A DNA stretch of 64,000 nucleotides, taken from Nibricoccus sp. (GTDB lineage Bacteria; Verrucomicrobiota; Verrucomicrobiia; Opitutales; Opitutaceae). Shown one piece after another: positions 1 through 64,000 of the stretch. The stretch is from NCBI GenBank assembly GCA_047602425.1, contig JASGHG010000001.1, forward strand, positions 2,400,001 to 2,464,000, in the 5' to 3' direction. The position numbers and the translations under genes are program-made. The notes beneath the pieces were generated by a model. That model searched no databases. It was not told the DNA's origin and saw only the letters and a program-made list of their open reading frames with translations. Position 1 is the first letter of the stretch. Each line of letters begins with the position of its first letter.

Positions 1-2494
1 AGGCTTCAGCTGAGACAAAGGATACTCCTCTATCAAGCAGCACAATCCATCCGGCCATCGAGGGTGGGCTCGGTAGAACCCCAATGATGCGTTTCTCGAG
101 TTTGATTACGGTGAGCGGAGCCTGATCCGACATGATCAGTAAACTTTTCCCGTAAGCCAGTACGATGCGCGTTGGTGTTCCGCCGGATTCTAGATAGAGC
201 TGGTTGCTTTCAACCTCGGCCGCTGCGGCAACAATCTCATCTGTAATATCACGCGAATGGACTAGCTTCTCGCTGTGATAGCTCGCAAGGACGACTCGGT
301 TGCTAACTACTCGGACGATCCAAAAAATGCCGCGCGCTTCCGTGATTCGAACTGTGTCGGCTGGCAGCCAAGAAGGCGTGCCAACTTTGCAGGCGGAGCG
401 ATTGAAAACGTCTGTTCCGGGAAGATCCGTCAGGGCGAGGGGATTGCTAAAAGGCCGTGCTAGAAAAATGACATCTTTGCTCATTTTCAGCAGAAATGCC
501 GCTTTCATTTCAGGGGCTGAGTCTGCCCAATCGGCACTTTGTTGTTCACCTTCCCACGTCCCGCGAGTGAAAAATATTCGGGGACCGTTTCGGGTTGCAA
601 CAGCGGTAAAACCGGTCGTGCCACCTTCTATCTGTGCCCAGATTCCAATGTGTGGAAGTGAAAGGGCTTTTCCTTTATCTGGCACCAACTTCCTCGTGAA
701 TTGTGTAGGCGGAGGAAGATGTTTGGAGAAGATTTTTTTCCCTCCATCTCGGAACCGATTCACGTCCCGAGCTAAAAGCCGGTCTTTTGGTGTTAGGCGT
801 ACAAGTGCACGTAGAACTGCAATCTCCTCGTGTGACTCCAATAGTTTATCGGTGAGCGCTGAGGAAATTTTTGCGCGAGTTACTTCGGCTGCAATTTTGC
901 GCACCTCTTGGTGGGCGGCGTTTTCGGCAGTGCGAGAAACCAGTCCTACTAAATCGGCGATCTGACGCGCAGCAGTGGTCTCGTCGCCCAGTTCGGCTAT
1001 GAGTTTGGTGAGGTCGGGTGTGCGATTGTGTCGCGAAAGAATTGCGAAGCGTTCTTCCAAGCATTGTAGGGCCTGTTTACCACTCGGCCATGTCGATTGC
1101 AAAAGGTTGAGCGCTTCGTCGACTGCCTTCAATCGCGTCTCAAGAAACCGCACGGCGGTGAGCGTATCTCCTTTTGCTAAGTGCAGATCTATCCATTTGC
1201 GCAGGAACTTGGACTCGTTTTCGGAATCGCCGATATCGCGGTAAATATTTGCAATCTCCAACCAGCACGAATGTTTGGTGTAGATCTCGATGGCCTCGTG
1301 TGCAAATCCACCTCCAGCTAAGCATTCGGCCGCCAAGAGCGGTCTATGAAGTCTTTCTTGATACAGCAGAGCGGCCTCCCGGAAAAACTTCCCTTGCTTC
1401 AGGACATCCGCCGCTGAGTTGAGGTCACCGAGGAGTTCTGCATAGATGTAAGCAGCCCGACGGTATTGTCCCAATTTGGCTTCGCGCACCGCGTTTTCGC
1501 GGTAACGCTTTGAAAGATTACTTTGTACGTCTCCAGGAATTGCCCAAAAATCACTGGGACGGTTACCACCGAGACGCCCCAAGTTAAAATCCAGAATGCG
1601 TCGACTTAGCTGACTGGAGGGCGGCGCTTTACCGCGATGCGCAAGGGCGGCTAGAGAGATGGCGTGTTTGAGACCTTCCTCCGGATTATTTTCAAGCATC
1701 TCCAGCAGTCGGAAAAGCTCTTTGTGCCGTTGACGTGAGAGTTCATCTGTAAGGCCAGCGAGTTTAGTCTGAGCCCAGTTCTCAAGATGGTTGATCCAAT
1801 TTGCGGAAACGTGCGGATTTCGTGGTACCAGCGAAGTGAGGCCGATCAAAGTCCGTACAAAAACACTCCCGATCCCCTCTGCGATTTTGCCAGGAAGCTT
1901 TCTCGTTTCATCTGAAGTCGGTGGGAGGTTTGTGGCGGGTTCACTCCCGATTTCGCGGCTCTCCTCTCCAAAGATTTCTGTCAGTTGAAGGGGTGCCTCG
2001 AGTCTTACGGAGCGTAATCTCTGGTTTAAAAGAATTGGTGTGCGCGCCGCGCTCCAATTGATCGTAGATGCAGGACGTCGTGGAGGAGCAAGGAAATCCC
2101 ATGCGTATTTAATATCATGCTTCTCGTAACCGGTTATGCCAAACGACGGGTGATAAATTAGGGCTTCATATCGGTGCAGGGCACTCCATTCAGTTGCGTC
2201 AATCGGAGGCATTATTGTTGTCCCAATTGGAACGAATACGTCCGGCGCAATTTGGTAGTAAGGTAGACCTCGGAATCCCGGAGGTATCGCGGTGTTTGCG
2301 GGCGGTATGGCGAGTACCCCTTTCGTTTGGTTCGATCCGATTGCTGAGATGACACAGAATTTCACTTGCTCGGTCGGAATCGACCAACCTGCGATCTCGG
2401 TGAGCCACACATTTGGATCCTCGCCCGGTATGAACCACGCGCTAGCCTTGTGGGCCGCTTGAAGAGTGGGTTTAAGTCGTAGGGTCGTTAGCAT
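1..2494 (-). CDS. Large TPR-containing component of MoxR/vWA ternary-type conflict system (3' end outside the window)
   Basis: Absent from the ORF track, probably because no stop falls in the window. ATG at 2494 overlaps the stop of the upstream gene. Hand translation starts MLTTLRLKP..AWFIPGEDPNVWL, with TPR-like YRRAAYIYAELLGDL..AA.VLKQG.FFREAALLY further on. Confidence 0.7.
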   Translation of the reverse strand, partial: MLTTLRLKPTLQAAHKASAWFIPGEDPNVWLTEIAGWSIPTEQVKFCVISAIGSNQTKGVLAIPPANTAIPPGFRGLPYYQIAPDVFVPIGTTIMPPIDATEWSALHRYEALIYHPSFGITGYEKHDIKYAWDFLAPPRRPASTINWSAARTPILLNQRLRSVRLEAPLQLTEIFGEESREIGSEPATNLPPTSDETRKLPGKIAEGIGSVFVRTLIGLTSLVPRNPHVSANWINHLENWAQTKLAGLTDELSRQRHKELFRLLEMLENNPEEGLKHAISLAALAHRGKAPPSSQLSRRILDFNLGRLGGNRPSDFWAIPGDVQSNLSKRYRENAVREAKLGQYRRAAYIYAELLGDLNSAADVLKQGKFFREAALLYQERLHRPLLAAECLAGGGFAHEAIEIYTKHSCWLEIANIYRDIGDSENESKFLRKWIDLHLAKGDTLTAVRFLETRLKAVDEALNLLQSTWPSGKQALQCLEERFAILSRHNRTPDLTKLIAELGDETTAARQIADLVGLVSRTAENAAHQEVRKIAAEVTRAKISSALTDKLLESHEEIAVLRALVRLTPKDRLLARDVNRFRDGGKKIFSKHLPPPTQFTRKLVPDKGKALSLPHIGIWAQIEGGTTGFTAVATRNGPRIFFTRGTWEGEQQSADWADSAPEMKAAFLLKMSKDVIFLARPFSNPLALTDLPGTDVFNRSACKVGTPSWLPADTVRITEARGIFWIVRVVSNRVVLASYHSEKLVHSRDITDEIVAAAAEVESNQLYLESGGTPTRIVLAYGKSLLIMSDQAPLTVIKLEKRIIGVLPSPPSMAGWIVLLDRGVSFVSAEA

Positions 2495-4920
2495 AGCCGG
2501 TCACAAAAAGATTTTAGAACCGTTGCCGCGTGTTCACTGCTCACGGGCATATCCTTGCCGACGAAAAACTCGGGACCACAAATGTGCCCATCGCTGCACC
2601 AGGCTGCCATATCCGCTTGGTTCAATGTAAGAGTGAGTTCAGGTACCGAAGAGTCGCTGCTGCGTAAGTGAAGGAGCCCGCGGCTATCTAGCCATGCGCG
2701 GCTACCGTTGGGCCAAGTAGCAAGCTGAAGCGAACAGCCCATTTGAGTCACTGTTTGCGCGGTGGAAAATCTCAACATTGAGCTGTCCAGCGATAGCGCT
2801 TTTTCACTGGCCTGAGTCAATCGGAGCGCTTGAGCAGTAGTATGGATTTCTAGCCAGGCGCCTTTATATTTACGGAGGCGTAAAGGCTGTCCGGGAGCTC
2901 CTTGAATAGCATTGAAACGCGACTGAAGCGATCGCATCGGTGGCGATACTCTGCCAATCGCTTGAGCGGCACTGTGCCCTGCTAGTGGGGTGATCCGCTT
3001 GGTTTGGAGGTATACAGCGTGGTGATTTGCTTTGGTTGAGGAATCGATGGTGATCAACACCTCTCCTTTTAAGATGGTTCGTGCCTCACGAATTGAGAAG
3101 CCGACCTCAAAGAATACGTGCCCAGCTGGTGAAAGAATTTTCCCGTTACGGAGAAGCATCCAAGGTCCAGCGCCATCTCGCTCGAATACCAGGGCGATTT
3201 CTTGGCGGGTTGTATTGCGGCCCAGAAGAGTTTCATCCCAGTGAACGGCGTTGCCGCTCCAGTTGGCGAAGGTGATACCCTGGCCGGGAGAAAAATATCG
3301 TCCGCTAATCCACGACATGCCTGGAGGAAACGACGTTTCACTGAGGACTTCTGCGGAGTTGAGCGATACGACGACCACTCGAGTGTGTAGTATGACCAGC
3401 AATACATCCCCTTCAGGAAAGACGGCCAAAGGATACTGAGGACCGGTGAATCGGGCGACAGTAGATTGGACCGAGTCTTTTGGTAAGACTACAACTGCCA
3501 TGTGCCCGCCACCTGAACGGCCCTTCACAACGACAATGCGGCCAGTCGTGTCTTCATGCATCCACACCGTACGTCCCAGTGGTAAATCACTGAGGAGTTG
3601 CGTTGCTCCGACGGTGCCGCGTTCCCACCTCAACAAACGTCGGTCGCCTGTAACGCATATCCCGCCAGAAGTGGTGGGCTCGATCAGTTCAATTTTACCG
3701 TTGACCGGTAGGTAAAGCGGAAAGCGATTGACGCGCAAAATAGCGGGGAGATCTGTGCTAACGGCGGGGTTGACCAAAGCCAAAGCGGGTGGCTTGTTTG
3801 CGGGGGCAGTAAACAGCTTGTCGATGGCGATTTGAACTTGAGCAAGCGGGCGAGGTGAGCCCCAGGGCATCGTATGGAGCTGAACGAAACCTTCGCTATC
3901 GACTAGGACGAGAAATCCTCGTTCAAATTGAGCGCGTGCGATACAGGCGTGGAACATTGGATCACCGAGTCCTGAATCGATCAGGATGGTCAGGGAACGT
4001 TCTGGCTTTAGTGCCGGTGGTTCGTGGTGTACGTAAAGCGCTTCATTGAGTGCGACACGTGCTGCCAGCGTCAGATTGTCATGGGCCAGTTCGCTCAAGA
4101 GTAACCGATCAAGCGAACCGCGATTTCCTAAACCAGACGCACCACCTAACGCCAGTTCATCGACTGCTGCAATGGTGCTAGGAAGTCGTATAGCCGCCAT
4201 CAAATCGCGTGCGGCGAGCACCAAACCCGCGTATTCACCTTCTTGCTGTAGATGGGAGAGCACTCTACGCATGCGCTCGCAGGGCGGGAGCTCAATTGTT
4301 TCCTTCGCAGGTTGAGGTAATGTGTCCAGGCCCGTGCGGATACGTCGGCTTAAAGACTCAGCGGTGTGGAGACGCAGTCCTTCGACAACGGTCCACAAAC
4401 TATTCAGTAGATCGAGCGGTGCAGAGTCTTCAGCCGGCGTATTGAGGTCGCGGTCGTTCCATTCTTCGGAAAGGCCTAGCGCAATCTCCGCTGCTTGTTC
4501 TTTGGATCGTGAAGTAGAGGTCTCAAAAACCGTTTCTGCGAGGAACGCTTTGCCTCGGCTTGTTTGCGTGAGCGATGTTGGCAGGGTTGAGACTTTGGCA
4601 AGCTCAGTGAGGGCCTGCCCAAAATTCCTTGTTTTTAGTACACGGAGTAATCCTGCGTGACTTGCCTCTGTCGATGGGCGAGGTGGATTTTCTGGAGCCG
4701 AAGGCAGTTTGCCTCGGCATGCAGCCAACAACAGGACAATAGAGGCAAACGATGGAAGACCGCCTGTCGCCAGTTGTTCGATGACTAAGTCGACCTCATC
4801 GCGAAAAGCGATTGTAGTCCCGTCCTTCCAAGTGAGTACGCGTCCGTTTTCTTCCCATCGCCACAGTGCGCCTGGAACTGATTGCAAATATTGGAAAGCT
4901 GATTGGCGAGAGGTGCTCAC
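2488..4920 (-). CDS. vWA-remnant plus beta-rich protein of MoxR ternary-type system
   Basis: 810 aa; GG.SGLGNRGSLDRLLLSELA..D..L.AR.A.NEALY...EPP motif typical of MoxR-partner vWA proteins; C-terminal WLDSRGLLHLRSSD. Confidence 0.7.
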   Translation of the reverse strand: MSTSRQSAFQYLQSVPGALWRWEENGRVLTWKDGTTIAFRDEVDLVIEQLATGGLPSFASIVLLLAACRGKLPSAPENPPRPSTEASHAGLLRVLKTRNFGQALTELAKVSTLPTSLTQTSRGKAFLAETVFETSTSRSKEQAAEIALGLSEEWNDRDLNTPAEDSAPLDLLNSLWTVVEGLRLHTAESLSRRIRTGLDTLPQPAKETIELPPCERMRRVLSHLQQEGEYAGLVLAARDLMAAIRLPSTIAAVDELALGGASGLGNRGSLDRLLLSELAHDNLTLAARVALNEALYVHHEPPALKPERSLTILIDSGLGDPMFHACIARAQFERGFLVLVDSEGFVQLHTMPWGSPRPLAQVQIAIDKLFTAPANKPPALALVNPAVSTDLPAILRVNRFPLYLPVNGKIELIEPTTSGGICVTGDRRLLRWERGTVGATQLLSDLPLGRTVWMHEDTTGRIVVVKGRSGGGHMAVVVLPKDSVQSTVARFTGPQYPLAVFPEGDVLLVILHTRVVVVSLNSAEVLSETSFPPGMSWISGRYFSPGQGITFANWSGNAVHWDETLLGRNTTRQEIALVFERDGAGPWMLLRNGKILSPAGHVFFEVGFSIREARTILKGEVLITIDSSTKANHHAVYLQTKRITPLAGHSAAQAIGRVSPPMRSLQSRFNAIQGAPGQPLRLRKYKGAWLEIHTTAQALRLTQASEKALSLDSSMLRFSTAQTVTQMGCSLQLATWPNGSRAWLDSRGLLHLRSSDSSVPELTLTLNQADMAAWCSDGHICGPEFFVGKDMPVSSEHAATVLKSFCDRLC

Positions 4921-5657
4921 GGCGGTGTTTGATTTACCTCTCTAGCTGTTGTTCTTGCAGCTGCTCGACTCGCTGGAACGAAAAGCTCTTCGCCTAACAG
5001 TTCAGCGCCTTCTTCGTTCCAGAGTATGAGTGTGTTTTCGCTGGCACCCATCACTCGACGCACTGTCGCTGCCGAAACAGCAGGTGCCCACGCGAAGCCG
5101 GCAGGTATGATGACACCAGAACGCTCGATCATGGGTCGGCACTGGATCGGAGGGGGAGGCACCCCGAGAACAATCACGTGGCTTTGCGTGGATGCTGCAA
5201 AACGCAGCCGTTTTAGTCGAAGCGCAGGCGCCTCTATTGCCCAATTTGCCCAATTTTCTAAGGTGGTTGTGATTGCGTTTACCGCCTGTGGTTCGTTTGA
5301 GGGAATTAGGTGTAGCGTTTTCCGCTCGGGATTTTGACCCGGTAGGCCTGCGACCGGTAGTGCTACGCGGAACCATTTCTGGAGAGGAATCCAATCAACT
5401 ACTGGTAGCCGTGCGGTCGCTAGACGCGATCCGACAGGACGCAGTATGTCTCGTTCAAGCCACGTGAAACGTTCTTGAGCTGGTAACGCTGCAAGCAACG
5501 CGGGGAGTGGATCGGTGCACGTTCGTGCACGTAACCAAAGCGATTCTGAGTCCTCGCCAATTTCCAGGCCGCTTATGAGCCGCAGAGGAGCTAGCGTTTC
5601 TGCGAAACGTTTGGGAATTAGGAGTGCCCATCCAGAGTTGGAGCGCTCGGACATCAT
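4917..5657 (-). CDS. Hypothetical accessory protein of MoxR ternary-type system
   Basis: 246 aa ORF overlapping the downstream gene by 4 nt, inside the operon. Confidence 0.65.
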   Translation of the reverse strand: MMSERSNSGWALLIPKRFAETLAPLRLISGLEIGEDSESLWLRARTCTDPLPALLAALPAQERFTWLERDILRPVGSRLATARLPVVDWIPLQKWFRVALPVAGLPGQNPERKTLHLIPSNEPQAVNAITTTLENWANWAIEAPALRLKRLRFAASTQSHVIVLGVPPPPIQCRPMIERSGVIIPAGFAWAPAVSAATVRRVMGASENTLILWNEEGAELLGEELFVPASRAAARTTAREVNQTPP

Positions 5658-5671
5658 CGCATTTGATGCAA

Positions 5672-6853
5672 CTAACTCGAACTCGGACTCGAGTTAGCGA
5701 GTGGTTTTTGGACGGACAACTTCTGCCAAAGTGCACTGGCTGTCGTGCTCAATAATTCACGTTTAGCGATGTCCTGTACCCACGGGATGCGCGCCTCGAT
5801 TAGAGTGAGTCGGTCCCGTGCTTGGGCGAATGCTGCAGTCTCGGGTTTCAGAGAGCTTGCCTGTTGTTCGATCAATTCGAGATCGCGCGCTAGTCCCTCG
5901 GGATCTGGTTCGTCGGCTGATCGCGCACGGGGGTGATCTCCCGAAGCTTCTGGGACGGCATCGATAAAGCTCTGCACAATCGCCCGGAGTGGTTCTTGTT
6001 GCTCTTCTGTGTCCCAAATGTGTTTAAGTACCCAAAGATCCGATACGCGAGCTTCCAGACGGCCGCACAGGAGCGTGCTGCCAGCGATGGCTCGTTGAAG
6101 ACGGACCGCGCGTCGGTCGCTGACAGTCATTCCAGCGGTTCGGATTCTCGTGATCAGCTCAGCCAGCGGTTTCGCGATTTCTCCGAGCTGAACGGAGGAA
6201 TGCAGGCTGTGAAGGGCCCGCAAGTCATCGAAACTTAATGTCGATTCCGAGGGTGTACGATGCTGGAGTTGCCAGCCGGCAGAGAGGACTTCGTTGAGAC
6301 GATCGGAAGGAACGTTGTCTGATCGGACGCGTAGAAGAAATCGATCGAACAAAGCCCGTAACGCATCGTCTTCAGGCAAATGATTGCTGGCACCGATGAA
6401 CGAAACAACAGGGAGGGCGCGGCTCTCGCGACCGCGTCTAAAGATACGTTCGTTTAGCGCCATCAACAGACTGTTGAGAATCGCGCTGTTGGCGTTCAGC
6501 AGCTCGTCGAGAAATACCAGCGATGCTTCGGGAAGCATGCCTTCGGTATTTGTTACAAGTTCGCCCTCTCGCAGACGACGGATATCGAAAGGTCCGAAGA
6601 GTTCATTTGGCTCTGTAAAGCGGGTGAGAAGATAGTCGAAAGAACGCCCATGTAGTCGGCTACAAAGGTCGTGAACCAATGCGCTTTTTGCGGTGCCCGG
6701 CGGGCCATGTAGGAAAATGTTTTCACCGGCCACCAATGCGACGCCAAGCAGGTCGATGATTTCATCTTTAGCTACAAAGGCTCGTTTCATCGGGGCGATT
6801 ACTTCGTCCTGAAGACGGCGGCCAAGCAGAAGCACGTTTTGTAGATCAGTCAT
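5672..6853 (-). CDS. MoxR/RavA-family AAA+ ATPase
   Basis: Walker A GPPGTAKS, YLLTRFTEPNELFGP, Walker B VFLDE, ALFDRF. Confidence 0.92.
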   Translation of the reverse strand: MTDLQNVLLLGRRLQDEVIAPMKRAFVAKDEIIDLLGVALVAGENIFLHGPPGTAKSALVHDLCSRLHGRSFDYLLTRFTEPNELFGPFDIRRLREGELVTNTEGMLPEASLVFLDELLNANSAILNSLLMALNERIFRRGRESRALPVVSFIGASNHLPEDDALRALFDRFLLRVRSDNVPSDRLNEVLSAGWQLQHRTPSESTLSFDDLRALHSLHSSVQLGEIAKPLAELITRIRTAGMTVSDRRAVRLQRAIAGSTLLCGRLEARVSDLWVLKHIWDTEEQQEPLRAIVQSFIDAVPEASGDHPRARSADEPDPEGLARDLELIEQQASSLKPETAAFAQARDRLTLIEARIPWVQDIAKRELLSTTASALWQKLSVQKPLANSSPSSS

Positions 6854-7499
6854 GGTTAATTAGAAAAGAAGGCAGTAGTTCTTGGTAAAGGCCGGCGTCT
6901 GCGCGGATCAATTCTTGCAGCTCGGCGCTGTGTAGCCGATCTTTCGCACTGCGTTCGACGACGCGGTCGGCGTAAAGTCGCATCAACGCTCGGTTGCCTT
7001 TGAAAGTGTCAATCGAGATACCCCCATCGACTTTGATACCAACCGATGAAAGCGGCCAGTCGCGAGCCCAATCGCGCAAGGTAGATACAAGCGAATCTCC
7101 AGGCGCAATTCGATTAGCGATTTCGAATAGGTCGGGAAGGAAATGAAAGAAAAGGTCTACAGAGTAATCCGATTCTGCGCTATGGATTGCAGAGCACGGC
7201 TCACTGAGGGTCTTTGCCACGACAGCTTCAGGCACATCTCGGCAAACGAGAAACTGACCAGCGCGATAAAGTTGTTTCGCCGCCCATTCTGATGCGGCCT
7301 TATTTATCGGCGGCAAATCAGCACCAAGATCGATCCGCCGCGCGTCGTCGAGCTGTACTAATACAGAATGGCATTCTGTATCGAACACAAGGTCTTCACC
7401 ATTGTATGGCCCGACCCAGGCCTCTCCGTCAGTCACGAGTGACTGCAAAAAGCCGCTTAGTGCGGCAGGCGTAGGTAGATCTGTAGAAGCGTGGAACAA
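6846..7499 (-). CDS. Hypothetical accessory protein of MoxR ternary-type system
   Basis: 217 aa; DYSVDL.F.FLP and WPLSSVG motifs; overlaps the ATPase start. Confidence 0.65.
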   Translation of the reverse strand: MFHASTDLPTPAALSGFLQSLVTDGEAWVGPYNGEDLVFDTECHSVLVQLDDARRIDLGADLPPINKAASEWAAKQLYRAGQFLVCRDVPEAVVAKTLSEPCSAIHSAESDYSVDLFFHFLPDLFEIANRIAPGDSLVSTLRDWARDWPLSSVGIKVDGGISIDTFKGNRALMRLYADRVVERSAKDRLHSAELQELIRADAGLYQELLPSFLINHD

Positions 7500-7669
7500 A
7501 GTGATGTTTCATTCTTGAAGAGCGTTTGCTTGTGGGCAATCGCGTTGTCCAAGGTCTCCGTACTACAGAGACTGTGTTAGTGGTCGGCAATCCTTCGGTT
7601 GAGGTTACGGAGGCGAGGATGTCCCGTCTCCAGGAAGCACAATTTGCCTCCATAGCCGGTCTTCCCCGC

Positions 7670-8125
7670 CTAGGGTTCATATTCAACGATAGTAACGTCT
7701 CCACCGCCTAGTTCCTCTTCGACGATAAGGACGATCTTTTCCCAGTCGCCACCTGCAAGACCAGCGCCGATTTTCGGTAGCCCAATCTTTGCGTCACCGT
7801 AGTTTTCTGAGAGCCACCTCATGCAGCTTCGAACTGCACTGTAGTCTATTTTGTCACCAGAGCCTCGGTAGTCGTACTGCGTGTATGCGTTGATTATCGT
7901 GAGGTGGCCGTTCGCGGTTTGTACTTTGGCAGCTGAGCATGTGCCCAATTTCCCTTTGTCTCCTTTACTGGTTTGCTGGTCGGCCTGAAAAGCTTGAGGA
8001 AAATGCGCTGCGACGCCCTTCGCAATGCCGGCACCCATTGTACAGAAACAATTGCACCCATGGGCAATGACGTCGAATGAGCCAGCTTTCGCTAACTTTA
8101 GCAGATCACCTTTGATTGTTTTCAT
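7670..8125 (-). CDS. Macro-domain protein (ADP-ribose processing, Poa1/A1pp-like)
   Basis: GDLL..IAHGCNC..MGAGIA..and PKIGAGLAGGDW; start moved to MKTIKGD. Confidence 0.88.
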   Translation of the reverse strand: MKTIKGDLLKLAKAGSFDVIAHGCNCFCTMGAGIAKGVAAHFPQAFQADQQTSKGDKGKLGTCSAAKVQTANGHLTIINAYTQYDYRGSGDKIDYSAVRSCMRWLSENYGDAKIGLPKIGAGLAGGDWEKIVLIVEEELGGGDVTIVEYEP

Positions 8126-8205
8126 TGGTAGAGTGGATAAAAACGGAGAGCCCTCAAAACAGCCCGTGCGATTCGGCATGAAATTTGAAGGATCAGAAAA
8201 CGTGT

Positions 8206-8988
8206 TCAATTGATGCCAGGAAATTTGGTACTGAATTCTGATATCACTTCTTTGAGCGCTGCGGGGACTAACGCATCTACTTTTGATCTCATGTAGTCAG
8301 GGATCTCTCGATAGAACGCATGGGCGATGGCACCAGTGATGCAACCGACAGTGTCCGCATCACCGCCCAGGCTGATCGCGATCCGAATGGCACCTTCGAA
8401 ATCATCCGATGCCAAAAATGCAATGATAGCTTCCGGCACAGTTCCCTGGCAGCTCTCATTGAAGGCGTAGTCTAACCGCACCTCATCGGTCGAGCGCGAT
8501 AAATTGTATTCAAAATTTCTTTCAATATGTTCACGGATCTCTCGCTTGGTTTTCCCATTTCTCGCCAGCCAAATTGCGGAGACTGTAGCCTGGGCGCCCT
8601 TGATTCCCTCTGGATGATTGTGGGTAACGGATGCGGAGTTGGCCGCTTGACGGAGAGCTTCGTCCAAGTTTCTTGATGCCCAACCGATGGGGCTTACTCT
8701 CATAGCCGATCCATTGCCCCAGCTGCCGTAAGGGATGGGGTTTTCTTGACGCAACCATGCCCTAAACCCCGAGCCATAACCGCCCATCGGCGTTGGATAC
8801 AAGTGTCCGTACATCAGATAGGCTTCTTGGAACCCGATGCCTCTGACTATCGCATGCGCGGTTGCGACAGTCATTATTGTGTCATCGGTGTAGTTCGACT
8901 CAGGTGGGAACAAGTCAACAGAGCTGTCCTTGTTACCTTCAAATTCGTAGGTGGATCCTGCGATATCTCCAATTATAGCGCCAATCAT
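8206..8988 (-). CDS. ADP-ribosylglycohydrolase (DraG/ARH family)
   Basis: GAIIGDIAG, TDDT, GNGSAMR, THNH, GGDADT motifs. Confidence 0.92.
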   Translation of the reverse strand: MIGAIIGDIAGSTYEFEGNKDSSVDLFPPESNYTDDTIMTVATAHAIVRGIGFQEAYLMYGHLYPTPMGGYGSGFRAWLRQENPIPYGSWGNGSAMRVSPIGWASRNLDEALRQAANSASVTHNHPEGIKGAQATVSAIWLARNGKTKREIREHIERNFEYNLSRSTDEVRLDYAFNESCQGTVPEAIIAFLASDDFEGAIRIAISLGGDADTVGCITGAIAHAFYREIPDYMRSKVDALVPAALKEVISEFSTKFPGIN

Positions 8989-9073
8989 AAAATTATGGTC
9001 ACTGGTGGAACTCTACGGTCACTTGAATTTTGCTGAATAATTTCAGATGCCGACATGTTACGGGGTACTCGAT

Positions 9074-9634
9074 CTAAAGTTTTAGTTTTTCTCTGACAGC
9101 ACTCAGTGCAAAGCCCAACAGGTTGAGACCAGGCCATTCCAATGGATTTTCTGCTCTGGGGTCATCTGCTGCCAGACCGATGCCCCAGATGGCATCAACC
9201 GGGCTTGCCTCGACCAGAATTTGATTTTCCGTCGCGAGCAGAAATGTGCGAAGGTCAGGGCTCTGAGAGAACTTCGCGAGATTTCCGGCAAATACGATTT
9301 CCTCACGGTGAGAGAGCCATACCGCTTCCGAATAGTTTTTAACTTTTCGACCGAGAGCCTTTGCGTTCTTTGGAGTCGATGCGGCGAGAATTTGCGCTGC
9401 ACAGGGCGCGTCATCGAAAAGCCGGGCCTTGCGAACCATCATATAGTGTTCGGCTGTCAGGAACCTCTCATCTCCGATCACGAAGGGTGAATCGTACCAT
9501 TGGCTAAAACATGATTTGGTAACGTCGCCATTCTCAGGCTTACGGTGACCCCAAAATAGCAGGTACTCGAAATGCGAACCCGCCACGATCGCTTTGACGA
9601 GTTCCTCTTTGTTGACCGGTGTTTTTGTGTTCAT
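9074..9634 (-). CDS. NADAR (YbiA-like) family protein
   Basis: FSQWY, TAEHYMM.KA.LF.D, K.LGR.V, LVEASP.D.IWGIG, G.NLLG. Confidence 0.92.
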   Translation of the reverse strand: MNTKTPVNKEELVKAIVAGSHFEYLLFWGHRKPENGDVTKSCFSQWYDSPFVIGDERFLTAEHYMMVRKARLFDDAPCAAQILAASTPKNAKALGRKVKNYSEAVWLSHREEIVFAGNLAKFSQSPDLRTFLLATENQILVEASPVDAIWGIGLAADDPRAENPLEWPGLNLLGFALSAVREKLKL

Positions 9635-9647
9635 TTGGCGAATGGAT

Positions 9648-10616
9648 TTAGATCACTAACTTTCCCTGCCGCTCTGCGGGTGTGATCTGGGCTTCTGTCC
9701 CGGAATTGAATTCAAGGAAATCGGTTTCCACGCCATCGCTGAAAATCACGCCGCGTTCGGGCATATGCGATTCAATGACCAGTGGAACGTCCAGTGATAC
9801 CTTGCCGAAAACGGTCGTCGCCGAAGTTGTTTTGCTCGGGAATGGTTCACGCACTGTGAAGAAAAGGTGATCCGCATCCCAGGCGAAGCGCACATCAGGC
9901 TCGACCTGTTGGTCTCGAACCGACCGATCATGGCTGAATTCCCAGCCGCTGGTCGAAGCCTCGGCAATATGGCGGGCACCGGTGATCAGACTGGTAAACC
10001 ATCCCGTAGAGCCAAGACCTGTGGAAACTATCACCCCGCTGGAAGAATGTCGTTCAGATTGGCCGGCGTATTTGATCGTGTAGCGAGCGGAGCCGTGACT
10101 TTTCGGGCCAATGAAAAGATCGTTCACAGCGTAAAGAGTCTGACCGTTGTTCAACGATGCCTTGGCCATCGTGACCGTCTTGATCGGCCGTCGACCACGA
10201 AGTACATCGGGTAAGATCTTTTCCAAATTAGCCACGTTGAAGGGGAGGAGTTGGCCATCGTAGCGGCTGGGATCTGGGTTCACGCCAATCAACGGTTGTC
10301 CGTTTAGATATTTGACAGTGTTCGCCACCAAGCCGTCCTGTCCCACGGCAACGGCGATATCTTCTGGACCAAAGATAAAGTTCGGCAGAAACGTCCGGTG
10401 GACAACCTGAACTCGACCGAACTGACCGAGTGTTTGCTGGGCCTGCGTCACGGCACTGCGGTAAGCTGCATCTTCAGCTTCGTAGTCGTTGAAATCCCCT
10501 CCGAGACGCTGCACGTAGAAACGCGCCTGGGTGACCGTATTGAAACGCGCCTTGAGTTCATCAAGACGCGTCTCACGTACGATCAGAACGATCTTTGTCT
10601 CGGTGATCCGGTCCAT
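9648..10616 (-). CDS. NAD-kinase-like protein (SPFH-associated)
   Basis: VGQDGLVAN, AVNDLFIG, SSGVIVSTGLGSTGW motifs of the NAD kinase fold. Confidence 0.8.
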   Translation of the reverse strand: MDRITETKIVLIVRETRLDELKARFNTVTQARFYVQRLGGDFNDYEAEDAAYRSAVTQAQQTLGQFGRVQVVHRTFLPNFIFGPEDIAVAVGQDGLVANTVKYLNGQPLIGVNPDPSRYDGQLLPFNVANLEKILPDVLRGRRPIKTVTMAKASLNNGQTLYAVNDLFIGPKSHGSARYTIKYAGQSERHSSSGVIVSTGLGSTGWFTSLITGARHIAEASTSGWEFSHDRSVRDQQVEPDVRFAWDADHLFFTVREPFPSKTTSATTVFGKVSLDVPLVIESHMPERGVIFSDGVETDFLEFNSGTEAQITPAERQGKLVI

Positions 10617-10618
10617 AT

Positions 10619-11638
10619 TTAGGCGGTCCGCTCTGCCATGAGTTCGCGCAATAACTCGGGCGAGATATTGAGTTGGCCGATCTTATCCGCTTTACCGGCG
10701 ATTTCTTGGAAGGCGACAGCGATAAGTTGTTCAGGCTTCATGCCGGCGTTGGCCAATGCTTGAAGGATCCGGGCATCGCCTGAGCCCAGCGCCTTCATGG
10801 TCGCTTCAATACCGTAGGCACGCGCGTCAGATTCACTCCGAGCGTTCTGCGCCGTGAGCTCGACCAATTCCTTTTTCTTTTGCTCGAGGGTGACGCTGGC
10901 GGCCATCTCGGCTTCACGAAGTAGGCGTTCCTTTTCTTGGACGGCTCTCTCGGCGTCCATTTTGGTCTCGCGGATCTGACGCTTTTTCAGCTCCACCGCA
11001 TTCTCGGTGTTCAGCTCGTTTTCCTTGATGGCGCGTTCGTTCTCCACGGCAGCATTGCGACGACGGAAGATCGCTTCGTCCGCTTCTTTGAGGAGCTGCT
11101 CGCGTGTTTCAGCCTCAAGCGCGCGTGCGGTTTCGGGCGTCGGCTTAATCGCGAGGATCGAGAATCCGAGGATTTCGAGCCCGAGTGCAGCGATCTCTGG
11201 CGAAGCAATAAGTTTGGGTCGCAGCTCTTCGACCAGAGCATCGGATTCACGCACGGCTTGCCGCAAAGGGAGGCGCTGGATTTGGGCGCGAGCTTGAACG
11301 TTGACGATATTGATCAGGCGTTGGGGCAATTTTTCAGGATCGTCCGACGCGTAGCCCTGACCGTTTGAGGCCAGAGTGAAGTTCATGAGCGAGGCCAGCT
11401 TCTTCGCATCAGTGACGCGGTAGGTGATCTGGCCCTGTATGGTCACCTTTTGAAAATCTGAGGTCGTCTCTTCGAAAATGAAGGGGACCTCATTACTGGC
11501 TGTGGGCACGGCAACGAGAGATGTGACAGGCGCGTAATAGAAAAACGCGAGGCCGGCGCCTTCACGGACAAGCTGACCTTTCTTGTATTGGAGAAGGTAG
11601 GTAGTTGGTTGAACCTTGATGAATTGTATTCCGAGCAT
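10619..11638 (-). CDS. SPFH/band-7 domain protein
   Basis: Band-7-like N-terminal half plus long coiled coil; paired with NAD-kinase-like gene. Confidence 0.82.
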   Translation of the reverse strand: MLGIQFIKVQPTTYLLQYKKGQLVREGAGLAFFYYAPVTSLVAVPTASNEVPFIFEETTSDFQKVTIQGQITYRVTDAKKLASLMNFTLASNGQGYASDDPEKLPQRLINIVNVQARAQIQRLPLRQAVRESDALVEELRPKLIASPEIAALGLEILGFSILAIKPTPETARALEAETREQLLKEADEAIFRRRNAAVENERAIKENELNTENAVELKKRQIRETKMDAERAVQEKERLLREAEMAASVTLEQKKKELVELTAQNARSESDARAYGIEATMKALGSGDARILQALANAGMKPEQLIAVAFQEIAGKADKIGQLNISPELLRELMAERTA

Positions 11639-11659
11639 GGTAGGGGTTGTTGAGGTTGG

Positions 11660-12016
11660 TTAATTTATGCGGTGAAATTCAGCGATGACCTCGATTTTGC
11701 CGACGATGTTTTGGTTCATCTCTGCGAGGTCCTCGGCAGGAATCCAAAGTTCTTCATGCACTTTTGCTCCGACGACTTGCTTGGGGTATTTGCTGAGGAA
11801 ACTGTTGAGGACGCGAAAACGTGTAACGAACCCAGCGCCAGAGGCACGAACATTCCAGTCACGAGCAATCTGGGTGGCGTACTCCTCGTTTAGCACCGGA
11901 TAAAAGATGGGCTGTTCCGGGAGACGCGGAGGGAAGGCTTTGAAGTCACTTTTTGCGATGAGCTTCAATTCCTCAGGTCCGACGGGCCGATAGAGCGTTG
12001 TTGTGTTGTCTTGCAT
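11660..12016 (-). CDS. Small conserved protein often found with ADP-ribosylation genes
   Basis: TLYRPVG..EL, FPPRLPEQPIFYPV.NEEYA.QIARDWN, HEELWIPAE; start moved to MQDNTT. Confidence 0.75.
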   Translation of the reverse strand: MQDNTTTLYRPVGPEELKLIAKSDFKAFPPRLPEQPIFYPVLNEEYATQIARDWNVRASGAGFVTRFRVLNSFLSKYPKQVVGAKVHEELWIPAEDLAEMNQNIVGKIEVIAEFHRIN

Positions 12017-12035
12017 GCTGAGTGCGAAACTAAGT

Positions 12036-12575
12036 TCAGTTGGGAAAACCAATGAAAGAGGCCGGGACCTGATCCACTAGCCAGACACCATTGGCTGAGA
12101 GATAAAAGTGATGACCGGCACGATGCATATCGCCGGAGCGGACGGTTAAAACCACGGGTTTCCCGTGACGAGCACCGACGGCGACCGCGGTTTCGCGTTC
12201 GCTCGCAAGATGAACGTGATGGCGCGCTCCTTTTACGAGTCCACCAGTTTTTATACTGTCGAGAAACCGCGTTGCGGTGCCGTGAAAGAGCGTTTCGGGT
12301 GGCAGCTGTTCTTTGTAGTCGAGGTCGATCGCAACGGAATGGCCCTGATTGGCCCTTATACGTTGGCCGTCTTCGCTAAACGCAAAACGCTTTTTATCGC
12401 TGGTCGCGACGATCCGCTCCAGATGTTCACGTGTTAACGGAGATTTGTGGCGGGCCCAGGCCGCGAGGAGTTCATTCACAGAAACCCAACCAGCGCTATC
12501 CAGCACAATACCGATAGTCTGAGGTTCGTGTCTGAGCACGAGGCTAAGAAATTTACTGATGCTTACGTCGTTCAT
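12036..12575 (-). CDS. kptA: RNA 2'-phosphotransferase (Tpt1/KptA)
   Basis: SKFLSLVLRH, DKKRF, IRANQGHS, LFHGT, RHHVHL, NGVWL. Confidence 0.95.
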   Translation of the reverse strand: MNDVSISKFLSLVLRHEPQTIGIVLDSAGWVSVNELLAAWARHKSPLTREHLERIVATSDKKRFAFSEDGQRIRANQGHSVAIDLDYKEQLPPETLFHGTATRFLDSIKTGGLVKGARHHVHLASERETAVAVGARHGKPVVLTVRSGDMHRAGHHFYLSANGVWLVDQVPASFIGFPN

Positions 12576-12588
12576 GTGCGGAAAGGGA

Positions 12589-13416
12589 TCATTTTAAAAC
12601 CGACTCGAATGCCGAATAGACCAGTCCGTCTTTGGACGAATCGTACACGGCGAAGACGACTTCATCGAAGACTCCATGGAAGTCGCCTCCCTGCTGGAGC
12701 AGGCGTTGAAAGGTTGCTGCCACAAGACGAGGATCATTACGAAACACCCCACATCCCCAGGCTCCCAGTATCAGGCGTGCGACGCCTTCCCGTTCTGCGA
12801 TGGTGAGAACGAAGTGGGCGCGCCTTTCAAGCGTTGGAGCAATCAGAGGAACGTTGGAGGGTTCGTTCTGTCGTATGGCCCCCGCGTTGGGCGCGGGGCA
12901 AGTGATGACGGACGCCAAGTAGGGCTTGTCGAGCAAATTACCTGAATCGTTGCGGATAAACGGAACAGCCGGAGAGTAGATCGCCAAGTCTAGGTACAAG
13001 GTCGAACGGTTCGCACGATTTCTCTCGTAGTACTGGGATTGAGTCAGGAGGCATTTGTACAGGCCAGACGATCTGGCCAAGCTCTCTTCTTGGGCCTGAG
13101 CACCTGTTAGGAAACCACCGCCGGCGTTCTTGGCTGAAGCAAAGTTGAGGCAAGCGACATGGCCGCCTGGGCGTTTTACCGCTGCTTCGAGCGCCTGCAT
13201 GGTAGTCTCTCGCGTAACAGAGATTTTTGTCGATTTAGCTTCTTTGTTCGGGGAAGCACGATGGAGCAAGGATGCCTCGTAAAGGCGCGTGTTGCCCACG
13301 GAATCTTTCAGAGCCTGATGGAGATCGATTCGTTGATTTGAAGCATTGAAGTAACTGCCGGCTTCAAGGACGGCTAGTGTGGCTTTTGCACACTCTATTC
13401 TGGATTCTTTTTGCAT
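12589..13416 (-). CDS. TIGR02452-type bacterial PARG-like macro protein
   Basis: LNFASAKNAGGGF..GAQAQEESL and LILGAWGCGVF.N. Confidence 0.9.
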   Translation of the reverse strand: MQKESRIECAKATLAVLEAGSYFNASNQRIDLHQALKDSVGNTRLYEASLLHRASPNKEAKSTKISVTRETTMQALEAAVKRPGGHVACLNFASAKNAGGGFLTGAQAQEESLARSSGLYKCLLTQSQYYERNRANRSTLYLDLAIYSPAVPFIRNDSGNLLDKPYLASVITCPAPNAGAIRQNEPSNVPLIAPTLERRAHFVLTIAEREGVARLILGAWGCGVFRNDPRLVAATFQRLLQQGGDFHGVFDEVVFAVYDSSKDGLVYSAFESVLK

Positions 13417-13454
13417 AACTTAATGGCCGGAAAATTGGCCACGGGATAAAATGG

Positions 13455-14075
13455 TTAGTTGAGCGGAGCCTTTTGGAAGAGCTCACGGTTGCGGACTAAT
13501 TCGAAGACTCGCGGACCAAGATATTTCTCGGCCGTTGCATAATCGCGATTCAGCAGAGCTTGTCGCGCGAGCGACGAAGAGATCTCTTGTTTAGCGGGTG
13601 GTTCGGGAAGGACTTCGTGCGGTTTGAGCTGTGCCCAGGTGCCGGTTTCGTTGATTGGATGGCCCGTCCGGGGAATAACAACGAACGGAATTTGCTGCCT
13701 GAGTTGCTCGTTACGTCTCCACCGGTGGATCAGGTTCGCTTCATCGCTGCCGATGGCCATGTAGATTTGGTGTGTGGCGTATTCGGCGAAGTGAGGGAGT
13801 TTTTGAACGAGTTCGTAGGTGGAACCATTCATACCAAGGTCGACTTCAAAGCTCGAGACACGGACGCCAGGTAGATGGCGAAAGCATTCTGCGGCCATAA
13901 GTAATCGATCCTGTGCTGGAGCCAGACTCTTGCCGAACGTGTGTCCGTAACACGGCATCACAATGACTCGATCAAATCCTGCCCTTAACAACATTTCTGC
14001 TGCAGCGGCATGACCCACGGTGGGCGGGTTAAATGCGCCACCGTAGATCGCGAGCTTTGGCCGCTGGATGTTCAT
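13455..14075 (-). CDS. nadD: Nicotinate-nucleotide adenylyltransferase
   Basis: YGGAFNPPTVGH (HIGH-like), IGSD, ISSS..R. Confidence 0.85.
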   Translation of the reverse strand: MNIQRPKLAIYGGAFNPPTVGHAAAAEMLLRAGFDRVIVMPCYGHTFGKSLAPAQDRLLMAAECFRHLPGVRVSSFEVDLGMNGSTYELVQKLPHFAEYATHQIYMAIGSDEANLIHRWRRNEQLRQQIPFVVIPRTGHPINETGTWAQLKPHEVLPEPPAKQEISSSLARQALLNRDYATAEKYLGPRVFELVRNRELFQKAPLN

Positions 14076-14641
14076 GTGCGTTCGACAATTTCGACGCCGG
14101 CTTGCCGAAGCTTTGCCAGCATCGCGGGAATGTCATCCGGCTTGATGCCTACGCCTTTGCAGGCAGGCAGCAGTACGCGGGTTTTGAAGAGAGGAGCGAC
14201 CTGTAAGGCGGTGTTTCCGACGCAGTAGTCTGTGGCGAGTCCGACGACATCGACCTGGGTGATTCCGCGGGCGCGGAGCAAGTCAGCGAGGTTGGTCGTT
14301 TGTCCAGCGTTGTCGAAAAAGGCGCCGTACGAATCTACGTTCTTATCCATACCTTTGCGCCAAAGAACGTCGATGCGGTCCTTCACCAAGCCGGCGTGAA
14401 GCTCAGCGCCTCGGGTGAATTGCACGCAGTGGACCGGCCATAGACCGAACGAGCAGTGATCCTCCGGGTGCATGTCTTGGGTGGCAACGATCAGCCCATA
14501 ATCTCCGTTGGTGATTCGCTCGTTCACCGCCGGGAGGAGGTAAGAAGCATTCGCAATCGCGAGGGCGCCTCCTTCCATGAAGTCATTTTGGACATCGATG
14601 ACGAGCAGAGCCGTGTTTCTATTTTGGTCGGTCGTGGTCAT
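14072..14641 (-). CDS. pncA: Nicotinamidase
   Basis: IDVQNDF, TQD.H, WPVHCVQ, GLATDYCV. Confidence 0.92.
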   Translation of the reverse strand: MTTTDQNRNTALLVIDVQNDFMEGGALAIANASYLLPAVNERITNGDYGLIVATQDMHPEDHCSFGLWPVHCVQFTRGAELHAGLVKDRIDVLWRKGMDKNVDSYGAFFDNAGQTTNLADLLRARGITQVDVVGLATDYCVGNTALQVAPLFKTRVLLPACKGVGIKPDDIPAMLAKLRQAGVEIVERT

Positions 14642-14653
14642 GGGATTGGTTAA

Positions 14654-14674
14654 GTAAGGTCAGAATGACCATAC
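14654..14674. promoter_or_regulatory. Candidate NrtR operator (21-bp palindrome) upstream of pncA
   Basis: GTAAGGTCA-GAA-TGACCATAC, with a GTC-N5-GAC core. Overlaps a possible minus-strand promoter (TTGCAC-17-CATTCT). nrtR gene is adjacent. Confidence 0.7.
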
Positions 14675-14729
14675 TAGACGCTGAGTGCAAGCATTTTTTG
14701 AATTGTTTGTTTCGGGGCTCCCTAACTAG

Positions 14730-15401
14730 TTAGCCAAGGGAGAGAAAGAATGGCGTTTTATTCTCCCAATTCCAGCGGTACGTAGTGGCGGTTGGCCCGC
14801 GTACTTGGCGTGTTCCCACGGGCACAACCAAGTTTTGCCGCAGCAGATCCCGACGGAAATTCGAAAGGTCCACTTTGCGGCCGAGGATCGCACCGTACAC
14901 CAGCGACAATTCCGAGAGCGTGAAATCTTCACTCACGAAATGCGGGGAAACAGGCGCGTACTGAATCTTTGCGCGCAAACGTTGCACCGCGAGTTCAAGG
15001 ATATCGGCGTGATCAAACGCCCAGTTTTTTGTGGAGGCGACGCCTGGTTCTACCCACTCGAGTTTGTCGATCTTGTCATCGCCAGCAGGGACGTCCTGCG
15101 GAATGGGAATCAGTCCATAATGAGCGATCGTGACCACACGTTCTCGTGGATCGCGCTTGGGTTCGGTGAAGGTGAACAGCTGTTCCAGATAGCTGTGCGA
15201 TAAACCAACGGATTTGATTTTCCGTTCGCAGGCATCGGCAGCGCTCTCGTTTTCGTGAACGTAGGTGCCGGGAAAACAAACACGTCCCTTGTACGGAGTG
15301 GCCGCCCGCTGCCCGAGGAGCACAACCAATTTTTGTTGGCTGATTCCGAAGAGAACCAAATCCACGGCGACTGCGGGATGCGGATACTTGTATTGGTACA
15401 T
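14730..15401 (-). CDS. nrtR: NrtR-family Nudix-related transcriptional regulator
   Basis: Degenerate Nudix box, LEQL.TF..P.RDPR, AFDH, C-terminal wHTH FTLSEL..NFRR. Confidence 0.88.
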   Translation of the reverse strand: MYQYKYPHPAVAVDLVLFGISQQKLVVLLGQRAATPYKGRVCFPGTYVHENESAADACERKIKSVGLSHSYLEQLFTFTEPKRDPRERVVTIAHYGLIPIPQDVPAGDDKIDKLEWVEPGVASTKNWAFDHADILELAVQRLRAKIQYAPVSPHFVSEDFTLSELSLVYGAILGRKVDLSNFRRDLLRQNLVVPVGTRQVRGPTATTYRWNWENKTPFFLSLG

Positions 15402-15403
15402 GT

Positions 15404-17380
15404 CTATTTACTGTCTGCTCCGAAAATCTCTCGTTTCAATTTAGCGAGTTCGAAATCGTAGTTTCCCGAGAGGATGGGATAACGGCACCAGGTGCGAGGA
15501 TCCAAGTTCTCGTCGTCGAGGTGGAAGCTGGGTGCGTAGCGCTCACGTTTCCATTGGTTGCGACTCCAGAGCGTGAGGATTTTGGCGATCGCTTTGAACA
15601 ATTGTTCCTTCGAGAGCTGCTTCCCGTATTCCTCGGGCGAAGCCAGAAGGTGGAAAATGTCTCGCGGGCTTTTCTTTTCGACGACGAGGAGCTTTTGGAT
15701 GCGGTTGATCATCGGGTATGAGCCACCGAGATCGGTTTCATCCGTCTGATTGAACGAAGCGGGCTTTAGCTCGGCCGTGGGTGCTTGTTTGGTGATAAGC
15801 TCCAGTGCCGCAAAGTTGTATTCCTTGCGTGCCCAAGCGAGCCACTCGCGAAGGAAGACTTTATCGATGCCGGCGACGGGAGCGAGACTGCCCGCGGTGT
15901 CTCCGTCCATGGTGCAATAGCCGACAGTCGCTTCGCTGCGATTGCTCGTGGTGATGAGAAGGAAATTTTCGGCGTTGGCTATCGCCCAGATGGGAGGATT
16001 GCGCACACGAGCTTGGATGTTTTGTCGGGTTATGTCATCGTGTTCCCAATCGAGCTTCCGTCCAAGATAGCTGGCGAGGAGTTGCTCCGTGGCCTCCACC
16101 AGAGGCGCGATGTTGAAGTTCACGAAGCGTGCACCGAATTCTTCGGCGACAGCTTTGGCTGCATTCAGTGTCGTCTCGCCGCTGTTGGCAGAGGCTTGAT
16201 ACGCACAGGTGAGTAGCTTGCCGACGATGGCTTTTTCGGAAGCGCCTGTCCTCGTGTTCGTCAAATGCTCCAGATACGCACGGGCATCGTCGCGCGAGAA
16301 GCGGACCATGAGCGCGACCAACGCGGCACAAGCGGCAGAGTCGGCGCCGCCCGACAGCGATAAGGCATAGCCACGGCAGCGTGTTTTCTTCAGGTAGTCG
16401 AAGAGGCCGAGGGCGACTGCCCGAGCGAATTCGACGTTTTTTCCGTCGTGCGAGCGACTAGTCGAAGGAGTGGGTGTGGGGCGATTACTCTGCTTGTTCC
16501 AGTCTGCCGCGCAGCGAACAACACCGTTGTCGATAAACTCCGGTTCGTAACTGGCCAGGCGCGAGCGTCCGACGCGGTTCGTTTCGATATCCACCGTTGC
16601 CGTCGTTAGCGTCCATCGACGGAAGCTCAAGCGATCCGAATAGGCCCGCAGGCTGCCGCCACTGGCGATCAGGCAGTCGCCGTCATAGATTGCGCGTCCA
16701 GCTTCGTTGCCAAGGAGGTTGGCGTAAACGTAAGCGCAGTTGAAAGCACGCGAGCCTTCGCAAACGAAGCGCTCACGAACGCTCGTTTTTCCGAAGGCAA
16801 AGTGACTGGCCGACGGATTGAGGATCACGTCGACACTGTGGCGCGAATGACTGATACCTGGTCGTCCTGCTACCCAGGCGTCCTCGCAGATTTCCAAAGC
16901 GATTCGCACACCACCGACGTCATACATCAGATCACCGAGTGGAACAGTCTGGCCGTTGCTGAGCGTGGTTTGCACGACTTTGCCCGCAGGCCAACGCTTG
17001 AAGAAACGCGGCTCATAGTGAATGCCATCGCCGGCGAGATTTTGTTTCGCCGTGAAACCAATCAATCGACCATCGAAAATCACCGCGATCACATTGTAGA
17101 CACTACCGCCATAGCTCAGGGGCAGCCCTACCGCCGCTCCAAAGCCTTTCACGGCCGGTATGATCTTCGTTTCGAGTAACTGGAGCGATAGTTCGGTTAC
17201 GTAGGGGGCGTGAAATTCGTCTTCGCAGCCATAGCCGCTGATGCTCAGTTCAGGCAGGCAGATAAAATCAACAGACTGTTTTTTTGCGGCCTCAATGACC
17301 TCGAGGATTTTTTGGCAGTTTCCGGTCCAGTCTTTCGGCGTGGTGTTGATGGCCGCGGCAGCCAGAAGAAGCGTTTTCAT
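15404..17380 (-). CDS. nadE: Glutamine-dependent NAD+ synthetase
   Basis: Nitrilase domain (PEL..SGY, EICED.W) plus LSLSGGADS, QNIQAR.R, NRSE..VGY.T.DGD. Confidence 0.95.
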   Translation of the reverse strand: MKTLLLAAAAINTTPKDWTGNCQKILEVIEAAKKQSVDFICLPELSISGYGCEDEFHAPYVTELSLQLLETKIIPAVKGFGAAVGLPLSYGGSVYNVIAVIFDGRLIGFTAKQNLAGDGIHYEPRFFKRWPAGKVVQTTLSNGQTVPLGDLMYDVGGVRIALEICEDAWVAGRPGISHSRHSVDVILNPSASHFAFGKTSVRERFVCEGSRAFNCAYVYANLLGNEAGRAIYDGDCLIASGGSLRAYSDRLSFRRWTLTTATVDIETNRVGRSRLASYEPEFIDNGVVRCAADWNKQSNRPTPTPSTSRSHDGKNVEFARAVALGLFDYLKKTRCRGYALSLSGGADSAACAALVALMVRFSRDDARAYLEHLTNTRTGASEKAIVGKLLTCAYQASANSGETTLNAAKAVAEEFGARFVNFNIAPLVEATEQLLASYLGRKLDWEHDDITRQNIQARVRNPPIWAIANAENFLLITTSNRSEATVGYCTMDGDTAGSLAPVAGIDKVFLREWLAWARKEYNFAALELITKQAPTAELKPASFNQTDETDLGGSYPMINRIQKLLVVEKKSPRDIFHLLASPEEYGKQLSKEQLFKAIAKILTLWSRNQWKRERYAPSFHLDDENLDPRTWCRYPILSGNYDFELAKLKREIFGADSK

Positions 17381-18309
17381 GTTGATGCGAGTGGTTCGGC
17401 CAGCGTGTTGGCGAGAGAAAGGATGGTGATGAATTTCGAGGATTTTGAGAGCGCGATCGCCTGAGTATGGCTATCGGTAACGATGACCTTTTCGATCAGC
17501 CCGCATGCTTCAATGCGCGATAGGCTCTGTGCCGGAAGAACGCCGTGAGTGGCGACAGCGACGATCCGCTTTGCGCCCGCAGCCGCATAGGCTTTGGCGG
17601 CCTCGATCAATGATCCGCCGGTACGGATCATGTCGTCATAGATGAATACGACAGCCTTGGGATCGAACTCAGTTTGGCTCAGAGCGATCAGCTTAGTTTC
17701 GGTGGCCGATATTCTTTGTTTGAGTGCAAACGCCGCGGGGACACCGAGGTCATGCGCAAGCGATTGAACCCATTTTGAGCGACCTGCATCGACCGAGCCC
17801 AACACGATAGGGGAACCGGCTGCGTGAGCTAAAATGCCCGCGCAGATTACACGATTGGCGTAGATATGACGGGCAAAGACTCCATTTTCGAAGTAATGGA
17901 CCAGTCCCTCGGTGTGGAGATCCACGAGGTGGATCTCGTTGCCGAGTGGTGACCGCGGAATGGAAGAGAGGAGCCGGGCGCGTGTCTTGGCTTTGACGAC
18001 TTCGCCGGTTTTGACCGCGCGCTCCATGGTCGAGTATCCGAAGTAGGGCACCTGAAGGGTGACCTTTTTCGCTCCGTACATCACGGCGGCAGAGGCGCTG
18101 TCACAGAGTTCGAGAAAATGAGCGTCATCTACAGTGCCGCCGACAAAAACTACGTGGCGACCGCGTACATCCGGCATGCGATGATAAGCTTCGCCGTCAG
18201 GGAAGCGCTCGATCGCAGCGTAGTTGTCGGACGAGGGGAGTTTGAGCGCTTGGGCGATGCCTTGCGCCAGTTGCTCGTACCCAGGCAGCGGAAGTAGGAT
18301 GATACTCAT
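17377..18309 (-). CDS. prs: Ribose-phosphate pyrophosphokinase family
   Basis: FPDGE, PYFGYS..ER, DLH, DDMIRTGGS, ATHG. Confidence 0.88.
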   Translation of the reverse strand: MSIILLPLPGYEQLAQGIAQALKLPSSDNYAAIERFPDGEAYHRMPDVRGRHVVFVGGTVDDAHFLELCDSASAAVMYGAKKVTLQVPYFGYSTMERAVKTGEVVKAKTRARLLSSIPRSPLGNEIHLVDLHTEGLVHYFENGVFARHIYANRVICAGILAHAAGSPIVLGSVDAGRSKWVQSLAHDLGVPAAFALKQRISATETKLIALSQTEFDPKAVVFIYDDMIRTGGSLIEAAKAYAAAGAKRIVAVATHGVLPAQSLSRIEACGLIEKVIVTDSHTQAIALSKSSKFITILSLANTLAEPLAST

Positions 18310-18323
18310 GATGGTTGGCGCGG

Positions 18324-19604
18324 TCAGACCACCTTAAGGAATTCGTCGCGAAGGCGTGCCGTTTCTGCATCAAAGGTGACAGGCGTTGCCGCCGCGACTC
18401 CATAGACCGAACAGAGGTAATTCAGGAACTCTTTGTCGTCGCAGATGCTCTTGCCAGGCGAATCCGAAATCTTCGCGACAGCGCGGCCGTTCACCTTGAG
18501 CGGCTTCATTACGACATTGAGTGCTTTGTAGCCGGGAATCGATGCGGTGAGGGTGGTGCCAATGCCGTACGAAGTTCTGAGTCGTCCTTCAAACGCTTCG
18601 CAGAGCAGAAGCGCTTTCCGAAGGTTCAAGCTGTCGCTAAACACCGCGACCTTACTCGCAGGATTGATTCCTAGGCTCTTGAACTTAGTTATAGTTTTTT
18701 CACCAAAGACAAAGGGATCACCGCTGTCGTGGCGCACGCCATCGAACAGTTTTGCGTAATACAGATCGAAGTCGCGCAGGAATGCGTCGTACGTGATGAC
18801 GTCGGTGAGCGCGGTTCCGAGGTGGCCGCGGAATTCCTGCACCCAACCTTCGAGGGCAGCCTTCTGGGCATTTTCCAAACGAGGACCGATCTGCTGGTGA
18901 ACTTGCAGGAACTCGTGGGCCATGGTCCCTACGTCACGCAGGTTTTTCTCCAGCGAAAACTGCACGTTGCTCGTACCGAATAGTTGATCAGGGATTTCGT
19001 TCTTCAGGACATCGAGTACCATCGACTGATACTCACGGCTGACACGACGGCGCGTGCCCATTTCGATGAGCCGGAAAGGTTTTGCCGCACCGTGCTTGGC
19101 GACGAACGCCTTCACGGCTTTCAATTCCTCGCGGAGTTTGGCAATGCCAGCGTTGTAGGCGGCGGCACGGTCCGCTGGAGCGAACGTGTGCTGGAAGTGC
19201 AGTTCGGTCACGATCGCTAAAATGTGGATCTCGAAGAAAATCCGATGGACCCAAGGGCCGTGCACACGGATGTCGAGTTTCCCATCGATCTCCGAAATCA
19301 CGACCGACGAAGGATCGAGTCGGAAAAGTTTAAGGAAGAGGAGGAAGTCCTCCGTGAACCAAGGGTGCCGGGCCAGGTGCGCAATTTCAGCGTCCGTGTA
19401 TCGGAGATCAGCGAGCAGATTGATCTGCTCCTGAATTTCTTCACGCAGCGGTCTCAGATCGACCGGACTGCGATTGACGAATTTGTACTCCACCTTCGCG
19501 GTCGGGGCGCGGTGCAGTGCGTACTGCGCCATCGAGAACTTGTAGGCATCCGTATCCGCCGGCGATTGGATGAGTGCGTTTTTTTGGCTGGCCTTGGGGC
19601 TCAT
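18324..19604 (-). CDS. pncB: Nicotinate phosphoribosyltransferase
   Basis: DTDAYKFSM, EMGTRRR, GTSNV, GTMAHE, RHDSGDP, KISDSPGK; start moved to MSPK. Confidence 0.93.
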   Translation of the reverse strand: MSPKASQKNALIQSPADTDAYKFSMAQYALHRAPTAKVEYKFVNRSPVDLRPLREEIQEQINLLADLRYTDAEIAHLARHPWFTEDFLLFLKLFRLDPSSVVISEIDGKLDIRVHGPWVHRIFFEIHILAIVTELHFQHTFAPADRAAAYNAGIAKLREELKAVKAFVAKHGAAKPFRLIEMGTRRRVSREYQSMVLDVLKNEIPDQLFGTSNVQFSLEKNLRDVGTMAHEFLQVHQQIGPRLENAQKAALEGWVQEFRGHLGTALTDVITYDAFLRDFDLYYAKLFDGVRHDSGDPFVFGEKTITKFKSLGINPASKVAVFSDSLNLRKALLLCEAFEGRLRTSYGIGTTLTASIPGYKALNVVMKPLKVNGRAVAKISDSPGKSICDDKEFLNYLCSVYGVAAATPVTFDAETARLRDEFLKVV

Positions 19605-19674
19605 GCCTGCCTTAGAAAGGTCAAAACGACCAAACAGGCAATAAAAAACTTTCATCCGACAAATATTCCCTACC

Positions 19675-20289
19675 ATGTCTCTTCCCTACTGCACCCCGCC
19701 AAAGAAGCTCACACAGGAACGGTTCGTGAATCTATACTCGACCGAGATTTGCACGGAGAAAGGGCGCAATCCGTGGATATTCGCGTCGCGCAAAAAAGAG
19801 CCCGGCGCGAACGTGAAATGCGCAGATGCGGCTGTGGTGGTTGCGGTCGTCCAACAAAAGGGTGAGCCGCTCCTCGTGATGACACGTGAGTTCCGTGCTC
19901 CCCTCGGTACGTATGAGCTATCATTGCCGTCTGGTTTGATCGACGCTGGTGAGTCGGCCAACGACGCTGCAATCCGCGAGTTCAACGAAGAAACAGGAAT
20001 GACGCTTTCTAGGGTGGTCCATGTTTCGCCGCCGCTGGCATCGTCGGCTGGTTTGACAGACGAAACCGTCTCGCTGGTCTATGGCGAAGCCGCGGGCTCG
20101 ATCAGTCGGGAGCATCAGACTGAACACGAGGATATCGAGGTTCGGTTGGTTAGTATCGCCGATATCCGTAAATTGTTTGGCTCTGAGCAGAGTGATATTA
20201 TTTCGAGCCGCCTCTATCCGATCCTCGTGGGATATGTTAGCGCTGGAGCCATAAAATTGCCGCCCGGTTCTAAAGACGTACTGGTTTAG
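19675..20289 (+). CDS. Nudix hydrolase, probable ADP-ribose pyrophosphatase
   Basis: Nudix box GLIDAGES...AAIREFNEETG; EFR.P; divergent from pncB. Confidence 0.85.
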   Translation: MSLPYCTPPKKLTQERFVNLYSTEICTEKGRNPWIFASRKKEPGANVKCADAAVVVAVVQQKGEPLLVMTREFRAPLGTYELSLPSGLIDAGESANDAAIREFNEETGMTLSRVVHVSPPLASSAGLTDETVSLVYGEAAGSISREHQTEHEDIEVRLVSIADIRKLFGSEQSDIISSRLYPILVGYVSAGAIKLPPGSKDVLV

Positions 20290-20339
20290 CCAGTACGGAA
20301 GGAAAGTCGTTAGACAACTTTGCTTTTCCAATCATCAAT

Positions 20340-20885
20340 ATGGCATCCTTAGCACTCAAGATTTCTACGGTTACCCCATCAGATAAATTTTCCGCTAGCG
20401 GTCGCGGCTTCATCATTTCGATGAACAGTTGGCTCAAGAAAACAAATGGTGGGGGCTGTCATGGCTTGGCCACTGAAGCGACCATCACGGTCGAGATCAG
20501 TGGTGCAACTCGAGAGGAAGTCATGCCGCTCGTTGATTCGTACGTCCTAAAATTATCGCAATCCGTACCAAACGTTCAGCTCGTCATTAGCGATAGCCAT
20601 GTCCAACCCCTGACGCCTGAGCAAAAAGGTCTCGCGGATTCATTCAATATGGCGCCGACAAAACTCACGTTGAAGTTCTTTAAGACCCTCGCCGCGGGTT
20701 CGTTCATCGCAAGTAACCTCATGCAGACCCGAACTACTTCGATCTTTGCCGAAATTGTGGAACCCCAAGAAACTAGAATGGATCAATGGAAGCGCATACT
20801 TGCTTGCGGTGCGGCTCAACGTACGTGCCATGTCTTCAGATCCGAAGAAGCCTGCAGGCGCTGGTTCGAAGGGTTGGAGCCGTAG
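20340..20885 (+). CDS. Hypothetical protein
   Basis: 181 aa ATG ORF, no recognised motif. Confidence 0.5.
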   Translation: MASLALKISTVTPSDKFSASGRGFIISMNSWLKKTNGGGCHGLATEATITVEISGATREEVMPLVDSYVLKLSQSVPNVQLVISDSHVQPLTPEQKGLADSFNMAPTKLTLKFFKTLAAGSFIASNLMQTRTTSIFAEIVEPQETRMDQWKRILACGAAQRTCHVFRSEEACRRWFEGLEP

Positions 20886-21164
20886 CACGCATTCCGCTAA
20901 CCTACGCTCGCTAACTCCAGTCACTGCTGGCTTGGCTTATTGAGTGTATGTACAAGGAAGTTTGTATGTTTGGTCATTGTACGTTTATACAAGGTTTACT
21001 TCAGCTGAAGAACCTTACTTAGGTCGGCAGCTAATCGAGCAGTGAAGTTGTGAGTTTCCCTGCATCGACGTCGTCTACGTTTCTGACGATTTCGAGGTGA
21101 TGGATCCGTAGTTGAAGAGATACTGAAGGCGATGCTTGACCCCGAAATTGATCACTTTTTGTCG

Positions 21165-22179
21165 TCAGTCTAGCTGCGTTACTGCGTTGAAGACCGTCTC
21201 AACTCTATTGTCGCCAATCCTGCCTTCTTGAATGGTAGCGGCCTTGCCACGCACTGTTTCAGCTCGGATAATCCGATTTCCGCAAACAATACTGAATGTA
21301 TCGCAGAGCGGATGCCAAACTTTGATCGGAGTTGCGCCCCAAACAACAACTATGGGCGATCCAGTTGCGTACCGCAAGGTGCATGACACCGGTGTTAGAC
21401 GTGACGCAGATTGTTGTCCGGCGCACCAAAGCAGCATGCGCAGCAAACGTGATTATATGTTCGGGCACGCGGCATCCCGTAATTCCGTCGGCAATCCAAG
21501 CTGCAATGTGACGTTCGTTTTCCGACCCGAATGGGATGATAACCTCCTCTACAATTCGATGATTTAATAACTCTATTGCGAGAGCCCGCCAATTCTCGCT
21601 GGACCAAGTTCTGTCTGTGTGACTCGAAAAGGGATGAAACACTGCGAAACGCTTAGCGATTGGTGGCGTCAACGCCGGGAAATTGGTGTCGCGTACGGGA
21701 AAATCCAGCTTTGGTTTAGGTAGGCCATGGATCTCTAGTGAATATTTGATTACTAGCCAATCTCGCAGCATTGCGTGCTCATCGGCCCACGCGGGCTGAG
21801 ATTTTTCGATGGAGCACCGCTCAGCAAGCGGGAGGCTCGCACCGTAATTGCCGTAGAGGATCGAGCGAAATTTCTGAGTGCCTATGCAATCGTGCAGAAC
21901 TTTTGCGGCATAGGGTTGCCCGGATAAGTCGATGACGTCGTCGAAGTGAATATCCAGCAAATCTTCGGAACCTTTTGTTAATTTCTGCTCGCGGCCGTCG
22001 CCAGTGACCGTCCACACATGATCGATTTTGGGGAAATCCTCCAGGATTTTTGCCGATTTATCGTAGGTAAGGATATTGATGTGAATTCTGGGATCTTCTG
22101 CTTTGAGCGCAGACAGAGTTGGTGTGAGCAACAGCATGTCACCCATACGCTTTGGCTTGATAATTAAGACACGTCGCAT
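21165..22179 (-). pseudogene. GT9 (heptosyltransferase-like) glycosyltransferase with apparent frameshift
   Basis: MGDMLL.TP.L..LK N-terminus. After NTGVMHLA the expected C-terminus (YATGSPIVVVWGAT..W.P) continues in another frame, with an extra base near 21372. Confidence 0.7.
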
Positions 22180-22250
22180 GGATCGGTGATGTTCACTGAA
22201 TTTAAAACCATTTGCTACCGCCTAATGCGGAAATTAGTAGAACCATTGTT

Positions 22251-22832
22251 TTAGGCGGGTGGGTATTCTTTCCCGAGGCTGCAAAGGGTGCCCCAGGTTA
22301 CAACGATGCGCTTGCCGCCACTTCCTGGAGGTAGTTGGTCTCGGCGAACGAAACGAACATCCACAGTGCAATCGGCTGTTATTCGCACTACAGCGAGCAT
22401 GCTGAAGTTTCCTGAACGCTTCACAGTAACAAATGCCTGCCGCTTGTGCGGCGTGATCGTTTTGATTTCAATGAGCTCGTCGCCAAGACGCCCGTCGTGT
22501 CCTTGTGTATGGCGGCTGCACAACTTCACACCGAAGCGTTCTGCGACATAAGCCTCTCCAATTGAGCCCCAGTCAGGGGAGATTTCGTTGAGCGTGTGCT
22601 CGTAGTGCTCTTTGGCTGCTAGGATCCGAAATAGAAGTTCGGGGCTCGGCTCGCGGTCAACGTCATCGAACTCCGGCTCTATCTCTTCAGTAGGCCGCTG
22701 ACCATTCTCTTGAATATCGATCTGCTCGTTGATCCACACCCAGCTGATCCACTCCCCATCATCCCAGATAGCTTCACTCGAGTCCCGGATTTCAATGCCG
22801 GTCATAGCGCAATACATCGGAGGGCCGCTCAT
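22251..22832 (-). CDS. Hypothetical protein, possible PD-(D/E)xK nuclease-like fold
   Basis: G.IGE.Y.A..FG..L...GHDG...IEIKT pattern; start uncertain. Confidence 0.55.
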   Translation of the reverse strand: MSGPPMYCAMTGIEIRDSSEAIWDDGEWISWVWINEQIDIQENGQRPTEEIEPEFDDVDREPSPELLFRILAAKEHYEHTLNEISPDWGSIGEAYVAERFGVKLCSRHTQGHDGRLGDELIEIKTITPHKRQAFVTVKRSGNFSMLAVVRITADCTVDVRFVRRDQLPPGSGGKRIVVTWGTLCSLGKEYPPA

Positions 22833-23265
22833 GATGATTAGGGACTTTGTCCCAAAGTAGGCACGGGATCGATTCGAAAACGGATCGGTCCAAGTGGACA
22901 TCACGTCACGTCGTTGTTTTCAGCTGCTCAATAAGTCGTGTCGCTTTTTGCGTGGACGAGAAGAAATTTACTGCTGCTGAAAAGTGCGACACGAGATCCT
23001 GACGTTTCGCAAACAGCGACATTTTGTCGGGTTCAAATTTGAATCAACCGCCGCGAAAATATACAGAATACGCCATCTCGTGGGGTTCAGGTGGTGCCAT
23101 TCAAGCAGCACTTTACCACCAAAGAACGAACAGATCGTGGAGAGCGATTTGTTTTACCTCAACAGCAATTCCCAAAAATTATGTGGAAATGGAAATCCTT
23201 CGTGAAGTGAGCTCGGTGTGACGGCTAAGGGACATTTTTCACAAAAAAACCTTCTGCAGTCGTCG

Positions 23266-24177
23266 TCACTTTAGCTGTAGAACTCTGCGTAGTTCTGCGA
23301 CCAGATGAGCAGCTCCGGGGCGAATCGCGACGAGGCGAGGGTTCCAAACGAGCACGATGGGACGGCGCAGTTGATCGAGAATTTTGGACTCAATCACCAC
23401 GTAGTCGACGGGGGCGAGATCCGTCAGCGCCAGTCGAGGTAGAATCGCACCGAATGAACCGGAGCGGACAGCGCTCAACGCATGTGGGAATGACTGGCAC
23501 GCTATAGTGGGAGCGAAAGCTGCGCCGCATGCTTCGGTTAAGCCGCGGAGTTTTTGCGCGAATTGACCGTCGGTTGTTTGCGCAACCAGCGGCACTTTTG
23601 CCAACACTTCTTCCAGCGTCAGCTGTTGAACCTTCGACACGAGTTTGCGCGGTACCACCGCCACGAAAGGAACGTCGCCCAAAGATGCGAACTTGAGCCC
23701 CTCGCCGACCGCGTCGCGCCGAATCAAACCGAAGTCAATGCGGCCATCGTTCAGCTGCTGGACGATTTCGTTGGTGCGGTGATTGTAGGTAGAGAATCGC
23801 ATCGGTGTTTTTCCATGCGAGACTTGCCCCAGTCGTGGAAGGACGAGCCATTGAAGCAGGTTATCGCCCGCCGCGATGCTGTATTCGACAGAGGCGGAAT
23901 GGCACTCTGACCGGAAGTCTTGCAGGGAACGGAGTTGGTGCCGGGCGAGTTCTGCAAGGCGTGTACCTTGAGCCGTGAGTTTGAGAATTTTCCCCTGCCG
24001 CTTGGTTACCTCTACGCCGAAGAATTCCGAAAGCTCGCGGAGTTGGCGGCTGTATTGGCTCTGGCGAATGGGATCGCCGGGAGCTGCTTGGGCAATGCTG
24101 CCAGCATCCTGGACTTCAACCAGAACCTTGAGGCGATCGAGAGAGAGGCCGCGTTCGGCAAAGAGTTGGTCAAACAT
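23266..24177 (-). CDS. LysR-family transcriptional regulator, divergent from the tRNA array
   Basis: N-terminal HTH (GSIAQAA..QSQYSRQLRELSEFFG..L..LT..G) plus substrate-binding domain, 303 aa. Confidence 0.88.
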   Translation of the reverse strand: MFDQLFAERGLSLDRLKVLVEVQDAGSIAQAAPGDPIRQSQYSRQLRELSEFFGVEVTKRQGKILKLTAQGTRLAELARHQLRSLQDFRSECHSASVEYSIAAGDNLLQWLVLPRLGQVSHGKTPMRFSTYNHRTNEIVQQLNDGRIDFGLIRRDAVGEGLKFASLGDVPFVAVVPRKLVSKVQQLTLEEVLAKVPLVAQTTDGQFAQKLRGLTEACGAAFAPTIACQSFPHALSAVRSGSFGAILPRLALTDLAPVDYVVIESKILDQLRRPIVLVWNPRLVAIRPGAAHLVAELRRVLQLK

Positions 24178-24359
24178 GACTATTAAGTCAGGTATCCTGA
24201 GTAATCCTGCATGGCAAGATTTCTAACGATCAGTTAAGGTTAGCCCGTCAACAGAGCCGGGAATTAAGAATCACGAGAAATATTTAAAACACCTCTTGAT
24301 TTTTGAAACTCTGGATCCGTTGTAACTCTTCGAACACACATTCGTCACAACTTTCCGCC

Positions 24360-24515
24360 ATGAAATCCACACGACTTATAACAACCTCAGCCCTCCGGCT
24401 AGCGGAGAGGCATTGGTCGTGTGGCCAGCAGATCGCCAAGACGACCATGCGTAGAGGTTTGGAAAGTTTCCGACCCGATTACGCGAATATTAACCAAGGA
24501 AGTGGAGTAACCTGA
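24360..24515 (+). CDS. Putative 51-aa attenuator leader peptide
   Basis: ATG..TGA, MKSTRLITTSALRLAERHWSCGQQIAKTTMRRGLESFRPDYANINQGSGVT; last codons contain an antiterminator strand. Confidence 0.6.
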   Translation: MKSTRLITTSALRLAERHWSCGQQIAKTTMRRGLESFRPDYANINQGSGVT

Positions 24516-24540
24516 GCAACGACTTTACGTAGACTCACGG

Positions 24541-24569
24541 AACCCACTTCCCTCAGAAGTGGGTTTTTT
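24541..24569 (+). terminator. Intrinsic terminator (attenuator) upstream of the tRNA array
   Basis: AACCCACTTC-cctca-GAAGTGGGTT followed by T run. Confidence 0.85.
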
Positions 24570-24715
24570 CATGCCTGAAAAGCCGCTTCTGGGATCCGAG
24601 CAAGACTCGTTTTTCCAAGTTTCAAGCGGCTTCACAGCTGAGCCCAGGTCAATCAGCCAACGTCCGCACAAAATCCCGCGGCCGTCCAAACCACTCGCAA
24701 AGTGATAGGGCCGGA

Positions 24716-24735
24716 GGTGTGTGTTCTTTTTTGCG
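24716..24735. repeat. Left arm of 20-bp perfect inverted repeat bracketing the array
   Basis: GGTGTGTGTTCTTTTTTGCG is the exact reverse complement of 31197-31216. Confidence 0.9.
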
Positions 24736-24986
24736 ATGGAGCGCGAAGCGCGGAAACGGCGCCAGCCCCGAACCCTGTGAGGGGTGAGGTGCGCGGGTGC
24801 CCGCTCTGCGGGCGCGCTCCGAACAATGCAGGAGCCGAACAAGCTCCTGCACTAATATATCAAGATGCGGTGCGCTTAGATGGCGTTAAACGGCGATGCC
24901 GGCCGCATTTTCAATTTTCCCGCGCATGAGCTAAAGACCGACAGTGTTGTTATATTTGTTGTGAGGTCACGGCTCTAGCGCGAAAA

Positions 24987-25064
24987 CGCCTTGTCGTCTA
25001 ACAAGCACAGGATCCCGGAATTTCAAACCGAGGGATGCGGGTGCGAATCCCGTCGAGGCGACCA
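24987..25064 (+). tRNA. tRNA-Glu(TTC), weak anticodon stem
   Basis: CGCCTTG/CGAGGCG acceptor, loop ATTTCAA, ACCA end. Confidence 0.7.
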
Positions 25065-25173
25065 GTTTGTTCGAACAAGCGCCGGTTCTTAATCCGAGAC
25101 CGGAGTGCGCAGTCCCTATCGGATTTCCAAGGAGCCAACCGGCGGCCAAAGCCGGCAGGGGATAATTTCCAAT

Positions 25174-25247
25174 GCGCGTGTGGCGTAACAGCAACGTGCC
25201 GGTCTGCCAGTCCGGAGTTCCGAGTGCGATCCTCGGCATGCGCACCA
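25174..25247 (+). tRNA. tRNA-Gly(GCC)
   Basis: Cloverleaf, loop CT-GCC-AG, CCA end. Confidence 0.85.
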
Positions 25248-25254
25248 TTTTTAT

Positions 25255-25345
25255 GCGCCGGTACCCATAGCAGCGATTGGTCCAGACTTTTAATCTGGAG
25301 AGCCGCAATGCTCCACCGGGGGTGCAAGTCCCTCTCGGCGCACCA
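25255..25345 (+). tRNA. tRNA-Lys(TTT) with long variable arm
   Basis: CCAGA CT-TTT-AA TCTGG; extra GAGC..GCTC arm; CCA end. Confidence 0.78.
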
Positions 25346-25366
25346 TTTTAATAGATACAATTTCCT

Positions 25367-25444
25367 GCACGTCGAGGGAGCCAGCGAACCCAGCTGCCTG
25401 CAAAGCAGTGTTTCAGCACGGTGCGACACCGTGGACGTGCTCCA
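25367..25444 (+). tRNA. tRNA-Cys(GCA)
   Basis: Loop CT-GCA-AA, U73 discriminator, CCA. Confidence 0.85.
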
Positions 25445-25453
25445 TTTTAGTTT

Positions 25454-25528
25454 GGGGATATGGCCGAGTTAGAAAGGCATCCGCCCTGCAAGCGGACCAT
25501 GAGGGTGCGAATCCCTCTATCTCCACCA
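25454..25528 (+). tRNA. tRNA-Ala(TGC)
   Basis: G3:U70 pair, loop CC-TGC-AA, CCA. Confidence 0.85.
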
Positions 25529-25564
25529 ATTTCCCCCGGTTTTGCGCGAGTGGGCCGGGTTCAA

Positions 25565-25639
25565 GCCTGAGAGGTGTTGATAGATACACGACCGTCTTCC
25601 AAGCGGATGTAGCCGGCGCGATACCGGCCTCGGGCACCA
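25565..25639 (+). tRNA. tRNA-Gly(TCC)
   Basis: Loop CT-TCC-AA, acceptor GCCTGAG/CTCGGGC, CCA. Confidence 0.8.
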
Positions 25640-25646
25640 TTTTTAT

Positions 25647-25724
25647 AGCAGGATGGAGGAGCGGCCGTCCTCACCAGCCTCATAAGCTGCGAGATCGCTG
25701 GTTCAAATCCAGCTCCTGCTACCA
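25647..25724 (+). tRNA. tRNA-Met(CAT), initiator-like body; only array tRNA with canonical TTC T-loop
   Basis: Loop CT-CAT-AA, GGTTCAAATCC, D-loop GG, CCA. Confidence 0.85.
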
Positions 25725-25730
25725 TTTCAT

Positions 25731-25805
25731 ACGGACGTGGCAGACAAGCAATGCAGCGGTCTCCAAAACCGCCTTATGGGGGCGCGATACCCTCCGTCCG
25801 TGCCA
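25731..25805 (+). tRNA. tRNA-Trp(CCA)
   Basis: GCGGT CT-CCA-AA ACCGC, GCCA end. Confidence 0.85.
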
Positions 25806-25902
25806 ATTTGCAATATGAAGAGTAACACTTCGCCAAGGGCGAAGGACGAGTAAAAGTCTCGTTGAAGCAATAAACGGTACTGTGTCGAACGGTGCTGTTT
25901 TT

Positions 25903-25978
25903 GGAGGTTAGGCCGATCTAGTGATGGCACGTGGTTGAAGCCCACGAGAGCGCGGCGCGAAACCGCGAGCCTCCACCA
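25903..25978 (+). tRNA. tRNA-Phe(GAA)
   Basis: CGTGG TT-GAA-GC CCACG, ACCA end. Confidence 0.82.
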
Positions 25979-25987
25979 ATTTGTTAT

Positions 25988-26063
25988 CGGGGTGTAGCGT
26001 AGCAGCCAACGCGCTCGGCTTGGGACCGAAAGATCGCAGGTGCAACTCCTGTCACCCCGACCA
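25988..26063 (+). tRNA. tRNA-Pro(TGG)
   Basis: C1:G72, loop CT-TGG-GA, ACCA. Confidence 0.85.
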
Positions 26064-26068
26064 ATTTT

Positions 26069-26144
26069 CAGGTGTGTGGCCCAGTTAGCGGGGCACCGGC
26101 CCGTGAAGCCGGGGAAATGGGTGCAAATCCCATCCACCTGACCA
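26069..26144 (+). tRNA. tRNA-His(GTG), atypical (A73, no genomic G-1)
   Basis: CCGGC CC-GTG-AA GCCGG; acceptor CAGGTG/CACCTG; ACCA. Confidence 0.7.
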
Positions 26145-26148
26145 CTCC

Positions 26149-26225
26149 GCTCGTGGAGCCGAAGTAGTCGAGGCAACCCTCTGTCTAAGGGAAGTCAGCC
26201 GGTGCGAGTCCGGTCACGAGCGCCA
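26149..26225 (+). tRNA. tRNA-Asp(GTC)
   Basis: Loop CT-GTC-TA, G73, CCA. Confidence 0.82.
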
Positions 26226-26231
26226 ATTTTT

Positions 26232-26308
26232 CGAGGCGTCGCCTAGTAGCTATGGCAGCTGGCCTACATCCAGCCATTCCGGGGGTGCAAGTCCCTCCGC
26301 CTCGACCA
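26232..26308 (+). tRNA. tRNA-Val(TAC)
   Basis: GCTGG CC-TAC-AT CCAGC, ACCA. Confidence 0.82.
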
Positions 26309-26309
26309 T

Positions 26310-26384
26310 TGCCGAGTAGCACAACAGTAGTGCGACGCCCTGTTAAGGCGCTAGGTGCAAGTGCGAATCTTGCCTCGGCAGCCA
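26310..26384 (+). tRNA. tRNA-Asn(GTT)
   Basis: U1:A72, loop CT-GTT-AA, GCCA. Confidence 0.85.
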
Positions 26385-26389
26385 TTTTT

Positions 26390-26465
26390 CGTCGGCGAGA
26401 CGGCCAGTGAAGTCACCTGCCCGACATGCAGGCATCGCTCGGTGCGACACCGAGGCCGACGACCA
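26390..26465 (+). tRNA. tRNA-Val(GAC)
   Basis: CCTGC CC-GAC-AT GCAGG, ACCA. Confidence 0.8.
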
Positions 26466-26559
26466 TGTCCTTAGCTGTGTCGGAGGGTTGGGCACAGCGA
26501 GGAGATCAGCTGGCCCGGCGATAAGCCGGAGACGAGTGCCTCCGCTCCGCCAGCACCAT

Positions 26560-26634
26560 CCGGATGTAGTGTAGCAGCAACACGCTCGCCTCGGACGCGA
26601 GTGACCGAGGGTGCAACTCCCTCCGTCCGGACCA
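26560..26634 (+). tRNA. tRNA-Pro(CGG)
   Basis: CTCGC CT-CGG-AC GCGAG, C1:G72, ACCA. Confidence 0.82.
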
Positions 26635-26640
26635 ATTTAT

Positions 26641-26715
26641 TGCGGTGTCGTCTAACACGTAGGACAGCGGACTTTGAATCCGTTTGTGGAGGTGCGAATC
26701 CTCCCGCCGCAGCCA
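26641..26715 (+). tRNA. tRNA-Gln(TTG)
   Basis: U1:A72, loop CT-TTG-AA, GCCA. Confidence 0.85.
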
Positions 26716-26719
26716 GCTT

Positions 26720-26859
26720 GGGTCGCAAGCTTTAATCGTGAAGCAGCCGGCTCTTAACCGGCAGAACTCGGAGCATTTGACTCGCGCGTACGCGCTCGGG
26801 GCCTTGCCCCTAACCTGCTGGTTAGCCGCTCCGCGTTGCTCCGCCGAGGCGGCCCACCA
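26720..26859 (+). tRNA. tRNA-Lys(CTT) interrupted by ~65-nt insertion in the T-loop (26777-26841)
   Basis: GGGTCGC/GCGGCCC acceptor, GCCGG CT-CTT-AA CCGGC, T-stem CTCGG/CCGAG separated by insert. Confidence 0.75.
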
Positions 26860-26860
26860 T

Positions 26861-26936
26861 GGCTCGATGGCGCAGCATGTAGCGCAGCTCCCTCATAAGG
26901 AGAAGGTCGCGGGTGCGAATCCCGCTCGAGCCCCCA
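26861..26936 (+). tRNA. tRNA-Met(CAT) elongator-like (Ile2 not excluded)
   Basis: Loop CT-CAT-AA, GGCTCGA/TCGAGCC, CCA. Confidence 0.8.
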
Positions 26937-26943
26937 TTTTCAG

Positions 26944-27031
26944 CGGGACGTGGCAGAGCAGCAAATGCAACGCACTGTAAATGCGTCGGCTTCACAGCCT
27001 ATCACTGGTGCAAGTCCAGTCGGCCCGACCA
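26944..27031 (+). tRNA. tRNA-Tyr(GTA)
   Basis: ACGCA CT-GTA-AA TGCGT, long variable arm, ACCA. Confidence 0.85.
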
Positions 27032-27146
27032 CTTTCTCAGTCTCATGGGTGCCAACAACTCATGCTTTTGTCGGTAAAGGTTAAAACCGGCCAGCAGTTC
27101 TGGTGGATCAGAGCAATCGTTAGGTTTTCGCGTAAAAAACCGTTAT

Positions 27147-27222
27147 GCCTCTTAAGCATAGTTAGCGATGCAACTCCTTGGTAAGGAGTAGATGGTCGGC
27201 GCACATCCGACAGGAGGCTCCA
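27147..27222 (+). tRNA. tRNA-Thr(GGT)
   Basis: ACTCC TT-GGT-AA GGAGT, TCCA. Confidence 0.85.
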
Positions 27223-27228
27223 TTTTAT

Positions 27229-27386
27229 GCGAGCGTGGCGGAATAGCATACGCGCCGGCCCGAGATGCCGGTGAGCGCAAGCTCATGAGGGTGCGATTGA
27301 CTCGTATTCGGCGAGCGAATACTCGGGCCTGCGGCCCACGCCTGACGGCATGCCGTTCCGCTTCGCTTCACCCTCCGTTCGCACCA
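27229..27386 (+). tRNA. tRNA-Leu(GAG) interrupted by ~72-nt insertion in the T-loop (27297-27368)
   Basis: Leu-type D arm, CCGGC CC-GAG-AT GCCGG, long variable arm, T-stem GAGGG/CCCTC separated by insert, ACCA. Confidence 0.75.
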
Positions 27387-27392
27387 ATTTAT

Positions 27393-27482
27393 CGCGGCGT
27401 GGTTGGAATCAGTATACACAGCGGTCTCAAAATCCGCTGGGCTTCAACGCCCGTGCCGGTGCGAGTCCGGCCGCCGCGACCA
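27393..27482 (+). tRNA. tRNA-Leu(CAA)
   Basis: Loop CT-CAA-AA, long variable arm, ACCA. Confidence 0.82.
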
Positions 27483-27483
27483 T

Positions 27484-27571
27484 GCGGCTGTGTGTGGAAA
27501 AGTAGACCGAGCGGTTTTAAAAACCGCTGCGCCTCTGGCGCGTGGGCGTGCAAGTCGCCCCAGCCGCACCA
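27484..27571 (+). tRNA. tRNA-Leu(TAA)
   Basis: GCGGT TT-TAA-AA ACCGC, long variable arm, ACCA. Confidence 0.82.
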
Positions 27572-27580
27572 ATTTACTAT

Positions 27581-27667
27581 CGGCAAGTGGTGGAACAAGC
27601 ATACACGCGAGTCTCAGAAACTCGAGGGCGCGAGCCTGTGCAGGTGCAAATCCTGTCTTGCCGACCA
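27581..27667 (+). tRNA. tRNA-Leu(CAG)
   Basis: CGAGT CT-CAG-AA ACTCG, long variable arm, ACCA. Confidence 0.85.
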
Positions 27668-27676
27668 TTTTTCTAT

Positions 27677-27753
27677 CGCCCTGTCCTCTAACGAGCACAG
27701 GAGACCCGTTTCTCAAATGGGCAATGTGGGTGCGAGTCCCATTGGGGCGACCA
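27677..27753 (+). tRNA. tRNA-Glu(CTC)
   Basis: CCCGT TT-CTC-AA ATGGG, ACCA. Confidence 0.82.
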
Positions 27754-27757
27754 TTGA

Positions 27758-27849
27758 CGCCGCGTAGTTCAAAGTGAACCGTCCGCCTTATAAACGGAAT
27801 CGCGCTAGATGAGCGCCAGGCCCGGGAGCGTTACCCGGCGCGGCGACCA
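27758..27849 (+). tRNA. tRNA-Ile(TAT) with long variable arm
   Basis: Loop CT-TAT-AA, extra GCGCT/AGCGC arm, CGCCGCG/CGCGGCG acceptor, ACCA. Confidence 0.7.
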
Positions 27850-27851
27850 AC

Positions 27852-27925
27852 TTTGGGGTAGTGAGGACAGGGTTACTTCGTTCGAAACACGACAAAACAA
27901 CACCTTGTTCAGATTTCTCCTCAAA
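27852..27925 (+). ncRNA. Y-RNA-like unit 1 (minimal, no tRNA module)
   Basis: GGTAGTGAG..TACTTC..TCTCC scaffold with paired termini. Confidence 0.65.
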
Positions 27926-27929
27926 ATAT

Positions 27930-28004
27930 GCCTCTTATGTGTAGTTATCGACGCGCGGCGCTTGTACCGCTGATAGGCCGGCGCAAATCCGGCAGGAGGC
28001 TCCA
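27930..28004 (+). tRNA. tRNA-Thr(TGT)
   Basis: CGGCG CT-TGT-AC CGCTG; same acceptor as Thr(GGT); TCCA. Confidence 0.75.
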
Positions 28005-28006
28005 AT

Positions 28007-28143
28007 TTTCGGGTAGTGAGATCAGGGATACTTCGCCTCCTAAGCGCGTGGTTGTCGGTTCGAGTCCGGCCCTCTCCAAAATTCACGGGGAGGTAGCTCA
28101 ATGGTAGAGCACGTTAAACGCCCTGGCCGGTTTTCTCCCGAAA
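28007..28143 (+). ncRNA. Y-RNA-like unit 2 (YrlA-like, permuted tRNA module)
   Basis: Scaffold, then T arm GTCGG TTCGAGT CCGGC, loop-closed acceptor, D arm TAGCTCAATGGTAGAGC. Confidence 0.8.
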
Positions 28144-28148
28144 CAATT

Positions 28149-28307
28149 TTCTGGGTAGTGAAGGTAGAGATACTTCGCCACCAAAGCGACGCGACCGCTA
28201 TTCCCCGTGCCCGCCGGCAAGCTGGGCTGCGAATACGAGCGCTGGTCCATTGAGCAATCGGTGGATCAGAAGGGCTCTAGGGGAGCTTTGCCTGTTTTCT
28301 CCCAGAA
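28149..28307 (+). ncRNA. Y-RNA-like unit 3 (non-tRNA multi-hairpin module)
   Basis: TTCTGGG/CCCAGAA termini, AGGTAGAG/CTTTGCCT inner stem, conserved motifs. Confidence 0.7.
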
Positions 28308-28312
28308 TAGTT

Positions 28313-28446
28313 TTGGAGGCAGTGAGCGTGCGGATACTTCGGAGAACGCGCTCGCCTAGAGGCGAGAGATTGCAGGTTCAACCCCTGCTCGTGTCGGCAA
28401 CGATACGATGGCGGAATCAAACGCTGCTCGCGACTCTCTCCTCCAA
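28313..28446 (+). ncRNA. Y-RNA-like unit 4 (tRNA-like module opened in the D-loop)
   Basis: TTGGAGG/CCTCCAA termini; T arm GCAGG TTCAACC CCTGC; GCAA-closed acceptor-like stem. Confidence 0.72.
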
Positions 28447-28451
28447 TTCCT

Positions 28452-28602
28452 TTGAAGGTAGTGAGAACGCGGATACTTCTGGTAATGCACGCAAGTGCCA
28501 TGGTTCAAATCCATACACCGCGTTCGGTTTTGGCGCGTTTCACGCGGTCCTGCGGACTCCACCTTCGGTGGCCCCATCTCCGCTACGCTCCGTCTCCTTC
28601 AA
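28452..28602 (+). ncRNA. Y-RNA-like unit 5 (T-loop hairpin; carries ~61-nt insertion 28530-28590)
   Basis: TTGAAGG/CCTTCAA termini, GAACGCGG/CCGCGTTC inner stem, ATGG TTCAAAT CCAT. Confidence 0.68.
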
Positions 28603-28609
28603 TCAATTT

Positions 28610-28743
28610 TGCGGGTAGTGAGTGTATAGCTACTTCGGACTGAACGGTCGGTGGTTCGATCCCACCTGCGCTTCGGCGCATAGCTCAGTGGTAAGAGCAT
28701 TCAGCGGCCGCAAGGCCGTATCTGTGCACGTAGTTCTCCCGCA
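28610..28743 (+). ncRNA. Y-RNA-like unit 6 (YrlA-like)
   Basis: CTGAA/TTCAG stem, T arm GGTGG TTCGATC CCACC, TGCGC-TTCG-GCGCA closed acceptor, D arm TAGCTCAGTGGTAAGAGC; directly before Ro60 gene. Confidence 0.82.
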
Positions 28744-28824
28744 TTACCACCGTGTCCCGGCGCTCCGGGTTTGTCTCGCCGCGAGAGATCATCTCGTGGC
28801 CCTAAAAAGAAAAAGGAGGCCATC

Positions 28825-30264
28825 ATGGCCAAGTTCAGTATCCTCAAAGCCCTGTCGCGCGGAAAATCTGCGCCCAACACGGTCAATTTTGAAAACGGTC
28901 GCGCCTACAAGCAGACCGCCAAAGTCGAATTCGTTTCGATTTTGCTCACCACGTTTCTCCAGGAGGAATTTTATCGCACCGAGAAACAAACCACTGCTCG
29001 CATCCGCGAACTGATCACGCAGGTCAACGACCCACTGTTCGTCGCGAAAGGCGCCCTGTATGCACGTAACAAATACGGCATGCGCTCGGTCAGTCACCTC
29101 GTCGCGGGTGAACTGGCCAAACAGGTCAAAGGTGTTACGTGGACGAAACGTTTCTATTCTGAAGTCGTGCGACGACCGGATGACGTCATGGAAACGCTGG
29201 GTTATTACCTTGCGGCCTACGGTCGTCCGATCCCGAACTCCCTTAAAAAGGGTTTGGGTGCAGCACTGGGTCGTTTCGACGAATATCAACTCGCCAAATA
29301 CCGCCGCGACCACGCGGTCTTCAAACTCGTTGACGCAGTAAATCTGGTTCGTCCGGCAGCAACGCCGGCTCTGTCCAAGCTTGTGAAAGGTGAACTCGCT
29401 CCTGCGCAAACGTGGGAGACTAAACTCACGCAAGCGGGTGCGGCTGAGTCAGCCGATGATGTTGCTGAGGCAAAATCTCAGGCGTGGGCACAGCTGGTGC
29501 GTGAGCGCAAGCTCGGCTACCTCGCTCTGCTCCGCAACGTCCGTAATGTGCTGACGCATGCGCCGGAGGTGGTGGACGAACTTTGCGCGCAGCTTGCCAA
29601 TGAGCAGGCGGTGCGCCGTGCGCTCGTGTTTCCGTTCCAGTTTCTGTCCGCCGTTGAAGTGCTGAAGCAGGGCAACCAGCCAGGTACAAACCGCGTGATG
29701 GATGCGCTGAATCAGGCTATCGATTACTCGCTGGCCAACGTGCCGAAGTTCGAGGGTAACACGCTCGTCGCGCTCGACTCCTCCGGCTCGATGGTGGGTC
29801 GTCCGCAGACGATCGGTTCGCTCTTTGCCGCAACGCTGGTGAAGGCAACCGGTGCTGATCTGATGCTTTTCAGTGATGATGCTCGTTACATCACGCTGAA
29901 CCGTCGCGACACCACGCTCACGGCGGCCAACAGCATCCCGTTCATCTCGGGTGGTACGAACTTCAATGCGATCTTCCAGCGTGCGAACCATGCTTACGAT
30001 CGCATCGTGGTCCTGTCCGATATGCAGGGTTGGGTGGGTGGCGGTGCGCCCGTTGCTGCTTTCGCTGCGTATCAGAAGAAGTACGACTGCGCTCCGCGCG
30101 TCTATAGCTTCGATCTGAAAGGTTACGGTACGCTCCAGTTCCCACAGGAACGGGTTTACTGTCTTGCCGGTTGGAGCGATCGCGTATTCGAGGTCATGCA
30201 AAAACTCGATCGCGATCCCGAGGCACTGGTTCACGAAGTCGAGGCAATCTCGCTCGCGGACTAA
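28825..30264 (+). CDS. rsr: Ro60/TROVE-domain RNA-binding protein with C-terminal vWA
   Basis: RBS AGGAGG; ALYAR..GMRS, FDEYQLAKY, TWET.L, LGYLALLRN.RN; MIDAS DSSGSM, GGTN, SDMQ. Confidence 0.93.
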   Translation: MAKFSILKALSRGKSAPNTVNFENGRAYKQTAKVEFVSILLTTFLQEEFYRTEKQTTARIRELITQVNDPLFVAKGALYARNKYGMRSVSHLVAGELAKQVKGVTWTKRFYSEVVRRPDDVMETLGYYLAAYGRPIPNSLKKGLGAALGRFDEYQLAKYRRDHAVFKLVDAVNLVRPAATPALSKLVKGELAPAQTWETKLTQAGAAESADDVAEAKSQAWAQLVRERKLGYLALLRNVRNVLTHAPEVVDELCAQLANEQAVRRALVFPFQFLSAVEVLKQGNQPGTNRVMDALNQAIDYSLANVPKFEGNTLVALDSSGSMVGRPQTIGSLFAATLVKATGADLMLFSDDARYITLNRRDTTLTAANSIPFISGGTNFNAIFQRANHAYDRIVVLSDMQGWVGGGAPVAAFAAYQKKYDCAPRVYSFDLKGYGTLQFPQERVYCLAGWSDRVFEVMQKLDRDPEALVHEVEAISLAD

Positions 30265-30281
30265 ACGCCTAAATCTCCTAC

Positions 30282-30309
30282 GGAGCCGAACATAGTTCGG
30301 TTCCTTTTT
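30282..30309 (+). terminator. Terminator-like hairpin after rsr, inside the array
   Basis: GGAGCCGAAC-ata-GTTCGGTTCC plus TTTTT. Confidence 0.6.
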
Positions 30310-30384
30310 CTTCCTGTAGTGAAACAGCTATCACGCGGCTCTGCGAAGGCCGAGATCCAGGTGCAAGTCCCGGCAGGAGGACCA
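30310..30384 (+). tRNA. tRNA-Arg(GCG)
   Basis: CGGCT CT-GCG-AA GGCCG, ACCA. Confidence 0.78.
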
Positions 30385-30394
30385 ATTTTCAATA

Positions 30395-30469
30395 CTCTGC
30401 GTGGTGAAATTATTATCATGTCGCGCTTCGAACGCGTAGTTGCGGGTGGGATTCCTGCCGCAGAGGCCA
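30395..30469 (+). tRNA. tRNA-Arg(TCG)
   Basis: Loop CT-TCG-AA, CTCTGCG/CGCAGAG, GCCA. Confidence 0.78.
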
Positions 30470-30473
30470 TTTT

Positions 30474-30546
30474 CTCCGCGTGGCCGAGAAGCTCAGGCCT
30501 CCGCCTTCTAAGCGGATCGACGCAGGTGCAAATCCTGTCGCGGAGA
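30474..30546 (+). tRNA. tRNA-Arg(TCT), CCA not encoded
   Basis: TCCGC CT-TCT-AA GCGGA. Confidence 0.8.
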
Positions 30547-30552
30547 CTTTAC

Positions 30553-30643
30553 GGAGGTGAAATCGGACAAGCGTGCCGACAGCCGTTTGAAGCGGTCAGG
30601 GCGACTGTTTGTCGCTGGGGAGCATGCCCTCTCGCCTCCGCCA
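30553..30643 (+). tRNA. tRNA-Ser(TGA)
   Basis: GGAGG start, loop TT-TGA-AG, long variable arm, GCCA. Confidence 0.72.
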
Positions 30644-30649
30644 ATCTTT

Positions 30650-30735
30650 GGAGAGTAAAGCCGTGAAGCGCGGCGACCGGTTGGAAGCCGGCTCGGACCT
30701 CCGGGTCTGTGGGGCAGAACCACTGCTCTCCGCCA
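30650..30735 (+). tRNA. tRNA-Ser(GGA)
   Basis: Loop TT-GGA-AG, long variable arm, GCCA. Confidence 0.78.
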
Positions 30736-30742
30736 AATGTGT

Positions 30743-30832
30743 GGAGAGTGAATCCGCCGAGGTGCGGACGCTGTTTCGAAAGCAGCTGGATCGGCGATGC
30801 CGGTTGAGGCGCAAGCCCTCCGCTCTCCGCCA
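30743..30832 (+). tRNA. tRNA-Ser(CGA)
   Basis: GCTGT TT-CGA-AA GCAGC, long variable arm, GCCA. Confidence 0.8.
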
Positions 30833-30837
30833 TTTTT

Positions 30838-30911
30838 CCTCGTGTAGCTCAAAAGCAGAGCAATCGGCCGATAACCGATCGACGTCGGAGCGTTACCGAA
30901 CGCGAGGACCA
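30838..30911 (+). tRNA. tRNA-Ile(GAT)
   Basis: ATCGG CC-GAT-AA CCGAT, ACCA. Confidence 0.8.
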
Positions 30912-30917
30912 TTTTTC

Positions 30918-31005
30918 GGAGGGTTAATCCCGAGAGTCGGAAGCCGCGGTGCTAACGCGTGCGGCGGTAAAAGCCGCTGAGGGGCAGGACCTCAACCCTC
31001 CGCCA
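30918..31005 (+). tRNA. tRNA-Ser(GCT)
   Basis: Loop GT-GCT-AA, long variable arm, GCCA. Confidence 0.75.
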
Positions 31006-31006
31006 T

Positions 31007-31080
31007 TGCCGGGTCGTCTAGCAGCAGGACAGCGGTCTCTGAAACCGCGAACGCATGTGCGACTCATGCCCCGGCAGCCA
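31007..31080 (+). tRNA. tRNA-Gln(CTG)
   Basis: GCGGT CT-CTG-AA ACCGC, U1:A72, GCCA. Confidence 0.85.
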
Positions 31081-31087
31081 TTTTCAT

Positions 31088-31162
31088 TCTCTGCAAGCAT
31101 AGGCAGCGATGCAGCGGTTTCGTAAACCGCAGAGGCCGGCGCACACCCGGCGCGGAGATCCA
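31088..31162 (+). tRNA. tRNA-Thr(CGT)
   Basis: GCGGT TT-CGT-AA ACCGC, TCCA. Confidence 0.82.
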
Positions 31163-31196
31163 GTTTTTCAGTCGGTTTTTGGACTGAGGAGTTAAG

Positions 31197-31228
31197 CGCA
31201 AAAAAGAACACACACCCACGTTGGCTGA
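31197..31228. repeat. Right arm, complementary to 24716-24735 (20 bp) and 24653-24663 (11 bp)
   Basis: CGCAAAAAAGAACACACACC-c-ACGTTGGCTGA. Confidence 0.9.
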
Positions 31229-31277
31229 GCTGAGCCCAGCGGAGCTGCGCCATTTTCAATTTATCCATTTCGTTCCC

Positions 31278-31913
31278 ATGAACACTAGCATTCTCGACAA
31301 ACCCATCGTCCTGTCGCTTAACCGCGCCTGGCAGGTGATCGGCCACCGTACCGTGAAGCAGGCTCTCGTAGCTCTTAACGGTGGTTCGGCTGGTCTACCG
31401 CCTGCGCTCGGTCTCGACATTGCCTATCCGAAGCTCGACGACGGTGGTTGGAATTTCGACCGCCCGCTTTTCCTCAACCCGCTTCCGTGGGCTGAGTGGA
31501 TCAATCTGCCGGTTCGTGAATTCGACTTCGTTGTCTCAACGCCGCGGATGCAAATCCGCGTTCCCACCGTTATCATCTCGACGCAATACGATCGCATGCC
31601 GATCCGCCTCCCGCGGGTCACGCGTCAGGCGATTTTTGAGCGCGATGGTGGTATCTGCCAATACACCGGCGAATTTGTCGGCAAGAACGGTGGCAATCTC
31701 GACCACGTTGTGCCCCGCGATCGCGGTGGCCGCGACAGTTTCGAAAACCTCGTTTGGGCCAAAAGAGAGGTCAACTCGCTGAAGGCTAATCGCCTGCCGC
31801 ATGAGGCTGGTCTCCGACTGCTCAGACGTCCCAAGGCACCTGCTCCGCTTCCGGCGGCTGCCTCAATTCGTGAAGCGAAACATCCCGACTGGCGCCACTT
31901 CCTCGCACACTGA
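31278..31913 (+). CDS. HNH endonuclease
   Basis: VL.LN..W, IFERDGG.CQYTG, DHVVPR.RGG...FENLV...VN..K.N; start moved to MNTSIL. Confidence 0.9.
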   Translation: MNTSILDKPIVLSLNRAWQVIGHRTVKQALVALNGGSAGLPPALGLDIAYPKLDDGGWNFDRPLFLNPLPWAEWINLPVREFDFVVSTPRMQIRVPTVIISTQYDRMPIRLPRVTRQAIFERDGGICQYTGEFVGKNGGNLDHVVPRDRGGRDSFENLVWAKREVNSLKANRLPHEAGLRLLRRPKAPAPLPAAASIREAKHPDWRHFLAH

Positions 31914-31981
31914 AACCCTGCGGTGGGGGAGTGGCCCAGCCGACTCTACGACTCGTCGCCTTTTCCGCAGGGCTAACTTCC

Positions 31982-32689
31982 ATGAACACCGAATCAGCTA
32001 CTTCCATCGGAATTTCCGATCTCCTCGACATCGTAGATACCGCCCTGGCGACGATCTCCCGTCGTTTGCCGGTTCATGTTGGCCGTGAAGACCTGGCCAC
32101 CGTCGGCAAGCTCGCGCTCATATCCGCGCTGGGCCAGTGCAGTGGTTCGGTCAGCGAGGTTCGCGCTTACTGCTTCGTGCGGGTGCGCGGCGCGATTCTG
32201 GACGAACTACGCCGCCTTGATCCGCTTTCGCGCCGCCGCCGTGAACAACTCACAGCGGTTGTTCGTGCCCAAGCCGAATTGAGCGCGCGCCTCGGCCGAG
32301 CAGCCACGCGGGCTGAAATCGCGGTAGCGACCAAGCTTTCACTTTCGGAGGTTACCGCTGTGCAGCAAATGCTCGCGCAGGAATCGGAATTTTCTGAAAC
32401 GGAAGTCGAATTGCTGCCCGACACGGAAGCATCATCGCCGGCCGAAACGATCGAGGCTGAGGATCTTCGCCTAAATCTGCGCGGTGCACTTCAGCGCCTT
32501 AACAGCGCTCAAGCGGCCGTGCTTTACCGCTACTATTTCGACGAGGTCACGCTCGATGTGATTGCGGCCGAGATGGGCCTCTCGAAAGAGCGTGTTCGCC
32601 AGATCCGCGACGCCGGTGAAAAAAAACTCCGTGCTGACTTCATCGTCCTGTCGATCTGGCAGTCACTCATTAACCACAGCCGGGATTAG
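31982..32689 (+). CDS. Sigma-70 family sigma factor (FliA/WhiG-like)
   Basis: RVRGAILDELRRLD (region 2) and TL..IA..MGLSKERVRQI (region 4). Confidence 0.85.
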   Translation: MNTESATSIGISDLLDIVDTALATISRRLPVHVGREDLATVGKLALISALGQCSGSVSEVRAYCFVRVRGAILDELRRLDPLSRRRREQLTAVVRAQAELSARLGRAATRAEIAVATKLSLSEVTAVQQMLAQESEFSETEVELLPDTEASSPAETIEAEDLRLNLRGALQRLNSAQAAVLYRYYFDEVTLDVIAAEMGLSKERVRQIRDAGEKKLRADFIVLSIWQSLINHSRD

Positions 32690-32709
32690 TCATCCCGGCT
32701 GCTTTGCTC

Positions 32710-33375
32710 ATGCGCTTTTTGGACAAACACACAACTCGGGACAAACTGTTGCTCAGGCTTGAACGCGAGCGCAACCGACTTTGGCAGGCGCAGCGAGATG
32801 CTCCGATTGTTCCGCTGGAACATCCATACCAACGTGGCTGGGTGAAGACGTTTCAACTTCGCGAGGATGTTTCACGTCGCCCGGACGCTGCAATTTTCCG
32901 AACCATCCTGGCTGCCGTGAACCTGAAAGTTTTTTCCCGCAATCGAGAATTTCTAAATCCACGAGGAGAGGAAATCCTGCTGCGACCGAAGAAACTCAGA
33001 ATCGACCAGTGGAGAAAGCTGGCTTGGCCAGCCAGTCATCAGCGCTTCTTTGCTTTCGGGCATTGGCGAGCGGACGAAGAGGCATGGATGCCTTTGCGGC
33101 TCCGCCGGCTGCTGCCCGGCTACAAGCTGGTGCATAATTGGTGGTTAGTAGAAGATGCACAGCCGCATTTGATCACTCACCAACGCGTGGAGCTTCCAAC
33201 AGTCCGCAAGCGCCTCTCAGAAATTGAGGCATACCTGAGCCACCGGCAGGGACACGAGCGACTCAACAAGCTTCATGGCCGGAGTGATTGGTGGCGCAGA
33301 TTTGTGGAATCGCGCGCCGATATCCGGACAAATTACTTCATCGAAGAGCAGCTTTCCCGCGAAATAGAAACATGA
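32710..33375 (+). CDS. Basic, Trp/Arg-rich hypothetical protein
   Basis: ORF co-oriented in operon; PLEHPYQRGW motif. Confidence 0.7.
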   Translation: MRFLDKHTTRDKLLLRLERERNRLWQAQRDAPIVPLEHPYQRGWVKTFQLREDVSRRPDAAIFRTILAAVNLKVFSRNREFLNPRGEEILLRPKKLRIDQWRKLAWPASHQRFFAFGHWRADEEAWMPLRLRRLLPGYKLVHNWWLVEDAQPHLITHQRVELPTVRKRLSEIEAYLSHRQGHERLNKLHGRSDWWRRFVESRADIRTNYFIEEQLSREIET

Positions 33376-33473
33376 CTAAACAGTCATGTTTTATGCCACA
33401 AGCCCTCTATTTCGATGCACGTCATTGTGGTATATTTTTCCAATCAAAACTAAGAAAAAGAAACAAAATACAT

Positions 33474-33962
33474 ATGAAAACGATCACCCTTTCACACGCC
33501 CTGAAACACAAAAACCGTCTGGCCGGCGACGTCGCACGGCTGCGCGAAATCGTGCAACGCGAAAACTCACGCAAGGAATCGCAGCCGGCTCGCGCCGACG
33601 TGCGGGTTGCCTTCGACGATAGCGTCGCCCGTTCCCGCGAACTGGCTGCTTTCAAAGGTGCAATCGCCTCCGCAAATGCAGGCGTGCTTTCCGAGGATCG
33701 TGGTATCTATGCCAAGTTGAATCTTCAGGCCGAGCTGCGTGGCCTGATCGTCTTTATCAAGGGGCTCAACACCAAGGAGGGTGAAGAGGTTGAGCGCGTC
33801 GGCTTCATGAGTCGCGACGATGCCATCCGCACGGTCTACGTTGCAACGATTACCCGCGAGGAAGTTGATCGTCTGGTTGTCGCCTATCAGAATGAAATCG
33901 AACGTTTGCAGGATGAAATCGACGAGTTCAACGCAACAACGCGCATTCCTTTGACCAACTAG
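33474..33962 (+). CDS. Coiled-coil hypothetical protein (DIP1984-like)
   Basis: TLSHALK.K..L; LAAFK.AI..AN; LQDEIDEFN..T.I. Confidence 0.7.
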   Translation: MKTITLSHALKHKNRLAGDVARLREIVQRENSRKESQPARADVRVAFDDSVARSRELAAFKGAIASANAGVLSEDRGIYAKLNLQAELRGLIVFIKGLNTKEGEEVERVGFMSRDDAIRTVYVATITREEVDRLVVAYQNEIERLQDEIDEFNATTRIPLTN

Positions 33963-34185
33963 TCCTTTCGGGCCCGGCTTGAACACGTACGACTGACTAC
34001 AGGCATTCTGGCATCCAACGATGCCATTGCGGTCTGATAAACCGTAACAACGATATCGACCTGATTGTTAACAGTCATCGTTCAACCTCTCAAAATACAA
34101 AAATTACCGCTAAAGGTTAAAACTTTTGCCACCTGCTTCAATTGTACGCGTTTCAGGCCGGTGTCCCGATCAAATTGTAAGAGCC

Positions 34186-35721
34186 ATGAATATGGAAATC
34201 AAAGCCCGTGATCTCGTTGCTGCCGGTTGGCATGAAGGCCGCCGCCTAGGCGCTGCTCTCCGCCGCGCACGTGATCTCGAATCCACTGGAATTTCTCGCG
34301 CCGAAGTGCTCGTTCAACTCGAACAAGAATTTCCAAAGCAACTCGCCGTGATTCTTCCGCGCTATGAGCCGGCTCCGCTGGCCGAAGCGATCGAAGCTAC
34401 CACACCGGAAGAAGCGACCAACGTTACCTCGGCCCGTCAGCGCATGCTCGAACTTCTCCACGTCCCGGTGGTGAAGCGCGGAAGCATCATGCCGGACGCC
34501 TGCCCGTCGGGTGGTGGTCGTGCCACGATTCCGGTTGGGGGAGCCATCGAAGTCGAGAATGCCATCATTCCCGGCGCTCACTCGGCTGATATCTGCTGCT
34601 CGATGTACGCATCCTTTTTCCCGGCCAACCATCCGGTGGGCGAAATGATGGATCATCTTCAGAAGACCACGCACTTCGGTGCGGGTGGTCGTGCACGCGG
34701 TCAGCAATGGACCACGTCGGTGGTGGAAGAGCCGGTTTGGGATAACCCTTTCCTTTCCGGACTGCGTAGCCGGGCCCAGGATTTCATGGGAACCCAAGGC
34801 GACGGAAATCATTTCGCCTATGTCGGACGTATCCAGTTTACGGATGCGCAACGCGCTGCGCTTGAATCCGCCGGCTATACCGAACTCACCGAATGGATCG
34901 TGCGCCGCGACGGTGAATTCAACGTCCTCGTGACTCACCACGGTTCGCGTGGTCTCGGTGCTGATGTGTACAAACGCGGCCAGAAAGCTGCCCGCAAATG
35001 GTGTGACGAAAACGCCAAAGATATTCCCGACGCAGCTGTCTGGTTGCCGTACGATTCTCCGGATGGCTCCGCTTACTGGGACGCGTTGCAGTACGTATCT
35101 CGCTGGACGCGTGAAAACCACGCCCAGATCCATGCCGCCTTCCTGCGTCGCTTGGGTCAGCGTGGCCTCGTGCAAATCGGCAACGAGCACAACTTTGTTT
35201 GGAAACGCGGAGATTCTTTCTTCCACGGAAAGGGTGCTACGCCGGCGTGGAAAGACGCGCAGGGCCGTCCGCTGCTCGGAATTATTCCGCTTAACATGGC
35301 CCGTGAAATCCTCCTCGTACTTGGTTCGGACAACAACAACTACCTGTCGTTCTGTCCGCACGGCGCTGGTCGCAACCTGTCGCGCTCGGCCATGCTGCGT
35401 CCTTACAAAGACGTGGACGGTGAAATCGATCCGGCACTCGTGCAGAAGACCCTGGCCGAAACCACGGCCGGGCTTGATATCCGTTGGTTCAATGGCGCAC
35501 CGGATTTGTCCGAGTCTCCGCTCGGCTACAAAAACGCTACGCAGGTGAAGGCGCAGATCGACCGCTTTGGTTTGGCCACGGTGGTTGGCGAAATCCAACC
35601 GCGCGGTTGCATAATGGCCGGCGAAGCTCCGGAACCGCCATGGGCTCGTGCTCGCCGCGAAAAACGCGCTGCCCACAAAGCCATGCGCCGCGAGGGCGAT
35701 GTTGAAGTGGGTGAAGCCTAA
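34186..35721 (+). CDS. rtcB: RtcB RNA ligase
   Basis: MPDAC, SADICCS, GTQGDGNHF, THHGSRG, EHNF, HGKGATP, HGAGR, ESP.GYK. Confidence 0.93.
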   Translation: MNMEIKARDLVAAGWHEGRRLGAALRRARDLESTGISRAEVLVQLEQEFPKQLAVILPRYEPAPLAEAIEATTPEEATNVTSARQRMLELLHVPVVKRGSIMPDACPSGGGRATIPVGGAIEVENAIIPGAHSADICCSMYASFFPANHPVGEMMDHLQKTTHFGAGGRARGQQWTTSVVEEPVWDNPFLSGLRSRAQDFMGTQGDGNHFAYVGRIQFTDAQRAALESAGYTELTEWIVRRDGEFNVLVTHHGSRGLGADVYKRGQKAARKWCDENAKDIPDAAVWLPYDSPDGSAYWDALQYVSRWTRENHAQIHAAFLRRLGQRGLVQIGNEHNFVWKRGDSFFHGKGATPAWKDAQGRPLLGIIPLNMAREILLVLGSDNNNYLSFCPHGAGRNLSRSAMLRPYKDVDGEIDPALVQKTLAETTAGLDIRWFNGAPDLSESPLGYKNATQVKAQIDRFGLATVVGEIQPRGCIMAGEAPEPPWARARREKRAAHKAMRREGDVEVGEA

Positions 35722-35887
35722 AAGAGTGGTTCGTTGTCAGCTCAGCCGAGATTGTGGGTGACACCGAAGGTCCGGCGCGATTTTTAGTCCGCTCGGAGTC
35801 GCGGCGTTCTTTTTCGTGACCGGCAGACTAGATCTGCTGTTGCGGAAAAAGACGGCGCGCGACGCGAAAGTTTTTGCAACAGACGCC

Positions 35888-36614
35888 TCAGAAAACAGCG
35901 AAGCGTTCCGGCACGATCACGATGTCAGACGGTTTCAGGAAAAAGGGTTCTTTGGTGGAACCATCCATCATGGCCTTCACATTCACGGTGAAGTTTTCGG
36001 TTCGGCCATTTTCATCCTTTCGGATGACCGTGACGGATTTCAGATTTGCCTTCGCGAAATCGGGGCCGCCCGCTTCCATGATGGCTTCCAGCAAGGTGAG
36101 AGCGTGATCGGTGGTGATTTTACCTGGATGGAGCACGGCGCCGGATACGAAGGTCGAAAAATTCGCAGTCACCACCGTGACAATGATTTCCTTGGTGACG
36201 AGCTGTGGGGCGTAGAGACGGATCAACTCAGCTTGAAGATCGCTAGGGGTGAATCCCGCGGCTCTGCACTTCGCCAATGAGCGCGAGAGAGATCTTGCCG
36301 TCGCGACGAATGGTTTGCACGGCGTCCAAGTTTGGCGCGCTCGGGAAGGAAATTTTCACAACGTCACCTTCGCGCAAGGTCAGGGCCTCGGCTTTCGACG
36401 TGGCGACAGGTGCCGGTTTTGATTCACGGACGGGAGCGGCAACAGGTGCGGGCGCCGAATCTCCCCGACGGAAGATTCCACAGCCAGTGTTCAAGGCCAG
36501 CAGCAGGATCGTGGTTATTGCAACTGTGCAACTAAAAGGACGGCGGGACTGCTCGCGATGGAGAAAGGTTGTTGAGCCGGACATAGGAGAGGAAGTTTTG
36601 AAAAGGGTGGTCAT
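35888..36614 (-). pseudogene. Polysaccharide export lipoprotein (Wza/SLBB-like), apparently frameshifted
   Basis: 5' ORF ends ..IRRDGKISLALIGEVQ; continuation AAGFTPSDLQ..VSGAVLHPG..L.PSDIVIVPE is in another frame (shift near 36263). Confidence 0.75.
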
Positions 36615-37233
36615 GAGAGGACGCCGGAATGGTTCAGGATTTGGCGCAGGGAAGGTTATAAGGCGAGTTTAAAGGGGAGAGATATTTTGTGAATATCATT
36701 GTTAACCAATGAATGGCAACCGGCTGACAATGTTTTCTGTCTGCAGACTGTGGATATTTGCAGGTTAACCTGAACCGCGTCGCGGGATTTTCACACAAAT
36801 TTATTTTTCCAGACAGGAACGGATGGACCGGTCACGGGTCCGATGCCAGCGCCCTATCCCTTTTCTTGATTTATTTCCGCCCGCTGGTTCGTGTCAGAAG
36901 CTATAACTAGTAAACAGATACAATGGCTGGTTTTTGCAAAACATTTACAACCGTCATCAAGATGCAAATCGTTGGTGATTTCGCGTGGCTGGGGCGTAAG
37001 AAAAGCGTCAATCACGAGAGCATTTTCGAAGGTAAATTCGGAGAGGAAACGGTGCTCTGAATGCAGATGGTTTGTAACAGAATCACGAAACCTTCTGTTC
37101 GCACCAAACGGGGCTTGTGGACGGGTGGAGTTGTGGCGTTATCACACCCATTCACTAACAGGAATTCGCATCATCCGCTTCATCTCCCCTGACCATTTCG
37201 CCGCAAAAATCGACAACGAATAACGCCCTCCAA

Positions 37234-39666
37234 ATGAAGATTTTTCCCGCGCGCTTTTTTTCCAGTGTTCTTCTGCTGATCTCGTCACTCGCTCTTTGCG
37301 GCCCGGCTCACGCCGATACCATGACGGCGGCGGTCGGACAGAAAGTATCGATCGAGGTCACGGCGAATGGTTCTCAACCTTTCACTTACCAATGGTATAA
37401 AAATGGCACGGTCATTCCGAATGCCACTTCGTCGACCTACGTGATCAATGCGGTGGCGATGAGCGACGACGCCACCTACACGGCCACGGTAACCAATTCG
37501 ATGGATACCACCACGTCCGACGCCGCTGTGCTCACGGTGATTGCGGCTCTGACTCCGCCGACGATTTCGACTCAACCCGTTTCGCAAACCGTGACAGCCG
37601 GAACCGCCGTTACCGTCTCTGTGACCGCCTCCGGCACCGGCACGCTCAAATACCAATGGACGAAAGGCGGCGTGAACATTGCCGGAGCCACTTCTTCCAG
37701 TTACACGATCTCGAATCCGGCAACGACCGACTCCGGCTCCTACGCCGTCATGGTTACGAACACGGTGGGAACTGCTTCGTCGACGCCCGTCACCTCCAAT
37801 GCCGCAACGTTGACCGTCAACGCTCCGATTTTGCCAACCACGATCACTTCGCAACCCACCGCTTTGACAGTGACCACTGGTCAATCGGCCTCGTTTAGCG
37901 TGACTGCGACCGGTTCCGGAACGTTGACCTACCAATGGCGCAAAGGCGGCACCAACATTTCAGGCGCGACTTCCTCTTCCTACACGATCTCTGGAGCAAC
38001 AACCAATGACGCTGGCAGCTACTCGGTGGTCGTCACGGGCACGGGCGGCTCGGTCACTTCAAATTCTGTTACGCTCACCGTCAACGCACCGACGGTCATT
38101 ACTCAACAACCCACCGCTCTCGCCGTGATCTCTGGCCAGTCCGCGACATTGAGCGTCGCCGCAACGGGAACTTCGCTTACTTACCAATGGCGCAAAGGTG
38201 GCACGAATATTTCCGGTGCAACCTCTGCGAGCTATACCATTGCCACCACCACAAGCGCCGATGCTGGAAGTTACTCAGTCGTCGTTACGGGTACGGGCGG
38301 CTCTGTGACATCCAACGCTGTCGCGTTGACCGTAAATCCCGCTCCGATTCCCGGAGCTCCGGATGGTTACGCCACGTTGGTTACCGGCGGTGCCGCGGGC
38401 ACTGCTATTACAGTCACCACGGCGGCGGAACTGCGCACTTACGCGGAATCAGCCCCAGCCTATGTCATCACTGTTTCCGGCACCATCAATCTCAGCGGTT
38501 CGGTTGCAGTGAAATCGAACAAAACCATCCAAGGCGCGAACGCGTCCTCCACGATTGTCGGTCAGCTCGATCTCGGCAGCGGCGTGAACAACGTCATCAT
38601 CCGCGGCCTTAACGTCACAAATACCACCGGCAACGGAATCACCCTCCGCAATGCCAGCAGCGTTTTCATCACGCACTGTTCGGTCTACGATTGCGGCGGC
38701 AACTTGATCGAAATCAGCAATGGCTCGGATTACGTCACCGTTTCCTGGTCGGAATTTTATTACAGCAGCACCTCCTTCACCAATCGCAAAGCTCTCTTTG
38801 TCGGTGTCGCTGGTTCGGAAACCAAAGCCCTCCACGTGACATTGCACCACAACTGGTGGTCCGATCTTTGCGATCAGAGCATGCCGAACGGCACGTGGGG
38901 CTACGTGCATCTTTACAGCAATTGCTTTGGCGCCACCGTGGTCGCCAACGCCTTCAACAACACCAGCGGCACCGTCGCCAGCGATAACGCCCAATTCCTC
39001 GTCGAGCGCAACAACTACAACCGGGTCAAGGATCCATTGTACAAGGAGAACCTCGACACGACGAAAGCCATGGGCCGCATCCGCGCGATGGCTAACACCT
39101 TTACCAATTGCACGGGCAAAGCGGTTGATGCGGGCACCGATTCCGTTTTCACGCCGATTTATTCCTACGAAATGTATCATCAAGACGACGTCGATGCGGC
39201 CTTGCCCTCGCTCGTTGGCAACACGGGTGGCGCGAGTTCCACCACTCCTACGTCGTCGACCGCCAGCGTGAGCGACCCCAGCAGTGCGGTCTCTCCCGGC
39301 GCTTCATTCACTTTGACCGCCCTTCCGACCGGCTTCACCGCGACTTCTTATCAGTGGCGCAGAAACAACGTCGATATTTCCGGTGCAACTTCTGCCTCAT
39401 ACAGCGTTGGCTCGATGCAAAGCGCGAACGCCGGCACCTATACCGTGATGCTTGGACTTTCTTCTGGCAGTTATGTCGTCAGTTCGCCCCTTGATGTGCT
39501 TCTCGGCACGGACACAGGTAACGACGGCGGCTCGTCCAGTGGTGGTGCAAAACCCGCAGCCGCTGCTGCAGGTGGTGGCGGCGGCGGTGCTCCTGGCATT
39601 GCCTATCTAGCGGCGCTCTTGGCTCTCGGTTTCTTGCGAGCCATTTCTCGCCGCCGAATCGCCTGA
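37234..39666 (+). CDS. Secreted Ig-repeat pectate lyase (PL1-like) with Gly-rich C-terminal sorting signal
   Basis: Signal peptide; repeated QP..YQW.K.G..I.GAT...D.G.Y; GYATLVTGG, SNKTI.G, VTLHHNW; GGGGGA+TM+RRR tail. Confidence 0.85.
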   Translation: MKIFPARFFSSVLLLISSLALCGPAHADTMTAAVGQKVSIEVTANGSQPFTYQWYKNGTVIPNATSSTYVINAVAMSDDATYTATVTNSMDTTTSDAAVLTVIAALTPPTISTQPVSQTVTAGTAVTVSVTASGTGTLKYQWTKGGVNIAGATSSSYTISNPATTDSGSYAVMVTNTVGTASSTPVTSNAATLTVNAPILPTTITSQPTALTVTTGQSASFSVTATGSGTLTYQWRKGGTNISGATSSSYTISGATTNDAGSYSVVVTGTGGSVTSNSVTLTVNAPTVITQQPTALAVISGQSATLSVAATGTSLTYQWRKGGTNISGATSASYTIATTTSADAGSYSVVVTGTGGSVTSNAVALTVNPAPIPGAPDGYATLVTGGAAGTAITVTTAAELRTYAESAPAYVITVSGTINLSGSVAVKSNKTIQGANASSTIVGQLDLGSGVNNVIIRGLNVTNTTGNGITLRNASSVFITHCSVYDCGGNLIEISNGSDYVTVSWSEFYYSSTSFTNRKALFVGVAGSETKALHVTLHHNWWSDLCDQSMPNGTWGYVHLYSNCFGATVVANAFNNTSGTVASDNAQFLVERNNYNRVKDPLYKENLDTTKAMGRIRAMANTFTNCTGKAVDAGTDSVFTPIYSYEMYHQDDVDAALPSLVGNTGGASSTTPTSSTASVSDPSSAVSPGASFTLTALPTGFTATSYQWRRNNVDISGATSASYSVGSMQSANAGTYTVMLGLSSGSYVVSSPLDVLLGTDTGNDGGSSSGGAKPAAAAAGGGGGGAPGIAYLAALLALGFLRAISRRRIA

Positions 39667-39844
39667 TATCGTCAAGGCCCTTCTGGGCACGCGTGAAGGA
39701 ATCGGTGCCTGTGCCTCTTTGCAGGCATCGCCAGCTCCGCGCATGAGGAACACTCAATCGCCGTTTTCCAGATTCAAATGGGGGACTAGAGCACACACAA
39801 TAAAACTGTAGCCGTAAATCGGTGTTACAAACCGAGCTGTCCTC

Positions 39845-39915
39845 GTAGGGGCGCAGTCTTGCTGCGTCCTTTCTGAGGCGAAGCCAAACCGGGCGCAGCA
39901 AGACTGCGCCCCTAC
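39845..39915. repeat. REP/REPIN-like inverted pair
   Basis: GTAGGGGCGCAGTCTTGCTGCGTCC ... GGGCGCAGCAAGACTGCGCCCCTAC. Confidence 0.8.
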
Positions 39916-40597
39916 AGCCGGAGTTGTGCGGCTATGACATTTTTAAAAATGCTCTAAAGCTGAAGCCAAAATCGATGCCTACATTGGCCGCTCGGCTTCG
40001 ATTAATCGGGATTCTTCAATCGGTCGAAACAGGTCGCCAAAAATGGACTGCCCTTCGCTACGACTGGTCCAGACGAAATTTTATTTGTAGCATTTCAATT
40101 AATTGGATCTGCGTTCCCGCGTTTTGAATAGAAGCGAGTTGTAAGAGCGTGATCTTGCTGAAGCCGTACTCAACAGCCCCAATTCGGGTGCACCGGATTA
40201 CATGTCGGCCACAAATGCGCCACAATTTTGCCGTATTTGACCTAACCTACTCAAAGACAGTTTCTAATGGAATTTTATTCATTTTAAGGTGAAGAAGCTG
40301 TTGCAAGTCATTTGATAAATAATCCAACAGTGACTTTTTTAGTACGGCCTCTCATTGCAAGTTACTGTCTTAAAGTACGATGCCAATGAATTGCGCAAAT
40401 TGTGTGCAAAAACTGCTACAAATTGCGTCGGAATAGCTTACAAAGCGATTTTCAAGCTAGCATCGAAGACTAGGAAAATATATCGCAGAAGGTGCTTTAA
40501 ATAAGGATCATATAAAACGTAAATTGCCGGAATTCTTGCGTGGCATGCAGTTGGCTATATCGGCGGAGCAGATCCTTTAGCGTCCACCTTCAAATCC

Positions 40598-41296
40598 ATG
40601 AAATCTTCCCTTAAAACGTTTACCCTTTTTATCGCCCTTGCGGGCCTGGCCACGGGCGCACGAGCGGATTCGCTCAAGCTCTTCCAAGACACCACGAATT
40701 ATTCGGTAGGTATTGGCGGCGCGTTTATCGCGCAGGTCGTCAATGGTCCGATCAGCAATGCCGACTACAGCGGCGCGGCTAAAATCGGCTCGAACAGCTT
40801 TCTCACTTTCTGCATTGAGCACAACGAAACGTTCAATCCTGGCAGCAGCTACACCTACAACTACGTTTTGAATAACGGTGCGGTCAACGGCGGAGCGGGC
40901 GGTCAGACTGCCCCGAATTACGACGGAGTTTCCAATGCGACCGCATTTCTATATTCGCAGTTCGCCCAAGGGTTGCTGACGGGTGCCGCGGGTTTTGCCT
41001 ACAACACAGGCGCGACGGGTTACGGTTTTCTGCAAAACGCCATTTGGCATCTCGAAGGCGAGGGCATTGCCGAAAACGCGCTGGCTGCTTGGGCGAAAAC
41101 CCAAGTCGGCGCCAATTGGAACGCCGACAGCAATGGGTCCTACGGTGTGCAGGCGCTCAATCTCACTTACGCTTCTGGCGCTCGCGCCCAAGATCAGCTC
41201 TACTACCACAACGTTCCTGAACAGGGTTTGACGATCGCGCTGCTCGGTCTCGCCCTCATGGGCGTGGCTGGTTTCCGTCGCCTGTTTGCAAAATAA
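40598..41296 (+). CDS. PEP-CTERM/VPDSG-type exosorted protein
   Basis: Signal peptide; TFCIE; C-terminal VPEQG + TM + RR. Confidence 0.85.
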   Translation: MKSSLKTFTLFIALAGLATGARADSLKLFQDTTNYSVGIGGAFIAQVVNGPISNADYSGAAKIGSNSFLTFCIEHNETFNPGSSYTYNYVLNNGAVNGGAGGQTAPNYDGVSNATAFLYSQFAQGLLTGAAGFAYNTGATGYGFLQNAIWHLEGEGIAENALAAWAKTQVGANWNADSNGSYGVQALNLTYASGARAQDQLYYHNVPEQGLTIALLGLALMGVAGFRRLFAK

Positions 41297-41318
41297 TTTT
41301 TCAACCCGTTTCACCCCG

Positions 41319-41348
41319 AGCGCCCGGAATTCCGGGCGCTTTTTTTTT
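41319..41348 (+). terminator. Intrinsic terminator
   Basis: AGCGCCCGG-AATT-CCGGGCGCT plus T run. Confidence 0.8.
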
Positions 41349-41427
41349 GGCGGTGACGAGCAGTTAAAAAAAGCGCGGCTCAAAAGAAGCCGCGCTTGGA
41401 AAAGCCAATGAGTTAATTCTAGCGAGA

Positions 41428-42933
41428 TCAGGAGATCTCGATTTGTGGACGATCTTTTTCCGGCCAGTCGACGTGGAAGAACTTGCCGCGGGGCTTGTCG
41501 ACGCGTTCGTAGGTGTGGGCGCCGAAGTAGTCACGCTGGCCTTGAAGCAGATTGGCCGGCAGACGAGCCGAGCGGTAGCTGTCGTAGTAGGCGAGAGCCG
41601 AGCTGAAGGTCGGAGCAGGCACGCCACACTCGGCGGCGAGAGCAACGACTTTGCGCCAGTTTTCTTGGGCCTTCTTGACGGTTTTGTTGAAGTACGCGTC
41701 GAGCAGGAGATTTGCGAGGTCAGGCTTGCGGGCAAAGGCCTCGGTGATCTTCTGCAGGAACACGGCGCGGATGATACAGCCGCCGCGCCAAATCTGAGCG
41801 ATCTCACCGAAGTTGAGCTTCCACTTGTACTCTTTCTGGGCTTCGCGCATGAGCTGGAAACCTTGGGCGTACGAGCAGATTTTCGAGCAGTACAACGCGT
41901 CGTGAATGGCGTCGATCAGGGCTTTCTTGGAGCCTTTGTATTTTTTCTTCGGGCCTTTGAGGATCTTGGAAGCGGCGACGCGTTCTTCTTTCACTGCGGA
42001 GATGCAGCGGGCGAAAACGGATTCGGCGATCGTCGGGGCGGGCACGCCCATGTCGAGCGCGTTGACGGAGGTCCATTTGCCGGTGCCTTTTTGGCCGGCG
42101 GTGTCGAGGACGATGTCAACGAAGGCTTTTTTCGAGGCGGGATCTTTTTGTTTCAGGATGTCGGCGGTGATTTCGACGAGGAAACTGCCAAGCATGCCCT
42201 GATTCCATTCCGAGAAAACGGCGCCCATTTCGGCGGCTTTCATGCCGAGCAGGCCCTGCATTAAAGCGTAGGCTTCACAGATCATCTGCATGTCGCCGTA
42301 TTCAATGCCGTTGTGGACCATCTTGACGTAGTGGCCGGCACCGTTTTCGCCGATGTACGTGGCGCAGGGAACGCCGCCTTCAATGGGTTTGCCAGGAGCG
42401 GCGCCTTCCAGCGGGCGGCCGGTCTTGGCATCGACCTTTGCGGCGATGGCGTTCCAGACGGGAGCGAGTTCTTTATACGCGGCGGGATCGCCACCGGGCA
42501 TGAGGGCGGGGCCGAAGCGGGCGCCTTCTTCACCGCCGGAGACGCCGGAGCCGATGAAGCGCAGGCCTTTTTCGCGGAGATTTTTCTCGCGACGAATGGT
42601 GTCGGTCCAGAGGGCGTTGCCGCCGTCGATCACGATATCGTTTTGCTCAAGAAGGGGGATGAGACTGTCGATGACGGCGTCGGTACCTTTGCCGGCTTGG
42701 ACGAGGATGACGATCTTGCGGGGCTTGGCGAGGGATTGGACGAATTCCTCAAGCGTCTTTGCGCCAACGAGGCCGCCGGGCGTATTGGGATTCTCGGCGA
42801 CGAATTTTTCCGTCTTTTCCGTGGTTCGGTTGTAGACCGAGATTTGGAAGCCGTGGTCGGCTATGTTGAGAGCGAGGTTCTGACCCATCACGGCCAGACC
42901 GATGAGTCCGATGTCAGATTGTGCTTTGGGCAT
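41428..42933 (-). CDS. gnd: 6-phosphogluconate dehydrogenase (NADP, decarboxylating)
   Basis: [42 protein letters not shown]. Confidence 0.97.
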
Positions 42934-43029
42934 AGGGATGTGGAGCCCGACAGCTAGCCAGAAAGGGCGGCTGAAAACCACCCCAAAAATTAATGACACC
43001 GATAAGTTGGCGCAGGGGTGCCTGCGTTA

Positions 43030-43413
43030 CTATTTAGCCGGCTGCGTTGTAGTCGGTGCGGACTTGGACGGCGCCGGGTTTTTCCGTACGCCCGGCTTGG
43101 TCGCGTCCTGCTGCTGCTTGTCGTCGTACGATCCTTTGGTGGGAAACCATTGGGCGAGGATATCGACGAGGGGTGTGAGGGCTTTGGGCTCGTTGCGGTT
43201 ATAGATCCAGTTGAAGCCAATCACGCCAAAAACGACCGCCAGCACAATCACTAGAATGATCTTGTTCATCCCCGCCACTTTCCTGAACAGGAAGATGAGA
43301 AGCGACAGGATCACTATGCCCAAGATGACCTTAATCCAGAACTGCCCGGAGACGTTCTGTAATTTTTCGAGAGGGGTGACTCTTTCGGCGGCAGCAGCCA
43401 GGAGCAGTAACAT
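43030..43413 (-). CDS. Small membrane protein
   Basis: Two hydrophobic segments, 127 aa. Confidence 0.65.
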   Translation of the reverse strand: MLLLLAAAAERVTPLEKLQNVSGQFWIKVILGIVILSLLIFLFRKVAGMNKIILVIVLAVVFGVIGFNWIYNRNEPKALTPLVDILAQWFPTKGSYDDKQQQDATKPGVRKNPAPSKSAPTTTQPAK

Positions 43414-43569
43414 ACGGCATGAAAGATATCCCAGTGGCCGGCTCTGACCAGTTAAATTGTTTCGCCGGCCGGCCTTTAGCTTCTTTTTGGCAAAGCGGCG
43501 CTTGCGTGGCCCGGGATGTGTTTATGTTTGGCTCAGCACGTGTTAAACTGCCAGATTTCCGCCAACGCC

Positions 43570-44655
43570 ATGGAAGAAGCCGAATATTCGCGTCGTACCC
43601 GCCAGAAAAAGCCCAGCTTTTCCATTAGCGAGACTTTGAGGGCATACTTGCGGCGTTACCGACGAGAGCGCGAGCTGCCCGTACCTTACGAGCGTCTGCG
43701 CCGCTTCACGGAGACGGCTCCGCTGTACGATGAAAACGGCAAGCCGACACTTTGGGAAACCGTCGTTTATGACCGGCTGGAAATGGAATCCCTGCAGGAG
43801 GATCTGAAGCGGATCTATGCGTTGTTGCGTGTCGACGGCGATCTCTCGGTGATGCAGCACCTTTATGTCGACCGGATCGATTACTGCGCGTTCGGCAATT
43901 CCGCGCCATTTCGTATCCGGATTGTGAATGCGTACAACGACAACCCGGATTACTTTTACATCAAGCGAGGCGACGCTTCCCGTGTTTATGGGTTGGAATT
44001 GGAGCACCTGCTGTCGCCAAATCGAATGCATTATCTCACCTACGGCGACACCTTGGTCGAGGAGCACGTGGCCGGCATCCCCGGGGATGTCTTTATCAGC
44101 CGCTGGCTGCACAGCGAAGAACTAAAACCAATCCGCGTAGCCAAAGAATTGGTGAAATTCAACGAACGCTGCTTTGTGCGCCTGCTGGGCGATATGCGCA
44201 GTTACAATTTTGTCGTTGTGATCACTCCCGACTTCGAGGGCGCGCAAATCCGCATCCGTGCGATGGATTTTGACCAGCAGACCTACGAGGGTCGCATGAA
44301 TCTCTACAAACCGCAGTTTTTCCGGGAGAACAAGCCGCTCGCACTTTTCTGCGTGCAACATCTTCGGGTGGAAACTGCGCGCCAATATCAGCGTGAGGAA
44401 CAAGTCTTGATGCTTCAACGTAGAGCAATCATTGGCGAACGGTTCGATATGATGCTCGATGCAATGTCGCGTGACGAACTCGCGCCGATGGAAAATGTAA
44501 TCGAGCTGCGCGAAGGCCTGGCGGCTCACTACGGACGGACGGCCTATCTTCGATGCAATTCCATGGGTGAACTGGTTCGGGAGAACATGGAGAGCATTCG
44601 CCTGGCGGTCGATGCACCGCAAAAAGCCGCGACCCGGCCCGAGGAATACGAATAA
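43570..44655 (+). CDS. Conserved hypothetical protein
   Basis: Long ORF; DASRVYGLELEHLLSPN, LLGDMRSYN, DFDQQ (kinase-like motifs possible). Confidence 0.75.
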   Translation: MEEAEYSRRTRQKKPSFSISETLRAYLRRYRRERELPVPYERLRRFTETAPLYDENGKPTLWETVVYDRLEMESLQEDLKRIYALLRVDGDLSVMQHLYVDRIDYCAFGNSAPFRIRIVNAYNDNPDYFYIKRGDASRVYGLELEHLLSPNRMHYLTYGDTLVEEHVAGIPGDVFISRWLHSEELKPIRVAKELVKFNERCFVRLLGDMRSYNFVVVITPDFEGAQIRIRAMDFDQQTYEGRMNLYKPQFFRENKPLALFCVQHLRVETARQYQREEQVLMLQRRAIIGERFDMMLDAMSRDELAPMENVIELREGLAAHYGRTAYLRCNSMGELVRENMESIRLAVDAPQKAATRPEEYE

Positions 44656-44673
44656 GCGGAAAGATGCCGGAAA

Positions 44674-46254
44674 TCAGAGGTCGGGAGTCGGCATCGGTAT
44701 TCCAACACCCGCGTGCCGGCCTTGGCGGCGGGCCGTGCTGAGTTCACCGCCATTGTTGTTTATGCGGGTCGAAACAGGTTCTCCCGGCAAATATTTTCGT
44801 AAAAATGGCGGCATTTCACCACGACCGCCGCGTTGGAAATCTCGCCAGAGAGCTGCGGCGACGAGACCGGAGTTTTGGCGAAGCTCAATTGTTAGGAAAT
44901 CGAAAAGGAGCTCCATCAACGTCACGAGTGCGATGGCATGATGGCGGCCTTCACGTTCGAAAAGCCAGTCACTCAGACGCAAAAAGGAGAAAAACGGCGA
45001 CGGAATTTTGCCGGTTTCAGCTGCTCCCCACACGAGTGGCGTGGTCTCGACGAAATTGCCGCTATTCCCGATCAAGTCCCAATAACGCGCAAACCGGCGC
45101 AGGCGCTGCATCGTCGGAAAATCGATCAATTTATTACGCAAAATTTCGTAGGTGGGCAGCGGCGAGTAGGCCATGTCCCACGTTTGGTCGTGCCGTGAAA
45201 TCGGTGTGCCGCGCAGGCGTTTGAGAATGCCGACCTGTATTTCGTGCGGGTGCAAGGCGACGAGGCGATCAAAGCCGGCGGCAAAACTTTCCAACGTCTC
45301 GCCCGGCAGTCCGGCGATGAGATCCGCGTGGAGATGGACGGTGGTTTTGGCCCGGAGGTAGCGGAAATTGTCTTCGAGCTTTTCGTAGTTCTGCCGACGG
45401 CTGATCAGCGTGGCCACTTCGGGATTGAAAGTCTGCACGCCAACCTCGAGTTGCATAGAGCCGGCGGGAAAACGTGCCAGCAATTCGCGCAGTTCGGGCG
45501 GCAAGCGGTCGGGCACCATTTCGAAATGCAGAAAAATGCCGGGCCGCAGACGCGCGAGGAAAAATTCCAGAATTTGCCGGCTGACCGCGAGGTTCAAATT
45601 GAAGGTTCGGTCGACGAATTTAAAATGCTGCACGCCTCGCGTAAGCAGCCGATCAAGCGCGGTGAGGAACGCATCGAGAGGCGCTTGCCGAACCGGTATA
45701 TCGAGGGAAGACAGGCAGAACTCGCAGCTAAATGGGCAACCGCGCGAAGCCTCGACGTAAATCAGACGATGCGCAACATCGTCTTCACGGTATTCATCGT
45801 AGGGAAGCGTGAGTTTGGCGAAATCGGGCAGCGGCGCCGAAATGATTTTTCCCGCCGGTGGCGAACCCGCGAGAATTTGACGGCAAAGTTCGGCAAACGC
45901 CAGGTCGCCTTCACCCTTGATCGTATAATCGGCAAATTTGACGATGTCTTGTTGTTCGGTTTCATAACTGACCTCGGGGCCTCCGAGCATGACGATCACG
46001 TCGGGGCGGGTTTTTTTCAGCAATGCCACGAGTTCGGTGGTTGGTGTAGCGTTCCAGATATAGACGCCGAGTCCGACAATGCGCGGATTGTGTGACAGGA
46101 TTTTCTCGGCTATTTCCAACGGCCGCTGGTTGATAATGAATTCATCCAGCACCGCACGCGGACGCAGATCCCCCAAGTTGGCCAGCAAATAACGCAGGCC
46201 AAAGGAAGCGTGAATGTATTTCGCATTAAGCGTCGCAAGGACGATGTCAGGCAT
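44674..46254 (-). CDS. B12-binding radical SAM protein
   Basis: LGGPEVSY; EASRGCPFSCEFC. Confidence 0.9.
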   Translation of the reverse strand: MPDIVLATLNAKYIHASFGLRYLLANLGDLRPRAVLDEFIINQRPLEIAEKILSHNPRIVGLGVYIWNATPTTELVALLKKTRPDVIVMLGGPEVSYETEQQDIVKFADYTIKGEGDLAFAELCRQILAGSPPAGKIISAPLPDFAKLTLPYDEYREDDVAHRLIYVEASRGCPFSCEFCLSSLDIPVRQAPLDAFLTALDRLLTRGVQHFKFVDRTFNLNLAVSRQILEFFLARLRPGIFLHFEMVPDRLPPELRELLARFPAGSMQLEVGVQTFNPEVATLISRRQNYEKLEDNFRYLRAKTTVHLHADLIAGLPGETLESFAAGFDRLVALHPHEIQVGILKRLRGTPISRHDQTWDMAYSPLPTYEILRNKLIDFPTMQRLRRFARYWDLIGNSGNFVETTPLVWGAAETGKIPSPFFSFLRLSDWLFEREGRHHAIALVTLMELLFDFLTIELRQNSGLVAAALWRDFQRGGRGEMPPFLRKYLPGEPVSTRINNNGGELSTARRQGRHAGVGIPMPTPDL

Positions 46255-46515
46255 CGGGCTCCACGATCAAAGCATCGTGGAGAAATCTCAAACGCCAAAG
46301 CTGCAAATCCCAAAGGCTCTGCTACGCGGGGGCGGCTCCGCTTGGTTCCAAACAGACCAAAGACATGGGTGACAGGTGTTCGGAGACATAGGTAGCACTC
46401 GCGAGCCAATCGCCGAAGCTGTCATTGCCGGTGTTAGCGTTGTCACCCGCTGCCCGAAAAAAAGCGGATGCCGACGAAGCGGCATCCGCGATGTAATATT
46501 AGGACTGGATAATGG

Positions 46516-48150
46516 TTAGATCAGGAGGACGGCGATGGCTTTGTCATGCTCGGCGTCGGTCATGTAGGGGATGCCGGTTTCCTTTGCGGTTTCGCGGTTG
46601 GCGGACATGAGATCATTGCGCGAGAGGTCGCAGAGGCGCGATTTGCGAGCGCCAGCCATGAATTGTTGCAGGCCGCAGGCGAGCTTGTCGGCGTAGCCGT
46701 ACATCGCGATCGCGCCGAGCGGGATGTTTTTCATTTCGGCGGCGCCGACTTTCTTCGCAACGGATTCCCAGGCGACGAAGATCTCCTCGGGCTTGTCGCC
46801 GAAGGCCGTGACGGACGGGGGCAAGTCTTCCCAATGGCCGTGAACTTCGGCGCGTTTCTCGGGGCGGAGCACGCCTTCGATGTTGCTGCCGAGGAAGGCG
46901 GGGATCATCGGGGCGCGGCCCATGCAGACGAGCTTCACGAAGGGAGCGCCAAGCGTGAGGGCTTTGAAGACGTGGTCTTCGCGGGCGAAGCCGCCGGCGA
47001 ACGACAGGTCGGGAACTTTCATGCCGCGGTCGGCGAGCATTTTGGTGTACTCGTAGGCGCGGGTGTGGAGCGAGAGCGAGGGCACGCCCCAGTATTCCAT
47101 CATGTTCCACGGGCTCATGCCGGTGCCGCCGCCCGAACCATCGATCGTAAGTAAATCGAGTCCGGCGTCGGTGGCGCAACGAATCGCGAGAGCCAGCGCC
47201 TCCATACCGTAGGAACCGGTCTTGAGCGTGATGCGCTTGTGGCCAATGCTGCGCAGGTAGGCGACGGCTTTCATGAAGTCTTCGCGGACTTGGGCGGCGT
47301 TGTTGAGGTTGGTTCCGCCGAGGCGGCTGTGGCGGGCGAAGTGGCGGATGGCGCCTTCCTTGAAACCGGCTTCGACGACGGGATCGTACGGATCAGGATC
47401 GACGATGTAACCGCGATCTTTGAGGAAGCGAGCATACTCGATGTTATCGACCTGGATTTCGCCGCCGATGCATTTGGCGCCCTGGCCCCACTTGAGCTCG
47501 AGGATGACTTTATCGCCGTATTTGTTTATCAAATACTCAGCCACGCCGTTGCGGGTGTCCTCGACGTTCATTTGCACGATCATCGCGCCGTGGCCGTCGT
47601 AGTAGCGGAAGAAAACTTCAATGCGGCGGTCGAGTTCGGGCGAAATTTCGATGCAGCCTTTTTTGAGGACGGATTTTTTGTCCACGCCGACAACATTTTC
47701 ACCAACGACGATCGGGAAACCAGCGAGCGCGGCGCCGATGGCGAAAGAATTCCAATAACGTGCGGCGACGAAGGTCGAGCCAAGCGCGCCGGTCATGATC
47801 GGGACGCGGCATTTTACGGGAATGTTGCGACCGAACTGGGTCGAGATGTCGACGTTGGGGAAGATGCAGTTGTCGGCGTCGTGGTTGCCGTTGTTGCCGT
47901 GCCAGCCGTAGGCGTAGCCTTGGATGCGGAGCGATTGATAGCCGACACCGACTGCGGTGGTGTTGGATGAGCCAGAGGTGATGTAGCCGAATTTGCGCGG
48001 GTAAAGCAGCTCGCGTCCGCGCATCGACGAAAGCCATGTCTCGCATTTACCTTTGCAGGCGGAGTCGCAAAGGGTGCAGAGGCCGGATTCACAGGCGTTG
48101 CCTCGGTTTACGGTGCCGAGCGCGTCATTACTTTTTCTCCATTCGATCAT
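46516..48150 (-). CDS. FMN-binding glutamate synthase family protein
   Basis: ELKWGQGAK.IGGE, IDGSGGGTGMSP, AGGF; N-terminal Cys cluster. Confidence 0.88.
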   Translation of the reverse strand: MIEWRKSNDALGTVNRGNACESGLCTLCDSACKGKCETWLSSMRGRELLYPRKFGYITSGSSNTTAVGVGYQSLRIQGYAYGWHGNNGNHDADNCIFPNVDISTQFGRNIPVKCRVPIMTGALGSTFVAARYWNSFAIGAALAGFPIVVGENVVGVDKKSVLKKGCIEISPELDRRIEVFFRYYDGHGAMIVQMNVEDTRNGVAEYLINKYGDKVILELKWGQGAKCIGGEIQVDNIEYARFLKDRGYIVDPDPYDPVVEAGFKEGAIRHFARHSRLGGTNLNNAAQVREDFMKAVAYLRSIGHKRITLKTGSYGMEALALAIRCATDAGLDLLTIDGSGGGTGMSPWNMMEYWGVPSLSLHTRAYEYTKMLADRGMKVPDLSFAGGFAREDHVFKALTLGAPFVKLVCMGRAPMIPAFLGSNIEGVLRPEKRAEVHGHWEDLPPSVTAFGDKPEEIFVAWESVAKKVGAAEMKNIPLGAIAMYGYADKLACGLQQFMAGARKSRLCDLSRNDLMSANRETAKETGIPYMTDAEHDKAIAVLLI

Positions 48151-48274
48151 GACAATTAGGTTTAGGGTTGGAGGGGTTGTGAGTGCGGCGCTCTCCGGGA
48201 AAAAACCCAAGCAGGCGCCAAGGAATACGAACGCGGAAACGCTGATAAGAAACACTGGCAGAGGCGAGAGCTAA

Positions 48275-48293
48275 CTATGAAAATATTTCATAG
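48275..48293. promoter_or_regulatory. Palindromic candidate operator upstream of glutamate synthase-like gene
   Basis: CTATGAAA-ATA-TTTCATAG perfect 8-bp inverted repeat. Confidence 0.45.
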
Positions 48294-48758
48294 CAACGTC
48301 CGCCATTTGCTTTCCGGAGAATCTTTACTCGGCATTGGAGGCACGGCTTTGTGCATCTGCCGCCTTCCGATCTTCAGTTGCGCAGGGCCCGCAAACAACC
48401 GCGCAGGTGAAACCGCAGTTTACCGAAATGTCTCGTCATGAGATCGCGCCAGACCGCTCGTCCATTGAGGGCGAGTTGCTGAGACCGCGTCAGAATGTGG
48501 TCGGTGATCATGCTACATTCTATTCTACGGATTTGGCGCTGAGATGTTACAAGGTAACGGCTAATGAACTACGGAAGTTATTTTAGCAGAGCGTCTTAAA
48601 TCGATATTTCTGCTTGTAGAAACAGCCCGCAAGTGGAGCCCGAAAGGACATTCTTAAATTGTGCTCGAGAAAACTTAAGCTGAGAAGGAGCGACGAACTG
48701 CGGATTAAATTTACCTACAAACGCTTACTTCTGTGCCGATGCAGTAACTGATTTTGAC

Positions 48759-48777
48759 ATTGAAACCCAATCTCATT
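48759..48777. promoter_or_regulatory. Fur-box-like site upstream of feo operon
   Basis: ATTGAAACCCAATCTCATT imperfect palindrome just before feoA. Confidence 0.5.
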
Positions 48778-48797
48778 TAGCTTCCCTTCATTCTGTT

Positions 48798-49061
48798 ATG
48801 TCCACGCCTGAAGAAAATAAGCCTAGCAATCTCGTGCCGCTGACGGAGCTTCCCGTTGGTTCCAGCGACCGGGTTCAGGAACTTTCGGGCAAGACGGAGG
48901 TTTGTCAGCGACTGCGTGAAATGGGCTTTTGCGAATCGGCCGTCATCGAAAAAGTGTCGGGCGTTCACACCGTACTTTGCCAGGTTTGCGGCACGCGCAT
49001 TGCGCTGTCCGACAAGGCCGCGCAACACATCCTGGTGGAGCAAATCCGCCGCACTGCCTGA
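48798..49061 (+). CDS. feoA: FeoA family protein
   Basis: RLREMGF; RIALS..A..I.V. Confidence 0.85.
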   Translation: MSTPEENKPSNLVPLTELPVGSSDRVQELSGKTEVCQRLREMGFCESAVIEKVSGVHTVLCQVCGTRIALSDKAAQHILVEQIRRTA

Positions 49062-49091
49062 GCTCGGCAAAGTCGCTGGTTTTTTGTCGAT

Positions 49092-49331
49092 ATGACCGCG
49101 TTGTTGAAACTTTCCGAAATGGTCGTCGGTTCCCAAGCCGTGGTGCGTGAGTTCCCGAAACAAGGCTCGGCTTTTTTGCGTTTAAGGGAAATGGGCGTGA
49201 TGCCGGGAACGGCGTTGACGCTGGTGCGGCTTGCGCCGTTGGGCGATCCGCTGGAGATCAAAGTCCGCGGTTACAACCTGACATTGCGCAAGAGCGAGGC
49301 CGAGCACATCCTCGTCGAAGCCAAATCATGA
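49092..49331 (+). CDS. feoA: FeoA family protein
   Basis: RLREMG..PG, APLGDP, LRKSEA. Confidence 0.92.
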   Translation: MTALLKLSEMVVGSQAVVREFPKQGSAFLRLREMGVMPGTALTLVRLAPLGDPLEIKVRGYNLTLRKSEAEHILVEAKS

Positions 49332-51436
49332 GCGCTGAAATCCGTTCTCCCGCGGCCCCGCGCACGCCGGTTTACGCTTTTGTCGGAAATCCGAATTGCG
49401 GCAAAAGCACGCTCTTTAACGCACTCACAGGACTAAAACAGAAGGTCGGCAACTATCCGGGAGTCACCGTTGAGAAGAAGATCGGCGAGACGTATTCACA
49501 ACATGGGCACCCGATAAAAATCATCGATCTGCCGGGCGCGTATTCGCTCGCGGCGCGTTCGCCGGACGAAGCAGTTTTGCGCGACGTGCTGCTCGGGCGC
49601 CGCGCCGATACGCCGCAGCCGGATCGCGTTGTCTGTATTCTCGATGCCTCGAATCTGGAGCGAAACCTTTATCTTGTTCACCAGATTCTCGATCTGGGAA
49701 AACCGGTGATTCTGGCGCTGAACATGATGGATCTCGCGGCGAAAGCCGGACTCGAAATTCGCATTGCGCGACTCGAAAAAGCCCTCGGTATTCCGGTGAT
49801 TCCCTGCGAAGCGGCCAACGGAAAGGGCATCGTGGAATTGCGTCTCGCGATGAGCCGCAACGACCTGCCGCTGGCGAAGCACGCGTGGGAAATTCCCGCC
49901 CCGATTGCGCCAGCGGTTTCCGAACTAGCTGCCAGTCTCCAAGAAAACGACGGCAAGGCGCCGCTGAGCGCGCGTGCCGAGGCCTTGTTGTTGCTGACTG
50001 ACCAGGACACCGTGCGTGTGACAGGTTCGACGCCGTTGCATCCACGCACCAGCGAGATTTTTCGGGGCTGGCAAAAGCGTTGGGAAAAGGAAGGCACCGA
50101 CTGGGCCGGCACGCTGGTCGGCAGTCGTTACGATGCGATCACCGAGCTTTGCAATCGCGTGATCGAGCGCAAAGCGAACCTCGGTCCAAGCCTAAGCGAT
50201 CGTATTGACCAAGTGGTGACGCATCCGGTCTGGGGCTGGATGTCGCTGGCGGCGATCATGACGCTGCTTTTCCTGTCAATTTTCACGCTGGCGGAGTACC
50301 CGATGAACTTCATCGACAGTCACATCGCGGCGCTGGCCGACTGGGTAAAACATACGATGGCCGAAGGCGACCTGCGCGATTTGATCACCGACGGTGCGAT
50401 TGCCGGCGTGGGCGGTGTGCTGGTGTTTCTGCCGCAGATTTTGATTTTGTTTCTGTTTATTGGTTTGCTGGAAAGCACGGGCTACATGGCGCGCGCGGCT
50501 TTTATTATGGACCGGCTGATGAGCCGCGTTGGCTTGAACGGCCGGAGTTTCATCCCGTTGCTCAGCTCCTATGCCTGCGCGATTCCGGGCATCATGGCAA
50601 CCCGAACCATTGAAGACCAGAAAGACCGCCTGACCACGATCCTCGTTGCGCCGCTGATGAGCTGTTCGGCGCGTTTGCCGGTGTATCTGCTGATGATGGC
50701 TGCACTGGTGCCCGGCGAACGCGTGCCGCTGCTGACCAAGGTGGGCATCATGCTGCTCATGTATGGGCTCGGCACGTGCGGCGCCTTTGGCTTTGCCTGG
50801 CTTTTCAAGCGCACGCTGCTCAAAGGCGAACCACCGCTCATGATCATGGAGCTGCCGCCCTATCGGCTGCCGCGCATACGCGACATCGCGTTTCACATGG
50901 TGGAACGCGCGTGGATGTTTTTGAAAAACGCCGGCACGGTCATTCTTGCGATCTCGATCGTGCTGTGGTTCCTGGCGGCGTATCCAAAAGCTCACGACGG
51001 TGCGACACCGACGCAGCAGCTCGAACAAAGTTTTGCCGGAAAGGCTGGACATGCACTTGAACCGGTGATCCGACCGATCGGGTTCGACTGGCAAATTGGC
51101 ATTGGCCTGATCAGTTCGCTGGCGGCGCGCGAGGTTTTTGTAAGCACGATGGGTGTCGTTTTCAACGCCGAGGGAAGTGACGAAGACACCACGCCGCTGC
51201 GTCAATCAATGGCCAAGGCAAAATGGCCGGATGGGCGGCCGCTGTTTACCCCGCTTGTTTGCGTTACGCTGATGGTCTTCTATGTTTTCGCCATGCAGTG
51301 CATGAGCACATTGGCTGTGGTGAAGCGCGAAACGAATTCGTGGCGCTGGCCCTTGTTTCAATTGGTGTACATGACGGGCACGGCCTGGGTCGTCTGCCTG
51401 ATCGTATACCAAACCGGCCGCGCACTCGGTTTTTAA
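49328..51436 (+). CDS. feoB: Ferrous iron transporter B
   Basis: GNPNCGKST, NYPGVTVE, DLPG, NMMD, membrane domain with MELPPY. Confidence 0.96.
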   Translation: MSAEIRSPAAPRTPVYAFVGNPNCGKSTLFNALTGLKQKVGNYPGVTVEKKIGETYSQHGHPIKIIDLPGAYSLAARSPDEAVLRDVLLGRRADTPQPDRVVCILDASNLERNLYLVHQILDLGKPVILALNMMDLAAKAGLEIRIARLEKALGIPVIPCEAANGKGIVELRLAMSRNDLPLAKHAWEIPAPIAPAVSELAASLQENDGKAPLSARAEALLLLTDQDTVRVTGSTPLHPRTSEIFRGWQKRWEKEGTDWAGTLVGSRYDAITELCNRVIERKANLGPSLSDRIDQVVTHPVWGWMSLAAIMTLLFLSIFTLAEYPMNFIDSHIAALADWVKHTMAEGDLRDLITDGAIAGVGGVLVFLPQILILFLFIGLLESTGYMARAAFIMDRLMSRVGLNGRSFIPLLSSYACAIPGIMATRTIEDQKDRLTTILVAPLMSCSARLPVYLLMMAALVPGERVPLLTKVGIMLLMYGLGTCGAFGFAWLFKRTLLKGEPPLMIMELPPYRLPRIRDIAFHMVERAWMFLKNAGTVILAISIVLWFLAAYPKAHDGATPTQQLEQSFAGKAGHALEPVIRPIGFDWQIGIGLISSLAAREVFVSTMGVVFNAEGSDEDTTPLRQSMAKAKWPDGRPLFTPLVCVTLMVFYVFAMQCMSTLAVVKRETNSWRWPLFQLVYMTGTAWVVCLIVYQTGRALGF

Positions 51437-51445
51437 GGAAGATCG

Positions 51446-51598
51446 ATGTTCGACAACTGGCAAACTCCCATCGCGATCCTGGTCGTGCTACTCGCGCTCG
51501 CGGCGCTGGTGCGCGGCGCGATTTCTAAAAAGAAAAAGCCTGGCTGCGGCGGTGGCTGCTGTCCGACGGATAAATTCAAGGCCGGACTCAAGCACTGA
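51446..51598 (+). CDS. FeoB-associated Cys-rich small membrane protein (50 aa)
   Basis: Hand translated MFDNWQTPIAILVVLLALAALVRGAISKKKKPGCGGGCCP.. Confidence 0.8.
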   Translation: MFDNWQTPIAILVVLLALAALVRGAISKKKKPGCGGGCCPTDKFKAGLKH

Positions 51599-51625
51599 AG
51601 CCCGGATAAGGCTTCTTGCAATTGG

Positions 51626-52402
51626 TTATAGTCCCGGTGCGACCGCGAAACGCGTGAGGATGGGGGCGTTTTTTACGAGATCGTCCGAAAATTCTTCACG
51701 TTTCAGCATCGCGGCAAAAACCTCGAGGACTTGCGCCAACAGGCTGCCAAACGACCAACCCGCGTCGGCCTGACCTTTTGGCAGCTTAACTTTTTCGAGG
51801 TAGCGCAACCAATGCGCACGAGCCTGTGAGTCGAGCCGGGCACGGACTTCGGCAAAAACTTTTGGCGAAGTTTCAAAGAGAGCCGACAACTCAGAGAGCA
51901 AAGCGTCACGAAACTCGGCGGCTTTTTTCAGCGAACCCTGATCGCAAATCAGATTGATCCGGGCGAAGCGAAGGTGATAGCCGACCTCCCAAAGTTCCGG
52001 GCCACTGAAGCCAAGGCTGCGGGGACCTCCGCGCGGCCATTCGGTGCGACCGCTCAAGTGATCTTCAAGCAGCGCCAGTATGATCTGTTTTTGCAGGGCC
52101 AAATAATGCCGGGCGTGAAGAGCGCTTAATGCTTCACCGAACCGGCTGCAAAAACTATTCGGACCGAAGGCGCTGCTCGCGATCCAGAAAAGAGCCTGCT
52201 CGTCCTGAGCCTGGTCGATTTTCGCGAGCACGCGGCGAAATTCATAAGTGGCGTAGCCGGCCGCGGATTCGTCGGCCGGCATTTGTGGCACGGGGGATAA
52301 ATGAAGCGCCGCTTCCTCATAAGGATCGTTGCTTTGGACCGACGCGACCAAGCGACCGATGCTATCATTCTCCGAGGAGTTCTGTACGTTCTTCTTAAGC
52401 AC
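51626..52402 (-). CDS. Hypothetical protein
   Basis: 258 aa ORF, no recognised motif, start uncertain. Confidence 0.5.
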   Translation of the reverse strand: MLKKNVQNSSENDSIGRLVASVQSNDPYEEAALHLSPVPQMPADESAAGYATYEFRRVLAKIDQAQDEQALFWIASSAFGPNSFCSRFGEALSALHARHYLALQKQIILALLEDHLSGRTEWPRGGPRSLGFSGPELWEVGYHLRFARINLICDQGSLKKAAEFRDALLSELSALFETSPKVFAEVRARLDSQARAHWLRYLEKVKLPKGQADAGWSFGSLLAQVLEVFAAMLKREEFSDDLVKNAPILTRFAVAPGL

Positions 52403-52627
52403 GACAAAATCCTTGGTGAACTTTAGAAATGGAAATTCCTCCCACGCAAATCATGTGCGAAAATTAGGAGGCCGCTGAAAAGCGGACAAGGGCAAAATAC
52501 GATTAAGGACGATGGCTCTGCGAGCCGTCTGCCATGCAAAGTGTTCGGACGTTTTTTTGCCGCCGTTTATTCCAATATAATAGTTTGGTTTGTATAAACG
52601 CCGCAAAAGGAAGCCATGCCCCGTCGC

Positions 52628-53083
52628 TTATTCGGGCTGATATTTTGCGCGTTCGATGCCGAACCAGTTGGAAAGAAGCTTTCGTTGTGCCGGTGTCAAC
52701 CGGGCAGCGGGATGGGCGAGTTTGTAGGATGCGAGCGGCATCTCGCCTTCGGAAACCTCGTCGGCGCACTGTTCGAGTTTTTGCGCGGCGCGTTTGGGCG
52801 AGAGCTCGCCAAGGGTTGAAAAATTAAGATGACTTTTGCCCTCTTTTACATGGTGTGCGATCCACCAGCCAAAAGGCTGAACCTCGGTATACCATGGATA
52901 CCGTGTTTGGTTGGAGTGACAGTCATAACAGGTATTTACGAGCAGCTGTTTAATGCCGGGATCGGGGTCGGTGCGGACGATCAAGTCGTTGGGACCGGGG
53001 GGCAGGCCCTGATCTTTCGCCGGTCGCAGCAGCTGAATGGCCAAAAAAAGCACAAGCAGACCGATCAGGACTTTTTTCCACAT
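52628..53083 (-). CDS. Heme-binding (cytochrome c-like) protein
   Basis: CYDCH, YPWY, LNFS, MPLASY. Confidence 0.88.
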   Translation of the reverse strand: MWKKVLIGLLVLFLAIQLLRPAKDQGLPPGPNDLIVRTDPDPGIKQLLVNTCYDCHSNQTRYPWYTEVQPFGWWIAHHVKEGKSHLNFSTLGELSPKRAAQKLEQCADEVSEGEMPLASYKLAHPAARLTPAQRKLLSNWFGIERAKYQPE

Positions 53084-53424
53084 GATGACCGACGTTCATG
53101 ATTTTTGCCGTGAGGGCAACTTTTCTGGTGGGCTTTGACAGCTGACCGTTGGATTTCGAAGGAGAAAAGAACCGCGGTGGTCCCCATTTGCCCGCCCCTT
53201 AAAAATACGTTGTTTCTGACCAAATTTGCAGGCGCCCGATATCCTCCAACGATCGCCAAAGGAGGATTATCCCTATCGGATGGTTTGTAACGTAATACGT
53301 GACAAACTGGATTGGCCGAAGAAACAAATCCTATCGGAAATTCGCAGATAACACGACTCCCACAAACACCCGTTCGTGTTTGTGGGATAGATGTTGGTCG
53401 CGGTGCTGAAGTTTTTGCGCGGCC

Positions 53425-56400
53425 TCAGGTGGTCAGCGGTTGCACGCCGAGGGTGCCTTCGAGTTTGTCGCGGTAGGCGGGGGACTCGATGGCGCCGAGC
53501 TTGGATTTGGCGTGGGTCAGGCGATTGGTTAAGTTGAGGCGTGCGACCGTATCGGCGAAGCTCGGACGATCGAGGTAGGCCTCAAGATACGAAATGTGGC
53601 GCTTCCAGAGCTGGGCTTCGATCTTCTGCTTCGCGTCAAGCCGTTCCTTGTACCAAGGACTGACGAGGAGGCTGTCGCGGGTGAAGAGCGCGCGGATTTC
53701 GGGCGAGTTGAGGCCTTTGCCTTCGTAGTGGCCGTAGGCCATGATGTGGAGCAGGGCCCGGAGTGGAGGGCAGGCGAGGGCAATGCCGCCGTCGGCAAAA
53801 TAACTTTCCGCGACGCGTTTGTGGGTGGCGCAGATGTTATCCATGCCGTCGACGAAAACCTCCATGCCCTGGAGTTCGGGTTTGAGCATTTCGTCGGTGA
53901 AGACGACGTGCGGATGGTTGAAGACGCGGCCGAAATAAACGCGGACGAAGCGGGTGGTGATGCGGTAGCCGAGCCGGCTGGCGAGGATCGGTTTGCCGTC
54001 GTAGGTGAAGTCCGAGCATTTCTCCAGGCTGCCATCGGCGATGAGAGTGCGGGCGTCGCGCTCCGCGGGCGTCATGCGCGAAAACACCTCGGGGACGAGC
54101 AGGCTGACGTCGTGGTCAACCCGAACCTTTGGACCGACGTAACCGGCGGCGGAAAGGAAAATGTCGTGACCGGTGAGGATGAGCGAGATGAGGGCGGCGT
54201 TGAGATCGATGACGGGCGGCAGGGCGTTGAAGGGACCTTTGGTCAGGGCGCCTTCGGAGCCGGCACCGGTGGTCGAGGGCGATTTACCGGTCATGCTGCT
54301 GACGAACTCCATGAACGCTTCGGGCAATTCCATGTAATGGATCGGCCCGAAGACAGCGAGGGAGCGGATGCCTTTTTCCGGCGGGTTGTTGCGGCGGCCG
54401 GGGACGACGATGCTGACCGGCGTGTGGACGGGTTCGTCGGAATTGATGCAGCGATGGAGTCGCGCGGAAACCTCGGCAAGATAAGTGCCCTTGCAATCGG
54501 TGATGTCGGGCCGGACTTGGAGATAGCGAGGGTTTTTGGTCGGTTTGCCGTCGACGATGCGGGGGTGCGCGGAGGAGACGAAGTACTTCGGCGAAGAACC
54601 GTTGGCCTCGGCGGCGGCCTTGATGAGCTGTCGCATCGGGGCGGTGTAGGCGTTGAAACCAATGGCGTCCTCAATGATTTCGCGGGCGCTGTCTCCGTTG
54701 AGTGGTTCGTAGTTGGAGAGGAACGTGCCGGGCGAAGCCATATCGGCTTCGGCCTGGTGGTCATAGCCGCGATGGATGGCGTCATCGGGGCGCTGGAAGA
54801 GCCGGGCCTCGCAGTTTTCCACGAATTTTAGCGATGGCGCGAGGGTCGGCATCGGGATGCTCGGGCGGGAGGCCACATTTTGTGCGGGGGCCACGACGGA
54901 GGCGGTGATGTCGTCTTCGCGCTGCACCTTGGCCGCGGGATGAAAGTCGGAGCGCAGTCCGAAAACGCGCCAGGAGCCGTCTTCCTCGAAGCCGACGCGG
55001 AGGAAGCTGGAGACGAGCTTGCGGCCGTGGAGTTTGAGTTCGTTGCCCAAGCGACCATTGATGGTATCGACCGAGAAATGATGGAGCCAGGCGTCGGCCC
55101 AATCGGGCTGGTAGTAGCGCTTGAGGACGAAAACGAGTTCCTTGATGTACTGCGGAATAGCGGCGAGCCAGGAGTTATATTCCTCGGAATATTCGCGTCG
55201 CGACGGCGTAAGGAGTTTGATCACACTGCCCAGCGAACGCTCAGCGCTAAGAATGGGGCGCTTGTCCTTGCCGTTGCGCGACGGATCGCGGAAGCGGTTG
55301 GAGGTATCGCGATTCAGGATGGCCTGAACCTGGTCAAAGTCGCGATCAAAGTCGGAAACGAAGACGTGGCCGGGGAAAATCGCGTAGGCGATCGCCTTGG
55401 AAATTTCAGACTTGCCGCCGCCGGATACCGTACAGGGCTTGTGGCAAAGCGTGCCTTCGGGGACGGTGCCGACGAGGCGCCAGCGGCCTTTTTCACCGGG
55501 GATCGGTTCCATGTGAACGCGGTAACCGCTCGGGCGAACATAGGTTTTGTCGGCGAGAAGCTTGAGGCTGTGGGTTTTTCCGTTGGGTCCGGGCCAGACA
55601 ATGGTCTGTTTGCGCAGATCGAAACGCGTGTCTTCGCGAACGTAGATAACATCGGGGTGTTGGCGGTCGATCGCGTAGCCCTCGGGCATGAGCTGAATGC
55701 GGTCGCCGAGGCGTGCGGCGGCATCGGCGAAGGAGAACTCGCGAGTCGTCGGATAACGGACAAAGGTTTCGCCAAGATCGTAACTGGGATACACGAGGGC
55801 GCCGCCAGCATGTTCCTCTTCGACCAGACCGTAGAGATTGGCGGAGAAGCTGACCTGGGTCTTAACCTCTTTCTTGCAGTAACCGAAGTAATTGTCGGCG
55901 ATGATGGTAACCATCACACCCCGGGCATCGCGGGCGGTGAGTTTGAACGCAGAGCCGTTGTTGTAGAGCTCAGTTTCGTCTTTCCAACACATGCCATCGC
56001 GACGCTGGCGCGGCGTGGCGAGATCGTAGTGCGGAAGCCCCGCGAGATGTTTTGGCACCGATGTGAGATGCGGCGCGAGGATGACGCAGCCGGTGTGACC
56101 GGTCCAGTGGTCGACATCGAGGCCGGCGTCGTTTTCGGGAAGATAGGGATCACCGGCGTTGCCGAAAATGGATTCGACGAAATCGAGATTGGCGACGAGC
56201 GAGCCGGGCGCGAGGAAACGGATTTCCATGCGTTTTTCCTCGATGAAACCAGGGACATCGGGGCAAACGAGCGGACGCAAAAGCAGCGAGACAAAACACT
56301 CGGCTTGTTCAGCACGACCCGCGGTGAAGGGCAGGCGCTGGAGCTCGCGAGGCGGATGGAGCGCGATATCGAGCATCTTCGCGTAGGCGTTTTTCGGAAC

Positions 56401-56889
56401 GGCGAGTTTGTCGTCGGGGACCGGAAGGCCGCCTTCGGCGATGTGGAAAACACCCTGGGTGGTCCGGCGGTCATTGACGGGGTTGTGCAGAACGCCTTGG
56501 CGAATGCGGTAGCTTTTTAGGAGCGCGGAATTGAACTCATCTCCTTCGGCGGGGAGGGAAAGCGTGCGCGCAAGGCCGGCCTCATCGAGGATGAACGTGC
56601 GGGCGGGGAGGCGGGGGGAGGGGCCGATGTCCGAGAGGTAAGCTTCGAGCCAAGCCTGGATGCGTTGGTCAGCGGGGCTCAGCGGATCGATCAGCTGGCG
56701 TGTCGTTTCGCGGTAGCGCGAAAAAATGGGCGCGGTGAGCGTGGTCCAAGCAGCGCCTTCTGCGTCGGATACGGTCGGGCAACCGAGGAGGGCAAGACGC
56801 AGATTGATCGCGTGGCGGAGCTTGTCGGAGGGTTGTTCAGCGGAAGGAGTGAGCATGGAAGGAGAGGAAAGTTGGCGGCGTGAATCCAT
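53425..56889 (-). CDS. Probable PPi-dependent phosphoenolpyruvate carboxykinase
   Basis: ~1150 aa; NYFGYCKKE, EEEHAGGA, HKPCTVSGGGKSEISK, RLFQRPDDA, TGKSPSTTGAGSEGA. Confidence 0.75.
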   Translation of the reverse strand: MDSRRQLSSPSMLTPSAEQPSDKLRHAINLRLALLGCPTVSDAEGAAWTTLTAPIFSRYRETTRQLIDPLSPADQRIQAWLEAYLSDIGPSPRLPARTFILDEAGLARTLSLPAEGDEFNSALLKSYRIRQGVLHNPVNDRRTTQGVFHIAEGGLPVPDDKLAVPKNAYAKMLDIALHPPRELQRLPFTAGRAEQAECFVSLLLRPLVCPDVPGFIEEKRMEIRFLAPGSLVANLDFVESIFGNAGDPYLPENDAGLDVDHWTGHTGCVILAPHLTSVPKHLAGLPHYDLATPRQRRDGMCWKDETELYNNGSAFKLTARDARGVMVTIIADNYFGYCKKEVKTQVSFSANLYGLVEEEHAGGALVYPSYDLGETFVRYPTTREFSFADAAARLGDRIQLMPEGYAIDRQHPDVIYVREDTRFDLRKQTIVWPGPNGKTHSLKLLADKTYVRPSGYRVHMEPIPGEKGRWRLVGTVPEGTLCHKPCTVSGGGKSEISKAIAYAIFPGHVFVSDFDRDFDQVQAILNRDTSNRFRDPSRNGKDKRPILSAERSLGSVIKLLTPSRREYSEEYNSWLAAIPQYIKELVFVLKRYYQPDWADAWLHHFSVDTINGRLGNELKLHGRKLVSSFLRVGFEEDGSWRVFGLRSDFHPAAKVQREDDITASVVAPAQNVASRPSIPMPTLAPSLKFVENCEARLFQRPDDAIHRGYDHQAEADMASPGTFLSNYEPLNGDSAREIIEDAIGFNAYTAPMRQLIKAAAEANGSSPKYFVSSAHPRIVDGKPTKNPRYLQVRPDITDCKGTYLAEVSARLHRCINSDEPVHTPVSIVVPGRRNNPPEKGIRSLAVFGPIHYMELPEAFMEFVSSMTGKSPSTTGAGSEGALTKGPFNALPPVIDLNAALISLILTGHDIFLSAAGYVGPKVRVDHDVSLLVPEVFSRMTPAERDARTLIADGSLEKCSDFTYDGKPILASRLGYRITTRFVRVYFGRVFNHPHVVFTDEMLKPELQGMEVFVDGMDNICATHKRVAESYFADGGIALACPPLRALLHIMAYGHYEGKGLNSPEIRALFTRDSLLVSPWYKERLDAKQKIEAQLWKRHISYLEAYLDRPSFADTVARLNLTNRLTHAKSKLGAIESPAYRDKLEGTLGVQPLTT

Positions 56890-57102
56890 TGGGACTCAGA
56901 TACCTTTTTTTATCAGCCATTGAAGTACAATGGGCAATGCAAGGATTTGAAAATGGTGAATCTCCATGAGTGACGAGAGTTTCCGTAGGCTGACGTTTTA
57001 GCAAAACCGCGCTCATGAGCGGACACGTGTAGAAAATTGGGCGTAATTTTCCATAGGAGAGGTGGTTGCGGTAGTTGTTGGACTCGGTCTGTTGGTTGCC
57101 CA

Positions 57103-58125
57103 ATGACCGACTCGATCACGCTCTTCCCGCTCGCGCAGTATTGGTGGTTTTATGGAGTTTTCACGCTGTTTGTCGTGGCGGTTCTTGCGCTGGATCTCGG
57201 CGTGTTTCATCGGAAGGCACATGAAGTGAGTTTTCGCGAAGCGGCGACCTGGTCGGTGGTGTGGGTGGCGTTGGCCCTGCTTTTTTGCGCGGGCCTCTAC
57301 TATTATAGTGTGTGGGCATTTGCGCGCGACCCCCGGCTGGTCGCGATCGAGGGTTTTGACGCGACAGCGGCGGCGCGGCAGGTGGGTTTGGAGTTTCTCA
57401 CCGGATATCTGATCGAGGAAACGCTTTCGGTGGATAACATATTCATTTTTGCCGTAGTGTTTAACTATTTTGCGATTCCGCGCATGTACCAGCATCGCGT
57501 GCTGTTTTTCGGGATCTTGGGAGCGATTGTTTTTCGCGTACTGTTTATCGCGCTGGGCGCGGCGCTGATGCGGTTCCACGCGGTGATCTGGATCTTTGGC
57601 GGATTCTTGGTCGTGACGGGCCTGAAATTGCTATTGGCGCCCGAAAAACCGATCGAGCCTGAGAAGAATTTCGTGATCAGACTACTGCGGCGCGTGCTTC
57701 CGGTGACGCCCGCCTTGGATGGGCAGAAATTTTTCGTGAGAAAGGACAGTCTGTTGCACGCGACGCCGCTCTTTGTATGTTTGGTGCTGTTGGAGATGAC
57801 GGATATCGTTTTCGCAATCGATTCGGTGCCGGCGATCTTTGCGATCACCAAGGAGCCGCTGATCGTTTTCACCTCGAACATTTTTGCGATTCTCGGATTG
57901 CGCGCCATGTTCTTCCTGCTCGCGGGCGTGATGCACCGCTTTTACCTGCTTAAATATGGACTGGGCGTGATTCTGATATTCGTGGGCCTCAAAATGGCGT
58001 GGCTCAACGAGGCCTTTGGCGGCAAATTTCCGATCGGCTGGTCGCTCGGAATTATTGGCGGTGTGCTCGCGGTTTCGGTTGCCGCGTCACTGCTCTGGCC
58101 GGCGTCGTCTCACGGGAAGAAATAA
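57103..58125 (+). CDS. TerC/Alx family membrane protein
   Basis: GYLIE..LSVDN, QHRVL..GI.GA, D.VFA.DS.PA, SN.FAILGLR. Confidence 0.92.
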   Translation: MTDSITLFPLAQYWWFYGVFTLFVVAVLALDLGVFHRKAHEVSFREAATWSVVWVALALLFCAGLYYYSVWAFARDPRLVAIEGFDATAAARQVGLEFLTGYLIEETLSVDNIFIFAVVFNYFAIPRMYQHRVLFFGILGAIVFRVLFIALGAALMRFHAVIWIFGGFLVVTGLKLLLAPEKPIEPEKNFVIRLLRRVLPVTPALDGQKFFVRKDSLLHATPLFVCLVLLEMTDIVFAIDSVPAIFAITKEPLIVFTSNIFAILGLRAMFFLLAGVMHRFYLLKYGLGVILIFVGLKMAWLNEAFGGKFPIGWSLGIIGGVLAVSVAASLLWPASSHGKK

Positions 58126-58781
58126 TGGCGCAGGGCCTGCATGGCTCTTTGCACCGATTCTCCCAGCAGAAAAAAATACGCGACGCCGGCCGCAAAGACA
58201 ACGTGTCCGGCCAGCACGAATAATCCGTCACGCTCCAAGAGCCCGCAGGCGAGGAGCATGATTGCCCACGCCGGGAAGGTGTTTGTGAAAGGGATCGGCA
58301 GCGGCAGCAGGAGGGCGAGCCCTGCGAGGCAGATCGCAAGCGCGTGCAGGCGGCGGAGCACCTCCGTGTTCGTCAACGCGGGCCAGCGGGGCCGCAGCAT
58401 TTTCTCGAAAAACCCCACGATGCGTTGAGTGAACTTGATCAACTTTCCGAAAAATCCGGCGGGCAACTCCGTGCGCAGCAGTTTCTGCGGAAGCATGGGT
58501 TTGAGCCCCAGCGCAAGGCGCAGGCCAATGAACGCCACCACAAGTCCAAACGGTGTTGAAAGTCCGGGCAGCGGAATGGGTGTGCAGAAGGGCAGGCCGA
58601 GCAAAACCAAGAGCAAGAGATAAGCTCTCCCTTGGAGAACTTCGATCACTTCCTGGAGTTGCACGGACCGCTCGGCGAACATTTCCTGCAGGCGGGCCAG
58701 TTCTTCGGACAGTTTTCGCGTTGGCGCGGAGGAGGGGTGGCCGCGGCTGGAATCGGGGTCAGGTGCCGCGTCGGTTACCAT
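58110..58781 (-). CDS. exoD: ExoD family membrane protein
   Basis: LP..P.P.PG.ST.FG; LPLPIPFTN..PA; ERDG. Confidence 0.88.
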   Translation of the reverse strand: MVTDAAPDPDSSRGHPSSAPTRKLSEELARLQEMFAERSVQLQEVIEVLQGRAYLLLLVLLGLPFCTPIPLPGLSTPFGLVVAFIGLRLALGLKPMLPQKLLRTELPAGFFGKLIKFTQRIVGFFEKMLRPRWPALTNTEVLRRLHALAICLAGLALLLPLPIPFTNTFPAWAIMLLACGLLERDGLFVLAGHVVFAAGVAYFFLLGESVQRAMQALRHYFFP

Positions 58782-59451
58782 AGAGTTCGATGTGAAGACG
58801 CGGAGCGTAGCGATAGCCGCGGGTTTTGCAAAGTTCGCTCAACCAGCCCGCACGCGATTGTAACGCGGCCTGCGTCGTTCCCTCGGGCATAAGCAGAACT
58901 TTGGCGGGCGCAATCGGTTCGTTGAGTTCGCGGAGCAGCGATTCGATCTCATCCACGTCCGAGGCGGAGGCGACGACGAATTTCAATTGAAAGGGATGAT
59001 TTCGCACCCATGCGCGAATGACGTCGGGCTGCCAGCGCGTTTGTTCGTGACGTTCACGCCAGGCGGTGGGCAAGCGTCCGTCGGGAGCGGAATTGCTCAG
59101 CTTAGGACTCAGTGAAGCGAGGTCGCACGCGATGCCCTCCGGTGCCACGGTCGCCGCCGTTTCAATCGTGATATGATGGCCAAGTTTTTTGATTTCGGCG
59201 GCGAGTTGACGAATTTCGGCGGCGATCATCGGCTCGCCCCCAGTGAGAACGACGTGGCGCGCGGGATGGACGGAGATTTGTTCGAGGATTTGGTCGATGG
59301 AGAGTTGTTCCCCTTCGGGATTCCATGAGGCAAACGGCGTGTCGCACCAGTTGCAGCGTAAGTTGCATCCTGAGAGTCGCACGAAAACCGAAGGCACGCC
59401 GAGTAATTCGCCTTCGCCTTGCAGGGAATAAAAAATTTCGGAGACCAGCAT
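58759..59451 (-). CDS. queE: 7-carboxy-7-deazaguanine synthase
   Basis: EIFYSLQGEG, GCNLRCNWCDT, TGGEP, SPKL. Confidence 0.92.
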   Translation of the reverse strand: MLVSEIFYSLQGEGELLGVPSVFVRLSGCNLRCNWCDTPFASWNPEGEQLSIDQILEQISVHPARHVVLTGGEPMIAAEIRQLAAEIKKLGHHITIETAATVAPEGIACDLASLSPKLSNSAPDGRLPTAWRERHEQTRWQPDVIRAWVRNHPFQLKFVVASASDVDEIESLLRELNEPIAPAKVLLMPEGTTQAALQSRAGWLSELCKTRGYRYAPRLHIELYGNRRGT

Positions 59452-59458
59452 CGCGGAG

Positions 59459-60148
59459 TCAGTTGGAGGAAGGTTTTGGCGGCAACGGTGCGTGCGAGGC
59501 GTACAAGGTTGGGTCGTTGATACCGGCTTCAATGAAGGCTTCGCGTCGTTCCACGCACGTGCCACAAGTGCCACAATGAATGGCGCCGCCTTTGTAACAC
59601 GACCAGGTGCGTTTGTAGTCGACGCCAAGTCGTGCGCCCTCAGCGGCGATTTGGCCTTTGTTCATGGCGATAAACGGCCGCAGAAGTTTGATGCCCGGAT
59701 AAGTGCCGAGGCGCATGGCATCGCCCATCGCCTGCATGAATTCCTCGCGACAGTCCGGGTAGATCGCGTGGTCGCCGCCGTGCGCCGCGATGACGAGTCC
59801 TTCGGCACCGACGCTTTCGGCGAAACCAGTGGCTACCGACAGCATGATGGCGTTCCGGAATGGCACCACGGTCTGTTTCATCGTGGCGTGTTCGTAGTGC
59901 CCGTCTGGAATTTTTCCGCCCGAAGCGAGGAGGTCCGACGCGAAGAGCCGGTTCATGAAATCGAGTGCAACAACTTCGTGCCTCAGGCCGAGGTTGGCCG
60001 CGTGTTCGGCCGCGAAGGGAAGTTCACGAGGGTTGTGTTTCGAGCCATAGTCGAAACTCAACGATGCCACGACGTCATGTTCGCGACGCGCCCGGTAAAG
60101 GGCCGTCACGGAGTCCATGCCACCGGAGCAGAGCACTACAACTTTCAT
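59459..60148 (-). CDS. queC: 7-cyano-7-deazaguanine synthase
   Basis: SGGMDS, VPFRN, YPDCR, TWSCY, CGTCGTC..R. Confidence 0.95.
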   Translation of the reverse strand: MKVVVLCSGGMDSVTALYRARREHDVVASLSFDYGSKHNPRELPFAAEHAANLGLRHEVVALDFMNRLFASDLLASGGKIPDGHYEHATMKQTVVPFRNAIMLSVATGFAESVGAEGLVIAAHGGDHAIYPDCREEFMQAMGDAMRLGTYPGIKLLRPFIAMNKGQIAAEGARLGVDYKRTWSCYKGGAIHCGTCGTCVERREAFIEAGINDPTLYASHAPLPPKPSSN

Positions 60149-60246
60149 TGTCATCCGGCAGAAAAGCACAACAATCACAGAAAACAAAGCTTCTCTGCCG
60201 GCCTTTCGCGCCGGCTTTACTTTTCCCCTTTTTGCCGGTCCTGCTC

Positions 60247-61104
60247 ATGATCATATTTCACGATCCTCACTGTGCCGATTACGGCGCAACGGCACATCAG
60301 GAAAAACCGGCCCGGGTCTCCGCCACGGTTGCGCGTCTTCGGGCCAATCACCTCGATTGGCAGTGGCGCCTGCCGCCCCTCGCAGACGAATCTGTGTTGA
60401 AGCTCGTGCATTCGCCGCAACACCTCGAACGCCTCCAGTACGCCCACGATTTCGACGAAGATACGCCTTATTTCGAGAACATCTATGAGCATGCCCGTCG
60501 TTCGGTCGGTTCTGCGCTCGCGGCGATGGAGGCGGTGCTGACCGAAAATAAAAAAGTATTTTCGCTCATGCGTCCGCCCGGTCATCATGCGTTGCCGTCG
60601 CAGGCGATGGGTTTTTGTTATTTAAACCAAGTCGCGATCGCGGTTGTGGCGGCGCGCCAGCGTGGCTTGGGACGTGTCGCGGTGTGGGATTTCGATGCGC
60701 ATCACGGCAACGGCACGGAGGACATTCTCCACGATCGCGAAGGCGTGCTCTTTGTGGATGTGCATCAGGATAAAACGTATCCAGGCACTGGACACATTTC
60801 CTCAGGCAATTGTCGCAACTACTGCATCCCGCCGCACGCGCCGCGCGAGGAGCACCTAGCCGCGTTGCAGCGCTCCTTTAACGAAGTGCAAGCCTTCAAA
60901 CCCGAGCTGCTCTTTGTCTCGGCGGGATTCGATGCCTACGCGAAGGACCCGATCACGGAAATGGCGCTTGAGGTCGCGGACTATGCCACGTTGGGGCGCT
61001 GGCTTGCGGAAGCGAAGCTTCCCACGGTTGCTGTGCTCGAAGGTGGCTATAGTGGGGATGTGCCGGAACTTGTAGATTCGTTTTTGACCGCGTGGGCTGA
61101 GTAG
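60247..61104 (+). CDS. Histone deacetylase family protein
   Basis: RPPGHHA, GFC, DFDAHHGNGT, SAGFD, LEGGY. Confidence 0.93.
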   Translation: MIIFHDPHCADYGATAHQEKPARVSATVARLRANHLDWQWRLPPLADESVLKLVHSPQHLERLQYAHDFDEDTPYFENIYEHARRSVGSALAAMEAVLTENKKVFSLMRPPGHHALPSQAMGFCYLNQVAIAVVAARQRGLGRVAVWDFDAHHGNGTEDILHDREGVLFVDVHQDKTYPGTGHISSGNCRNYCIPPHAPREEHLAALQRSFNEVQAFKPELLFVSAGFDAYAKDPITEMALEVADYATLGRWLAEAKLPTVAVLEGGYSGDVPELVDSFLTAWAE

Positions 61105-61122
61105 TGTTTTGCTTTCCGTTCC

Positions 61123-62268
61123 TTGAACGCCACGCCTGCCTACCAACTTGTCGAAAATTCCGCGCAACTCGCGCCGCTCCTCGCCGCACTTGACCGAACC
61201 GAGGAAGCCGCTGTCGACACCGAGGCCGACAACCTTTACCACTACCGGACGCGGGTTTGCCTGCTGCAGTTTTTTGTCGCCGGGGAAATTTATCTGGTCG
61301 ACGTGCTTGCCCCCGAGCTCGACCTCGAACCGCTTTGGGAGCGCCTCGCGAAGAAACATCTGCTCATGCATGGCAGCGATTTTGACCTGCGCCTGCTGCA
61401 CGATCTCCGCGGTTTTAGAGCAAAGAGCATGTTCGACACCATGCTCGCCGCACAGCTTCTGAATCGCCAACGCATCGGGCTTGCCGCTTTGCTGGAGGAA
61501 CATTTCGACGTCGCCCTCGACAAGGATTCCCAAAAAGCCAACTGGTCAAAACGTCCTCTTTCCAAGCGGCTCCTCGATTACGCCGCGCTGGATGTTTATT
61601 ATCTGCCGAGACTGCGCGACATTCTCACGCACGAACTCGCAAAACTCCAGCGACTCGAATGGCTCGACCAGCAATGTCAGCGGCAAATCGAAGCCGCCGC
61701 CGCCGGTTTTCCCGGCAACGACGAAAACGCCTGGCGCATTGGCCGCTCCGAACGCCTGCACTCGCACGGTCTCGCCGTTCTGCACGCAGTCTGGCACTGG
61801 CGCGAAGAATGGGCGCGCAAACTTGATGTCCCGCCTTTCAAAGTCACCGGCAACGAACTCCTGATGAAGATGGCCGATGCCGCAGACCACGGCCTTTCCG
61901 TCCGCGCCATTCTCGAAACCGTCCACCTCGGCAAACGCCACGAACGCCTTGCGTCCAGCCTCGCCGCCGCGCTCGAGGCAGGTTTTGCCCGCGATCCGCA
62001 CACGCTTCCGCGTCGCCGGGGGCGCAATCCTGACATTCAACCCCTTTCTGCCGCCGAACTCGCTTTGCAGGACAGCCTCAAGGCCGACCGGGATCGCGTT
62101 GCCGCGCGTATTCAAATTGACCCTACACTCATAGCGAATCGTGCCCAACTCGCCTTGATTGCGCGGGCGCCCGACAAGCTCGACGAGTTTCTCCTTCCCT
62201 GGCAGGCCGGCCTCCTGCGCAACGAACCCTCGCTCAACCCCGCCAGCCCGGAAACACCGCCGGCCTGA
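61123..62268 (+). CDS. rnd: Ribonuclease D (DEDD + HRDC)
   Basis: AVDTE, CLLQ, FDTMLAA, W..RPL, YAALD, WRE..AR..D.PPF. Confidence 0.88.
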   Translation: MNATPAYQLVENSAQLAPLLAALDRTEEAAVDTEADNLYHYRTRVCLLQFFVAGEIYLVDVLAPELDLEPLWERLAKKHLLMHGSDFDLRLLHDLRGFRAKSMFDTMLAAQLLNRQRIGLAALLEEHFDVALDKDSQKANWSKRPLSKRLLDYAALDVYYLPRLRDILTHELAKLQRLEWLDQQCQRQIEAAAAGFPGNDENAWRIGRSERLHSHGLAVLHAVWHWREEWARKLDVPPFKVTGNELLMKMADAADHGLSVRAILETVHLGKRHERLASSLAAALEAGFARDPHTLPRRRGRNPDIQPLSAAELALQDSLKADRDRVAARIQIDPTLIANRAQLALIARAPDKLDEFLLPWQAGLLRNEPSLNPASPETPPA

Positions 62269-62272
62269 GTCA

Positions 62273-64000
62273 ATGTCCGCCTCCGCCAATATCGCGCAAC
62301 ACCTGCCCCTGATGGCGGAGCGCCAGCCGGCCCGGCCCGCATTGAAAATTCCACGCGGTCGCACCGCGCGGGGAGACATCGATTATCTCACGCTCAACTT
62401 TGCCGAACTCGACGCCGAGGTCGACACCTGGGCCTCCCACCTGCGCAATCGCGGAGTCGCGACCGGCGATAGGACCTTGGTGATGGTTCGGCAAGGCCTT
62501 CCGCTGATTGCGGCGGCCTTCGCGCTTTTTAAAATTGGTGCCGTGCCGATCGTGATCGATCCTGGCATGGGCTTGAAAAGTTTTCTCGCCTGCGTCGGCC
62601 GTTCGCAGCCGCGGGTGTTGCTTGGAATTCCCTTCGCGCAAATCATCAGCCGCATAGCGCGAAACTCTTTTCGCAGTGTGCAGGTACGTGTGACGGCTAG
62701 CGGTAATCCTCTGGCTCGTCGCGAGCACTCTTTTTCGCCCAACAATTCGCGTCCCGCGCCGGTGGCCCGCAGCGCCGCCGATCTCGCGGCCATCCTGTTC
62801 ACTTCCGGTTCCACGGGCGCCCCGAAGGGCGTTTGCTATGAGCACGGCATGTTCGACGCGCAGATTCGTCTCATTCAGGAGACTTATGTAATCGAACCAG
62901 GCGAAATCGACCTGCCCATGTTGCCGATCTTCGCGCTTTTCAATCCCGCGCTCGGCATGACGACCATCGTTCCGGAGATTGATCCGAGCAAACCCGCGCA
63001 AGTTGACCCCGCCAAAATTGTGCAAGCCATCCAGCAGGAAGGCGTGACCAACTCCTTTGGCTCGCCAACCCTTTGGGGAAAAATCGCCGACCACTGCCTC
63101 GCTCGTGATATCACCTTGCCAAGCCTGAAACGTGTCTTGTGCGCCGGCGCGCCCGTGCCCGCGCCCCTCTGGGAAAAATCGCTGCGCCTCCTGCCCAACG
63201 GCCAACTCCACAGCCCGTACGGCGCCACCGAATCTTTACCGATAAGCACTGTCTCGGCTTCCGAAATCCTCGCACTGGGACAAATCCCCCCGAAGCCTGT
63301 TTGTAATTCATTAGATGACAAACTGCCTGTTTCAGCAGTGCCGGTAGTTCAGAAAGATTGTCATCTAATGAATGACAAACGTATTGCTGCAATTTCTCAG
63401 AATGGCGCCTGCGTGGGGCGGCCGGTGCAGGGAATTGAGGTGAAGATCGTCGCCGTCTCTGATGGGCCGATAGCTACGTTTGCGGAGGTGCGCGAACTTC
63501 CGACGGGCGAGATTGGCGAGATCATTGTCAGCGGTCCGGTGGTGACGAAGGAATACGATGGTCTGCCCGAGGCGACGGCAGCGTCGAAAATTAAGGGCGG
63601 CTCTGGTTTGGTTTGGCATCGGATGGGCGATTGTGGGTACCGCGATGCGGATGGGCGGCTTTGGTTTTGCGGGAGAAAAGCCGAGCGAGTTATTACCGCT
63701 AGCGAAACGTTGTTTACCGAACCTTGTGAACGCGTTTTTCGGCCGCTGCCTGGCGTGGCTCGTTGTGCGCTGATTGGTTTGGGCAAAAAAGGCGCGCAAG
63801 TGCCTGCGTTGGTCGTGCAGCCGACAAAAAAACTTTCCGCAGCCGACGCCGTGGAATTGGCGGGGGCACTTCGCAATCAGGCGAAGCAACACTCGGCGAC
63901 CAAGGGTATCGCGCGTTTTTATTTCCATCCCGATTTTCCGGTGGATGTTCGCCACAACGCCAAAATCCACCGGCTCACGCTCGCCAAGTGGGCGGCGAGC
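62273..64000 (+). CDS. oleC: OleC-like adenylate-forming ligase (runs off window end)
   Basis: Hand translated: NIA, IDPGMG, FTSGSTGAPKG, YGATE.LP, HRMGD.G, WFCGRK, FPVDVRHNAKI.R. Confidence 0.75.
   Translation, partial: MSASANIAQHLPLMAERQPARPALKIPRGRTARGDIDYLTLNFAELDAEVDTWASHLRNRGVATGDRTLVMVRQGLPLIAAAFALFKIGAVPIVIDPGMGLKSFLACVGRSQPRVLLGIPFAQIISRIARNSFRSVQVRVTASGNPLARREHSFSPNNSRPAPVARSAADLAAILFTSGSTGAPKGVCYEHGMFDAQIRLIQETYVIEPGEIDLPMLPIFALFNPALGMTTIVPEIDPSKPAQVDPAKIVQAIQQEGVTNSFGSPTLWGKIADHCLARDITLPSLKRVLCAGAPVPAPLWEKSLRLLPNGQLHSPYGATESLPISTVSASEILALGQIPPKPVCNSLDDKLPVSAVPVVQKDCHLMNDKRIAAISQNGACVGRPVQGIEVKIVAVSDGPIATFAEVRELPTGEIGEIIVSGPVVTKEYDGLPEATAASKIKGGSGLVWHRMGDCGYRDADGRLWFCGRKAERVITASETLFTEPCERVFRPLPGVARCALIGLGKKGAQVPALVVQPTKKLSAADAVELAGALRNQAKQHSATKGIARFYFHPDFPVDVRHNAKIHRLTLAKWAAS
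63299..63380. repeat. 23-bp inverted repeat pair inserted in frame in the OleC-like gene
   Basis: GTTTGTAATTCATTAGATGACAA ... TTGTCATCTAATGAATGACAAAC (1 mismatch). Confidence 0.8.

What the first reader, a model, noticed from the sequence alone, without database searches (positions are those of the whole stretch)
24360..24569. Candidate 'all-codon sensor' attenuator controlling a backup tRNA set
Seen: a 51-codon ORF contains all 20 amino acids and 41 different sense codons (about 35 expected even from uniform random codons). It includes five of six Arg codons, all three Ile codons, four Ser and four Leu codons, and both codons for Lys, Glu, Gln and Asn. Its last codons contain GGAAGTGG (24498-24505), exactly complementary to CCACTTCC (24544-24551) in the 5' arm of a strong terminator that precedes the array. 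Known: classical attenuators use runs of one amino acid. Inference: a ribosome reaching the stop masks the antiterminator, so transcription terminates. Stalling at almost any codon (loss of a tRNA, ribosome damage) would free it and switch on the 38 tRNAs, Ro60 and RtcB. That would be a general translation-failure sensor.
Basis: partly seen in the sequence, partly recalled or inferred. Interest (0 to 1): 0.9.

Follow-up and report, generated by a model that had tools for sequence, protein, structure and literature searches.

The report
Leader-peptide attenuator before backup tRNAs
A short, translated reading frame that contains nearly every amino acid sits in front of a transcription stop signal and probably switches on a spare set of tRNA genes and RNA-repair genes when ribosomes stall.

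Summary
The 51-codon ORF (24360-24515) has 41 distinct codons and all 20 amino acids. GGAAGTGG (24498-24505) is the exact complement of CCACTTCC (24544-24551), in the 5' arm of a strong hairpin + U6 terminator.

It is not chance. The organism belongs to Opitutaceae (Verrucomicrobiota).
- 92 of 94 Verrucomicrobial sites with this repeat-complement-repeat pattern carry an ATG-started ORF of 45-60 codons.
- Its stop begins 10-16 nt after the start of GGAAGTGG in 86 of 92.
- The ORF uses all three reading frames relative to the motif, and the peptides are almost unalignable.
- The antiterminator pairing is kept by compensatory changes, including ones outside the terminator stem.

The leaders are enriched in amino-acid kinds. 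All 20 occur in 34 of 92, against 0.35% of natural stop-free 51-codon windows. Codon diversity does not exceed what the peptides predict, so "all-amino-acid" is supported and "all-codon" is not.

The module heads tRNA arrays (with a divergent LysR gene). It also heads genes for a dedicated sigma factor, Ro60 and RtcB.

Best reading: a ribosome-mediated attenuator that senses stalling at any amino acid. No expression data could be obtained. A conserved, unexplained ~160-nt RNA lies between the terminator and the tRNAs.

The parts
23266..24177 (-). Divergent LysR-family regulator gene
   Evidence: Pfam HTH_1 + LysR_substrate. A homolog sits divergently at the same distance from the leader in 39 of 92 leader loci (tblastn).
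24295..24326 (+). Conserved promoter-like motif CTTGAT-N16-CCGTTGTAAC
   Evidence: TTGnn-N16-CCGWW lies upstream of 84 of 92 leaders, with a 16-nt spacer in all 84, against 88 of 1880 random 110-nt segments. That this is a promoter is inferred. The sigma-70 scan found no standard promoter.
24360..24515 (+). Leader ORF: 51 codons plus TGA, all 20 amino acids, no Shine-Dalgarno sequence
   Evidence: The homologous ORF is present in 92 of 94 Verrucomicrobial sites and in 28 of 29 loci found through the downstream RNA alone. The second codon is AAA or AAC in 67 of 92. This genome rarely uses SD sequences: 6 of 48 putative starts.
24498..24505 (+). Antiterminator strand A (GGAAGTGG), codons 47-49; the stop begins 15 nt after its first base
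   Evidence: A:B forms in the minimum-free-energy fold of the RNA ending at B. Covariation.
24543..24569 (+). Intrinsic terminator: CCCACTTC / loop CCTCA / GAAGTGGG / U6. Strand B (CCACTTCC) is 24544-24551.
   Evidence: -16.6 kcal/mol. The hairpin plus U tract is conserved in all aligned homologs.
24575..24732 (+). Conserved RNA of unknown role. It includes GCCGCTTC (24582-24589), which can pair with terminator strand A' or with AAGCGGC (24624-24630); two invariant hairpins; a covarying helix pair; and the 3' end GGTGTGTGTTC-T6 (24716-24732).
   Evidence: Found in 76 of 401 sampled family genomes. Consensus fold with covariation. No Rfam family. No conserved ORF through it.
24987..31080 (+). 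tRNA gene array with at least 26 tRNA genes, interrupted by the Ro60 gene and two weak Y-RNA-like hits
   Evidence: ARAGORN found 22. Rfam tRNA added 4, and gave YrlA hits below the gathering score at 28021-28130 and 28626-28728.
28771..30264 (+). Ro60 (TROVE) gene
   Evidence: Pfam TROVE.
31931..32689 (+). Sigma-70-family factor. Its orthologs elsewhere sit directly behind the same kind of leader.
   Evidence: Pfam Sigma70 regions 3 and 4. 44-57% identity to the sigma genes that follow leaders in other genomes. 34 of 92 leaders are followed by such a gene.
34126..35721 (+). RtcB RNA ligase gene
   Evidence: Pfam RtcB.

Best explanation
This is a ribosome-mediated transcription attenuator of the trp/his type, with an unusual sensor. 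Transcription starts at a conserved promoter about 35 nt upstream of the ATG. A 51-codon leader ORF is translated. Its last codons contain strand A (GGAAGTGG). A can pair with strand B (CCACTTCC), the 5' arm of the terminator B:A'-U6. If the ribosome runs unhindered to the stop codon, whose first base lies 15 nt after the start of A, its footprint covers A while B and A' are being made; the terminator then forms and transcription ends (off). If the ribosome stalls more than about 4-5 codons before A, A stays free and pairs with B as soon as B emerges; the terminator cannot form and RNA polymerase reads on (on). The leader carries nearly every amino acid once or a few times rather than a run of one. 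Shortage or damage of almost any tRNA or amino acid, or a general block of elongation, should therefore induce the downstream genes: a near-complete extra tRNA set, Ro60 with Y-like RNAs, RtcB and a dedicated sigma factor. Shown: the sequence anatomy, its conservation, the covariation and the amino-acid completeness. Inferred: translation of the ORF, the direction of the switch, the inducing signal, and that the tRNAs are co-transcribed with the leader.
For: (1) ORF conservation without peptide conservation. 92 of 94 Verrucomicrobial A-B-A' sites have an ATG-started ORF of 40-75 codons ending just after A. Only 1 of 8 chance matches to the pattern in other phyla does. In the 29 loci found only through the downstream RNA, 28 have it. 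The 73 frame-0 peptides fall into 16 clusters that barely align.
(2) Stop position. The stop begins 10-16 nt after the start of A in 86 of 92 unique leaders. The ORF uses all three frames relative to A (73, 12 and 7), so it is the position of the terminating ribosome that is conserved, not a Gly-Ser-Gly peptide.
(3) A:B pairing. It has 7-10 bp in 29 of 29 unbiased loci. Compensatory changes specific to A:B are CGAAGTGG/CCACTTCG in L129, where the changed pair lies outside the terminator stem, and GGAAAGTGG/CCACTTTCC in L133, a matched insertion with A' unchanged. A triple change (GGAAGCGG / CCGCTTCC / GGAAGCGGG) occurs in three genera.
(4) Folding. RNA ending at B has A:B in its minimum-free-energy fold in 70 of 92. 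Full-length RNA has the terminator in 73 of 92. For the window, the leader ending at B folds with z = -4.75 and A:B paired.
(5) Amino-acid completeness. All 20 kinds occur in 34 of 92 leaders and 19 or more in 54 of 92. Comparisons: 0.35% and 3.3% of 7634 natural stop-free 51-codon windows from the same loci; 0.5% of 979 real-gene windows; 1 of 73 and 3 of 73 in the other two frames of the same DNA. 15 of 16 peptide clusters exceed a composition-matched null. The excess holds in the part of the ORF where a stalled ribosome would leave A free: 18.2 kinds against 15.8, with 90 of 92 above their own null.
(6) Context. The module precedes tRNA arrays (up to 15 tRNAs within 2.5 kb), sigma-factor genes (34 of 92), Ro60 genes (3) and an RtcB gene (1).
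(7) Literature. Long tRNA arrays are reported in Verrucomicrobia among other phyla. In Anabaena such an array is silent, is induced when translation is impaired, and is co-regulated with rtcB (PMC8421152; passages read).
Against: No expression, Term-seq or ribosome-profiling data could be obtained. The RNA runs found hold only contigs from relatives. For the window's own copy, the minimum-free-energy fold of the full leader keeps A:B rather than the terminator; this holds for 19 of 92 leaders. About 160 nt of conserved RNA with its own U-rich end, then about 250 nt more, lie between the terminator and the first tRNA in the window, so an internal promoter or a second checkpoint cannot be excluded. 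In many leaders A is also complementary to the 5' UTR just before the ATG: mean duplex energy -8.7 against -6.1 kcal/mol for control upstream regions, but only -5.9 in the window. A ribosome stalled in mid-ORF would not mask that segment, so the simple two-state logic may be incomplete. Amino-acid completeness is not universal: 16 of 92 leaders have 16-17 kinds. In the window, Val and Asn occur only within 9 codons of the stop. A few sequences break an A:B pair without compensation (L135, L127, L102). Related genomes are not independent samples.
Confidence: 0.62

Rival explanations
1. The element is the same attenuator, but it only reports the overall pace of translation relative to transcription (ribosome shortage, ribosome-targeting antibiotics, loss of coupling). 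The amino-acid completeness of the leader has no sensing purpose.
For: Any ORF placed this way would respond to global elongation blocks. The Anabaena tRNA array is induced by translation inhibitors such as chloramphenicol (PMC8421152). A uORF that senses several classes of ribosome-targeting antibiotics is described for E. coli topAI (PMC12121999; abstract seen in the listing). Synonymous codon choice in the leaders looks unselected.
Against: It does not explain why leaders from 15 of 16 unalignable peptide clusters carry more amino-acid kinds than composition-matched nulls. It also does not explain why all 20 occur about 100 times more often than in natural stop-free windows.
Confidence: 0.22
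2. The switch has three states. A 5'-UTR segment just before the ATG (B0, in several leaders a perfect CCACTTCC) pairs with A when no ribosome is loaded, so untranslated transcripts terminate as well. Only a leader occupied by stalled or queued ribosomes that also cover B0 reads through.
For: When the RNA is cut before B, A pairs with positions -35 to -1 in most of the 92 leaders. The A:5'-UTR duplex is stronger than for 265 control upstream regions: 42% against 9% at or below -9 kcal/mol, Mann-Whitney p = 2e-17.
Against: It is weak in the window's own copy (-5.9 kcal/mol). Pyrimidine-rich regions before start codons seem common in this genome, so part of the complementarity may be compositional. 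No covariation was seen in the GGAAGCGG variants.
Confidence: 0.1
3. The ORF is incidental or encodes a small protein with its own terminator. The alternative hairpins are set by a protein or small ligand (riboswitch-like) or have no regulatory role.
For: The leader RNA is strongly structured (z = -4.5 and -4.75). It has conserved internal hairpins and some nucleotide-level conservation, for example CGACCCGATTACGCGAA.
Against: An open frame of about 50 codons, with a conserved ATG and a stop fixed relative to A, is kept in 92 of 94 sites and in three different frames. That is not expected for a non-coding RNA. Peptide sequences diverge beyond alignment and have no Pfam match, which is not expected for a functional protein.
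Confidence: 0.05

Closest known systems
Classical leader-peptide attenuators of amino-acid operons (trp, his, leu, thr, ilv, pheA of enteric bacteria; the trp mechanism as summarised in PMC4007540, passages read; the other operons recalled)
   Same: A short translated leader ORF; mutually exclusive antiterminator and terminator hairpins that share one strand; a stop codon placed so that a terminating ribosome covers the antiterminator strand; a U-tract terminator before the regulated genes.
   Different: There is no run of codons for one (or two or three) amino acids. Instead the leader holds nearly all 20 amino acids. The targets are tRNA genes, RNA-repair genes and a sigma factor, not a biosynthetic operon. 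The start has no Shine-Dalgarno sequence. The host is a Verrucomicrobial family. The possible anti-antiterminator lies in the 5' UTR rather than inside the ORF.
Regulation of the long tRNA array (trn operon) of Anabaena PCC 7120 (PMC8421152)
   Same: A horizontally spread long tRNA array, silent by default, linked with rtcB, and responding to impaired translation.
   Different: [quoted passage not shown] The words 'attenuat' and 'terminator' do not occur in its text. Here the conserved element is a leader ORF with a terminator.
Leader-peptide or uORF sensors of ribosome-targeting antibiotics (for example the uORF upstream of E. coli topAI-yjhQ, PMC12121999, abstract seen; erm/bmrCD-type leaders, recalled)
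   Same: Ribosome stalling in a short upstream ORF changes the RNA structure and turns on downstream genes. They act as general translation-stress sensors.
   Different: Those respond to drug-bound ribosomes, often at specific peptide motifs, and control resistance or toxin genes. Here the peptide is free to vary but stays complete in amino-acid kinds, and the targets are tRNAs and RNA repair.
RtcR control of the rtcBA / rsr-yrlBA-rtcBA RNA-repair operons in enteric bacteria
   Same: The same effector genes (RtcB, Ro60/Rsr, Y RNAs), induced by damage to the translation apparatus.
   Different: RtcR is a sigma-54 enhancer-binding protein. No such gene was seen next to this leader. Here a LysR gene and a cis-acting leader ORF take that place.

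Membership tests
Ribosome-mediated (leader-peptide) transcription attenuator | Short ORF in the 5' leader, upstream of the regulated genes and on the same strand | tested here: met
   ORF of 45-60 codons in 92 of 94 and in 28 of 29 sites.
Ribosome-mediated (leader-peptide) transcription attenuator | Intrinsic terminator (GC-rich hairpin plus U tract) between the leader ORF and the downstream genes | tested here: met
   (-16.6 kcal/mol, U6). The consensus scan did not list it.
Ribosome-mediated (leader-peptide) transcription attenuator | Alternative antiterminator helix that uses the 5' arm of the terminator, supported by covariation | tested here: met
   7-10 bp in 29 of 29; compensatory changes in L129, L133 and the GGAAGCGG lineages; three sequences have an uncompensated mismatch.
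Ribosome-mediated (leader-peptide) transcription attenuator | Position of the ORF end such that a terminating ribosome masks the antiterminator strand | tested here: met
   the stop begins 10-16 nt after the start of A in 86 of 92, in all three frames. Masking itself follows from the known size of ribosome footprints (inference).
Ribosome-mediated (leader-peptide) transcription attenuator | Regulatory codons: a cluster of codons for the amino acid(s) made by the regulated operon | tested here: not met
   There are no runs. The leaders instead hold 18.7 kinds of amino acid on average, and all 20 in 34 of 92. This is the respect in which it is a new variant.
Ribosome-mediated (leader-peptide) transcription attenuator | Translation of the leader, and stall-dependent read-through, shown experimentally | not testable with these tools
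   Searches gave only contigs from relatives, with no ends, strand or levels.
Long tRNA gene array ('L-array' of PMC8421152) | Many same-strand tRNA genes in one cluster, supernumerary to the housekeeping set, patchy among relatives, neighbours involved in RNA processing | tested here: met
   At least 26 tRNA genes in 24987-31080. A second array with a paralogous leader lies in the same genome. The leader-associated RNA occurs in 76 of 401 family genomes and 30 of 63 genera. Ro60, RtcB and HNH genes are neighbours. Whether the tRNAs are supernumerary was not checked.
Any Rfam family (riboswitch, T-box, known leader) | Match to a curated covariance model at its gathering score | tested here: not met
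   nothing in 24180-24986 except two chance-level hits (19.3 and 11.8 bits against gathering scores of 100 and 42.5).

The most novel reading that the evidence does not exclude
A 'pan-amino-acid' leader peptide. One roughly 50-codon ORF is kept complete in all 20 amino acids while its sequence drifts freely. It works as a single cis-acting monitor of every tRNA and amino-acid supply line. Through an antiterminator/terminator switch it drives a regulon for translation or tRNA damage: a spare tRNA set, the RtcB ligase, Ro60 with Y-like RNAs, and a dedicated, probably self-amplifying sigma factor that reads the conserved TTGnn-N16-CCGWW promoters. Such a design would detect loss of any single tRNA species, for example to an anticodon nuclease. 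It would give the first mechanistic account of how long tRNA arrays are switched on.
Probability: 0.45. Interest if true: 0.9.

Novelty: new variant of a known kind. Interest (0 to 1): 0.82.

Why it matters
Long tRNA arrays occur in many bacterial phyla. How they are turned on is known only in outline, and for one cyanobacterium. Here a whole bacterial family shows a simple, testable switch in front of such arrays. The same switch sits in front of RtcB, Ro60 and a sigma factor.

If the reading is right, leader-peptide attenuation is not limited to sensing one amino acid for one biosynthetic operon. By holding one copy of everything, a leader can serve as a general sensor of tRNA or amino-acid failure. 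It would also define a compact regulon for translation damage in Verrucomicrobia: promoter motif, sigma factor, attenuator, effectors.

It offers clean experiments: remove one amino acid from the leader and ask whether starvation for it is no longer sensed. The conserved RNA behind the terminator is a further unknown worth study.

Tried and rejected
(1) Codon diversity as the conserved trait was rejected. Given each peptide, distinct codons average 34.66. Unbiased synonymous choice predicts 35.65 and gene-like codon usage 32.78. The window's 41 is at the high end (P = 0.02), but the family is not.

(2) RNAalifold on a MAFFT alignment of 49 whole leaders found only the terminator. The ORF region is too divergent to align, so the internal hairpins seen by eye remain untested.

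(3) The tool alignment A5 misregisters strand B by one column in several rows. I therefore did not run the count of structure pairs on it. Pairs were counted with motif-anchored folding in a script instead.

(4) The consensus scan found no sigma-70 promoter and did not list the plus-strand terminator.

(5) Expression: one search found 11 runs, none holding more than 0.20 of the sampled words. laid four of them; all are contigs from relatives. One metatranscriptome contig (316 nt) covers 24375-24691, across the terminator. Two contigs from libraries flagged 'probably DNA' cover 24246-24511 and 24296-24563. Contigs show no ends, strand or level, so nothing is concluded from them.

(6) A second leader ORF through the conserved RNA was rejected. 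Frames and stops differ among homologs, and single-base indels occur in the core.

(7) Long-range pairing of the 5'-UTR GAACAC with GTGTTC before the second U tract was not pursued. GAACAC also occurs in leaders that lack the downstream RNA.

(8) Rfam: no family.

(9) Earlier notes of this scan: none for this genome.

(10) Literature: three full-text searches found no paper describing a leader-peptide attenuator before a tRNA array, RtcB or Ro60, or a leader defined by holding all 20 amino acids. The library lacks most subscription journals.

(11) Script error (a missing key); the script was rerun.

Full report
**1. The observation.** Window 24360-24515 (+) is an ATG-started ORF of 51 codons plus TGA. 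It uses 41 distinct sense codons and all 20 amino acids. With uniform codons the expectation is 34.7 (sd 2.3), P(>=41) = 0.0056 and P(all 20) = 0.03. GGAAGTGG (24498-24505, here strand A) is the exact complement of CCACTTCC (24544-24551, strand B). B overlaps the 5' arm of a hairpin, CCCACTTC / CCTCA / GAAGTGGG (strand A'), followed by T6 (24564-24569). That hairpin folds at -16.6 kcal/mol, z = -3.9. A simple consensus scan did not list it. The RNA from 24330 to the end of B folds with A:B paired and z = -4.75.

Around it lie:
- a divergent LysR gene (23266-24177);
- at least 26 tRNA genes from 24987 to 31080 (22 by ARAGORN; 4 more by Rfam);
- Ro60/TROVE, an HNH protein, a sigma-70-family factor and RtcB;
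- two weak Y-RNA-like hits below the family threshold.

**2. Relatives.** The genome holds a second, 92% identical copy of the leader 36.5 kb upstream, outside the window. It also heads a tRNA array. The two ORFs differ at 20 bases and 15 codons (6 synonymous, 9 not). Both remain open and both keep all 20 amino acids.

BLAST-type searches found the region in other genera of the same family (12 of 41 and 14 of 401 genomes). A pattern scan of one genome per species for A, B and A' with a U tract gave 93 stretches. By their record titles nearly all are Opitutaceae or other Verrucomicrobiota. Seven loci are from other phyla (Paenibacillus, Natribacillus, Paludifilum, Pseudogracilibacillus, Pseudomonas, Armatimonadota).

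To avoid choosing loci by the feature under test, I also searched 401 family genomes with only the conserved RNA that follows the terminator. It is present in 76 of them and in 30 of 63 genera. Twenty-nine distinct loci from that search form an 'unbiased' set. The two sets overlap in species, and relatives are not independent.

**3. The ORF is conserved; the peptide is not.**
- Of 102 distinct pattern sites, 94 are Verrucomicrobial. Of these, 92 have an ATG-started ORF of 40-75 codons whose stop lies just after A. The two without are a second, spurious match in L064 and L105, which has no ATG in range.
- Of the 8 sites in other phyla, 1 has such an ORF.
- In the unbiased set, 28 of 29 have it.
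- Among 92 unique leader ORFs the length is 45-60 codons (median 52). The stop begins 10-16 nt after the first base of A in 86 of 92. The second codon is AAA or AAC in 67 of 92.
- Most leaders read A as Gly-Ser-Gly (73). Twelve read it in the next frame (...GKWKN-stop) and 7 in the third (...QEVE-stop...LEVGIT-stop). So the RNA motif and the place where the ribosome stops are conserved, not a peptide motif.
- The 73 frame-0 peptides fall into 16 clusters at a loose identity threshold. The window's peptide has no Pfam match.
- The ORF has no Shine-Dalgarno sequence. Only 6 of 48 putative gene starts in the window have one, so this does not argue against translation.

**4. The antiterminator is real.**
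- In all 29 unbiased loci the best duplex between the 70 nt upstream and the terminator's 5' arm is the A element, with 7-10 bp.
- Most sequences are invariant (GGAAGTGG / CCACTTCC). That is expected, since one change must be matched in three strands.
- L129 has CGAAGTGG with CCACTTCG. The pair G-C has become C-G, and this pair is not part of the terminator stem.
- L133 has GGAAAGTGG with CCACTTTCC. This is a matched insertion, while A' stays GGAAGTGGG, so the antiterminator is kept at the cost of a bulge in the terminator.
- The triple change GGAAGCGG / CCGCTTCC / GGAAGCGGG occurs in genomes of three genera (L003/L142, L127, L130).
- Three loci with GGGAAGGGG pair by bulging one A.
- GGGAGTGG variants keep a G-U pair.
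- Exceptions with one uncompensated mismatch are L135, L127 (outer pair) and L102.
- Folding: RNA cut after B has A:B in its minimum-free-energy structure in 70 of 92. Full-length RNA has the terminator in 73 of 92 and A:B in 19 of 92, the window's copy among the latter.

**5. Amino-acid completeness is conserved; codon diversity is not.**

| Set | Mean kinds | All 20 | 19 or more |
|---|---|---|---|
| 92 unique leaders | 18.7 | 34 of 92 | 54 of 92 |
| 73 frame-0 leaders | 18.9 | 31 of 73 | – |
| Composition-matched simulation, same length | 16.6 | – | – |
| Frame +1 of the same DNA | 16.2 | 1 of 73 | – |
| Frame +2 of the same DNA | 17.6 | 3 of 73 | – |
| 979 real-gene 51-codon windows | 15.8 | 0.5% | 4.6% |
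| 7634 natural stop-free 51-codon windows, any frame, same loci | 15.0 | 0.35% | 3.3% |

- At the level of peptide clusters, 15 of 16 exceed their null (18.4 against 16.4).
- In the unbiased set the mean is 19.1, and 13 of 28 have all 20.
- The excess persists in the 'sensing zone'. These are the codons far enough from A that a ribosome stalled there would leave A free. There the mean is 18.2 against 15.8, and 90 of 92 are above their own null. Trp is present in 84%, Cys in 95% and His in 97%.
- Distinct codons (34.7) are no more than expected from the peptides with unbiased synonymous choice (35.7), though more than with gene-like usage (32.8).
- The window's 41 codons are thus the upper tail of a family whose conserved property is 'one of every amino acid', not 'one of every codon'.

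**6. What the module controls.** Leaders followed by the conserved RNA are nearly always followed by same-strand tRNA arrays, with up to 15 tRNAs within the 2.5 kb fetched. A divergent LysR homolog sits at a fixed distance in 39 of 92.

A second large group (34 of 92) lacks the LysR gene and is followed, some 40-50 nt or about 750 nt downstream, by a sigma-70-family gene. Most of this group lack tRNAs and the conserved RNA. The sigma gene is 44-57% identical to the sigma gene inside the window's array. Three leaders precede Ro60 genes and one an RtcB gene.

A motif TTGnn-N16-CCGWW lies upstream of 84 of 92 leaders, with an invariant 16-nt spacer, against 4.7% of random segments. It resembles, from memory, the -10 element of sigma-28-type promoters. 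That the array-borne sigma factor reads it, and so amplifies its own expression, is inference.

**7. Mechanism.** A bacterial ribosome protects roughly 12 nt upstream of its P-site codon (established knowledge of ribosome footprints). The stop codon begins 15 nt after the start of A. A terminating ribosome therefore covers A from its first base, while B, about 45 nt after the start of A, is free. B then pairs with A' and the U tract ends the transcript. A ribosome held up earlier leaves A free to capture B first. This is the logic of the trp leader (as summarised in PMC4007540), with the difference that no particular codon is favoured. It fits published work: long tRNA arrays, reported also in Verrucomicrobia, are silent in Anabaena and are induced when translation is impaired, together with rtcB. 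That paper attributes control to promoter repeats and does not mention attenuation (PMC8421152).

**8. Open points.**
(a) Many leaders carry, right before the ATG, a segment complementary to A; in several it is a perfect CCACTTCC. The complementarity is stronger than in control upstream regions, but it is weak in the window. It may make untranslated transcripts terminate (a three-state switch), or it may be partly compositional.
(b) Behind the terminator lies a conserved RNA (24575-24732). It has no Rfam match and no conserved ORF. Its 5' part, GCCGCTTCC, can pair with A' (10 bp, some covariation) or with AAGCGGC further on. A helix pair near its 3' end covaries well. It ends in GGTGTGTGTTC-U6, 13 nt after the last helix, which is not a canonical terminator. 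Its role is unknown; possibilities are a second checkpoint, a processed small RNA, or a tRNA-like or Y-like partner of Ro60.
(c) No data show translation, termination or induction.

**9. Verdict.** The 'all-codon' wording should be replaced by 'all-amino-acid'. The element belongs to a wider regulon. It is a new variant of leader-peptide attenuation. In three full-text searches I found no description of it.

Noticed in passing
window 24575-24732; also L002-L008, L017-L021, L125-L152: A conserved RNA of about 160 nt lies between the attenuator and the tRNA array. It is present in 76 of 401 sampled family genomes and matches no Rfam family. It holds an invariant core (GGCTTCAC.GCTGAGCCCAGGTCAATCAGCC), a hairpin CCGC/GCGG with a T-loop-like loop (UCAAAUCC), a covarying helix pair, and a U-rich 3' end. 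Its function is unknown.
   Followed up: partly
own genome, G000:C1:2387617-2388340 (L013), 36.5 kb upstream of the window's copy, outside the window: A second tRNA array with a paralogous leader (92% identical) and a LysR paralog (94% identical protein in tblastn).
   Followed up: partly
window 24737-24825: An 89-nt GC-rich insertion relative to the paralogous copy. A similar sequence sits at the same place in two other genomes (G046, G354). It looks like a small repeated or mobile hairpin element.
   Followed up: no
window 24860-24935: A further conserved stretch (GCGGTGCGC...GGCGTTAAACGGCGATGCCGGCCGC, then a T-rich run) lies between the conserved RNA and the first tRNA. It is shared with G006, G007, G396 and G287. 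It is not explained.
   Followed up: no
window 28021-28130 and 28626-28728: Two Y-RNA-like (YrlA) matches well below the gathering score (40.1 and 31.3 bits against 69), just upstream of the Ro60 gene.
   Followed up: no
window 31221-31913: A gene for an HNH endonuclease-domain protein inside the array, between the last tRNAs and the sigma-factor gene.
   Followed up: no
window 24295-24326 and 84 of 92 leader loci: A promoter-like motif TTGnn-N16-CCGWW with an invariant spacer. It may be read by the sigma factor that the same leaders control.
   Followed up: partly
window 37234-39666: An 810-aa protein with four or more immunoglobulin-type domains (Ig_3, I-set). These families are mostly eukaryotic.
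   Followed up: no
window 32704-33375, 33288-33962, 35816-36280: Three ORFs between and after the sigma and RtcB genes have no Pfam match. They may belong to the same operon.
   Followed up: no
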